From Chloroflexia bacterium (GTDB lineage: Bacteria > Chloroflexota > Chloroflexia > QHBQ01 > JAICKM01): a stretch of DNA of 48,832 bases. The DNA is taken from positions 1 through 48,832 of the forward strand of contig JBBSAN010000001.1 of the NCBI GenBank assembly GCA_038252265.1, read 5' to 3'. Shown in pieces: positions 1 to 48,832 of the stretch (position 1 is the first letter of the stretch; the number at the start of each line of letters is the position of its first letter). The notes beneath the pieces were generated by a model that was not told the DNA's origin, did not search any database, and saw only the letters and a list, made by a program, of their open reading frames with translations. A program made the translations under genes and the position numbers.

Positions 1-141
1 CGGCAAAATCGTACCAACCGATGCCGCCGGAAAGCCACTGCTCCTGTGAAGCGTAAGTGGTTGCTTGAGCCGTGTACCGGGAAACTGGTACGCACGGTTC
101 TGAGGGGGGCGGGTCGCAGCAATGAGGCCCGCCTACCCGAC
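1..141 (+). mobile_element. 3' terminus of a group II intron (domain V 67-100, domain VI 101 to about 141); the 5' part and any intron-encoded protein lie outside the window
   Basis: 67-100 GAGCCGUGUACCGGGAAACUGGUACGCACGGUUC folds like canonical domain V. It has a 9-bp lower helix opening with the AGC triad, a 2-nt AC bulge, a 5-bp upper helix and a GAAA tetraloop; compare yeast ai5gamma DV GAGCCGUAUGCGAUGAAAGUCGCACGUACGGUUC. 104-138 forms a G/C helix with an unpaired A at 135, about 6-7 nt before a plausible 3' end (..GAC, 141), as expected for the domain VI branch point. Confidence 0.85.
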
Positions 142-1184
142 TCATCCAGGCTGCTGATTACTGACTGCTGATTGCTGACTTCTGACTTCTGATTTCTAAT
201 TTCTAATTTCTGACTCCCGACCGTCTGGCCTGCCCCCTCTGCGGGAGGCACCGGGGTACGAGGTTGGCTGAAGCGGGCCAACAGCACCCCGCTGGCGATC
301 AGGACCGCACCGAGCAGATAGACCGGCTGCAACGGCTCGCCTCGCCAGAGCCATGCGCTGAGGATGGCGACCAGCGGGGTCACGTTAGAAAAGACCGCCG
401 TGCGCGCCCCGCCCAGCCGTTGCACCCCCGCATACCAGATCACGTAGCACACGTTCACCGACAGCAGACCGCCGTAGAGCACCGCCCCCACCGCCCCGGG
501 CGTCCACTGCCCCCAGCCCTCGGTCACCCCCTGGAAGAGGAGGGCCGCCAGCAGTACCGGCGTGGCTGCCGCCAGGGTCCATCCGTTTACTTGGGTTGGC
601 GTGTAGCGGGTGAGCAGGTCCTTGCTCAAGGCCGTGTAGCCCGCCCAGCAGAGGGTCGCGATCAGGACGAGGCCATCCCCCAGCAGACTGCTGGCCGCAG
701 TCCCGCCTGCGGCCAACCCCTCGCGCAGCAGCGCGGGATTCACCCCCACGATCACGATCAGCACTCCGGCGAAGGCCAGCGCCAACCCCATCCAGCCGCG
801 GGGCGAGGGCCGCTCCAGGCCCCGCACCATCCCGATCAGCGCCACCCACAGCGGCGCACTCGCCAGGATCAGCGCGGTGTTGCCTGCGGCGGTGTACTTC
901 AGGCCCTCGATAAACAAGATCTGGTAGCCACCATGCCCCAGCAGGCCCAGGCCCACGATCCGCCAGCCGTCGCCGCGCTGCCAGCGCAGCCGCCGTTGTG
1001 CCGCCAGTAGCACCACAAAGACGCTTGCCGCCAGACCCATCCGTACACCGTTAAACACCTGGGGCGGCACAGTATCCAGGCCCACTTTCAAGACGCTAAA
1101 GTTCACGCCCCAGATCACGACCAGGGCCAGGAGGAGGCCATCCAGCCCGCTGATCCGGCGGGCCTCGGTGGGGGTATGCTTCAT
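1..1184 (-). CDS. EamA/DMT-family transporter. ATG at 1184; transporter core ends near 270; no in-frame stop before the window edge, so the 3' end is undefined
   Basis: My translation of the minus strand from ATG 1184 gives MKHTPTEARRISGLDGLLLALVVIWGVNFSVLKVGL...GYQILFIEGLKYTAAGNTALILASAPLWVALIG...VYLLGAVLIASGVLLARF. That is about 10 hydrophobic segments in two EamA-like halves. It is missing from the ORF track because the frame stays open through the heptamer array and antisense through the intron to base 1. The plus-strand ORF 264..1010 is an Arg/Pro/Gln-rich shadow. Confidence 0.75.
   Translation of the reverse strand, partial: MKHTPTEARRISGLDGLLLALVVIWGVNFSVLKVGLDTVPPQVFNGVRMGLAASVFVVLLAAQRRLRWQRGDGWRIVGLGLLGHGGYQILFIEGLKYTAAGNTALILASAPLWVALIGMVRGLERPSPRGWMGLALAFAGVLIVIVGVNPALLREGLAAGGTAASSLLGDGLVLIATLCWAGYTALSKDLLTRYTPTQVNGWTLAAATPVLLAALLFQGVTEGWGQWTPGAVGAVLYGGLLSVNVCYVIWYAGVQRLGGARTAVFSNVTPLVAILSAWLWRGEPLQPVYLLGAVLIASGVLLARFSQPRTPVPPAEGAGQTVGSQKLEIRNQKSEVSNQQSVISSLDESGRRASLLRPAPLRTVRTSFPVHGSSNHLRFTGAVAFRRHRLVRFC
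154..216. repeat. Heptanucleotide tandem repeat, 9 units (CTGATTA CTGACTG CTGATTG CTGACTT CTGACTT CTGATTT CTAATTT CTAATTT CTGACTC)
   Basis: Read directly: nine head-to-tail 7-mers with consensus CTGAYTT, starting about 12 nt after the predicted intron 3' end. The 7-bp period is not a multiple of 3. Confidence 0.9.
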
Positions 1185-1332
1185 GGGGGTATTCGCTCAG
1201 ACGCGGGGTCGAGGGATGCTCGCCGGTTGACCAGACACGCTACTGACCACCGATCGGGCAGCACCTCCTCCAGCGCATCCTTTCGGTGGGTGCCGGGCGG
1301 GGACGGGGGTACGCACGGTCGGTGAGGCGGGG

Positions 1333-2286
1333 TTACCCCTGAGGAGTGATCAGGTTGATCGGGGTGCCCGCTGCGAAGGCCAGTACTTGTTCGAACGCGC
1401 TGCCAAAGTAACGCTCGTACGTGTCTTTTTCTACATATCCCAGGTGGGGAGTACAAATAGCGTTTTCCAGATGGAGTAGGGGATGGTCCGCCAACGGTTC
1501 GGACTCATACACATCAACGGCGGCCCAGCCGGGGCGGCCAGCGCGGAGCGTCTGTTCCAGCGCCCCGGTTTCAATCAGTTCGGCCCGGCTGGTATTCACC
1601 AGCAACGCGGTCGGCTTCATCCGCGCCAGGTCGTCGCCGGTGACGATGCCGCGTGTCTCGGCGTTCAACTTGATGTGCAAGCAGAGTACATCGGCCTGCT
1701 CGAAGAGGGCCTCTTTGCTGGCGGCGGTAGCGAAGCCCGCTGCTGCCGCCCGTTCTAGCGATCCCTCGCGGCCCCAGACCAGCACCGGCATCTCGAAGGC
1801 CCGCCCGTACCCGGCGACCAGGCTGCCAATCTTGCCATAGCCGAAGATGCCCAGCGTGCGCCCCCGCAGGCCCCGGCCCAGCGAGGCTTGCCAGCCCCCG
1901 GCCCGCAGCCGGGCGATCTCCTGGGGCAGGTGGCGCATCGCCGCCAGCACCAGCCCCCAGGTCAGTTCGGCGGGGGCAACCGGCGCGCCGCCCCCGGCGG
2001 CCACGGCCACCCCCTGCCGGGCGCAGGCGGCCAGATCAATGTGGCTCACCCCGCTGCCGGTCTGGCTGATCAGCCGGAGCCGGGGCAACCGCGCCAGCAG
2101 GTCGGCGGTGATGGCGGTGCGTTCGCGGATCAGCACCAGTGCCTCGGCGGCGCGGAACCGCTCGGCCAGGGCGTCCGCATCCTTGACCGTGTCGTGGTAG
2201 ACCGTCACCTCGTGGTCGCGCAAGAGCGGCCAGCAGTCCAGCCCGCGCACAGCATCCTGATAGTCATCCGGGATCACAATCTTCAT
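1333..2286 (-). CDS. D-isomer-specific 2-hydroxyacid dehydrogenase family, NAD-binding
   Basis: GIFGYGKIGSLVAGYG Rossmann motif, NTSRAELIE, AAVDVYESEP and CTPHLGY, which match the catalytic Arg/Glu/His region of the family. Confidence 0.9.
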   Translation of the reverse strand: MKIVIPDDYQDAVRGLDCWPLLRDHEVTVYHDTVKDADALAERFRAAEALVLIRERTAITADLLARLPRLRLISQTGSGVSHIDLAACARQGVAVAAGGGAPVAPAELTWGLVLAAMRHLPQEIARLRAGGWQASLGRGLRGRTLGIFGYGKIGSLVAGYGRAFEMPVLVWGREGSLERAAAAGFATAASKEALFEQADVLCLHIKLNAETRGIVTGDDLARMKPTALLVNTSRAELIETGALEQTLRAGRPGWAAVDVYESEPLADHPLLHLENAICTPHLGYVEKDTYERYFGSAFEQVLAFAAGTPINLITPQG

Positions 2287-2422
2287 CGGGCCGCGATCTC
2301 ATCCTCCCCTTCACTCTGCCTTCATTATACGAGATCTGCCCGGATCGGGGAAATGGCGGATGGTCCCTAGACGCGCGCCGGGGGCGCAAACCTTGTTTGC
2401 GCCCCCGGTCACATGGGGTCGG

Positions 2423-3496
2423 CTATTGCTGGATCACGACCACATCGCGGCTGAGAAAGGCGTCGGCATCCGAGCCGGGGAGGGTGATCTGGTACCACCC
2501 GCTGCCGGTAACAAGCTGGGTGCCCTGGCGCGGGTCAAAGCCACCGCTGGGGCGGGGCAGGGATGTGGTGGATTGGAGCAGCGGGAAGCTGTCCCCGAAT
2601 GCGGCCCCGGCCAACCGGCGTGCATCGCTGCTGGCCGCGTTGCGGATATTGGCGCTATCGGTGAGGATGACCGCGCTGCGGCTATAGGGGCTGGCGGCGG
2701 CCTGTTCCTCGGCGGCGGCCTGAAGCTGGCGGGCGGCGGCCCGGCGATCATAGAAGGTGTTCACCCCGGCCACCACGCCTCGCGCCAGCAGATCGGGATT
2801 GTTGAACATCAGGTTGCGATCGACCGCATTGCTCATGAAGCCCATCTCCAGGATCGCGGCGGGGGTGGTAGTGCCCAGGCGATACGACTCGCCCCGGTAG
2901 GTGCTGTAGGCGTAGTAGCCGCGCATCGCCCGGGTGACGCTGGGATCTTGCGGCATCCCGGTCAACTGGCCGTAGCCATCCTGGATGGCCTGCACGAGCG
3001 AGGCATCCAGCGCGGCCACATCGGAGCGCCAGCGGGTGGAGACCTTGTAACCGCGCGGCGCGGTGTTGGTGTTGCCGTCGGCATGAAGCGAGATGAACAG
3101 GTCGGCCTGGTAGCCGGTGGGTACCGTCGCCGGCAGCACCTCGGCGGTCAACCCGTTGCTGCGTAGCAGGCGGACCACCCGCCCGGCAATATCCACCGTC
3201 ACCTGGGCTTCGGTGCGCCCGCCCCCGCTGGCCCCGGTGGAGCCGCGCAGCCGGGCCAGGATATCGGGCAGTTCACTGCTTTTCCAGTGCCCGGCCTGGA
3301 TGGCGACGTTCACGCGCGGGGCGGTGCTGATCGGGGCTGCCGTGTTGATCACCACCTGGGCCGAGGAGGTCGGGGAGGCAGACGGCGCGGTCCACATCCC
3401 CGGTTCGGCAGGGGCGGCCAACGTGGCAGCCTGACCGGGCCAGGCGAGGAGCAGCAGCAGGAACAGCGGGAGCGCAAGCGTTAATCGGCGGATCAT
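2423..3496 (-). CDS. N-acetylmuramoyl-L-alanine amidase (Amidase_3) with signal peptide and C-terminal SH3b-like region
   Basis: N-terminal MIRRLTLALPLFLLLLLAWPGQA signal. ADLFISLHADG zinc-amidase motif. C-terminal GWYQITLPG segment resembles a bacterial SH3 domain. Confidence 0.85.
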   Translation of the reverse strand: MIRRLTLALPLFLLLLLAWPGQAATLAAPAEPGMWTAPSASPTSSAQVVINTAAPISTAPRVNVAIQAGHWKSSELPDILARLRGSTGASGGGRTEAQVTVDIAGRVVRLLRSNGLTAEVLPATVPTGYQADLFISLHADGNTNTAPRGYKVSTRWRSDVAALDASLVQAIQDGYGQLTGMPQDPSVTRAMRGYYAYSTYRGESYRLGTTTPAAILEMGFMSNAVDRNLMFNNPDLLARGVVAGVNTFYDRRAAARQLQAAAEEQAAASPYSRSAVILTDSANIRNAASSDARRLAGAAFGDSFPLLQSTTSLPRPSGGFDPRQGTQLVTGSGWYQITLPGSDADAFLSRDVVVIQQ

Positions 3497-3568
3497 GGCA
3501 GTGGAGTATTTCTAGGTGGATGGTGGCGAAATCAGCATAGGGACGCTGCTACCAGTGTACCATAGATT

Positions 3569-3607
3569 GGTTAAGAAAAAGCGACGGAATGGTTAAGTTT
3601 GCCTTAA
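3569..3607. promoter_or_regulatory. Phased GGTTAAG/TTAA direct repeats (candidate response-regulator operator) upstream of the amidase gene
   Basis: GGTTAAG at 3569-3575 and 3591-3597 (22 bp apart), and CTTAAA with its TTAA core at 3604 (11 bp further). AT-rich island in a GC-rich genome. The same AATGGTTAAG word recurs at 8102-8111. Confidence 0.4.
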
Positions 3608-3632
3608 ATGCTGTTGTTGGTAGGGCCGTGGC

Positions 3633-5288
3633 CTACTGCTGGTTGTTGACGGGCTGGCGGTCGCGCCGGGGGACCAAGGGCAGGCCGTGCGACTCCCCGC
3701 TACCGTCCCCTGGCAGCACAATGGTGAAGCACGCCCCGGTCCCCGGCACCGACTGCACCTCGATGGTCCCCTGATGCGCTTCGATAATACCACGCGCGAT
3801 TGCCAGGCCCAGGCCGGTGTTGCCGCTGGCGCGGGTACGCGACGGATCGCCCCGGTAGAAGCGGTCGAAAATATGCAGCAGGTGGTCGGGCGCAATCCCC
3901 GGCCCGGTATCCTGTACCTGGATACGTACCGTACGAGCCAGCAGATCTGCTGCCGCCGCCAGGCGCACGGTGCCGCCGGGGGGGGTGTAGCGCAGTGCGT
4001 TATCCACCAGATTCAGGATCACCTGCTTCAGCCGGTCCGGGTCGGCTCGCACCGGGACCGGGCCATCATGGATCACCTCCAGGCGGATCTGTCGGTTGTC
4101 GGCCAGGGGTTCCACCTGTTCGGCTATGTCGTCCAGCAACTTGCCCACCTCGACGCTGGTGACGGACAATGATCCGGCGTTGTCCAGCTTGGAGAGGGTG
4201 AGCAGGTCGGTCACCAGGCGACCCATGCGGCCCAGCTCGCCGTGCATCGAGCGGGCCATACGCTGGATCGTGCTGCTGTCGCCGCGATCCGCGCCGATCA
4301 GCAGCATCTCGCTCAGCCCTTCGAGCGAGGTGAGCGGTGTACGCAACTCATGCGAGGCATCGGCGATGAAGCGCCGCTGCGCCTGGAGCGAGGCGGCCAG
4401 GCGGTCGACCATATGGTCGAAGGCCCCACCCAGGCGGGCGACCTCGTTGCCCCCTGCTGGTGCCGGCATCCGCAGGCGGCGGTTCAAATCGCCCCCGGCA
4501 ATCGCCTCCGCCGTGTCGGCCATGCGGTCGAGCGGCTTGAGCACGGCGCGGGTCAGGCCCAGCCCGGCCAGCACCCCGACCACGGTGCCGATGATCAGCC
4601 CCAGCACCAGGTAGAGCCGTAGTTGGTTGAGGATCGCATCAGCCGCGTCGAGAGAGGCGACCTGGACCAGCAGCAGGCGGCCCTGCGCGAAGTCGATCCC
4701 GCCATCGGTGTTGAGCACCTGGGCGACGACAAGCAGGCGGCCCCCGGTCTCTGCCGGCACGATCCACTGGGCAGTCGCGGCGGACCCGCTCGCCACCGGC
4801 TGGGTGGGGATCGTGTTGATCCAGCCGGTCGGGAGGGTCGGGATCTGGCGGGCGCTGACTTCGTTCGCCGCCAGCGTTGAAGAGATGACCTGGCCTTGTT
4901 CGGTCAACACGGCCACCGTGACATCGGGCGCGGACAACTGGCGCACCAGCGAGCCGATCATCGCGCTGGTCGAGCGGGCGTAGGGGGATGGCGCTGCGGC
5001 CTGGTTCGGGGGCGTGCCCGAATCGCCGCGCCGCGACGGCGGATGGAGGTCGCCGCCCCGATCAAAGCCGGGGCTGCGCACCAGCGTCGTTCCCGCCGCC
5101 GCTTCCAGGCGGGAGGCCGTGTTGTTCACCAGGAATCCATCGAGCTGGGCATAGAGCGCCCAGCCCAGCAGGGCCAGGATGGTGACTAGCAGCAGTGTAT
5201 AAAGCGCGCTCAACTGCAAGCCCACCGGCACGCGCCAGAGGGCGGCGCGGGTCCGATCAGCGAAATTCATCCGGCGGCTCCAAGGCAT
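3633..5288 (-). CDS. Sensor histidine kinase (2 TM, HAMP, HisKA, HATPase_c)
   Basis: H-box ADASHELRTPLT, N-box LVDNALRYTP, G1 DTGPGI, G2 GNTGLGLAI, plus a HAMP-like segment after the second TM. The start could instead be the second Met at 5270. Confidence 0.9.
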   Translation of the reverse strand: MPWSRRMNFADRTRAALWRVPVGLQLSALYTLLLVTILALLGWALYAQLDGFLVNNTASRLEAAAGTTLVRSPGFDRGGDLHPPSRRGDSGTPPNQAAAPSPYARSTSAMIGSLVRQLSAPDVTVAVLTEQGQVISSTLAANEVSARQIPTLPTGWINTIPTQPVASGSAATAQWIVPAETGGRLLVVAQVLNTDGGIDFAQGRLLLVQVASLDAADAILNQLRLYLVLGLIIGTVVGVLAGLGLTRAVLKPLDRMADTAEAIAGGDLNRRLRMPAPAGGNEVARLGGAFDHMVDRLAASLQAQRRFIADASHELRTPLTSLEGLSEMLLIGADRGDSSTIQRMARSMHGELGRMGRLVTDLLTLSKLDNAGSLSVTSVEVGKLLDDIAEQVEPLADNRQIRLEVIHDGPVPVRADPDRLKQVILNLVDNALRYTPPGGTVRLAAAADLLARTVRIQVQDTGPGIAPDHLLHIFDRFYRGDPSRTRASGNTGLGLAIARGIIEAHQGTIEVQSVPGTGACFTIVLPGDGSGESHGLPLVPRRDRQPVNNQQ

Positions 5289-5973
5289 ACCCCACGCTGC
5301 GCACGCTACGGATCAGGCTGCGTTCCTCGTCGCCCAGCTTCTCGCGCAGGTGGCGGATGTGGACATCAATCACGTTGGTATCGCTCAGATAGTCGTAGCC
5401 CCAGACCCGATTGAGAATGACATCGCGGGGGAAGACCTGGCGCGGGTGGGTCATGAACAGTTCCAGCATATCATATTCGCGGGGGGTCAGTTCGATAATC
5501 CGCCCGCCCCGCGTCACCCGGCGCGACTGCCGGTCGAGTACGAGGTCGCCCACGCGCAGCGAGCGGTTCAGGTTGATGCCCCGGCGGCGCAAGATCGCCC
5601 GCAGCCGGGCCATCAGTTCGCGGAAATTAAACGGTTTGACCAGGTAATCATCCGCGCCGCTCTCCAGCCCCAGGATCCGGTCGTCTACCTCACCCCGCGC
5701 GGTCAGCATGAGGATGCCTACATTCCCCTGGTCGTGGAGGCGCTTGCACACTTCGACCCCGTCGATGCCGGGCAACATCACATCGAGCACCACCAGATCG
5801 GGCCGGACAGTGTGGGCCTGTTCCAGGGCTTCAAAGCCGGTGCGGGCGACGCTGACCTCGAACCCTTCGTAGTCCAGGCCCATCGTCAGCAACTCCACGA
5901 TCAACGGCTCATCGTCCACCACCAGCACCCGAACCGTGCGCTCCTGTTCCTCCATAAGCTCCTTCTCGTTCAT
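5257..5973 (-). CDS. OmpR/PhoB-family response regulator
   Basis: VLVVDDE, DLVVLDVMLPGIDG (phospho-acceptor Asp), LMLTA and KPF, then a winged-helix LTPREYDMLELF...VIDVHIRHLREKL. Overlaps the kinase gene (operon). Start is ambiguous: TTG 5997, ATG 5973 or ATG 5955. Confidence 0.9.
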   Translation of the reverse strand: MNEKELMEEQERTVRVLVVDDEPLIVELLTMGLDYEGFEVSVARTGFEALEQAHTVRPDLVVLDVMLPGIDGVEVCKRLHDQGNVGILMLTARGEVDDRILGLESGADDYLVKPFNFRELMARLRAILRRRGINLNRSLRVGDLVLDRQSRRVTRGGRIIELTPREYDMLELFMTHPRQVFPRDVILNRVWGYDYLSDTNVIDVHIRHLREKLGDEERSLIRSVRSVGYALEPPDEFR

Positions 5974-6069
5974 GCGCGTTTCACTTTCAATCCGCAATCA
6001 CACCGGCCTCACCTACACTGATATATCCGCTAGAGAGCAGCGCCTGCAAGTGATCGCCTGTTCCCCATG

Positions 6070-6231
6070 TTAATAGTGTACAACGGACAGATTAAAGGAT
6101 TACCGGGAAAAAGTTAATGTTCGATTAAGATTTGTAGCTATCCTGGGAATAGGGGGTCGGCGGCAAGGCACCGCCCACCTGTTTGCCCGTTCGTTTAATG
6201 CAACCTTAATAATCTCTGTGCTTTGTTTTAA
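6070..6231. promoter_or_regulatory. Two sets of 11-bp-phased TTAA-core repeats in the divergent response-regulator/cupredoxin intergenic region
   Basis: TTAA cores at 6070, 6092, 6114 and 6125 (spacings 22, 22, 11), and at 6195, 6206 and 6228 (spacings 11, 22). Flanks read GTTAAT, ATTAAA, GTTAAT, ATTAAG. Confidence 0.4.
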
Positions 6232-6327
6232 GCTTCGCCCATTATACTGGTGAAAGCCCGGAGTTACCGAACCTACCGTGGGTCCGGTTGCAAACACACT
6301 GAGAGGAATAGGTGAAATAAACGGAAC

Positions 6328-6855
6328 ATGATAAGGCGAACACATTTTAGTACGAGCATTAGGCGGATTGGGCTGCTAGGCCTGCTGGGCGTCGCGATGC
6401 TGGTGCTGTTAGCGGCCTGTGGTGGTACGACCGACTCTGCGGCCCCGCCTGCGGCCACCGCGACCACCGAAGCAGCGATGCCAGCCATGACCACCGAAGC
6501 ACTGGCGACCCCGCCCGCCAATACCGACGCAGCGGCCACCCCCGGCACCGGGGCCGGGACGAGCAGCGGCAGCGGTACCGCAGTTACAGCAACCCTGCGT
6601 GAATGGGCCATTGACCTGAGCCAGGCCGAAGTGCCGGCAGGCAAAGTGACCTTCACCGTGACCAATGCGGGGCAGATGCCGCACAACCTCACCGTGACCC
6701 AGAATGGGGCCACCGTCGGGGCCACCTCGACCTTTGGCAGCGCTGCCGGGGCACAAACGCTGGAAGTTGATCTGAAGGCGGGCACCTACACCTTGATTTG
6801 TAGTCTTCCCGGTCATGCACAACGGGGCCAGAAGATTAACCTGGTCGTTAAGTAG
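6328..6855 (+). CDS. Cupredoxin-domain (type-1 copper-like) lipoprotein
   Basis: Lipobox LLAAC-GG after a signal sequence, then a low-complexity Ala/Thr/Pro linker. Ligand pattern: His in GQMPHNLTV, and C-SLPG-H-AQRG-Q. The spacing is identical to CxxPGHxxxGM of small blue copper domains, but Gln sits at the axial Met position. Confidence 0.75.
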   Translation: MIRRTHFSTSIRRIGLLGLLGVAMLVLLAACGGTTDSAAPPAATATTEAAMPAMTTEALATPPANTDAAATPGTGAGTSSGSGTAVTATLREWAIDLSQAEVPAGKVTFTVTNAGQMPHNLTVTQNGATVGATSTFGSAAGAQTLEVDLKAGTYTLICSLPGHAQRGQKINLVVK

Positions 6856-6925
6856 CGAGCGATGTGGCTCGATTAGGGCTGATAGAACAACTCTCGGCAC
6901 TACAACCATCTATATAGAGCAGAAT

Positions 6926-6962
6926 AAAAGGCTGGGCTGTGATACTCACAGCCCGGCTTTCT
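6926..6962. terminator. Bidirectional intrinsic terminator between the convergent cupredoxin and GT2 genes
   Basis: GGCTGGGCTGTG (6930-6941), loop ATACT, CACAGCCCGGCT (6947-6958). Preceded by AAAA and followed by TTCT. Confidence 0.7.
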
Positions 6963-7010
6963 ATGTATGTCTGTGTGCCAGGCGCGTGGGGGAAGCGGCC
7001 CCCGGCGCAC

Positions 7011-7991
7011 TCAGGCGGAAGACCGGGGATCCCCCTCGGAGAGCGCGGGAACGGGGGTCGCCCGGCCCGGCACCAGTCGCTTGACCCGGTCGAACACCCC
7101 CCGGCCAAAAGCGGCGCGGAAGAGCACCCCCGCCTTGAGCCGCGTCTCGTAGCCCGGATCGAGCAAGGCCGCCGCCAGTGCCATCCGCACCGCCGTGCGC
7201 CGCTGCGCCGGGTCATCCACCACCGAGGCTGCCGTATAATAGCAACTCATCGCGCGCGCCGCACGCCATAACCCCAGCCGGGTCCACCGCCCCGGCACCT
7301 GGGGAATGTAGCGCCGGTGGATCAACTGGTTCGAGCGGGCGCGGGCCGCCACCTGCCCGGCGGTGAGGCTGCCGTTATGCTGCGTAAAGGTGATCAGCGG
7401 CGCATCCACCACCCCGATCGGGAAGGCGCGGGCCAGGCGAATCCACATCTCCCAGTCCTGGCCCAGGCGTAGCCCTTCGTCAAACGTGCCCACCTGCTCG
7501 AAACAGGCCCGCCGGATCAGGGTCAGCGAAGGATTGCCGATGCTGTTCTCTACCAGGATGCGCGGGTAGATATTGGCCGCCCCCACCGGCGCACGATCCA
7601 GGCGCACCGGAGCCTGGCCCGAAGCGTAGACCTGCCATTCACCGCCCGTGACCAACCCGACCGTGGGATGCTGCGCGAAATGATCAAGCTGGCGGGCGAG
7701 CTTGTCCGGCAGCCAGCGGTCGTCCGCATCGAGGAAGGCGACGAATTCCCCCTGGCCCGCCCGCAGACCGCTATTGCGCGCGGCCCCGGCTCCCTGGTTC
7801 GCCTGGTAGATATAGCGGACCCCGACCTCCGCATAGGCCGCGACAATCGCCGCGGTGTCGTCGGTCGAGCCGTCGTCCACGACGATGATTTCGTCGGGGC
7901 GGTGGGTCTGCTGGAGCACGCTTTCGATGGCCCCGGCAATAAACGGGGCATAATTATACGTGGTGATAATGGCGCTGACGGTCGGGGGCAT
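7011..7991 (-). CDS. Family 2 glycosyltransferase
   Basis: VSAIITTYNYAPFIAGAIESVLQQT...IIVVDDGSTDDT and a DADD motif. ATG 7991 is preceded by GAGGAGA, so it is preferred over the ORF-track start at 8030. Confidence 0.9.
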   Translation of the reverse strand: MPPTVSAIITTYNYAPFIAGAIESVLQQTHRPDEIIVVDDGSTDDTAAIVAAYAEVGVRYIYQANQGAGAARNSGLRAGQGEFVAFLDADDRWLPDKLARQLDHFAQHPTVGLVTGGEWQVYASGQAPVRLDRAPVGAANIYPRILVENSIGNPSLTLIRRACFEQVGTFDEGLRLGQDWEMWIRLARAFPIGVVDAPLITFTQHNGSLTAGQVAARARSNQLIHRRYIPQVPGRWTRLGLWRAARAMSCYYTAASVVDDPAQRRTAVRMALAAALLDPGYETRLKAGVLFRAAFGRGVFDRVKRLVPGRATPVPALSEGDPRSSA

Positions 7992-8104
7992 GGTTTCTCC
8001 TCGCCTGAACCTCCTTCCCAGGGGAGGCATACCTGTGGCATTGCTCTGCCAGAGTCGTATCGCTATATTCTATAATTCATTGTAGCAGCCAAATATTGGG
8101 AAAT

Positions 8105-8121
8105 GGTTAAGAAGGTGTTAA
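8105..8121. promoter_or_regulatory. GGTTAAG-N4-GTTAAT direct repeat (11-bp phase) in the divergent GT2/mannosidase intergenic region
   Basis: TTAA cores at 8107 and 8118. The word AATGGTTAAG is shared with 3588-3597. Confidence 0.35.
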
Positions 8122-8412
8122 TTCTTGCTTAGGAAATTCGCGCACCCTCTTGAGATCCGCAGATGCCGGGGGAGGGCACACCGGCAGGCAACAACTTATC
8201 CCTCTCGCCCGTGCTCATACAGCAGGGTCATCCTATGCAAAACGTGTGCCAACCCTGCTGATCAAGCTTTCTATCGGGAATGATCTGACGTGTTGGCGGT
8301 GGGTGCTTGACAGCCCTTCCGGTGTCCTCCATACTTAGGCCGAACCGGTCTACCGTGGGGCCGAGCACGCCGCCCAAGTGGCTATGAACGCTGTCTGCTG
8401 GAGGAAACCCGT

Positions 8413-11400
8413 TTGCAGCACGATATTCGCCAGACCGCCCGCAAGATTGCCCACCGCCTCGACCTGATCGCCCCGCTGGCCTACCGACGCCGCCACCCGC
8501 TCGCGCCCCTACGCTTCAAGGCATTGGCCGATCCCTCTGTTGCGCCACCGCTCGACCCCGCCCTGGACGACGCAGACTGGCCCGCGATCCCGGCCCGCAC
8601 CTACTGGGGCGGGCACGACATCAACTTTGTCTTGCGTGGCACGTTTGCCGTCCCCGCCGACTGCGACCCGGTGCGTCCGGTGGCGTTGTTCTTACCGCTA
8701 GGGGATGCGGCGGGGTTCAGCCATCCCGAAACCCTGGCCTACATTGACGGCGTGCCCTACGCCACTGCCGACCGCCACCACCAGGAATTCGCGCTGGCCG
8801 ATGCCCACCGCGACGGGCAGCCCCATCACCTGCTGCTGCATGGGTGGACGGGGCTGATCGGCGGGCGGGCGGCGGGCGACCCCGGCAGGCAGTTGTTCAT
8901 GGAAGAATGCGCCGTGGTCGAGATCGACCCGCCCACCCGCGAATTCATCGCCGCCGCGCGCACCGCACTCCAGGCGGCCAATATGCTCGATGACCTCGAA
9001 CCGGCCCGGACCTGCCTGTATAATGCGCTGGACGCCGCGTTCATTCTGCTCGATACCCGCGAACCGCTGGGCGAGGCGTTCTATGCCAGCGTGCCCGCCG
9101 CCCTGGCACGGCTGCGCGACGGAATCGCCGCGTCAGGGCCGCCGCTGGACGCCGAGATTATCGCCGCCGGGCACGCCCACATTGACGTGGCCTGGCTGTG
9201 GACGCTGGGGCAGACCCGCCGCAAGGCCGGGCGCACCTTCCACACCGTCCTGCGCCTGATGGAGCAGTTCCCGAAGTTCCGCTTTACCCAGAGCCAGCCG
9301 CAGCTCTACGACTATGTGCGGCAGGACTACCCTGAACTGTTCGCCGCGATCAAGGAGCTAGTCGCCGCCGGGCGCTGGGAACCGATCGGCGGCATGTGGG
9401 TGGAGGCCGATTGCAACATCACCGGGCCGGAGTCGCTGGCCCGGCAATTCTTGCTGGGGCGTACCTTCTTCCGTGAACACTTCGGCCCCGACGCCGAATC
9501 GGCGGTCCTCTGGCTGCCCGATGTGTTCGGCTACGCCTGGAACCTGCCCCAACTGATCAAGCTGGCCGGGATGGAGTATTTCTTCACGATCAAGATCGGC
9601 TGGAATCAGGTCAACAAGCTGCCCAACGACTCGTTCTGGTGGCAGGGTCTCGACGGTACCAAAGTGCTGACCCACTTCAGCACCACGCCCGACCAGCCCT
9701 GGAAGGACCAGCCCAACCTGATGAGTGCGGCCACGTATAATGCCGATCTCAACGCCTTTGCCACGCTCGGCTCGTGGGCCAGGTTGCAGCACAAAGAGGT
9801 GCAGCGGACCCTGCTGATGAGCTACGGCTATGGCGACGGCGGCGGTGGCCCCACCCGCGAAATGAACGAGAACGCGCAGGAACTGGCCGCCTTCCCCGGC
9901 CTGCCCCGCCTGACACAGGGCACGGTGATCAGCTTCTTCCGCCGCCTGGAAGCCGAAAGCGGGGCCGCCCTGCCGACCTGGAACAGCGAGCTATACCTCG
10001 AAATCCACCGGGGCACGTACACGACCCAGGGCCGCAACAAGCGCGCCAATCGCCAGAGCGAGTTTCTCCTCCATGATGCCGAGTTCCTCGCCACCCTGGC
10101 TTCGCTGCTCGACCCGGCCTATGTCTACCCGGCGGAGGCGTTCCACCAGGCCTGGGAACTGGTCTGTCTCAACCAGTTCCACGACATTATCCCCGGCAGC
10201 AGCATCAACGCCGTCTACGTCGAATCGCAGCAGCAATATGCCGCGATCCGGGCGGCAGGAGAGGCAGCCCGCGACGGGGCGCTGGCGGTCGTTAAAGCTC
10301 AGGTCGGCGGCGACGTGCTGGTCATTAACCCGACGGGTTTCGCCCGGCGCGATCTGGCCTTCTGGCCCGGCGCCCTTCCGGCGGGGCAGCAGTTCGCCGG
10401 GGCAGTTCGCACCCAGCCGGTGGACGGCGGCACCCTGATCGGCGGGGTGCCGAGCGAACCCTACAGCGTGCAGGCGCTCCACTTCGCGCCTGCTGCCGAC
10501 GCGCCGCCCGCCGCTGAGGTGCCCTCGCTCCAGGTCGAGCCGGGGCTGCTGGAAAACGCCTATGTGCGGGTCGAACTGGACGCGGCGGGCGATATCACCC
10601 GCATCTACGACAAGACGGCGGCGCGGGAAGTGTTGCCCCCCGGCGCGGTGGCGAACCAGTTCCAGGCCTTCGAAGATCGCCCGGTCAACTGGGATGCCTG
10701 GGATATTGATGTGTTCTACGACGACCGCACCTTCCTGGCCGATCCTGCCGACACGATCCGTGTGGTCGAACACGGCCCCTTGCGGGCGACCATCGAGATC
10801 ACCCGGCGCATCCTCCATAGCCGCTACACTCAGCGCCTATCGCTGGACTACAACAGCCCGCAGATCACCTGCGCCACGGTGATCGACTGGCGCGAACGGC
10901 ACATACTGCTCAAGGTGGCTTTCCCGGTGGACGTGCTGTCGCCCACCGCGACCTACGAGATCCAGTGGGGGAGCGTGCAGCGGCCCACCCACCGCAACAC
11001 CTCATGGGACTGGGCGCGCTTCGAGACGTGCGCGCAGAAGTGGGTGGATCTCAGCGAAGGCGGCTATGGGGTGGCGCTGCTCAACGACTGCAAGTATGGG
11101 CACGATATCCGCGACAACGTGATCCGCCTCTCGCTCTTGCGCGCCCCGACGATGCCCGACCCTGAAGCCGACCAGGGCGAACACCGCTTCGTCTACAGCC
11201 TTTATCCCCACGCCGACGGGGAGGGCCGGGTCACCACCCCGGCGGACATCGCCGCGCAAGCCTATGCCCTGAACGACCCGCTGATCGCCGTCGGTGGCGG
11301 CCCGTCAGGGGCGACGGGTGTGCCCCCGCCGCCCCTGGCCCGGGTGGCGGCCAATACGATCATTGAGACGATCAAGCGGGCGGAGGATGGGCACGGTGTG

Positions 11401-11598
11401 ATCGTGCGCTTCTACGAATGCAACCGGCGGCGTGGCCCGGTGACGCTCCGCCTGGGCTTCCCGATCCAGGAAGCGCACCTGACCAACCTGCTGGAAGAAA
11501 ACCAGGCACCGCTGGCGGTCGAGGATGGAGATCGAGTCACCCTCCCGGTCACGCCGTTCCAGATCGTGACCGTGCGGCTTGTCCCCGCCAGCACGTAG
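8413..11598 (+). CDS. GH38 alpha-mannosidase
   Basis: HAHIDVAWLW near residue 250, WEPIGGMWVEADCN, and 1061 aa, typical of bacterial GH38 enzymes. TTG start preceded by GGAGGA. Confidence 0.9.
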   Translation: MQHDIRQTARKIAHRLDLIAPLAYRRRHPLAPLRFKALADPSVAPPLDPALDDADWPAIPARTYWGGHDINFVLRGTFAVPADCDPVRPVALFLPLGDAAGFSHPETLAYIDGVPYATADRHHQEFALADAHRDGQPHHLLLHGWTGLIGGRAAGDPGRQLFMEECAVVEIDPPTREFIAAARTALQAANMLDDLEPARTCLYNALDAAFILLDTREPLGEAFYASVPAALARLRDGIAASGPPLDAEIIAAGHAHIDVAWLWTLGQTRRKAGRTFHTVLRLMEQFPKFRFTQSQPQLYDYVRQDYPELFAAIKELVAAGRWEPIGGMWVEADCNITGPESLARQFLLGRTFFREHFGPDAESAVLWLPDVFGYAWNLPQLIKLAGMEYFFTIKIGWNQVNKLPNDSFWWQGLDGTKVLTHFSTTPDQPWKDQPNLMSAATYNADLNAFATLGSWARLQHKEVQRTLLMSYGYGDGGGGPTREMNENAQELAAFPGLPRLTQGTVISFFRRLEAESGAALPTWNSELYLEIHRGTYTTQGRNKRANRQSEFLLHDAEFLATLASLLDPAYVYPAEAFHQAWELVCLNQFHDIIPGSSINAVYVESQQQYAAIRAAGEAARDGALAVVKAQVGGDVLVINPTGFARRDLAFWPGALPAGQQFAGAVRTQPVDGGTLIGGVPSEPYSVQALHFAPAADAPPAAEVPSLQVEPGLLENAYVRVELDAAGDITRIYDKTAAREVLPPGAVANQFQAFEDRPVNWDAWDIDVFYDDRTFLADPADTIRVVEHGPLRATIEITRRILHSRYTQRLSLDYNSPQITCATVIDWRERHILLKVAFPVDVLSPTATYEIQWGSVQRPTHRNTSWDWARFETCAQKWVDLSEGGYGVALLNDCKYGHDIRDNVIRLSLLRAPTMPDPEADQGEHRFVYSLYPHADGEGRVTTPADIAAQAYALNDPLIAVGGGPSGATGVPPPPLARVAANTIIETIKRAEDGHGVIVRFYECNRRRGPVTLRLGFPIQEAHLTNLLEENQAPLAVEDGDRVTLPVTPFQIVTVRLVPAST

Positions 11599-11610
11599 AG
11601 GAGGCCCCCT

Positions 11611-12579
11611 ATGGACCATATGCCGATCCCCGATTTCCGCGACGTGCTGCGGGCGCAGCAGCAGATCCGCCCGTACCTGGCCCGCACGCCGCTGCACCGC
11701 TATCCCGCCGTGGATGCCTTGATCGGCACCCCGGTCTACATCAAGCACGAGAACTACCAGCCTGTCGGCGCGTTCAAGGTGCGGGGTGGGCTGAATTTGC
11801 TGGCCCAACTGCCCGCTGCCGAACGCGCTGCCGGGGTGATCGCCGCCTCAACCGGGAACCACGGCCAGTCGATCGCCTTCGCCGCCCGGCGCTTCGGCGT
11901 CACCGCGCGCATCGTCGTGCCGGAAGGGGCAAACCCCGGCAAGGTGGCGGCGATCCAGGGCATGGGGGCCGAGATCATCGTCCACGGCGCGACCTTCGAC
12001 CAGGCCCGGTTGCATTGTGAGGCCCTCGCCCGCGAGCATGGCTATCGCTACATCCATTCGGGCGACGAGCCGCTGTTGATCGCCGGGGTCGCTACCGGCA
12101 CGCTGGAGATGCTGGAGGATGCTCCCGACCTCGATGTGATCATCGTGCCCATCGGCGGGGGCAGCGGCGCGGCGGGGGCCTGCATCGTCGCCCGCGCCGT
12201 CAACCCGGCCATCCAGGTCATCGGCGTCCAGGCGGCAGCCTCGCCTGCCGCCTATGAGTCGTGGCGGCAGCGGGCGTCTGTCGAAGCGCCGAACCGGACG
12301 TTCGCCGAGGGGCTGGCAACGGGCACGGCCTTCAGCCTGCCCCAGGCGATCCTCTGGGACGGGCTGGCCGATTTCGTGCTGGTCAGCGACGAGGCGATTC
12401 TCCAGGCGATGGTCTGGATGCTCGAACGCGCCCACACCCTGGCCGAAGCAGCAGGATCGGCTCCCCTGGCGGCAGCCTACGCCCTGCGGGAGCGCCTCCA
12501 GGGGCAGCAGGTAGGGTTAGTCTGTTCGGGCGGCAACGCCTCGCTGGAACAATTGCGCCGGGCGCTGGCGGTGGGCTAA
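11611..12579 (+). CDS. Threonine/serine dehydratase-family PLP enzyme (fold-type II)
   Basis: PVGAFKVRGG (PLP lysine), STGNHGQSIAFAA and GGGSG glycine loop. RBS AGAGGAGG. Confidence 0.85.
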   Translation: MDHMPIPDFRDVLRAQQQIRPYLARTPLHRYPAVDALIGTPVYIKHENYQPVGAFKVRGGLNLLAQLPAAERAAGVIAASTGNHGQSIAFAARRFGVTARIVVPEGANPGKVAAIQGMGAEIIVHGATFDQARLHCEALAREHGYRYIHSGDEPLLIAGVATGTLEMLEDAPDLDVIIVPIGGGSGAAGACIVARAVNPAIQVIGVQAAASPAAYESWRQRASVEAPNRTFAEGLATGTAFSLPQAILWDGLADFVLVSDEAILQAMVWMLERAHTLAEAAGSAPLAAAYALRERLQGQQVGLVCSGGNASLEQLRRALAVG

Positions 12580-12773
12580 GCGCCTGCCCTGTACCTGCCC
12601 TCGCCCCGCTTGCGCTTTTGTTGCCTTTGATCTACACTCTCCCAGGCAGCGGCGGTAGCCCCTGGCTACCACCGGACCTGCGGTCGTAACCTTTGTGATG
12701 GCTGCCTGGCGCGTCGGGCGCAGACGCGAGATGGGGTCGAGTGTCGCTAATAGGGGACTGAAAGGAGAACGCC

Positions 12774-13298
12774 ATGAGTTCAGACTCAACGAACAGCGCG
12801 AAATTGATCGGAGGCATCCTGCTGATCGTGCTCGGCCTGATCTTCTTCGGGATGACGCAGGGCCTTTTGAACGTGAGCTGGGGCGCGCTGTGGCCGATCT
12901 TCCTGGTTGTCGGGGGCATTGTGGGCCTGACGCGCGCCTTTGAAACCGATAGCCCGACCCGCCGCGCCGGGGCTGTGCTGGGCAGTAGCATTGTCTTGCT
13001 GATGGGGGCATTCTTCTTTGCCACGACCCTGGGGCTATTGGCCTGGGATGACCACAAAGCGCTGTGGCCGGTTTATCCGCTGATCGTCGGCATCGCCCTG
13101 CTGGCCGGGTATTTTGCTTCGGGGCGCGTGCGCGCGAACTTCCTGACCGCAGGGTTGGTCGTCTCCGCCGCCAGTCTGGTGTTCCTCGTGCTCAGCCTGA
13201 CCAGTACCAGCTACTCGACGCTAGGCCGGGTGTGGCCGCTCTTCTTGATCGCCGTGGGGATCATGCTCGTGGTTCAGCAGCGCCGTCCGGCGCGGTGA
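12774..13298 (+). CDS. Small polytopic membrane protein (LiaI/LiaF-TM-like repeats)
   Basis: About 6 hydrophobic segments with a recurring WP(I/V/L)FL(I/V)xxG motif. RBS GAAAGGAG. Family assignment is tentative. Confidence 0.6.
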   Translation: MSSDSTNSAKLIGGILLIVLGLIFFGMTQGLLNVSWGALWPIFLVVGGIVGLTRAFETDSPTRRAGAVLGSSIVLLMGAFFFATTLGLLAWDDHKALWPVYPLIVGIALLAGYFASGRVRANFLTAGLVVSAASLVFLVLSLTSTSYSTLGRVWPLFLIAVGIMLVVQQRRPAR

Positions 13299-13431
13299 TC
13301 GTAACCTCGGCCTGTCCCGGTGCGCTGCCCGCGTAGAGGCATGGGCGGCTTCTTGCTGCGGGAGGGAACCGGCGATCCCGCTCTTTCTCCTGTCGCACCG
13401 CCGGGGGTTGGGCCGGGACGGACGCTGCCGT

Positions 13432-14208
13432 CTATTCGGCAAACTCCTCGGTGCGGGTGGCCTGCTTTTCGAGCTGGCGGCGGCGATTGCCGCGTATCGT
13501 ACCCAGGATCGAGAGGGCCGGCCCGATCAGGATGTAGACCGGCCCCGACCAGCGATTAAGCCCGGCCCCGCCCAGCGCCACCGTCACCGACAGCGCCCCG
13601 ATCCCCATTAGCACTCCATATTCCAGGATACTGCTTTGCGTATCGAAGGCTTCCAGCGGGTTCAGGGCGAGCTTTCCGCGCTGGCGATACGCATGGGCAT
13701 AAAGCAGCGTAAAGACCAGATTCACCGCGAGATAGCCCAGGCCGTAGATCATAAGCAGGTACGGCACCTGGCTGTTTGTGATCTGCGCGTCCGTCGCGCT
13801 CGAGTCCAGCCCTGGGCTGGCGAAGCCGGGGAGTTGGTTTAAGATCTGATCCACCAGCAGCGTAAACAGAAAGCGGAGGGGGTAGACATAGAACACGACC
13901 ACGAAGAGGAGCAGCGCGTTCAGGGCAATCGTCCAGATATCCTGCAACCCGTAACGGCGGAAGAATTTATAGTGCCAGTACCACACCAGCACCAGCATCC
14001 CGAAGCAAATGCCAAAGGCGGGAAAGCCTCGCAGGGTTTTGACCAACTGGTCAAAGCTCTGGGGCGCCTCGGTCGTGACGATGAGCAGGGTTAAGGCGAG
14101 GGCGAATACGGCATCGCTGAAGCCTTCCAGGCGCGAGATCTCGCCGCCTCGCCAGCGAAACTCGGTTTCGGTGCCCACCTCTTGCGCCACGAGCGCCTGC
14201 CGGATCAT
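13432..14208 (-). CDS. TMEM175/DUF1211-family membrane protein (putative K+ channel)
   Basis: RLEGFSDAVFALALTLLIV signature at the first TM helix, about 6 TM in total. ATG 14208 preceded by AAGGAG is preferred over 14232. Confidence 0.8.
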   Translation of the reverse strand: MIRQALVAQEVGTETEFRWRGGEISRLEGFSDAVFALALTLLIVTTEAPQSFDQLVKTLRGFPAFGICFGMLVLVWYWHYKFFRRYGLQDIWTIALNALLLFVVVFYVYPLRFLFTLLVDQILNQLPGFASPGLDSSATDAQITNSQVPYLLMIYGLGYLAVNLVFTLLYAHAYRQRGKLALNPLEAFDTQSSILEYGVLMGIGALSVTVALGGAGLNRWSGPVYILIGPALSILGTIRGNRRRQLEKQATRTEEFAE

Positions 14209-14393
14209 GCCTACTCCTTTGCTCAGCAGCAAGGCTGCTGGTCGCCAACTGGCGGCGGGATGACCGGTCGGGCTGCCGCGCCGAGGGTCCCGCCTGCTGC
14301 CATGGGCGCGTATGCAACCCCAGTATAGCCAACAATAGCCCTGCTGTAAAGCCGATATCCCTATTCGCGCTGGCCCGGCAGCCGGGTAGCGAC

Positions 14394-14422
14394 TTGATCT
14401 GACGAACGACCCGTGCTATACT
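14394..14422 (+). promoter_or_regulatory. Sigma-70-type promoter (TTGATC-17-TATACT) ahead of the SDR gene
   Basis: -35 at 14394-14399, a 17-bp spacer, -10 at 14417-14422. About 180 nt of hairpin-rich leader follows. Confidence 0.55.
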
Positions 14423-14604
14423 GTGGGCGCTTGGTCCGCTCCTCGGTACCCGGTGACACGCGGGAGCGGCTCGTTCTACCGTCAGGCGCGATTCCGCACA
14501 CCGGAATCGCCCTGTGATCCCCTGCTGTGGCGCGGTGTGCGCCGGGGGCCGCGCCACCATCCAAATAGGCACAGACGTGTCTATTTCCCCTTAAAAGGAG
14601 GGTT

Positions 14605-15357
14605 ATGAGACTCCAGGACAAGGTTATCATTGTGACCGGTGGCGCAAGTGGCATTGGTGCCCTGTATAGTAAGCACTTTGTTGCCGAAGGGGCGCGGGTC
14701 TTAATCGCCGATATCAGCATCGAGCAGGGCACCGCCCTGGCCGAGAGCCTGAATGCGGAAGCCACAGAGCCGCGTGCGTTGGCCGTACGGGTAGATGTAA
14801 CCTCCGAAACCGATACGCTCGCTATGGTGCAGACCGCCGTCGAAACCTTCGGACGTGTCGATGTCCTCGTCAACAACGCCGGGGTTTACCCGCATGTCGA
14901 TTTCGAAGACATTACCTACGATCAGTGGCGCAAGGTGATGAGCGTCAACCTCGACAGTGTCTTCCTCACCAGCAAAGCGGTCTTGCCGCAGATGAAAAAG
15001 CAAAATGGCGGCAAGATCGTCAATGTCTCGACCGACCTGGTCTGGGTAGGTTTAGCCAGCATGGTCCACTACATCGCCTCTAAAGCCGGTATTATCGGTT
15101 TCACCCGCTCTCTCGCGCGTGAGATCGGTGTCTATAACATCACGGTGAATGCCCTGGCCCCCGGCCCGGTTATTCCGCCGGGTCCGATGACGGGGACATC
15201 CGCGGATCGCGTGGCGTCCATCATCGGCCAACAAGCCATCAAGCGCCCGCAGCGAGCCTCCGATCTGGTCGGCGCAATGATTTTCCTGTGCTCCGCAGAT
15301 GCCGATTTTATCAGCGGTCAGGTGTTGACCGTTGACGGTGGGCTGACTAACCACTAA
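14605..15357 (+). CDS. Short-chain dehydrogenase/reductase (FabG-like)
   Basis: TGGASGIG, NNAG and YIASKAG (YxxxK). RBS AAAGGAGGG. Confidence 0.9.
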   Translation: MRLQDKVIIVTGGASGIGALYSKHFVAEGARVLIADISIEQGTALAESLNAEATEPRALAVRVDVTSETDTLAMVQTAVETFGRVDVLVNNAGVYPHVDFEDITYDQWRKVMSVNLDSVFLTSKAVLPQMKKQNGGKIVNVSTDLVWVGLASMVHYIASKAGIIGFTRSLAREIGVYNITVNALAPGPVIPPGPMTGTSADRVASIIGQQAIKRPQRASDLVGAMIFLCSADADFISGQVLTVDGGLTNH

Positions 15358-15651
15358 ACCGCTGCTGGACACGAACCGGCCCTGTGCAAAGGTCCGCACA
15401 GGGCCCACGACTGAGCCACCTTGATCGGCTCAGGCCGGATACCGCTGCCGGTGTACCTGGACTGGATAAGACGCTTCCCTTGTGCCTCTATCGCCGATCC
15501 GGCAGCGGGGAACGTCCTGTCCAGTCGTGGGGCCAGCAACGTTTGCCCGGGTGACAGGGTCACCTGGTGTGCGGTGTCTCTACCTAACCACCCCTATCGC
15601 TGGCCTTCATTCTGCCTGAACAACCGGTTGGCACCCGGTGAACCAGGCCAT

Positions 15652-15680
15652 TTGACTTTGATCGCTTCTGGTGGTATTAT
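15652..15680 (+). promoter_or_regulatory. Near-consensus sigma-70 promoter (TTGACT-17-TATTAT) about 320 nt upstream of the SARP-STAND regulator gene
   Basis: -35 at 15652-15657, a 17-bp spacer, -10 at 15675-15680. I see no convincing ORF between it and ATG 16002. Confidence 0.55.
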
Positions 15681-16001
15681 CTAGCCGCGTCCTCCTCAAT
15701 CCATCACACAATAGACGCGTCACAGCACCGGCTCCAGTTGTGCTGAAACTTTGGTACCTCTGGTCCGATCACCCCAATGGGGCTGGGGTCATCGTCATCC
15801 GCGACCGCGCTGCTTTCTCAGCAGGGGCAGGCGAGTCGGGTGGGCCACCTTGCCGGTGACATTCTGGTGGCGGACGCTCAACACGTAGCGCTGTTTCCAT
15901 ACAACTCTATAAGTGTAATACGGTTTTGTTAGGTGTGCGCGCACTCTCGCCCGCAACCGGTGTCGAGGTGCGTCTCCCATGTTGGCAGGAGAACAAGACC
16001 G

Positions 16002-19000
16002 ATGGCCTACACCTCTTTCCCCGACCCGGTGCGACCCGCATCGGTGGTCCTGCACACCCGGTGTTGTGTGCCGCAACTTGGTTGGGACCCTTTTTCCCGT
16101 GACTCGTTGCTCAGTCGGCTACAGGATAGCACGCGCAAATACCGGTTGACGCTGATCAGTGCCCCTTCAGGGTATGGCAAAACGACCCTGGTCGCTGATT
16201 TTGCTAACCGCCAGGCGGGGTCGCTCGGCTGGATCAGCCTGGAAGACGAGCACAACGACCCGCTCCTGCTGCTGGCCTATTTGCAGACCGCACTTCAGCG
16301 CCAGTTACCCTCCGGCTTTGACCTGAGCCTGGCGCTGGAGCCGCGCGCGGCCCTGACCCTGTTGCTCAATGCGTTGGACCCTGGCGGGGCGGCGGGGAGC
16401 TTGTTGATTCTGGATAACCTGCACCGGCTGGTTACCCCGGACGCCCTCGCCCTGGTGGGCCGCCTGATTGAGTATGCAGGCACCCATCTGCACTTCATCG
16501 CCCTCGCCTGGGGCGAACCGCGCCTGGACAATCTCTCGCGCCTCCGCGCCGCCGGGCAGGTCGCCACCTTCACCGCCGACGATCTCCGCTTCACCCCCGA
16601 CGAAACCCAGGCGCTGCTGGAGCAGGCCAATCGCGCCCCGCTCCCGGCGAGGGCCACGGCTACGATCGACGTCCAGTTGGAAGGGTGGGCGTTGGGCGTG
16701 CGGCTGCTGGCTGACAGCGTCCTGCGCGCCCCGGTCGCCACGACGGCGGATCTCGCCAACCGGCTCGACACCCTGCGCCCGCAGCTCTTTGACTATCTGG
16801 CGCAGGAAGTCCTGAATCCCCAGCCTGCCGCCCTGCGCACCTTCCTGCTTCACACCGCGATCCTCGACACCCTGGACGCCGCCGCGTGCCGCGCCCTGGG
16901 CGGGCCGGGGGCACAACAATGGTTGACCGACCTGGATCGGCACCTGGCGCTGGTGCAGCCGGTGGACACCGAACGGCGGCAATGGCGCTACCGGGTGTTC
17001 TTTCGTCAGTTCCTCCAGCATGTGCTGGAGCGGGTGCTGGAGCCTGCGGCCATTCGGGAACTGCACGGCGTCGCGGCCACCCACTACTTGGCCGCGCGCG
17101 ACGAAGAGCAGGCTCTAGCCCACCTGCTGGCGGCGGGGGCCTACGAGCCGGCGGCGGATTTGCTGGGCCGCCTGCTGGAATCACGCTATGCGGCCAGCCA
17201 CTCCCTGGCGTTGGCCGAATGGCTCCCCCGGTTTCCTGTCGCTCTCAGCGAAGCCCATCCCTGGCTCATCCTGGCCCAGGCGCGGCTGAGCAGTCTCAGC
17301 GACAACCCCGGTGCCACCGAGCAGCTTTATGAGCACGCGGAAACGGTGGCCCGCGAGATGGGCGACCAGCGGGCCATCTTCCTGGCGCGCTACTACCGGG
17401 CCGGTTGGCTCCTGCGCCGAGGGCGGTTTCGCTCGGCGGCGGCGCTCTACCGCCAGACGCTGCCCCTGGCGACCGACGCGGCAGAGCAGGCCGACCTGTT
17501 GAGTCATGTTGCCTATACGCTCTATATGGGTACGGGCCAGACCGACGAAGCCCTGGACTTGCTCGATCAGGCCCTGGATCTATTCCGGGGCAGCGATCGC
17601 TCGGCGCGCACGATCAATATCCTGCAACTCCAGGCTGATATGCGCTTTAATCTAGGCGATCTGCGCGGGGCGCTCGCCGGGTATCATACCGTGCTGGACC
17701 TCGCGGCGCAGGAGGGCAACCTGCCCGAACTGGCGGCGATCCGTTATAAAGCGGCGTACATCCATGTCCTCTGCGGGGAATGGACCGCCGGCGAAGCCCT
17801 GGCCGAGCAGGAGCATACCCTGGCCCACGACGCGAATCTCCCACGCCGTGATGCCGATGCGACGCTCATCCGGGGCATGGTCGCCCAGGGGCGGTGGCAC
17901 TTCGCCCAGGCGCGAGCCTACTATGAGGAGGCGCTGACGATTTATCGCCAGCTTAACGATCAGCGCCAACTGGCCCTGGTGCTGACCTGGCTGGGCACCC
18001 TGGCCCGCCGCGAAGGCAAGCTCGAAGAGGCGGTCCATTGTGGCGAGGCGAGCCTGGCCCTGCGGCAGAAGCTGAACGTACCCTATGAGTTGGGGCTGAC
18101 CCTGATCAGCCTGGGCCGCAGCCTGGCCGAACAAGGCGCGTGGGATCAGGCGCGGACCCACTGGACCACGGCGCTGGAGATTTTCACCTGTGCGCGGGCG
18201 CATTATATGGAAGCCCAGCTACATATCTACCTGGCGGGCGGGGCTTTGCAGAACCCCGAAGGTGCGCAAACAGCGGGGCTGCACAGCCACCTGACGGCAG
18301 CGCTGGCTCTCTGCTGGCGTTATGACTACAGCTTTCTCTTTACCAGCGACCCGGCGTGGAGTGCGCCGCTGCTGGTGGCGGCCATTGAGGCGGGCATTGA
18401 CGTGCCCACCGCGACGCAATTTCTACAGCACATCGGTAAGACCGGGACCACCGAGGCCTTGACCGCCCTGACGACGGTGAAGCCGGGAGTGCCACGCGCC
18501 AAACGAGCGGTCGCGGCGGCCCTCGATACCTGGCTGGAGGTGCCCCCGGAGCCGCTCTATATCCGCACTCTGGGCACCTTCACCCTTCAGCGGGGCGAAC
18601 GGGTGATCAGCAACTGGCCGCGGGCCAGTGCGCGGGCGGTCTTCCAGTACCTGCTGTTGTTCCGCAGCCGCCCGGTGCCGATGGAGGAACTGACCGAGGT
18701 GTTCTGGCCCGATAGCGCCCCGGCTCCGGCCCGGAAGAACCTCCATCAGGCGGTGGCGGCCCTGCGCCATGCCCTGGAGCCGGAACTGCCGATGGGCATC
18801 GCCTCACGCTACCTGCGGGTCAACAGCGGCACCTACCAGATCGTCTTACCCACGGGATCCACCCTCGCTGACGAACAATTCTTGAGCCAAAGTACGGTGC
18901 GCCAGAGCGTGCCGGTGTTGGAGCAGGCCGTGCGGCTCTATCAAGGCGACTACCTGGCCGACCAACCCTATGCGGAGTGGACGATGCCCCGGCGCGAACA

Positions 19001-19280
19001 ACTGCGCGTCGTCTATCATGATCTGCTCTTGCGCCTCGCCGCCGCCTATTTCGCGGCGGATCGCCTGGCCGACTGTATCACCGTCGCCCAAACCCTGTGG
19101 GACCAGGAACCGTGGAGCGAGGAGGCGGTGTTGTGGCTGATGCAGGCCCACGCAGCACGGGGCAATCGTGCTCCGGCCTTGCGGGCCTATCAAACCCTGG
19201 CGGCGCGGCTCCAGGCCGAACTGAACATCACCCCCCGCGCCGATGTCACCGCATTCTATCAGCAATTATTGCGCTCGTAA
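16002..19280 (+). CDS. Large STAND-type regulator: MalT-like P-loop ATPase + TPR array + C-terminal SARP module (OmpR-type winged helix + BTAD)
   Basis: Walker A LISAPSGYGKTTLV, Walker B LLILDNLH, and long TPR-like helical repeats. The last 243 aa (18549-19277) read LYIRTLGTFTLQRGERV...ELTEVFWPD...NLHQAVAALRHAL, then LYQGDYLADQPYAEW...RE.L...Y.DLL, the BTAD signature. ATG 16002 preceded by AGGAGA is preferred over 15933. Confidence 0.85.
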   Translation: MAYTSFPDPVRPASVVLHTRCCVPQLGWDPFSRDSLLSRLQDSTRKYRLTLISAPSGYGKTTLVADFANRQAGSLGWISLEDEHNDPLLLLAYLQTALQRQLPSGFDLSLALEPRAALTLLLNALDPGGAAGSLLILDNLHRLVTPDALALVGRLIEYAGTHLHFIALAWGEPRLDNLSRLRAAGQVATFTADDLRFTPDETQALLEQANRAPLPARATATIDVQLEGWALGVRLLADSVLRAPVATTADLANRLDTLRPQLFDYLAQEVLNPQPAALRTFLLHTAILDTLDAAACRALGGPGAQQWLTDLDRHLALVQPVDTERRQWRYRVFFRQFLQHVLERVLEPAAIRELHGVAATHYLAARDEEQALAHLLAAGAYEPAADLLGRLLESRYAASHSLALAEWLPRFPVALSEAHPWLILAQARLSSLSDNPGATEQLYEHAETVAREMGDQRAIFLARYYRAGWLLRRGRFRSAAALYRQTLPLATDAAEQADLLSHVAYTLYMGTGQTDEALDLLDQALDLFRGSDRSARTINILQLQADMRFNLGDLRGALAGYHTVLDLAAQEGNLPELAAIRYKAAYIHVLCGEWTAGEALAEQEHTLAHDANLPRRDADATLIRGMVAQGRWHFAQARAYYEEALTIYRQLNDQRQLALVLTWLGTLARREGKLEEAVHCGEASLALRQKLNVPYELGLTLISLGRSLAEQGAWDQARTHWTTALEIFTCARAHYMEAQLHIYLAGGALQNPEGAQTAGLHSHLTAALALCWRYDYSFLFTSDPAWSAPLLVAAIEAGIDVPTATQFLQHIGKTGTTEALTALTTVKPGVPRAKRAVAAALDTWLEVPPEPLYIRTLGTFTLQRGERVISNWPRASARAVFQYLLLFRSRPVPMEELTEVFWPDSAPAPARKNLHQAVAALRHALEPELPMGIASRYLRVNSGTYQIVLPTGSTLADEQFLSQSTVRQSVPVLEQAVRLYQGDYLADQPYAEWTMPRREQLRVVYHDLLLRLAAAYFAADRLADCITVAQTLWDQEPWSEEAVLWLMQAHAARGNRAPALRAYQTLAARLQAELNITPRADVTAFYQQLLRS

Positions 19281-19319
19281 GGCCGTTGCGGTGAAGCGGG
19301 GGCCCGGCCAGGGCCGATT

Positions 19320-19351
19320 GTCACCGATTTGTCACCAGGCTATGCTATAAA
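19320..19351 (+). promoter_or_regulatory. SARP-box promoter A: GTCACCG-ATTT-GTCACCA-GGCTATGC-TATAAA
   Basis: Two heptamers 11 bp apart, with the 3' heptamer 8 bp from a TATAAA(AT) -10. Starts 40 nt after the regulator stop and about 210 nt upstream of the Cys-rich peptide gene. A near-identical copy lies at 31571-31602. Confidence 0.65.
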
Positions 19352-19563
19352 ATCATCACCGGGTCTGGTTTATGGCCTGGCATGTCACCCGTCGATCGTT
19401 CCCACTGCACCACCCCGCACCCGGCTGTGCACCTCGCGCGGCTGCGACGGGCAAGGGAACGCGACACGGGCGCTCTGCTGGTCCGGTCACTATGATCCGT
19501 CTCTGCTCATCAGACAATGGGCAGGCTGATTCAATTGTGCGCAAATTATTAAGGAGGCAGACA

Positions 19564-19995
19564 ATGGCGGACATCGAAGGTAGCAATGCTCCGGAACCCA
19601 TCGAGCTTGATCGCGCAGCCCTGCGCCGCGCCCTGGTCAAGTATCCCGAAATCGTGGCAGAAGCCCTGGGCACCCAGGCCCGCGAAGCCATGCCCCTGGA
19701 CACCCCCCTCAGCGAGATGCTCGCGCCTGAGCTGCGGGAAAAGATCCCCGCCCACATCGCGGCGTTGAGCAAGGGCGACCTGATGGCCCTGGGCGGCTGG
19801 AACGGCACGAAGAACCCGGCGGACCTGGGCTTGAACGCCGAAGATGTTTCGACGATCCGCGACCTCTTCAGCACCGAGCTGCTGCCGGTCGAAGTGCGCG
19901 GCTACCTCGCCGCCGAGATTTCGATCAGCTGCTGCTGCTGCACCCCGTGCTGTTGCGCCGCCGCTGAGACCGAACCAGTGCGCACCCTCGCCTAA
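19564..19995 (+). CDS. 143-aa candidate RiPP precursor with C-terminal SISCCCCTPCCCAAAETEPVRTLA
   Basis: Strong RBS AAGGAGG 6 nt before ATG 19564, with GC3-rich codon usage throughout. Seven Cys in nine residues (19930-19956), all within the last 21 residues. The leader-like N-terminal part is acidic and helical. A radical SAM gene follows directly. The ORF-track N-terminal extension from 19372 is rejected (no RBS, Arg/Pro-rich). Confidence 0.75.
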   Translation: MADIEGSNAPEPIELDRAALRRALVKYPEIVAEALGTQAREAMPLDTPLSEMLAPELREKIPAHIAALSKGDLMALGGWNGTKNPADLGLNAEDVSTIRDLFSTELLPVEVRGYLAAEISISCCCCTPCCCAAAETEPVRTLA

Positions 19996-20073
19996 GCCAA
20001 TCGGGAGAAATAAGATCAGGCCAGAACGCGAGGTGCTGGCGCTTTGATCTTAGTTCCCCTCTTAGCGGCTAGT

Positions 20074-20111
20074 CCACCCGTACCCTTCCTGCGTGGGAGG
20101 GGTGCGGGTGG
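20074..20111 (+). terminator. Stem-loop (possible attenuator) between the precursor and radical SAM genes
   Basis: CCACCCGTACCC (20074-20085) pairs with GGGTGCGGGTGG (20100-20111), a 12-bp stem with one G-T pair, followed by ATTTGGGCTTTGTT. A second hairpin at 20012-20051 (AAGATCA..TGATCTT around GCCAG..CTGGC) precedes it. Confidence 0.45.
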
Positions 20112-20166
20112 ATTTGGGCTTTGTTACGATGGACGCTAGTGGATCCAGAAAGCTAAGGAGATATAC

Positions 20167-21576
20167 ATGAAGATCCTCTTGATCTGGCCGAAGTCGCGCA
20201 ATGAGATCCTAGGCTGGGGAGACCTCGGAGCCATCGCCGAGCCACTTGCTCTGGAGTATTTGGGCGCAGGGGCCAGGTTGGACGGGCATCAGGTGCGGTT
20301 GCTGGATCTACGGCTGCACCCGGACGAGCTAGAAACCACCATCCAGGAATATGACCCCGATCTCGTCGGTATCACCGCTTTCTCCATGCATGTCATTTCG
20401 GCGTTAGCGATTTGCCGCCGGATCAAAGCGGTCAATCCCCGCTGCTACACCGTGGCCGGGGGCCACCATGCCACGTTCTTGCCGGAAGACTTTTTCGAGC
20501 CGCAAATCGATTTTGTGGTGTCGGGCGAAGGCGTCACGCCTTTCCGCAGCCTGCTCCAGGCGCTTGCCAATCACGAGCCGCTCGTGGGCATCCCCGGCCT
20601 CTGGGGTCGCGTCGAGGGCACGTTTGCCTATGGGGGGGAACAACCTCCGTTCAATATCGACGAACTGCCGACCCCTGATCGGTCATTAACCGAGCGCGAC
20701 CGCTCCCGCTATTTCATTGACTGGATGAAGCCGATCGCCCTGGTGCGGACCACCGTGGGGTGCCCCTACCGCTGCTCCTTCTGCTCGCTGTGGAAGATGA
20801 TGGATGGGCGCTACTTCATGCGTGAGATCGACAGCGTGGTGGCGGAAATGGCGACCATCAAGGAAGAGTTTGTGTTCCTGGTGGACGACGAAGCCTTCAT
20901 CAACGGCCCACGCATGGTGCAACTGGCCCAGGCGCTCAAGGCCGCCGGGATTCATAAGCGGTTCTTCACCTATTGTCGCATTGACAGCCTGATCCGCCAG
21001 CGCAAAGCCCTGGCCGCCTGGCACGAGATCGGGCTGGAGCGCTTGTTCATCGGCGTAGACGCAATTTCCGAGAAGGACCTGGGGGAATATAACAAGCACC
21101 TGAAGGTCTCGCAGATCGAGGAAGGTTTCCGGGCCGCCAAAGCCCTGGATATTGAGATCTTCGCCCAGTTCGTGGTGAACACCGACTATACCCGCCGCGA
21201 CTTCCAACAACTGATCCGCTTTATTGAGCACCACAAGATCCGCTACCCCTCCTTCACGGTGCTCACGCCCATTCCGGGCACCGACATGCTTTCCACCTTC
21301 GATAATGTGATCGAGGTCCAGCCGAACGGTCGCCCGAACTGGGATCTCTTCGACTGCCAGAACGCCGTGACCGCGACCCAGTTGCCCAAGCGTGAGTTCC
21401 TCAAGTTGTACCGCGATCTGTACACCGTCTTCAAGGGGGCCTACTCCCAGTACCGGGAGCATGTGAACGTGCAAACCCGCCAGGAGCAGGTGGTGGCCGA
21501 GAACGGGCGGCGCGGCACAATCGAGTCGGTGCGTCCTTACAGCCAGGCCGAGGAAGCCCTGACCTACAGCTCTTGA
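20167..21576 (+). CDS. B12-binding-domain radical SAM enzyme (class B rSAM)
   Basis: N-terminal Rossmann-like KILLIWPK...LEYLGAG...VRLLDLRL...DLVGITA as in cobalamin-binding domains. CPYRCSFCS CxxxCxxC cluster motif. RBS AAGGAG. Confidence 0.85.
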   Translation: MKILLIWPKSRNEILGWGDLGAIAEPLALEYLGAGARLDGHQVRLLDLRLHPDELETTIQEYDPDLVGITAFSMHVISALAICRRIKAVNPRCYTVAGGHHATFLPEDFFEPQIDFVVSGEGVTPFRSLLQALANHEPLVGIPGLWGRVEGTFAYGGEQPPFNIDELPTPDRSLTERDRSRYFIDWMKPIALVRTTVGCPYRCSFCSLWKMMDGRYFMREIDSVVAEMATIKEEFVFLVDDEAFINGPRMVQLAQALKAAGIHKRFFTYCRIDSLIRQRKALAAWHEIGLERLFIGVDAISEKDLGEYNKHLKVSQIEEGFRAAKALDIEIFAQFVVNTDYTRRDFQQLIRFIEHHKIRYPSFTVLTPIPGTDMLSTFDNVIEVQPNGRPNWDLFDCQNAVTATQLPKREFLKLYRDLYTVFKGAYSQYREHVNVQTRQEQVVAENGRRGTIESVRPYSQAEEALTYSS

Positions 21577-21677
21577 TCGACCCCTACTCGCACAAGGCTT
21601 CGGCGTGTAATTCCTGGCTGCCGGAGTCGGACTCCGGCGCATGTCACAACATACTCCGCTAACCCAACGCATACTCA

Positions 21678-21722
21678 GTCAACAAAGCACTCCGGGCGGG
21701 GTGCTTTGTTGACTTTATTTTT
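21678..21722 (+). terminator. Intrinsic terminator after the radical SAM gene
   Basis: Perfect 13-bp stem GTCAACAAAGCAC / GTGCTTTGTTGAC, a 10-nt loop, then TTTATTTTT. Confidence 0.85.
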
Positions 21723-21733
21723 CGCCCCGAGGA

Positions 21734-21742
21734 TGGTATAAT
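21734..21742 (+). promoter_or_regulatory. Extended -10 promoter (TGGTATAAT) for the ABC exporter operon
   Basis: TGnTATAAT directly after the terminator and about 80 nt before GTG 21820. No good -35 was seen. Confidence 0.5.
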
Positions 21743-21819
21743 CAGCCCCATTCTCAGGGCAGGCGCATATCCTGGCTCCCCTGCTGATCCCAGGACCCTA
21801 GCCCCCAAGGAGGCACCAC

Positions 21820-23571
21820 GTGGAGGAGAAGCGCAACGACCTATGGCGACCCCTGGTATATCTCCGGGCGTACCCCCGCTTGATGATTGCCATTGTTGTC
21901 ACCATGCTCATCTCGGTTGCGGCGACGCTGGGGGTTCCCCAGATCGTGAAGACGGTCATCAACGCGACCCTCTCGAACCGTGAGCAAAGCATCGCCATTC
22001 TAGGTGGGCTGGCGATCGTCGGGCTGGCGTTCGTGCAGAGTGTCACGCGCTTTTTGCAAGGGTTTTTCTCGGTCCAGGTGGCCGAGGGATTGGCCTATGA
22101 CGTGCGGAGCGCTCTCTTCAAGAAGCTCCAGAGCCTGGGATTTAGCTATCATGATCGGGCCGACCAGGGCCAGATGATCACCCGCCTCACCTCGGATGTG
22201 GACAATATCCGCAGCTTCACCAGTAGCCTGCTCAGCCAGATTATGAACACGGTCCTGATCGTGATCGCCAGTGCGGTGCTCCTGCTCCTGATCAACTGGC
22301 CCCTGGCGCTGCTGACCTTCCTCGTCGTCCCCCCGATGCTGCTGGTCTTGAACAAGTTCCAGAAGATGGCCGGGCCGCTCTTCGGGCAAAGCCAGCGGAT
22401 GCAAGGCATGTTGATCTCGATCTTGCAGGAGAATATCACCAACTCGCGCGTGGTGCGGATCTTCAACCGCCAGGGCTACGAGGTGGATCGCTTCACCAAG
22501 GCGGTGCAGTCGTACTTCCAGGCGATGATGCAAATCATCAAAGCGGTTTCGTGGATCTTCCCCCTGAATGCCTTCCTGGGCACGGTGGCGACCTTCCTCA
22601 TCATCGGGGTCGGCGGCTACGATGTCATCACCAAGACGATGTCGCTGGGCGACCTGATCGCCTTCAACACCTATTTCTCGATCATGATCTTGCCGCTCTT
22701 CGCCCTGGGCAGCATCACGTTCCAGATGGCTTCGGCCTCGGCCTCGACCACCCGGGTCTATGAGGTGATGGACGAACCGGCGGATCTGGCGGTGCCTACG
22801 GCGGCCAAAGAACTGACGGCTGTGACGGGGCGGATCACGTTCGATCATGTGTCGTTCCGCTATCCGGGCACCGAGAACGACATCGTGAAAGATGTCAGCT
22901 TCACCGTCGAGCCGGGGCAAATGGTGGCCCTGGTCGGCTCCACCGGATCGGGTAAATCCACCCTGCTCCATCTGCTGCCGCGCTTCTACGATGTCACCGA
23001 GGGCCGGATCCTGCTGGACGGGCAGGATGTGCGCGAGGTGAGCCTGGAAGCCCTCCGGCGGCAGGTTGTGCTGGTGCGGCAGACCACCCAATTGTTCCGC
23101 GCCACCATCCGCGAAAACATCGCCTTTGGGCGACCGGAGGCGACGCTGCTGGAGATCCAGGAAGCGGCCCGCGTGGCCCAGGCGCAAGACTTTATCGAGG
23201 CCTTGCCCCAGGGTTATGAAACCTCGTTAGGCGAGGGCGGATCGGGCCTGTCCGGTGGGCAGCGCCAACGCCTCGCGCTGGCCCGTGCCTTGCTCCTCCG
23301 CCCGCCCGTGCTGATCCTGGACGATAGCACCTCGGCGCTGGATGCGGCGACCGAGCGGAACTTCATGGACGCGCTGGCGAAGCTCCCCTATCCCTGCACC
23401 CGCCTCGTCATCTCGGAGCGCCCCAGCACCGTCGAGCGCGCCGATCAGATCCTGGTCCTGGAGGAAGGGCGGATCACCGCCCAGGGCAGCTACCAGGAGC
23501 TATTGCAGGTCAATCGTGTGTTTGCCGCGTTGTTCAGCACCCCATCACCGCGAGAGGTTGTGACCGTATGA
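21820..23571 (+). CDS. ABC exporter subunit 1 (TMD-NBD half transporter, degenerate-site partner)
   Basis: 6-TM exporter domain, Walker A GSTGSGKST, canonical signature LSGGQRQR. Walker B is ILDDSTSALD, with Asp in place of the catalytic Glu. GTG start preceded by AAGGAGG. Confidence 0.9.
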   Translation: MEEKRNDLWRPLVYLRAYPRLMIAIVVTMLISVAATLGVPQIVKTVINATLSNREQSIAILGGLAIVGLAFVQSVTRFLQGFFSVQVAEGLAYDVRSALFKKLQSLGFSYHDRADQGQMITRLTSDVDNIRSFTSSLLSQIMNTVLIVIASAVLLLLINWPLALLTFLVVPPMLLVLNKFQKMAGPLFGQSQRMQGMLISILQENITNSRVVRIFNRQGYEVDRFTKAVQSYFQAMMQIIKAVSWIFPLNAFLGTVATFLIIGVGGYDVITKTMSLGDLIAFNTYFSIMILPLFALGSITFQMASASASTTRVYEVMDEPADLAVPTAAKELTAVTGRITFDHVSFRYPGTENDIVKDVSFTVEPGQMVALVGSTGSGKSTLLHLLPRFYDVTEGRILLDGQDVREVSLEALRRQVVLVRQTTQLFRATIRENIAFGRPEATLLEIQEAARVAQAQDFIEALPQGYETSLGEGGSGLSGGQRQRLALARALLLRPPVLILDDSTSALDAATERNFMDALAKLPYPCTRLVISERPSTVERADQILVLEEGRITAQGSYQELLQVNRVFAALFSTPSPREVVTV

Positions 23572-25847
23572 GCAGCCCGACTCCCGCCCAAACGATCCGT
23601 ACTACCGACCGCACGGCGCGCGGCGGGGCCGAGGCTCGCCCGGCCCCCGCCCAAGGCCCGGGGTTGCGGGTCTTTGCCCGCCTGGGCGAGTTTATCAAGC
23701 CGGACCGCGCCCAGGTCCTGCTGGTCTTGTTGATGACCATTGTGGGCGGCATCGCCAGCGCCACCGGCCCCGCCCTGGTCGCCCAGGCGATCAACGGGCC
23801 AATCGTGCGCGGCGACACGACCGGCCTGGTGTTCGTCCTCATCCAGATCGGCGTGATCTACATCCTGAGCTTCGTCATGCAGATGATCCAGCTCTATCTG
23901 CTGGGGGCGCTGGCCCAACGGGTGCTCCAACGGCTGCGGGTGGCGATCATGCAGAAGCTCTCCGAACTGGATATCGCCCAGTTTGATCAGCAATCCTCCG
24001 GCGATTTTATTGCCCGCCTGACCAATGACCTGAACCGGCTGGCGGCCTTGTTCGGGCAGAGCCTGATGCAAACCTTGGGTTCCAGTGCCGTGCTGATCGT
24101 CGTGCTGGTGACCATGCTGGCCCTGGACTGGCGGCTGGCCCTGGCGAGCTTCGTGGTCCTGCCGCTGATCTTCTGGGTCACGCTCTATCTCTCCCGGCGA
24201 ACCTTCACGGCGGCGGGGCAGTCCCGCGCCGCCAGCAGCAACCTGACCGAGGCGTCCCGCGAGGAGTTGACCAATATCCGGGTAAGCCAGGTGTTCAACC
24301 GCGCCGCCGTGAACCAGGAGCACTTCCAGCGCATTGGCGGGGTGTACCGGGATGCGGTGGTGCGCGAGGCTCGCTGGACCGATGCTTCGACACCGATCAA
24401 CTCGGTCCTGTCGGCCCTCTCCCTCGCCATTGTGATCGGCTTCGGCTCCTACCTGACCCTCAACGGCCTGTCCACGGTCGGGACCGTGGTCGCCTTTATC
24501 CTCTACGTGCAGCAATTCAACTGGCCGTTGCAGTCCACGGCCAACCTCTATAACCAGCTTCAGGGGACGGTCGCCTCGGCCCAGCGCATCTGGGAGATCC
24601 TGGATACCCCGGTAACGGTGCGCGATGCGCCAGACGCGCAGGAACTCACATCCCTCACCGGCGAAGTGGTCTTCGAGAATGTCACCTTTGGCTACAAGCA
24701 GGGTCAGCCGGTCATCCGCGATGTGAACCTCACCATCCCCGCCGGGAAGACGGTGGCGGTCGTCGGGGCCACCGGGGCGGGCAAGTCTACCCTGGTCAAT
24801 CTGGTGACACGCTTCTATGATGTGTGGTCGGGGCGGGTCTTGGTGGACGGCCACGATGTGCGCTCGCTGACCCAGGCCAGCCTGCGCAGCGAGATGGCGG
24901 TCATCCTCCAGGAAAGCCAGCTCTTTGCCGGAACGATTGGCAGCAACATCCGCTATGGACAACTGACGGCGACCCAGGACGAAGTGATCGAAGCGGCGAA
25001 AGCCGCGAACGCCCACGACTTTATCATGGCCCTCCCCAAAGGCTACGACACGCCGATCGGGGGGCGCGGAATCACCCTCAGCAACGGCCAGGCGCAATTA
25101 CTGGTCTTCGCTCGCGCCCTGGTTCGCAATCCCAAAATCTTGATCCTCGATGAAGCGACCAGCACGCTCGATGTCGAAACGGAGCGGATCGTGCATGAAG
25201 CCCTGGAACGGGTGCTGGAGAACCGTACCAGCCTGGTGATCGCCCACCGGCTCAGCACCATCCGCAATGCCGATCAGATCGTCGTTATGGACCTGGGCCA
25301 GGTGGTCGAGCAGGGCACCCACGATGAGTTGATGGCGCAGGGCGGGCGCTATGCGGCCCTCGTCGCTCACCAGGGCGCGGGCAGCCTGCGGGTGGGCGTG
25401 GAGGCGGATCGCCTGGCGGCGATCCCGCTGTTCGCCCAACTGAGCGAGGACACGCGGCGGACTCTGGCCGAAGCCCTGCACACAGAGCGGCACGGGGCCG
25501 GAGAGGATATCGTGGAGCAGGGAGCGTTCGGCGGTAACTTCTACGTGATCAGTAGCGGGCAAGTCGAAGTGCTGGTGGACACAAACGGCACCGAGCAGGT
25601 GCTCAGTATCCTCAACGCCGGGGACTACTTTGGCGAGATCGCGCTCGTCGAAAAGGCGGCACGCACCGCGACCGTGCGTACAACCCAGGCGACCGAATTG
25701 TACACGCTGGATCAGGCCGACTTCGCGGCGCTGCTGGAGCGCGAAGCCGGGCTGCGCCAGGCCATGGCCGAGATCATCCTGCGCCGTGAGGATGAATTGA
25801 CCGCCCCGGTCGGAGCCGGACGCAACGGCGCGGCGGCAGCCGTCTAA
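23568..25847 (+). CDS. ABC exporter subunit 2 (TMD-NBD) with C-terminal cyclic-nucleotide-binding (CAP-type) domain
   Basis: ATGA overlap with subunit 1. Walker A GATGAGKST and Walker B ILDEATSTLD (catalytic Glu present), but a deviant signature LSNGQAQ. The last ~150 aa (from about 25383) read IPLFAQLSEDT...GEDIVEQGAFGGNFYVISSGQVEV...GDYFGEIALVEKAARTATVRT, the cNMP-binding signature. Confidence 0.9.
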   Translation: MSSPTPAQTIRTTDRTARGGAEARPAPAQGPGLRVFARLGEFIKPDRAQVLLVLLMTIVGGIASATGPALVAQAINGPIVRGDTTGLVFVLIQIGVIYILSFVMQMIQLYLLGALAQRVLQRLRVAIMQKLSELDIAQFDQQSSGDFIARLTNDLNRLAALFGQSLMQTLGSSAVLIVVLVTMLALDWRLALASFVVLPLIFWVTLYLSRRTFTAAGQSRAASSNLTEASREELTNIRVSQVFNRAAVNQEHFQRIGGVYRDAVVREARWTDASTPINSVLSALSLAIVIGFGSYLTLNGLSTVGTVVAFILYVQQFNWPLQSTANLYNQLQGTVASAQRIWEILDTPVTVRDAPDAQELTSLTGEVVFENVTFGYKQGQPVIRDVNLTIPAGKTVAVVGATGAGKSTLVNLVTRFYDVWSGRVLVDGHDVRSLTQASLRSEMAVILQESQLFAGTIGSNIRYGQLTATQDEVIEAAKAANAHDFIMALPKGYDTPIGGRGITLSNGQAQLLVFARALVRNPKILILDEATSTLDVETERIVHEALERVLENRTSLVIAHRLSTIRNADQIVVMDLGQVVEQGTHDELMAQGGRYAALVAHQGAGSLRVGVEADRLAAIPLFAQLSEDTRRTLAEALHTERHGAGEDIVEQGAFGGNFYVISSGQVEVLVDTNGTEQVLSILNAGDYFGEIALVEKAARTATVRTTQATELYTLDQADFAALLEREAGLRQAMAEIILRREDELTAPVGAGRNGAAAAV

Positions 25848-26155
25848 GAGGAATCGAGGTCGATTCGCGTATAGCCCCAGCAGCACAAAACGGGGCATTG
25901 TTGCGTTATCATTAGTGGTCGTATAAATGTCATAAGGCAGCGTCCTGCGAGCTGGACAGCACTGATGCTTCCTACTACGCGTTGTGGGTCCGCCCTTGGC
26001 GCACGCCTGCTGCCCTTGTAGTCGCTTGGCTCCTTTGGAAGGAACATGTGAGGATAAGACCCGTACGGCAGGGTTGGGACCGGGCCTGCTGATCCCTACC
26101 TGGCGGGCACCACGGCGCACCACCAGTGGCAACATAGTGGATAGAGGAGTTAGTC

Positions 26156-26377
26156 ATGAGCATGGAGAAGTATCCGGCAGACGTTCAGGCAACAGCAGAA
26201 GCTATTCACCAACGCGCCGAGAGTGATGCGCGCTTTAAAGTGCGCTTGCAAGATGATCCGGTGCGGGTTTTGCTGGCGGCGGGCCTGCCTGAAAATGCGC
26301 TACGGGACTTTATGCGGCAAGAAGGGCTGGAAGCCGAAGTCATGGGGTATATGGAAGAACTGGAAGACGCCTGGTAA
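26156..26377 (+). CDS. 73-aa acidic peptide with NHLP/Nif11-leader-like N-terminal region
   Basis: AIHQRAESDARFKVRLQDDPVRVLLAAGLPENAL resembles the (I)xxxAxxDxxFKxxLxxDPxxxLxxxGL core of nitrile-hydratase-like leader peptides. RBS AGAGGAG. The C-terminal 22 residues (FMRQEGLEAEVMGYMEELEDAW) have no Cys, Ser, Thr or GG site. Confidence 0.55.
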   Translation: MSMEKYPADVQATAEAIHQRAESDARFKVRLQDDPVRVLLAAGLPENALRDFMRQEGLEAEVMGYMEELEDAW

Positions 26378-26453
26378 AATAGCCCCCCTGGTTTCGTCCC
26401 CAGGTACGTGCATTGTCGTGGCGCGCCTCTGGTTTACTTGAGCGTATAGGCTG

Positions 26454-26500
26454 CATAACAAGGCCAGCATCCTCGCTGTGAGGATGCTGGCCTTGTTATG
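26454..26500. terminator. Perfect 21-bp hairpin between convergent genes (bidirectional terminator candidate)
   Basis: CATAACAAGGCCAGCATCCTC, loop GCTGT, GAGGATGCTGGCCTTGTTATG. Confidence 0.7.
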
Positions 26501-26518
26501 GCCCCGGAACGCGGACCG

Positions 26519-27382
26519 TTACTCTGCGGGGGCCGCAGGCTCGCCGCCGGCTGACGCGGTCTGCCGGACAACGTTGTGCGAGAGCGCACGCAGGATGGCT
26601 TTCATCTGGAAGATCGTCAGGTAGGGATGGTTGGCGATGATCTTGGTGATGATGCCGGTGATGTGCGGGGCGGCGAAGCTGTTGCCCGTGGCGGTGATCC
26701 ATTCGCCGCCGGCCCAGGGCACCCGGACCCCCGTGCCGAAGGCCCCGAATTCCACCGGCGGCTCCGGGTTATAGTAAAACACATCGGGATCCTGGAGGCT
26801 GTGCGAGGCTACCGAGAAGACCGAGGCATACATCGACGGGAAGCTGGGGATGGGCATGTTATTGGCCGCCGTGACCAGCATGATGTTGCGGAAGTAGGCG
26901 CGATCGGCCAGTTCGTGGAAGGTAGCAAAAAAATCTTTCTTGGTCGTGCCCAGGCTCAAGTTGCAGACGTGCATCTCGTTGTCGAGCGCCCATTTGAGGC
27001 CCGCCGCAAAAATGACCCCCCGGCCCGACAGCCCGGCCCCCAGCACCTTCACGCTATACAATTCACAGTCGGGAGCCAGCGCCCGGATAATCCCGGCACA
27101 GGCGGTGCCGTGGCCGTAGGAGTCCTCGTGGGGGGCCGTGTTGTAGATGAGCTTCCCATCGGTCTCCGGGTCCTCGGTAATCTCGACATAGCCCTGAACC
27201 CCGCCCACTGCGGGATGGTTGGCATCGATCCCGCTGTCGATGACGGCGACCTTGACCCCTTTACCCGTGCTGCCACCCCAGGCCCAGTCGGCCTTGATAT
27301 TATCCAGCGGCAGGATCGCCTGGAGGGGCGACAGCACGTCCGAGTCAAACTGGGAGCTCCACGCAAGGCGGCGCTTCGTCAT
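26519..27382 (-). CDS. Subtilisin-like S8 serine peptidase, no signal peptide
   Basis: Catalytic Asp VAVIDSGID, His HGTACAG, Asn NLSLG and Ser GNSFAAPHITG. ATG 27382 shares its A with the TAA stop of the upstream GAF gene. The N-terminus MTKRRLAWSSQFD is not hydrophobic. Confidence 0.9.
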   Translation of the reverse strand: MTKRRLAWSSQFDSDVLSPLQAILPLDNIKADWAWGGSTGKGVKVAVIDSGIDANHPAVGGVQGYVEITEDPETDGKLIYNTAPHEDSYGHGTACAGIIRALAPDCELYSVKVLGAGLSGRGVIFAAGLKWALDNEMHVCNLSLGTTKKDFFATFHELADRAYFRNIMLVTAANNMPIPSFPSMYASVFSVASHSLQDPDVFYYNPEPPVEFGAFGTGVRVPWAGGEWITATGNSFAAPHITGIITKIIANHPYLTIFQMKAILRALSHNVVRQTASAGGEPAAPAE

Positions 27383-28269
27383 TACATGGCTCCTAACTCC
27401 GCCATGGTCATCGGGCGGGCACGCAGATATTCCAGGAAGTTGCTCAGGATGGAATGGCACAATTTGGCCTCGGCAGGTCCGGCCCAGGTCAGTTCTTGCA
27501 CCATCCGGGCTAGCTCCAGCGCCTGCTGGTAGGCAGGATCGGCCTCAGTATGCTGGCCGAAGAGAATGGCCCCCCGGTGCAGCCCTTCCCGCCGGTGCTC
27601 GTCCATCCCGCCGAAGGACTGGAGCACTTCCAGGATCAGCCCGGCCAGGTTGCGGTGAGTCCGCGACTGCTCGATGGCGACGGCGGCCTGGTTGGCAAAC
27701 AAGCCCAGGATGTGAATATCGTTCTCATCGAACGCGGGCGCGCCCTCTTTATCGAGCAGTTCCAGCACCCCGATGATCTGGTCATTAAAAAAGAGGGGGA
27801 CGCAGACGATGTTCTGGGGCACGTAGCCCACGCTCTGGGCGATGTCCGCCGCCTGCCGGCTGTCCTTCTGGGCATCGGACACGGCCATCGGCTGGCCGGT
27901 CACGGCGACCAGACCCGCGATCCCGTGGCCGAGCGGCAGGCGGAATTTCTTGACCTCGCTCGCCTTTTGCCCGAGCGCGATTTCGAACATTAATTCCTGC
28001 GTCTCCTGGTCGATCAGGAAGAGCGCGGCGGCCTTGGCCGAAATCACATTCGCCGCGGTTTCGACGATCATCTCCAGCAAGCGGCTATAGGTGACTGGAG
28101 AAGCGATGGTTCCGGCGGCTGACGCTAAAATAAGTGCTTCCCGCAACTCCTCGGCAAAACGTTCGTCCGCCAGGCGGCGGCGCAGGCGCTCGACCTCGAC
28201 CCCTTCCCGGTTGCCTGCCTTGTTCTCGTCAGGCGTTGACTGGTTCCCATTGCCACTCGTATCACTCAT
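27382..28269 (-). CDS. GAF-domain protein
   Basis: GAF-like core AAALFLIDQETQELMFEIALG...GIAGLVAVTGQPMAVSD...NIVCVPLFFNDQIIGVLELLDK, then a helical C-terminal region. ATG 28269 is preceded by AAGGAGG; the ORF-track extension to 28371 is rejected. Confidence 0.8.
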   Translation of the reverse strand: MSDTSGNGNQSTPDENKAGNREGVEVERLRRRLADERFAEELREALILASAAGTIASPVTYSRLLEMIVETAANVISAKAAALFLIDQETQELMFEIALGQKASEVKKFRLPLGHGIAGLVAVTGQPMAVSDAQKDSRQAADIAQSVGYVPQNIVCVPLFFNDQIIGVLELLDKEGAPAFDENDIHILGLFANQAAVAIEQSRTHRNLAGLILEVLQSFGGMDEHRREGLHRGAILFGQHTEADPAYQQALELARMVQELTWAGPAEAKLCHSILSNFLEYLRARPMTMAELGAM

Positions 28270-28293
28270 CGTTAACCTCCTTATTTGCCCCGC

Positions 28294-28322
28294 ATTGTAC
28301 GGGAAACGCCCTCGGTTGTCAA
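28294..28322 (-). promoter_or_regulatory. Sigma-70 promoter (TTGACA-17-TACAAT on the minus strand) for the GAF-S8 operon
   Basis: Minus-strand TTGACA = 28322-28317, a 17-bp spacer, TACAAT = 28299-28294, about 25 nt upstream of the start codon. Confidence 0.6.
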
Positions 28323-28432
28323 TACGAAAGGCAGGCAAATTTCCCCCCAATACGGCCAAGGGCACGCACATAATTGTTGCTAGTTTTTCATCTGATCAAC
28401 CAGCCTTATCCTGTGGTACTGCAATTGTGAAC

Positions 28433-28461
28433 TTGACAGCATGGCTGATTCGTGGTATCCT
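28433..28461 (+). promoter_or_regulatory. Sigma-70 promoter (TTGACA-17-TATCCT) for the cyclase-STAND gene
   Basis: -35 at 28433-28438, a 17-bp spacer, -10 at 28456-28461. Divergent from the GAF promoter. Confidence 0.55.
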
Positions 28462-28596
28462 CGGTCCATCTTTCCTACCTACACACCCTACCCAATTCCG
28501 GTCACCGCCAGACCCTAACTGAATAATCCAGTGCATTGGAATTAGCCCCTAAGCCGCAGCAAATGTTGGCTTGTCATGTTGCATAGGAGGCACTGA

Positions 28597-31530
28597 TTGC
28601 AAAGGTTACCTACCGGTACCATTACCTTTCTCTTCACCGATATCGAAGGCAGCACTAAGCGCTGGGAAGCATATCCCGAGTCGATGAAAGTGGCGGTGGC
28701 CCGCCACGATCAGTTGATGCGGGGCATCATCGAGGCCCACGAGGGCTACGTCTTCAAAACGATCGGAGACGCCTTCTGCGCGGCCTTTCCCACGGCGCGG
28801 CTTGGGCTGGCCGCAACCATCGCGGCGCAATATGCCCTCTATGCTGAGGAGTGGGGCGAGTGTGGCCCGATCCGGGTGCGGATGGCCCTGCACACGGGCA
28901 GCGCCGACGAGCGCGACAATGACTACTTTGGCCCCACCGTGAACCGCGTCGCCCGGTTGCTTTCCGGCGGGCACGGGGGGCAGATCCTCCTCTCGCTGCC
29001 CACCTGCGAACTGGTGCGCGACGCGCTCCCTGCCGGGGCCACCTTGCACGATATGGGGCAGCACCGCCTGAAAGACCTGGCGCGCCCCGAGCACATCTTC
29101 CAGATCACGCTGGCGGATCTGCCCACCGACTTCCCGGTGCTCAAAACGCTCGACGCCCGGCCTAATAACCTGCCCGCCCAACCTACCCCGTTTATTGGCC
29201 GCGACCGCGAGTTACAGGCGGCCAGCACCTTCTTGCGCGAAAAAGCGGTGCGCCTGCTGACCTTCACCGGGCCGGGGGGGACCGGCAAGACGCGGCTCAG
29301 TTTGCAGGTGGCGGCGAATCTGATCGAGGATTTTGAGGACGGCGTTTATTTTAGTCCCCTGGAATTATTAACCGATGTCGATCAGGTGCTCGCCAGCCTG
29401 GCACAGACCCTCAGCATCCGGACGACCAGTGATCGGCCCCTGCTGCAAAGCCTGAAAGAGTACCTGCGGGACCGGCACATTCTGCTGGTGCTGGATAATT
29501 TCGAGCAGGTGGTGGCTGCCGGCCCCTTTGTTACCGAGTTGCTCGCTGCCGCGCCCCACCTCAAGCTGCTGGTCACCACCCGCACGACGCTGCATGTGTA
29601 TGGCGAACAGGCCTTCCCGGTGTCCCCGCTGACGACCCCGAACCCGCGCGCCATGCCCCGCTTTGCCGATTTGGGCCAGTATGAAGCGGTCCAACTGTTT
29701 GTCGCCCGTGCCCAGGCGATTAAACCCGATCTGCAACTCACGCCCGAGAACGCTGCCGCCATCGTCGGGATTTGCCACCGGTTGGATGGTCTGCCCCTGG
29801 CGATTGAACTGGCTGCCGCCCGGATCAAGTTGTTCACCCCGCAGGCCATGTTGAGCCGGTTAGAGAATTCGCTGAAGCTGCTGACCGGGGGGGCACGCGA
29901 TCTGCCGACCCGCCAGCAAACGTTGCGCGGCGCGATCGACTGGAGCTACGATCTGCTGGACGCCGACGAAAAGGTCCTCTTTGCGCGGATGAGCGTGTTC
30001 TACGGGGCCACGCTGGAAGCCATTGAAGCGGTGGCGAATGCCGATGGCGATCTGGTGATCGATCTGTTTGACGGCATCGAATCGTTGGTCAACAAGAACC
30101 TGTTGCGCCAGGAAGATCAGGCCGACGGCGAGTCGCGCTTCGTGATGCTGGCGACGATCCGCGACTACGGTCTGGAACGGCTGAACCAGAGCGGCGAAAC
30201 CGATCTCCTCAATCAACGCCATGCCGCCCACTATCTGGCCCTGGCGCAGGAAGCGGAGCAGCACTTACGCGGGGGCTTGCAGACCACCTGGCTGGATCGG
30301 CTGGAGGCGGAGCATGATAACCTGCGGGCCGCGCTGCGCTTGTCGATCGAGCAGGGCGCAGCGGACGATGGGTTGCGCATCGGGACGGCGTTGCTGCCGT
30401 TCTGGGAGGTTCGCGGCCACTGGGGCGAAGGACGCCAGTTGCTGGAGTCGCTGCTCGCCCTGTCGGGGGCCAACGCCGAAGTGCAGGGGTATATGGCGGA
30501 CGCGGGCACCGGCCAGGCCATGATCGTCGGGGTCCCTACGGTCTTGCGCGCCAAAGCGCTGGTCGGGGCGGGCACCCTGGCCCTACGCCAGGGCGATCTC
30601 ACCCGGGCCAGGACGTTGTACGCCGAAAGTCTGGCGATCGGGCAGGTCCTGAACAATCCCCGCGAGATCGCCAGCGCCCTGAATAGCCTGGCGACGGTAC
30701 ACCAACGCCAGGGCGATTACGCGGAGGCCTACCGGCTCTATGAAGAAACGCTCCAGATCCGGCGGCAGTTGAATGACCGCAAAGGCATTGCGGCCTCGTT
30801 GAACAATCTGGCGAATCTGACCTACCGGCAGGGCGACTACGTTCGGGCCAAGGCGCTGTATGAAGAGAGCCTGGTTCTCCGGCGCGCCTTGAACGACCGG
30901 GGCGGGGTCGCGGCGTCGCTCAACAACCTGGGCAATGTCAGCTACCGGCAGGGCGATCTCGCCCGGGCGGCATTCCTCTTTGAGGAGGGCCTGGCGGTGC
31001 GGCGCGCCCTGGGCGACCGCCCAGGGATCGCGTCCATGCTCAACAATCTCGCCAACGTGCGCCACAAGCAAGGCGATCAAGCGCAGGCGACCGCCTTCTA
31101 TGAAGAGAGTTTAGACATCAAGCGGGAACTGGGCGATCAACTGGGCATGGCCTACTCGCTGCATGGGCTGGGCAGTGTGGCCTTTATGCGCGGCGATCAC
31201 GACCGCGCCCGTGTGCTGTACACCGAAAGCCTGGTGCTGACCTGGAAGCTGGGTGACAAGTGGGGTGTGGCCCAGGCCCTGGAAGACCTGGCCCGCCTGG
31301 CGAACACGCAAGGGCACCTGGAACGGGCACTACGCCTGGCGGCGGCGTCAGCAGGGCTACAGTTGGCCCTGGGGGCGGTGAGTTCCGCTGCCGAGCAGAT
31401 CACCCGTGAACGCTGGTTGGATGCCGCCCACGCCGCGCTGGGCGACACGGCAGCCGCTGTCTGGGCCGCAGGTCAGGCGGCCCCGCTGGAGCAACTGGTT
31501 AGTGAAGCACTGGGAGAGGGTGTTGTCTAG
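28597..31530 (+). CDS. Class III adenylate/guanylate cyclase domain + P-loop NTPase (NB-ARC/AAA-like) + TPR array; no DNA-binding domain seen
   Basis: GTITFLFTDIEGST, FKTIGDAFCAAF and DYFGPTVNRVARL give the cyclase metal Asp pair and Asn/Arg. Walker A FTGPGGTGKT and Walker B ILLVLDNFEQV. At least 8 TPR units with the pattern A.SLNNLA.V...QGDY..A...YEESL.I.R.L.D. TTG start preceded by AGGAGG. Confidence 0.9.
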   Translation: MQRLPTGTITFLFTDIEGSTKRWEAYPESMKVAVARHDQLMRGIIEAHEGYVFKTIGDAFCAAFPTARLGLAATIAAQYALYAEEWGECGPIRVRMALHTGSADERDNDYFGPTVNRVARLLSGGHGGQILLSLPTCELVRDALPAGATLHDMGQHRLKDLARPEHIFQITLADLPTDFPVLKTLDARPNNLPAQPTPFIGRDRELQAASTFLREKAVRLLTFTGPGGTGKTRLSLQVAANLIEDFEDGVYFSPLELLTDVDQVLASLAQTLSIRTTSDRPLLQSLKEYLRDRHILLVLDNFEQVVAAGPFVTELLAAAPHLKLLVTTRTTLHVYGEQAFPVSPLTTPNPRAMPRFADLGQYEAVQLFVARAQAIKPDLQLTPENAAAIVGICHRLDGLPLAIELAAARIKLFTPQAMLSRLENSLKLLTGGARDLPTRQQTLRGAIDWSYDLLDADEKVLFARMSVFYGATLEAIEAVANADGDLVIDLFDGIESLVNKNLLRQEDQADGESRFVMLATIRDYGLERLNQSGETDLLNQRHAAHYLALAQEAEQHLRGGLQTTWLDRLEAEHDNLRAALRLSIEQGAADDGLRIGTALLPFWEVRGHWGEGRQLLESLLALSGANAEVQGYMADAGTGQAMIVGVPTVLRAKALVGAGTLALRQGDLTRARTLYAESLAIGQVLNNPREIASALNSLATVHQRQGDYAEAYRLYEETLQIRRQLNDRKGIAASLNNLANLTYRQGDYVRAKALYEESLVLRRALNDRGGVAASLNNLGNVSYRQGDLARAAFLFEEGLAVRRALGDRPGIASMLNNLANVRHKQGDQAQATAFYEESLDIKRELGDQLGMAYSLHGLGSVAFMRGDHDRARVLYTESLVLTWKLGDKWGVAQALEDLARLANTQGHLERALRLAAASAGLQLALGAVSSAAEQITRERWLDAAHAALGDTAAAVWAAGQAAPLEQLVSEALGEGVV

Positions 31531-31570
31531 CCGGGCACTCGTCGCTAGCCAGCCGGGGGCGGGCGGGTTC

Positions 31571-31602
31571 GTCACCCTTTTGTCACTCGGCTGTGCTATA
31601 AA
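31571..31602 (+). promoter_or_regulatory. SARP-box promoter B: GTCACCC-TTTT-GTCACTC-GGCTGTGC-TATAAA
   Basis: Same geometry as box A: 11-bp heptamer period and 8 bp to the -10. 27 of 32 positions are identical, and both continue with AT. Starts 41 nt after the cyclase-STAND stop and 386 nt upstream of the TOMM operon. Confidence 0.65.
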
Positions 31603-31988
31603 ATGACCATGACGTGGTTGCATCGCGCTGCGGGCTGTTCAGCGTGCCGTGTTCTGGCTGGTTTCTTCGTGTCGGCCAGGGTGCGCTGGTCATCCGTCTG
31701 GTGTAGTCCTCCCTCTGATCACCCTCGGGGCCGCTGCGGTTGGTTATCGCCGCGGCACCCACGATCCCGTCATTGCCGCGCTGGGCCATCCAGGCACCAG
31801 TTCCCAACGCCCATCACGCCCAGGCTCGACCGAAACCGGTTACCGGTTATGATAGACACCTGCCGCCAGGACTCGGGGTTTAATGGTTGGGTGGGTGCCG
31901 CGTTACGGGGGTCCTGCTGACTTGCGCGGGCATATCCTCCAGAAGCGATCTCCATGATCTTCGATTTCAATGGAAAGGTCTCTGCATT

Positions 31989-33095
31989 ATGAAACTCGAT
32001 TTAAAGACCAATCAAGAACCCAAGTTGCAACCGATGCGGGTCCAACTGATCCCCACCAAGAACGGCGTCATCCTCAAGCGGGGGCGCGTCGAATTCAAGG
32101 TCGAGGGCAGCCGGGCCACCGAAGTGGTGCAGGCGATCCTGACCCATGCCGCCAACGGCCTGGGCCGCGACGCGATCTGCGACCACTTCGCCGCACCGGA
32201 TCGGGGCGTGGTGGAACGGCTGATCCGGCAACTCGAATCGCGGCGGATCTTGATGCCCGCCGATGCCGACGGGGCCACCCCGGCCAGCGACGATAATTTT
32301 GAACCCAACCTGGATGTGTTCTACTGGCACTTCGGCCTGAAAACCGAAGAAGTGACCAAGCGCCTGAACGACCGCCAGATCGCCATCATGGGCGTCAACA
32401 CCATTTCGCGCCAACTGGCCCAGACACTGCGCGCCGCCGGGATGGAAAACGTGACCCTGGTAGACTATCCGCTCCTGACCAACCTGCGCCTCTATAACGA
32501 GGACGGGGAGCTGATGCCGGGCGAGTGGCCCGAGTCGCTGGGCCAACCGGTGGACTACAAAGGGTGGATCACCAATGTGGAGCCGAGCGAACTGGACTGC
32601 CTGGTGGCAACGTCGGACTTCGGCGGGCTGCAACTGATGCGCCAGTGGAATGAGTTCTGCGTGCAGAACCGCTGCCACTTCCTGCCGATTGTGCTGCAAG
32701 ACCTGGTCGGCTATGTCGGCCCGATGATTGTTCCGGGCGAGACGGCCTGCTTTGAATGCCTGCGGGCGCGGCAGAACTCAAACATGGAAGACCCGGAAAG
32801 CCAGCGCACCTCGGAAGGCTCGGCCTTTGAAAGCCAGAGCGTGGTCGGCTTCCACCCGGCGATGGCCGCTATTCTGGGCGATATCGCCGCGCTGGAATTG
32901 ACCCGCTTCTATGGCGGGTGGATGCAGTCGCGCCTGGGCGGCAATCTGATTGAAGTGAACCTGATCGCCATGCAGATGGCGACACGCCGCGTGCTGCGCG
33001 TCCCGCGCTGCCGGGTCTGCGGCACACTGAATGTGCATGGCACGGTGAGTCCGAACAAGTACGCCTTCATGCCGGGTCACGAGGTCGGCGAATGA
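31989..33095 (+). CDS. TOMM cyclodehydratase partner (E1/ThiF-like 'C' protein with N-terminal RRE-like leader-binding region)
   Basis: N-terminal beta-strand/helix region NGVILKRGRVEFKVEG..VVQAILTHA...VVERLIRQLESRRIL resembles a PqqD-like RRE. Rossmann-like IAIMGVNTISRQLAQTL. Paired CFEC and RCRVCG motifs typical of E1-like/Ocin-ThiF-like proteins. Confidence 0.8.
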   Translation: MKLDLKTNQEPKLQPMRVQLIPTKNGVILKRGRVEFKVEGSRATEVVQAILTHAANGLGRDAICDHFAAPDRGVVERLIRQLESRRILMPADADGATPASDDNFEPNLDVFYWHFGLKTEEVTKRLNDRQIAIMGVNTISRQLAQTLRAAGMENVTLVDYPLLTNLRLYNEDGELMPGEWPESLGQPVDYKGWITNVEPSELDCLVATSDFGGLQLMRQWNEFCVQNRCHFLPIVLQDLVGYVGPMIVPGETACFECLRARQNSNMEDPESQRTSEGSAFESQSVVGFHPAMAAILGDIAALELTRFYGGWMQSRLGGNLIEVNLIAMQMATRRVLRVPRCRVCGTLNVHGTVSPNKYAFMPGHEVGE

Positions 33096-34429
33096 AAGTT
33101 GCTGCCACACCGTCCTCCCTGCAACGGCTGATCGACCTGTACGATGACCTGGTCGATCCCCACGTGGGCATTGTGCAGACCGTGGAAGAAGTGCCGCGCG
33201 AGATCGGGTCGCCCGACTTCCACCACTTCGCGGGCCGGGCCTGCAACACCGCCGCCTTCAGCCGTCATGCCAACTTCCGCAACACCGGGGGTGCCTCCGT
33301 CAACCGCGATATCGCCCTGGCGAAGGCCATCGGGGAGGCGGTCGAACGCTATTGCAGCGCGTTGTACGAGATCGAAGAGTTGCCCCTGGTTTCCTATGAG
33401 GATGCGCCGTTTCCCTGCGTCGCCCCCGACAGCTTTGCCCTCTATAGCCCCGAACAATACGAGCGCCCCGGCTTCCCCTGGACGCCGTTTGACGAGTCCA
33501 CCCCGGTGCGCTGGACCCCCGCGCTCGATCTTGCCACCGGGCAGCCCTGCCACGTTCCGGCGGCGATGGTCTACGTCCCCTACTTTTTCTACCAGGGGAC
33601 GGGCGACGCGCCGATTGTCCAGCCGATTTCCACCGGCCTGGCCTGCCACTCCAGCCCCGCCGAGGCGGCGATCAGCGGCATCTGCGAGGCGGTAGAGCGC
33701 GACGCTTTCACCATCACCTGGCAGGCGATGATCTCGGCCCCCCAACTGCGGGTTGAAACCCTGAGCGACGAAAACTATAACCTGGTGGAGCGTTTCGAGA
33801 GCACCGGCAGCAGCGTCGTTGTTCTCAATATCACGATGGACGTGGGCATCCCCACCTTCCTGTCGGTGCTGCGTAGCACCGCGCCAGAGGCCCCCGCGCT
33901 GGTCTTTGCCGCCGCGACCGACCTAGATCCCGAAAAGGCGGTACGCAAGAGCCTGGAAGAACTGGCCCACACCCGCCGCTACTCGCAGCAAATCAAGGCG
34001 CGGATGCCCCGGATGGTGCCCGATCCCGAGCATACCAACGTGAAGGATCAGATCGCCCACCTCAACTTCTGGACCGATCAGGCCAACGCGCCCCTGGCCG
34101 ACTTTATTTTCGCCTCACCGGTGCGGCAAGACTTCAGCCGCATTGAGAACCGCGCCACCGGGGACCCGCAGCGCGATCTCCAGATCCTGGTCGAGATGGT
34201 GCAGGCGGTGAATCACCGGGTGCTGATCGCCGATGTGAGCACGCCCGATATCGAAGCCCTCGGCCTGACCGTCGTGCGGGCGGTCATCCCCGGTTTCCAC
34301 CCGCTGTTCATGGGGTTTGGCATCCGGGGCCTGGGCGGAACCCGCCTGTGGGAAGTGCCGCAAAAACTGGGCTACAAAGGCATCGCCCGCGAAACCGGCG
34401 ACAACCCCGAGCCTCACCCTTATCCGTAG
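33092..34429 (+). CDS. YcaO-family azoline-forming cyclodehydratase ('D' protein)
   Basis: ATGA overlap with the C gene. GGASVNRDIALAKAIGEAVERYCS and GICEAVERDAF YcaO motifs. The extreme C-terminus EPHPYP fits the PxPxP motif associated with azoline-forming YcaOs. Confidence 0.9.
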   Translation: MKVAATPSSLQRLIDLYDDLVDPHVGIVQTVEEVPREIGSPDFHHFAGRACNTAAFSRHANFRNTGGASVNRDIALAKAIGEAVERYCSALYEIEELPLVSYEDAPFPCVAPDSFALYSPEQYERPGFPWTPFDESTPVRWTPALDLATGQPCHVPAAMVYVPYFFYQGTGDAPIVQPISTGLACHSSPAEAAISGICEAVERDAFTITWQAMISAPQLRVETLSDENYNLVERFESTGSSVVVLNITMDVGIPTFLSVLRSTAPEAPALVFAAATDLDPEKAVRKSLEELAHTRRYSQQIKARMPRMVPDPEHTNVKDQIAHLNFWTDQANAPLADFIFASPVRQDFSRIENRATGDPQRDLQILVEMVQAVNHRVLIADVSTPDIEALGLTVVRAVIPGFHPLFMGFGIRGLGGTRLWEVPQKLGYKGIARETGDNPEPHPYP

Positions 34430-34444
34430 AAAGAAGGGATCCCT

Positions 34445-35266
34445 ATGTTTTCCAAAACATGGAATGCCACGCGCCTGCCCGCCAAAGAGGAAGATAACCT
34501 CTGGGAACTGTTCCATGAGAATTCCAAGACGACCCGCTATTCCAACTATCCGCCCCCCGATCAAGTGCGGCGGCGGATGTCGCAACTGCTGGAAACCTTC
34601 CCCTACGAAGGCTACGAGTCGATCGCCCTGCCCGAAACGCGGGTACCGCTGCAACTCTCGCTAGAAGAGGCGATCATGACACGGGTGACCGCCCGGCGCA
34701 TGGCCCCGCAGCGCCTGACCCTGGAGCAACTGGGCACTCTCCTGCACTACGCCTACGGCATTAGCCGCGACAACAAGGGCACCGTCTTTCCGCGCCCGTT
34801 CCGGGTGATCCCGTCCGGCGGCGCGCTCTACCCGCTGGAAATCTACTTCCACACCAGCCATGTCGAGGGGCTGGAGGCGGGGGTGTACCACTACAACCCG
34901 CTCAAGAACAACCTGCAATTTCTGCAATATGGTGACGAGTCGCGCAAGCTGGCCGAGTCGATGGTCCAGCGCACGGTCGCCGTCGATTCGTCGCTGGTCA
35001 TGTTCATCACGGCGGTGTTCGACCGCTCGATCTTCAAGTACGCCGAGCGGGGCTATCGCTTCATCTTCCTGGAGGCCGGGCACCTGGCGCAGAATGTCAA
35101 CCTGGTCGCCACGGCGATGGGCCTGGGCGTGATCAATATCGGCGGCTATATCGATCAGCAGGTGGATGCCATGCTGGGCTTCGACGGCACCACGCAATCG
35201 ACGATCTACCTCACCGCCATCGGACAGCGGGTGGACGATGGAGGCGAAGTCGGGGCGAGGTTGTAG
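34445..35266 (+). CDS. SagB-type FMN-dependent azoline dehydrogenase (nitroreductase superfamily)
   Basis: VIPSGGALYPLEIY, RGYRFIFLEAGHLAQNV and the size (273 aa) are typical of SagB/ThcOx dehydrogenases. Confidence 0.9.
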   Translation: MFSKTWNATRLPAKEEDNLWELFHENSKTTRYSNYPPPDQVRRRMSQLLETFPYEGYESIALPETRVPLQLSLEEAIMTRVTARRMAPQRLTLEQLGTLLHYAYGISRDNKGTVFPRPFRVIPSGGALYPLEIYFHTSHVEGLEAGVYHYNPLKNNLQFLQYGDESRKLAESMVQRTVAVDSSLVMFITAVFDRSIFKYAERGYRFIFLEAGHLAQNVNLVATAMGLGVINIGGYIDQQVDAMLGFDGTTQSTIYLTAIGQRVDDGGEVGARL

Positions 35267-35269
35267 GCG

Positions 35270-43151: not shown

Positions 43152-45179
43152 CTAGCGCCGGGCGGGGGTCGCGCAATTGGGGAAGAAGGCCGCAGCGGCA
43201 ATCTTGCTCATCTGCCCACGGGTGGCATTGTTGTTCGGGCGGAAGTAGGGGCGGTTGCCTGGCGCGACGCACGGCTCGAACGCCCCGCCGCAGGGATAGC
43301 CGCCGACGATGCCCCGGCCCGCGACCCGCTCGATCCACAGGTAGAAGGTGCTGCCGGGGGGCACGTCCTCGAAGGTCTGGCCGGTGGGCGTTTCGGTCCA
43401 GCTCGCCGCGCCGGAGACGATTTTAGAGAGCTGGCCGCGCGTGACCGGGTTGTTGGGCCGGAAGTAGGGGCGATTCGTCGGGGCGACGCACGGCTCAAAC
43501 GGCCCGCCGCAGGGATAGCCGCCGATGATGCCCCGTGTGCTCAACCGCTCGATGTAGAGATGGAAGGTGCTGCCGGGGGCGACATCCGCGAAGGTCTGCT
43601 GGGTGCTCGGCACCGGGTCGCCCAGGCTCGCCGACTCGGACACAATCTTGGCGACCTGTCCCCGCGTGACATTGGTGTTGGGGCGGAAATAGGTGCCGGG
43701 GCACGGCTCCCCCGGCCCGCCGCAGGGATAGCCCCCGACGATGCCCCGGCACGCCAGGCAGCGCACAAAGCTGTAGAACGTGCTGCCGGACGGCACATCA
43801 GCGAACTGGACCGGGCAGGTGGTGGGTGACGCGGTGGCGGTCGCCGTGCCGGTGGCCGGGGCACCGGTAGCGGTCGGTGGAGCGGCGGACGGCGTACTAC
43901 CCGGCGCGGTGGGGGTGGCAGACGGCGTGTTGCCCGGCGCGGTGGGGGTCGGCGTATTGACCGGCGGGGGAGTGGAGGTCGGGGTGACCAGCCCGCAGGT
44001 GCTGATGAAGACTGAGATATTATCGGTGTTCTCGTTCGCCGTAAACATGTCGAGCAGGGCGTCCGCGTTAAACTGGCCGCCGATGACGGCCACCGGGCTG
44101 GTTCCCGTCCCCGTCGGGAAGGTCAGCGCCGCCTGGAACGTGCCGTCGCCGTTGCCGCGCAGGATCGCCGCCGTGTTGCTGCCATAGTTCGCGCTCGCCA
44201 GGTCCAGCGTGCCGTCGCCGTCGAAGTCGGCCACCGAGGCGAACAGCGGGTTCACCCCGCCTGACGGGTAAAGGGCTTCCGGTTGGAACAGCCCGTTGCC
44301 CATCCCCAGCATAACCGACACGTTGTTGGTTGCGTAATGGGGGATGATCAGGTCGGGATGGTTATCGTTGTTGAGTTCGGCCACGGTGAGGTAGTCGGGA
44401 CCATCCTGCACCGGGTAGGCCACGGCTGCCTGGAACGTGCCATTGCCGTTGCCGCGCAGGATCGAAAAGCTGGAGGCGCTGTAGTTCGGCACGACCAGAT
44501 CGAGATGGTTATCGTTGTTGAAATCGGCGGTGGCGATCACCTGCGGGCGCAGCCCCGCCGCATAGGCGACGGGGGCCTGGAGCGAGCCGGTACCGTTGCC
44601 CAGCATGACGTTGACATTGCCGAAATTGACGTTCGAGACGGCGACATCCAGGTGTGTGTCTTCATTAAAGTCGCCCACCGTGGCCCCGTAGGCCCCGATG
44701 CCGGAGGCATAGTTGGTCGCTGGTTGGAAGGTGCCGGTGCCCGTACCGATCAAGATCGAGACATTGCTGGAGTCGTAGTTGGCGACGACCAGATCGGGCT
44801 TGGTGTCCTCGTTGAAGTCGCCGACGGCCACGGTCACCGGGTGGACGCCCACGGTGTAGTTGGCGCTGGGCTGAAAGGTGCCGTCGCCGTTGCCGAGCAA
44901 CACCGACACTGCGTTGGCCGAGTAGTCGGTCACGACGATGTCCGGGTAGGTATCGGCGTTGAGGGTTGCCAGGGTGGCACTGCGCGGGCGGGTGCTGGCG
45001 GGGTAGGGGACCGGGGCGGCGAAACTGGGGGGGCCGCACGCCCCGCTGGGGGCAGCGGGGGCCGGACTGGCCGAGGGGGAGGCCGCGTGTGCGGCACCCA
45101 GCGCCAGGACCCCCAGCAGAGCCAGTACCGGCAGCAGCAGCAACACCGCCCCTATTTTCTGAGATGAATGCGCCGTCAT
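43152..45179 (-). CDS. Secreted FG-GAP/VCBS-repeat protein with Pro/Thr linker and three C-terminal SLH-like repeats
   Basis: Signal peptide MTAHSSQKIGAVLLLLPVLALLGVLALGAAHA. Seven or more repeats of the type DFNxDxxxDLVVxNxxSxxVSVLLGNGxGTFQ. Linker TPTSTPPPVNTPTPTAPGNTPSATPT. Three copies of F(A/E)DVxxGSTFY..I..L..RGI(V/I)GGYPCGGxxEPC...YFRPNxxxTRGQ. ATG 45179 is preceded by GGGAGGA; the ORF-track extension to 45479 is rejected. Confidence 0.85.
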   Translation of the reverse strand: MTAHSSQKIGAVLLLLPVLALLGVLALGAAHAASPSASPAPAAPSGACGPPSFAAPVPYPASTRPRSATLATLNADTYPDIVVTDYSANAVSVLLGNGDGTFQPSANYTVGVHPVTVAVGDFNEDTKPDLVVANYDSSNVSILIGTGTGTFQPATNYASGIGAYGATVGDFNEDTHLDVAVSNVNFGNVNVMLGNGTGSLQAPVAYAAGLRPQVIATADFNNDNHLDLVVPNYSASSFSILRGNGNGTFQAAVAYPVQDGPDYLTVAELNNDNHPDLIIPHYATNNVSVMLGMGNGLFQPEALYPSGGVNPLFASVADFDGDGTLDLASANYGSNTAAILRGNGDGTFQAALTFPTGTGTSPVAVIGGQFNADALLDMFTANENTDNISVFISTCGLVTPTSTPPPVNTPTPTAPGNTPSATPTAPGSTPSAAPPTATGAPATGTATATASPTTCPVQFADVPSGSTFYSFVRCLACRGIVGGYPCGGPGEPCPGTYFRPNTNVTRGQVAKIVSESASLGDPVPSTQQTFADVAPGSTFHLYIERLSTRGIIGGYPCGGPFEPCVAPTNRPYFRPNNPVTRGQLSKIVSGAASWTETPTGQTFEDVPPGSTFYLWIERVAGRGIVGGYPCGGAFEPCVAPGNRPYFRPNNNATRGQMSKIAAAAFFPNCATPARR

Positions 45180-45260
45180 TGTCGTCCTCCCTGGGTCCGG
45201 ATGGTGCGTGGTTGGCGAGGTCGCCTCGTCGGGTGGCCGTCCGATCCCGCGCCGGTGCTG

Positions 45261-45269
45261 GGCATTATA
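45261..45269 (-). promoter_or_regulatory. Extended -10 promoter (TGCTATAAT on the minus strand) for the FG-GAP gene
   Basis: Plus strand 45264-45269 ATTATA is TATAAT on the minus strand, preceded there by TGC. About 85 nt upstream of ATG 45179. Confidence 0.45.
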
Positions 45270-45640
45270 GCACAGATTCCGGCCCCGTTCGCGGTCAGGC
45301 GCAGCGGCTTCTGCCGCCATCCACGGCACCGGGGCCGGGGCCGATCGATCCGCCCGCCGTACACTCCGGCTGCTCCGCATTTTTGGCGCGGCGTACTCTT
45401 GCTGCACCCGCTGTGTGACGATGGTTGACCGATAGTGCCTGGGTAAAATTAGAGCGCGGTGCTTAATCGCGGGCCACATACCGCCATGTCGGGCACATTG
45501 CGTGTGTCGTGCGGTCCCGCGCCTTCATTATGTGACGGCCATCAAGTGCCCGCGCCGCGTGGGTCGAGTGATGTTGCAAGCCATCTGTGCGTGGGCAACC
45601 GTTTGCCGACAAATAGGTGTAAATTGATCGGGTTAGGCCC

Positions 45641-45669
45641 TTGACTCTCCGCCGCATTTCCCCTATCAT
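45641..45669 (+). promoter_or_regulatory. Sigma-70 promoter (TTGACT-17-TATCAT) for the large beta-helix protein gene
   Basis: -35 at 45641-45646, a 17-bp spacer, -10 at 45664-45669. Confidence 0.55.
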
Positions 45670-45780
45670 CCTCTTTGGAGAAGATCATTGCCCCTCACGC
45701 CCGATGTGCTTTGCTCCACCCCCCGGACCCCGCTACTTACTCGATCTGCCCGCAGCCCCCTATATTCATAAGGAGACCCT

Positions 45781-48700
45781 GTGAAGCCACAAAGATCAAG
45801 TCCTCGGTTTATTGTGCGGTCCGTTCTTGCGCTCTTGCTATTGGAACTATTGACCCTCAACCCCGGCTTATCGGCAATCCGGGCTGCCCAGCCTTCGGCC
45901 AGCGGGGCGGCTCAGATCCCGGCCAGCAGAATATCAACCTCGGCTCCGGTTGCCGCCCCGCTGGCCGCGCCCAACATCACCGCCGGTAAGATCGATGGGA
46001 TCGCGGTGGATAATGACAGCGATGGCCGGGTGGATCCCGGCGATACGATCAGCTACACCGTGACGATCACCAACAACGGCAGCAGCGACGCCACCGGCGT
46101 CTCGTTTGACGATACCCCCGACGCCAACACGACCATCGTTCCCGGTTCGATTGATGTGTCCCCCATTGCCTTCGCCGATGCTTATAACGCGGTGGGCAAT
46201 ACCGCCCTGGCGGTCGGCGTTGCCGAAGCGGGGCCGCATGTGACCGTTCCCGCCAGCAGCGGCCTGCTGGCGAATGACACCGACCCCGACGGCACCTTCA
46301 CCCTCAGCGCCGCCGACAGCACTTCGGCCCAGGGCGGCACCGTCAGCGTCAACCCCAACGGCACCTTCAGCTACCTGCCGCCGACCGGCTTCACCGGCAC
46401 CGACACCTTCCACTACACCATCACCGACGGCCAGGGGCTGTCCAGCACCGGCACGGCCACGATCACCGTCGCCGGGCGGGTCTGGTATGTGGATGACTCC
46501 GCCGGGGCCGGGGGCACAGGCCGCTCCCGCGAGCCGTTCAACGCCGTCACCGCCACCAACATCAACGGCCCCGCCGGTGCGGGCGACCAGGATGCGGCGG
46601 GCGATGTGCTCTACCTGTTCAGTGGTAGCTACTCTACCAGCCTGATCCTGGAGGCGAACCAGTCGCTGATCGGCCAGGGCGTGGCGCTGGTGGTCAACAG
46701 CCTCACCCTCCAGCCGGCGGGCACCCGCCCGGTCGTCGCCAATCCGGCGGGTGATATCGTCACCCTGGCCGCCAACACCACCGTCCAGGGCCTCGATCTG
46801 GGCGCGGCGGCGGCAGCGGGGACCAAGATCAAGGGCACCGGCCCCCTCGCCGGCACGATCACGATTGATACCGTCGCCATGACGGCGGGCACTGCCGGGC
46901 AGGCGGTAGATATTTCCAGCGCCAGCCTCGCCGTCACCCTCGACAGCGCCGTCTCGGTCTCGGCGGGCGCGAACACCAACCGGGGCATCCACCTCGACAC
47001 CGTGACCGGCAGCTTCACCGTCAACGGCGGCACGATTAGCGGCGCGGGCCTGGACGGCGTGTCTTTGCAGACCGCCCAGAACGTGTCGCTGAACGGCATG
47101 ACCATCACCAACAACAACGGCAGCGGCGTGGCGGGTAGCACCCTGACCAACTTCACCCTGACGAACAGCAGCGTGACCAACAACGATGCTGACAACCTCG
47201 GCCCGAGCGACTCCGGTCTGTTCTTCAGCAACCTGCTGGGGACAGGCGCGATCACCGGTTCGACGGTGAGCGGCACGAAGGGCGATAATATCCGCCTGGA
47301 GCAGAGCAGCGGCACGCTGACCAACCTGACGATCAGCGGCTCGACCGTCGGCCCCAACCCGGCAGTGACCGGAGGGAATGGCTTGACCCTGCTGACCACT
47401 GGCACCGCCGTCGCCAAGATCACCGTCAGCGGGGCCAGCCTCTTCACCGGCAACCAGGGCAGCGGGTTCTTGACCACGGTTGCGTCGGGTACATCGGCCA
47501 CGCTGAGCCTCAGCAACTCGACCTTCCAGGACAACAATACCAATATCGATCTAGCCAGCAGCGGCACCGGCACGCAGAACTTCAATATCAGCGGCAACAC
47601 TCTGCTGCGGGCGGCCAGCAACGCGATCAACCTCGTCGGTGATGGGCAGATCAACGGCACCGTCAGCGGCAACACCATCGGCAACGGCACTGCCGACTCG
47701 GGGTCGCGCGACGCCAACGGGATCGGGGTCAGCCACCGCAGCAACCTGGCCTGGCGGCTGGCGATCACCAACAACACCATCCGCAACACCGACTTCGAGG
47801 GCATCTTCGCCCGCTCCGGCGATGTGACGGGCAACACCGGCTCCCTCGATCTGACCGTCACCGGCAACACGGTCGCCCCGCCGGATGACAACTCCGGCTT
47901 CCCCGTATCACCGAATGGCATCCATGTGCGGTCGCGGCAGGCCACCAGCCTCTGCGCCAACATCGCCACCAATGAGAGCCAGGGCAAGAACGGCGGGGTC
48001 GGTTATTCACTCACGCGCAGTAACACCTCGCAGTACCGGATGCAGGGCTTCACCGTCAACGCGGCGACGACCCTCGTGGCTAACCTGAACACCACCGCCG
48101 GTGGTGCGCCAACGAGCATAACCGCCGGTGAGCCGTTCCAGGGCGCCTGTACGGCCCAGTTGCCGCCCCCCGTCAGCGCGGCCCCCCTTGGGGTGGCAAG
48201 CAATCCCACCGGCCCGGTGGTGAGCCAGGCGCGCGGCCCACTCAGCGGCTCAGCGACCCAGACCCTCTCGGTCCGCCCGATGGCTAAGACCGCCGGGATG
48301 CCCCATACCGTGGCGCAGGGCCTGGCCCACACAGCCTCCTTCGTCCCGCCGCAAGCTCCCAGTTTCCCGGTGAGTATCGGCACCTTGCCCGCCGGGCAAT
48401 CGGTGACGATCATCTTCCGGGTGCTGGTAGATGGGCCACCGTTGCCGGGGGTGACCAGTGTGGCGAACCAGGGCACGGTCTCCGGCTCGAACTTCTCCGA
48501 CGTGCTGACCGACGATCCGCGCACCGCTGCTCCTAACGACCCGACGGTGACGCAGATTGACCAGCCGCCGACGGCGACGCCAACCCCGACCGATACGCCG
48601 ACCAACACGCCGACCAACACGCCGACGGAAACGCCGACCGATACGCCGACGAACACCCCTACGGATACCCCCACGGTGACGCCGACGAACACGCCGACGA

Positions 48701-48832
48701 ATACGCCGACCGATACGCCGACGAACACGCCGACGAACACGCCGACGAACACGCCGACGAACACGCCGACGACCACGCCGACGAACACGCCGACGACCAC
48801 GCACACGAACGCGCCCACGATCACGCCCACGA
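45781..48832 (+). CDS. Large secreted surface protein (partial, >1017 aa): DUF11-like and cadherin/Ig-like domains, right-handed parallel beta-helix (PbH1) repeats, C-terminal PT-repeat linker; runs off the window
   Basis: My translation from GTG 45781 (RBS AAGGAG, 5-nt spacer) starts VKPQRSSPRFIVRSVLALLLLELLTL (signal-like). It continues GDTISYTVTITNNGSSDATGVSFDDT (DUF11-like), LLANDTDPDG...FSYLPPTGFTGTDTFHYTITDG (cadherin/Ig-like), and many NxxGxG/TLTNxTxxNSxV beta-helix rungs. The frame is open to base 48832, so it is absent from the ORF track. The antisense ORFs 45934..46992, 46629..47987 and 48003..48830 are shadows. Confidence 0.85.
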   Translation, partial: MKPQRSSPRFIVRSVLALLLLELLTLNPGLSAIRAAQPSASGAAQIPASRISTSAPVAAPLAAPNITAGKIDGIAVDNDSDGRVDPGDTISYTVTITNNGSSDATGVSFDDTPDANTTIVPGSIDVSPIAFADAYNAVGNTALAVGVAEAGPHVTVPASSGLLANDTDPDGTFTLSAADSTSAQGGTVSVNPNGTFSYLPPTGFTGTDTFHYTITDGQGLSSTGTATITVAGRVWYVDDSAGAGGTGRSREPFNAVTATNINGPAGAGDQDAAGDVLYLFSGSYSTSLILEANQSLIGQGVALVVNSLTLQPAGTRPVVANPAGDIVTLAANTTVQGLDLGAAAAAGTKIKGTGPLAGTITIDTVAMTAGTAGQAVDISSASLAVTLDSAVSVSAGANTNRGIHLDTVTGSFTVNGGTISGAGLDGVSLQTAQNVSLNGMTITNNNGSGVAGSTLTNFTLTNSSVTNNDADNLGPSDSGLFFSNLLGTGAITGSTVSGTKGDNIRLEQSSGTLTNLTISGSTVGPNPAVTGGNGLTLLTTGTAVAKITVSGASLFTGNQGSGFLTTVASGTSATLSLSNSTFQDNNTNIDLASSGTGTQNFNISGNTLLRAASNAINLVGDGQINGTVSGNTIGNGTADSGSRDANGIGVSHRSNLAWRLAITNNTIRNTDFEGIFARSGDVTGNTGSLDLTVTGNTVAPPDDNSGFPVSPNGIHVRSRQATSLCANIATNESQGKNGGVGYSLTRSNTSQYRMQGFTVNAATTLVANLNTTAGGAPTSITAGEPFQGACTAQLPPPVSAAPLGVASNPTGPVVSQARGPLSGSATQTLSVRPMAKTAGMPHTVAQGLAHTASFVPPQAPSFPVSIGTLPAGQSVTIIFRVLVDGPPLPGVTSVANQGTVSGSNFSDVLTDDPRTAAPNDPTVTQIDQPPTATPTPTDTPTNTPTNTPTETPTDTPTNTPTDTPTVTPTNTPTNTPTDTPTNTPTNTPTNTPTNTPTTTPTNTPTTTHTNAPTITPT
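48571..48832 (+). repeat. 12-bp in-frame tandem repeat encoding (T-P-T-x)n linker
   Basis: ACGCCGAC(G/C)(A/G)A(C/T) units repeated more than 20 times (TPTNTPTDTPTETPT...), continuing to the window edge. Confidence 0.9.

What the first reader, a model, noticed from the sequence alone, without database searches (positions are those of the whole stretch)
19318..19353. Near-identical SARP-box promoters in front of both halves of the cluster
Seen: 19320-19351 GTCACCG-ATTT-GTCACCA-GGCTATGC-TATAAA and 31571-31602 GTCACCC-TTTT-GTCACTC-GGCTGTGC-TATAAA share 27 of 32 positions, and both continue with AT. Each starts 40-41 nt after the stop of a large STAND/TPR gene (16002..19280 and 28597..31530). Established: SARP activators (ActII-ORF4, DnrI, AfsR) bind heptameric direct repeats with an 11-bp period, and the 3' repeat lies 8 bp upstream of the -10 hexamer. 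That geometry is reproduced here exactly at both sites. The regulator at 16002..19280 ends in an OmpR-type wHTH + BTAD (SARP) module. Inference: that regulator activates both promoters, which ties the Cys-rich peptide/rSAM unit and the TOMM operon into one regulon. The parallel 'STAND gene then box' layout hints at a duplicated module.
Basis: partly seen in the sequence, partly recalled or inferred. Interest (0 to 1): 0.78.

Follow-up and report, generated by a model that had tools for sequence, protein, structure and literature searches.

The report
Twin SARP-box promoters, split peptide cluster
Two near-identical 36-bp promoter elements head the two halves of a thiazole-peptide gene cluster that an insertion split apart, and they have the exact layout that SARP-type activators bind; the likely activator, encoded next door, is an unusual MalT-like ATPase with its SARP DNA-binding module at the C-terminal end.

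Summary
GTCACnn-N4-GTCACnn-N8-TATAAA occurs exactly twice in the window (19320-19351 and 31571-31602), against 0.05 expected. The two sites share 27 of 32 positions, and the similarity ends after about 36 bp. The geometry is the published SARP rule: an 11-bp period with the 3' repeat 8 bp from the -10. There is no -35 at usable spacing, and both sites carry a TGn extended -10. The adjacent regulator (16002-19280) is a MalT-type STAND ATPase whose C-terminus is a genuine wHTH+BTAD module by sequence and by predicted fold. Comparative data support binding by this regulator type. Five Chloroflexota homologue loci carry boxes of the same geometry with different heptamers. In Acidobacteriota loci, TCAAG-N6-TCAAG occurs 85 times against about 3 expected, with TAnnnT exactly 8 bp downstream in 46 cases. 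The recognition helix varies with the box class. Relatives of the biosynthetic cluster are single contiguous gene strings. In the window about 10 kb is inserted after the rSAM gene, and box 2 sits ahead of the second half. Binding is inferred rather than shown. The source genome could not be scanned, and its taxon is undetermined. A PhoB-type regulator remains a rival.

The parts
16002..19280 (+). Cluster-situated regulator, 1092 aa: a MalT-type STAND ATPase (Walker A GYGKT, MalT winged-helix domain, MalT-type TPR sensor) with a C-terminal SARP module
   Evidence: Pfam hits AAA_22/AAA_16, TPR_MalT and BTAD. NCBIfam MalT E 2e-55 over residues 29-567. Most homologues carry a LuxR HTH (PF00196), and a subset carries BTAD instead. 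AlphaFold mean pLDDT 86. Foldseek match to MalT 8bob_C, E 1e-15.
18549..19277 (+). SARP module of the regulator (about residues 850-1092): OmpR-type winged helix (beta-sheet 852-869, recognition helix 907-925, wing 938-947) followed by BTAD helices 956-1091
   Evidence: phmmer alignment over about 225 residues to EmbR 2fez (E 4e-7) and AfsR 8hvr/8k60. Pfam BTAD E 1e-18 and weak Trans_reg_C E 0.009. Foldseek match to AfsR SARP in the initiation complex 8k60_J, target TM 0.75, rmsd 3.8 A.
19318..19340 (+). Box 1 direct repeats: TTGTCACC-gat-TTGTCACC-aggc, i.e. heptamers GTCACCG (19320-19326) and GTCACCA (19331-19337) with an 11-bp period
   Evidence: The 8+3 organisation matches the published contact pattern, in which each protomer contacts the first 8 bp of an 11-bp repeat (PMC10936776).
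19343..19351 (+). Box 1 extended -10: TGC + TATAAA. The hexamer 19346-19351 lies 8 bp after the 3' heptamer. The predicted start is near 19358.
   Evidence: Direct reading. A separate TGgTATAAT promoter at about 21734-21742 shows that this promoter type is used in this DNA. The start site is inferred, not mapped.
19564..21576 (+). First half of the biosynthetic unit: precursor peptide (19564-19995, RBS AAGGAGG at 19552, core ISISCCCCTPCCCAAAETEPVRTLA) and B12-binding radical SAM enzyme (20167-21576)
   Evidence: Orthologous to L085/L087 precursors (37-39% identity, core conserved) and rSAM (66%).
21677..21714 (+). Strong intrinsic terminator (17-bp stem followed by a T-run) that would end the box-1 transcript after the rSAM gene
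21715..31530 (.). Block of about 10 kb absent from related clusters: two ABC exporters (21820-23571; 23568-25847, the second with a cNMP-binding domain), S8 peptidase (26519-27460, minus strand), GAF protein (27382-28371, minus strand), and cyclase-NB-ARC-TPR STAND protein (28597-31530)
   Evidence: Pfam. In L085, L087 and L089 the rSAM and ThiF-like genes are 33-103 nt apart.
31569..31591 (+). Box 2 direct repeats: TCGTCACC-ctt-TTGTCACT-cggc, i.e. heptamers GTCACCC (31571-31577) and GTCACTC (31582-31588) with an 11-bp period
31594..31602 (+). Box 2 extended -10: TGC + TATAAA (hexamer 31597-31602), 8 bp after the 3' heptamer. The predicted start is near 31609.
   Evidence: Direct reading. The start site is inferred.
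31989..39298 (+). Second half of the biosynthetic unit: ThiF-like/SagC-type (31989-33095), YcaO/SagD-type (33092-34429), nitroreductase-type dehydrogenase (34445-35266), 778-aa TPR protein (35270-37606), Rieske oxygenase (37500-38483), alpha/beta hydrolase (38480-39298)
   Evidence: Pfam and NCBIfam. All are orthologous and collinear with L085 at 42-68% identity.

Best explanation
The two 36-bp elements are activator-dependent promoters of the SARP-box type. Each has two 11-bp direct repeats (8 conserved bp, consensus TTGTCACY, plus 3 variable bp) placed where a -35 would be. The 3' heptamer lies 8 bp upstream of an extended -10 (TGC-TATAAA). The proposed activator is the protein encoded immediately upstream of box 1, a MalT-type STAND ATPase whose C-terminal output domain is a SARP module (OmpR-type winged helix plus BTAD) instead of the usual LuxR helix-turn-helix. 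By analogy with AfsR and MalT, nucleotide and ligand binding to the NOD-TPR body would drive oligomerisation. Two SARP modules would then sit side by side on the two repeats, stand in for the missing sigma region 4 / -35 contact, and recruit RNA polymerase. Transcription would start about 7 nt after TATAAA, near 19358 and 31609. Box 1 would drive the precursor and the B12-rSAM gene up to the terminator at 21677-21714. Box 2 would restart transcription of the cyclodehydratase, dehydrogenase and tailoring genes. In related clusters all these genes form one contiguous gene string. In the window about 10 kb of export, protease and cyclic-nucleotide genes is inserted after the rSAM gene, and a copy of the same promoter element keeps the second half under the same control. 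Shown here: the sequence, its rarity and its geometry; the domain identity and predicted fold of the regulator; the split synteny; and the association of this regulator family with boxes of the same geometry elsewhere. Inferred: binding, activation, start sites, the oligomerisation trigger, and the direction of the insertion event.
For: (1) The motif occurs twice in the window against 0.05 expected, and the similarity is limited to about 36 bp.
(2) The geometry equals the published SARP rule: 11-bp period, 3' repeat 8 bp from the -10, 8 contacted bp per repeat (PMC10936776).
(3) There is no -35 at 16-18 bp spacing (direct reading) and both sites have a TGn extended -10. By contrast the regulator's own upstream region and the second STAND gene have ordinary TTGACN-17-TAT hexamer pairs.
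(4) The regulator's C-terminus is a SARP module by sequence and by predicted structure.
(5) Independent loci encoding homologues (24-29% identity) have the same 7-4-7-8-hexamer layout on the same strand. L002 has GTTATTC x2 26 nt after the stop. L066 has GTAACCG/GTAACCT 15 nt after the stop. L046 has two GTGACAG boxes, each before an NHLP-clan small ORF. L022 has TTTTGTCAGT x2 with a 9-bp spacer and ATGCTATAAG. That is 5 hits in the 250 nt downstream of the stops against 0.76 expected.
(6) In the Acidobacteriota members, TCAAG-N6-TCAAG occurs 85 times in 54 loci against about 2.8 expected and 0-7 for other gaps. 76 of the 85 are on the regulator's strand, mostly 130-290 nt upstream of the regulator gene. 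TAnnnT lies exactly 8 bp downstream in 46 of 85, and in 0-1 at any other spacing from 4 to 13.
(7) The recognition helix is nearly invariant (EKNFHPT[VI]SHIRKALNS) in TCAAG loci and differs in each locus that has a different heptamer.
(8) Relatives of the biosynthetic cluster are contiguous, with an rSAM-ThiF gap of 33-103 nt, so the two halves belong to one pathway and need co-expression.
Against: There is no experimental evidence of binding, activation or start sites. The source genome could not be scanned: the motif search of the metagenome collection gave one hit, inside coding sequence and of the order expected by chance, and the genome collection held no close relative. Restriction of the motif to this locus is therefore shown only for 48.8 kb. 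The 8-bp spacer between the repeats and the -10, which a SARP is not expected to read, is also 7 of 8 identical. So the similarity partly reflects common descent of the two copies rather than independent selection. Box 2 lies 380 nt upstream of the first gene of its half, and a weak sigma-70-like candidate lies nearer at 31826-31853. Only about 5 of 13 Chloroflexota-type homologue loci show a box directly downstream. The heptamer resembles PhoB/PhoP-type boxes. The closest relative of the regulator (35% identity) is on a contig too short to test.
Confidence: 0.7

Rival explanations
1. The repeats are bound by an OmpR/PhoB-family response regulator, for example a phosphate-limitation regulator, rather than by the MalT-SARP protein. 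PhoB/PhoP boxes are also 7+4 direct repeats that replace the -35. On this reading the cluster is tied to a global nutrient signal.
For: From my own knowledge, the E. coli pho box (CTGTCAT-AWAW-CTGTCAY) and the Streptomyces PHO box (GTTCACC units) resemble TTGTCACC, and AfsR and PhoP are known to compete at overlapping sites. The window encodes an OmpR-family response regulator with its kinase at 5257-5997 and 3633-5288 on the minus strand.
Against: That response regulator is generic. Its best match is MtrA-like and every match is below the curated cut-offs, so nothing marks it as PhoB. It lies 13 kb away among unrelated genes. This rival does not explain why boxes of the same geometry but different sequence sit beside MalT-SARP genes in many unrelated genomes, or why the regulator's recognition helix varies with them.
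Confidence: 0.12
2. The elements are ordinary, activator-independent extended -10 promoters. Their similarity is only the trace of a recent copy of one promoter fragment made when the cluster was rearranged, and the internal direct repeat has no protein partner.
For: The TGn-TATAAA extended -10 can work without a -35. The non-contacted spacer is also 7 of 8 identical, which points to common descent. TTGTCA resembles TTGACA (5 of 6), and the scan lists TTGTCA-17-TATGCT at site 1.
Against: The TTGTCA units lie 22 and 11 bp from TATAAA, which is unusable spacing. At site 2 the alternative -10 reads TGTGCT, which lacks the essential A. The internal 11-bp repeat is preserved in both copies (8 of 8 and 6 of 8), and the same repeat architecture recurs with other sequences beside homologous regulators. 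The exporter promoter at about 21734-21742 shows what a box-less extended -10 looks like in this DNA.
Confidence: 0.1
3. The element is a dispersed non-promoter repeat (REP- or MITE-like, or a recombination site) that happens to lie after two large genes.
For: There are two copies in the same orientation in intergenic DNA, and the genome-wide copy number is unknown.
Against: Only two copies occur in 48.8 kb, the box is in none of the 20 largest direct-repeat families reported for the window, and the element has direct rather than inverted repeats. Both copies point into the two halves of one pathway. A specific search of the metagenome collection found no true copy.
Confidence: 0.03

Closest known systems
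SARP-dependent promoters of Streptomyces (afs box of afsS bound by AfsR; ActII-ORF4 and DnrI heptamer repeats)
   Same: Heptamer direct repeats with an 11-bp period, the 3' repeat 8 bp from the -10, the repeats occupying the -35 position, 8 conserved plus 3 variable bp per repeat, and a cluster-situated activator with a wHTH+BTAD module (PMC10936776 and PMC10972967).
   Different: The heptamer is GTCACYN, not what I recall as the classic TCGAGnn. The -10 is a near-consensus extended -10 rather than the weak actinomycete type. The activator carries the SARP module at its C-terminus. The homologues with named sources are from Chloroflexota and Acidobacteriota, whereas the 2024 review calls SARPs exclusive to actinobacteria.
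Large SARPs (AfsR, PolY) and SARP-LAL regulators (PimR, FilR, SanG)
   Same: A SARP DNA-binding module fused to a STAND-type ATPase and a TPR sensor. ATP-driven oligomerisation is expected to control the SARP output.
   Different: The domain order is inverted: NOD-TPR-SARP here against SARP-NOD-TPR there. The ATPase body is MalT-type (WHD_MalT, TPR_MalT; Foldseek best hit MalT 8bob), not NB-ARC as in AfsR.
MalT / LAL family (large ATP-binding LuxR-type regulators)
   Same: The N-terminal 570 residues match MalT (NCBIfam E 2e-55; Foldseek E 1e-15). Most homologues found carry the LuxR-type HTH. MalT also activates from repeated boxes after inducer- and ATP-dependent multimerisation (my own knowledge).
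   Different: The LuxR helix-turn-helix is replaced by the wHTH+BTAD module, so the DNA site type and the polymerase contacts are expected to be SARP-like, not MalT-like.
Pho boxes bound by PhoB/PhoP response regulators
   Same: 7+4 direct repeats replacing the -35, with a TGTCA-like core (my own knowledge).
   Different: No PhoB-specific regulator is identifiable in the window. The association seen here is with MalT-SARP genes across genomes, not with phosphate genes.

Membership tests
SARP-box promoter | Two or more heptameric direct repeats with an 11-bp (or 22-bp) period | tested here: met
   19320/19331 and 31571/31582 are 11 bp apart. Heptamer identity is 6 of 7 at site 1 and 6 of 7 at site 2, and site 1 has a perfect 8-mer repeat, TTGTCACC.
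SARP-box promoter | The 3' repeat lies 8 bp upstream of the -10 hexamer | tested here: met
   GGCTATGC and GGCTGTGC (8 bp each) separate the 3' heptamer from TATAAA at both sites. The rule is as stated in PMC10936776.
SARP-box promoter | The repeats overlap or replace the -35, and no functional -35 is present | tested here: met
   By direct reading, 0-2 of 6 matches to TTGACA at 16-18 bp spacing at both sites.
SARP-box promoter | Bound by a SARP protein, with transcription dependent on it | not testable with these tools
   There is only indirect support: the adjacent SARP-module regulator, and the family-wide co-occurrence of such boxes with homologous regulators.
SARP family regulator | An OmpR-type winged-helix DNA-binding domain directly followed by a BTAD domain | tested here: met
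   BTAD E 1e-18 and Trans_reg_C weak at E 0.009. Full-module alignment to EmbR and AfsR. The predicted fold matches AfsR SARP 8k60 at target TM 0.75.
SARP family regulator | The SARP module is at the N-terminus (small, medium, large and SARP-LAL classes as listed in PMC10972967) | tested here: not met
   The module occupies about residues 850-1092 of 1092, after the ATPase and the TPR region.
SARP family regulator | Actinobacterial distribution ('exclusively found in actinobacteria', PMC10972967) | tested here: inconclusive
   The window's taxon could not be determined. The full-length homologues with record titles are Chloroflexota, Acidobacteriota and Nitrospiraceae MAGs.
MalT / LAL regulator | An N-terminal P-loop NOD with the MalT-type winged helix and a superhelical sensor | tested here: met
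   Walker A GYGKT. NCBIfam MalT E 2e-55, below the equivalog cut-off. PF25873 and PF17874. Foldseek MalT 8bob_C E 1e-15.
MalT / LAL regulator | A C-terminal LuxR-type (GerE) helix-turn-helix | tested here: not met
   There is no PF00196 hit, and the C-terminus is wHTH+BTAD.
Pho box (PhoB/PhoP site) | A match to the pho-box consensus, and a cognate PhoB/PhoR pair | tested here: inconclusive
   By my count, about 13 of 18 positions match the E. coli consensus as I remember it. The only OmpR-family regulator in the window is not assignable to PhoB.
TOMM / azole-containing RiPP cluster (context of the boxes) | A precursor with a Cys-rich core plus SagC-type, YcaO/SagD-type and FMN dehydrogenase genes | tested here: met
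   TIGR03603, TIGR03882 and TIGR03604 (288 bits, above the 219 cut-off), plus Nitroreductase; core CCCCTPCCC.

The most novel reading that the evidence does not exclude
MalT-type STAND ATPases with a C-terminal SARP module are a large, uncharacterised branch of SARP-type activators outside the Actinobacteria, present in Chloroflexota, Acidobacteriota and Nitrospirota MAGs. They use the canonical SARP-box geometry, and so presumably the same -35-replacing contact with RNA polymerase. Box sequence and recognition helix have diversified together: CTCAAGAA-TTYC-TCAAG with the helix EKNFHPT[VI]SHIRKALNS, mostly autoregulatory, in Acidobacteriota, and TGTnAY-type boxes in Chloroflexota, including the window's TTGTCACY. 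If this holds, the regulon of each such regulator can be read from sequence, which would give a handle for switching on silent biosynthetic clusters in phyla that are hard to cultivate.
Probability: 0.6. Interest if true: 0.72.

Novelty: new variant of a known kind. Interest (0 to 1): 0.62.

Why it matters
SARP activators are a main genetic lever for turning on antibiotic clusters, and the 2024 review treats them as an actinomycete speciality with an N-terminal DNA-binding module. Here the same promoter architecture, down to the 11-bp period and the 8-bp distance to the -10, appears next to an inverted-architecture regulator. It recurs at dozens of homologous loci in Chloroflexota and Acidobacteriota MAGs. 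This makes three things directly testable. First, whether SARP-type activation extends well beyond Actinobacteria. Second, whether a MalT-type sensor body can drive a SARP output. Third, whether the targets of these regulators can be predicted from sequence. For this locus it gives a concrete prediction: one regulator and two promoters control a widespread but uncharacterised Cys-rich (CCCCTPCCC) thiazole peptide pathway. It also gives a clear example of how a split gene string can keep coordinated control by reusing a 36-bp promoter element.

Tried and rejected
(1) Genome-wide copy number of the box could not be obtained. The source contig is not on record. The genome collection holds no relative of the regulator closer than 31%. 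The metagenome scan with GTCAC-N6-GTCAC-N2-G-N3-TGCTATAAA gave a single hit inside a coding stretch of a low-GC contig, which I judged to be chance.
(2) The closest homologue of the regulator (P0002, 35% identity) sits on a 4.3-kb contig that ends at its stop codon, so its downstream region cannot be read.
(3) The duplicated-module idea is rejected.
(4) I looked for remnants of the rSAM or ThiF junction, or of any cluster gene, in the 460 nt around box 2 and its leader. No significant tblastn or blastn match was found.
(5) I looked for riboswitches or structured leaders. Rfam gives no hit in either leader, and the folding z-scores are -0.47 and +1.02.
(6) Autoregulation of the window's regulator is not supported. 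There is no box upstream of it; there is only a one-mismatch core on the wrong strand without a -10.
(7) Taxonomy of the window was not resolved. A homologue search with the PLP enzyme found 90-98% relatives but no organism names, and their contigs are not syntenic with the window. Neither the taxon nor the island status of the cluster could be settled.
(8) Relatives of the biosynthetic cluster (L085, L087, L089) have no SARP-type box upstream of the precursor. L085 and L089 have a sigma-70-family (ECF-like) gene there instead. Phylogenetic footprinting of the window's own boxes was therefore impossible.
(9) A literature search for the peptide family (YcaO, B12-rSAM, Rieske, Cys-rich) found nothing.
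Full report
OBSERVATION. Site 1 (19320-19351) reads GTCACCG-ATTT-GTCACCA-GGCTATGC-TATAAA. Site 2 (31571-31602) reads GTCACCC-TTTT-GTCACTC-GGCTGTGC-TATAAA. They share 27 of 32 positions and both continue with AT. They begin 40 and 41 nt after the stop codons of the genes ending at 19280 and 31530. A search for GTCAC-N6-GTCAC-N10-TATAAA with up to three mismatches returns only these two sites in the whole window on both strands. 0.05 are expected, and no shuffle out of 100 reaches two. A pairwise alignment of 240 nt around each site shows that the similarity is confined to about 36 bp and that the flanks are unrelated. The box is in none of the 20 largest direct-repeat families reported for the window.

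First, counted from 19318, the perfect repeat at site 1 is the 8-mer TTGTCACC followed by three variable bases. Second, both hexamers are preceded by TGC, which makes an extended -10. Third, by direct reading neither site has more than 2 of 6 matches to TTGACA at 16-18 bp from TATAAA.

THE REGULATOR. The gene at 16002-19280 encodes 1092 residues. Pfam finds P-loop AAA domains, MalT-type TPR and a C-terminal BTAD. The last 266 residues give BTAD at E 1e-18 and a weak Trans_reg_C hit. They align over about 225 residues with the wHTH+BTAD module of EmbR (E 4e-7) and AfsR (E 5e-5). NCBIfam matches residues 29-567 to MalT (E 2e-55). An AlphaFold model built on ten homologues has mean pLDDT 86. It shows the OmpR-type topology (beta-sheet 852-869, three helices with the recognition helix at 907-925, a hairpin wing at 938-947) followed by an all-helical domain. 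Foldseek's best hit for the N-terminal part is E. coli MalT (8bob, E 1e-15). The C-terminal 250 residues superpose on the AfsR SARP domain from the transcription initiation complex (8k60, target TM 0.75, rmsd 3.8 A).

The architecture is unusual, however. It is a MalT/LAL body with a SARP module in the place of the LuxR helix-turn-helix. Most homologues of the body carry PF00196, and a subset carries BTAD. The 2024 review of SARPs lists only N-terminal SARP modules and calls the family exclusive to actinobacteria (PMC10972967).

GEOMETRY AGAINST THE LITERATURE. The AfsR structure paper states the rule. [quoted passage not shown] Both sites meet every one of these points.

COMPARATIVE EVIDENCE THAT THIS REGULATOR TYPE USES SUCH BOXES. 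The regulator's closest relative is only 35% identical and lies on a contig that ends at its stop codon. More distant full-length homologues (24-31% identity) are common in Chloroflexota and Acidobacteriota MAGs.

In L002 the homologue's stop is followed after 26 nt by GTTATTC-cccc-GTTATTC-gtccgtgc-TACAGT. L066 has GTAACCG-tttt-GTAACCT-ctaaattg-TAAAAT 15 nt after the stop, ahead of a reductase and ketosynthase operon. L046 has two boxes, GTGACAG-gcct-GTGACAG-N8-TAGACT and GTGACAG-tggt-GTGACCG-N8-TAGAAT, each ahead of a small ORF of the Os1348 NHLP clan. L022 has TTTTGTCAGT twice and then ATGCTATAAG, with a spacer one base longer.

A blind scan for any heptamer repeated at 11 bp (at least 6 of 7 matching) with a TA...[TA] hexamer 8 bp downstream gave 5 hits in the 250 nt after the regulators' stops, against 0.76 expected from the loci as a whole. 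The same scan downstream of all other long ORFs gave 15 hits among 493. All 15 were on the regulator's strand, and several were themselves a second kind of box.

That second kind is TCAAGnn-N4-TCAAGnn in the Acidobacteriota loci. TCAAG-N6-TCAAG occurs 85 times in 54 of 80 loci. About 2.8 are expected, and other gap lengths give 0-7. 76 of the 85 are on the regulator's strand, typically 130-290 nt upstream of the regulator gene, sometimes as divergent pairs and sometimes downstream. TAnnnT lies exactly 8 bp after the 3' heptamer in 46 of the 85, and in 0-1 at every other spacing from 4 to 13.

Finally, the segment aligned to the AfsR recognition helix (the region of T88 and R92) is nearly invariant, EKNFHPT[VI]SHIRKALNS, in all TCAAG loci. 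It differs in each locus with a different heptamer. The window has RKNLHQAVAALRHALEP. L005 and L063 share both a helix and an upstream TGCAAAC/TGAAAAC repeat. This is the pattern expected if the wHTH of these proteins reads the repeats. It is correlative evidence, not proof.

WHY TWO BOXES: THE CLUSTER IS A SPLIT GENE STRING. Box 1 is followed after about 205 nt by a 143-aa precursor (RBS AAGGAGG, ATG 19564, C-terminal core ISISCCCCTPCCCAAAETEPVRTLA). A B12-binding radical SAM gene follows, then a strong terminator at 21677-21714. Box 2 is followed after about 380 nt by SagC-type, YcaO/SagD-type and nitroreductase-type genes, a 778-aa TPR protein, a Rieske oxygenase and a hydrolase.

The YcaO protein has many relatives at 60-69% identity. 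In three of them on long contigs the order is precursor, B12-rSAM, ThiF-like, YcaO, dehydrogenase, about 780-aa TPR, Rieske, hydrolase. All genes are co-directional, with only 33-103 nt between the rSAM and ThiF-like genes. Two further, shorter contigs also show an ORF running directly into the ThiF-like gene. All eight window genes are orthologous to L085 (37-68% identity), and the precursor core is conserved.

In the window 10.4 kb lies between the rSAM and the ThiF-like gene. It holds the terminator, a box-less extended -10 (TGgTATAAT, about 21734-21742), two ABC exporters (one with a cNMP-binding domain), an S8 peptidase and a GAF protein on the other strand, and a cyclase-NB-ARC-TPR protein. 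Box 2 sits at the end of this block.

The simplest reading is that an ancestral single gene string was split by an insertion, and that the second half kept coordinated control through a copy of the same promoter element. It does not support the 'duplicated STAND-then-box module'. The two STAND proteins share only TPR-repeat similarity, their NTPase domains belong to different families, and the DNA around the boxes is unrelated. The 7-of-8 identity of the spacer, which a SARP is not expected to read, suggests that the 36-bp element itself was copied.

MECHANISM PROPOSED. The steps below are marked as shown or inferred.
- Shown: two boxes with SARP geometry, no -35 and an extended -10.
- Shown: an adjacent regulator with a bona fide SARP module on a MalT-type body.
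- Shown: the same association across a protein family.
- Shown: one pathway split into two transcription units.
- Inferred: ligand- and ATP-dependent oligomerisation of the NOD-TPR body (as in MalT and AfsR) presents two SARP modules side by side to the two repeats.
- Inferred: these modules replace the sigma region 4 / -35 contact, and transcription starts near 19358 and 31609.
- Inferred: the exporters, which have their own promoter, are not under box control.
- Unknown: the inducing signal.

RIVALS. The first rival is a PhoB/PhoP-type response regulator. Such proteins bind similar 7+4 repeats, the core resembles pho boxes (my own knowledge), and the window encodes an OmpR-family regulator. 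But that protein is generic, and this rival does not explain the family-wide association with MalT-SARP genes.

The second rival is activator-independent extended -10 promoters whose similarity is only a trace of copying. The repeat units lie at unusable distances from the -10. The alternative -10 at site 2 lacks the essential A. The repeat architecture also recurs elsewhere with other sequences.

The third rival, a dispersed non-promoter repeat, has no support in the window or in the metagenome scan.

LIMITS. There is no experimental evidence. The source genome is not in any collection I could search, so 'restricted to this locus' is shown only for 48.8 kb. The window's taxon is undetermined; its regulator's nearest full-length relatives are in Chloroflexota MAGs. 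The 380-nt leader after box 2 is unexplained. It has no Rfam match, no unusual folding and no remnant homology, and a weak sigma-70-like candidate lies nearer the first gene. Not every homologue locus shows a box.

NOVELTY AND SCORE. As a promoter type this is a known kind. The variant is new in three respects: an inverted NOD-TPR-SARP architecture on a MalT body, a new heptamer, and a setting that by the homologues lies outside the Actinobacteria. The family-level result (canonical SARP geometry at dozens of Acidobacteriota and Chloroflexota loci, varying with the recognition helix) is the most interesting outcome, and I did not find it described in the searchable literature. I rate the finding as a new variant of a known kind, with interest 0.62.

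Noticed in passing
L008-L081 (Acidobacteriota loci), e.g. L045 5851(+)/5824(-), L073 5875(+), 10485(+), 14163(+): A conserved box CTCAAGAA-TTYC-TCAAGnn-N8-TAnnnT lies mostly 130-290 nt upstream of the MalT-SARP regulator genes, which suggests autoregulation. It sometimes occurs as divergent pairs or downstream copies. There are 85 hits in 54 loci against about 3 expected. The heptamer is close to what I recall as the classic Streptomyces SARP heptamer, TCGAGnn.
   Followed up: partly
window 23568-25847, 27382-28371 (minus strand), 28597-31530: The inserted block has a cyclic-nucleotide theme. It holds an adenylate/guanylate-cyclase-NB-ARC-TPR STAND protein, an ABC exporter with a C-terminal cNMP-binding domain, and a GAF-domain protein. 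This suggests cyclic-nucleotide control of export or maturation. A link to the MalT-SARP sensor is possible but untested.
   Followed up: no
window 19564-19995; L085 7083-7382; L087 6953-7477; L089 4217-4516: The precursor core (E)ISCCCCTPCCCAAA...EP.R is conserved across contigs of different lineages, together with B12-rSAM, SagC/YcaO/dehydrogenase, a protein of about 780 aa, Rieske and hydrolase genes. YcaO relatives at 60-69% identity are annotated from Chloroflexota, Acidobacteriota, Tectomicrobia, Planctomycetota and Proteobacteria MAGs. I found no paper describing the product.
   Followed up: partly
window 65-141 (+): Rfam match to the group II catalytic intron domain (RF00029, 65.6 bits against a gathering score of 40, E 9e-11) at the very start of the window.
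   Followed up: no
window 21677-21742: A very strong terminator (17-bp stem plus T-run) is followed at once by a box-less extended -10 (TGgTATAAT) ahead of the ABC exporter genes. The exporters therefore appear to be transcribed independently of the boxes.
   Followed up: partly
window 31603-31920 (+): An ATG overlaps the end of box 2's -10 (31603), and a second in-frame ATG lies at the predicted start site (31609). They open a 105-codon ORF of odd, Arg/Ser/Pro-rich composition. It could be a leaderless ORF or, more likely, noise in GC-rich DNA. The 380-nt leader otherwise has no recognisable feature.
   Followed up: partly
L046 5245-7368: There are two tandem paralogous modules. Each consists of a box, then an Os1348 NHLP-clan small ORF (93 and 99 aa), then a secreted protein with PPGYGGPGG repeats. 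A second MalT-type regulator with a LuxR HTH follows at 7442-10165.
   Followed up: no
L005 and L063, upstream of the regulator gene, minus strand: Two Chloroflexia homologues share the recognition helix MTAFHTALSRLR and an upstream divergent repeat, TGCAAAC-RATT-TGAAAAC, 8-9 bp from a TAnnAT hexamer. This may be a third helix/box class.
   Followed up: no
L085 6411-6869 and L089 3111-3839: Related clusters carry a sigma-70-family (ECF-like) gene upstream of the precursor instead of a MalT-SARP regulator. They also share a conserved upstream segment (GGGTGTCGACCCCAA...CCGTCCTTCAAGCTC). The same pathway is therefore wired to different regulators in different lineages.
   Followed up: no
window 48523-48832: A 12-nt tandem periodicity runs over about 300 nt to the end of the window, inside the ORF 48003-48830 on the minus strand, which has no Pfam match. 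It is probably a repetitive protein.
   Followed up: no
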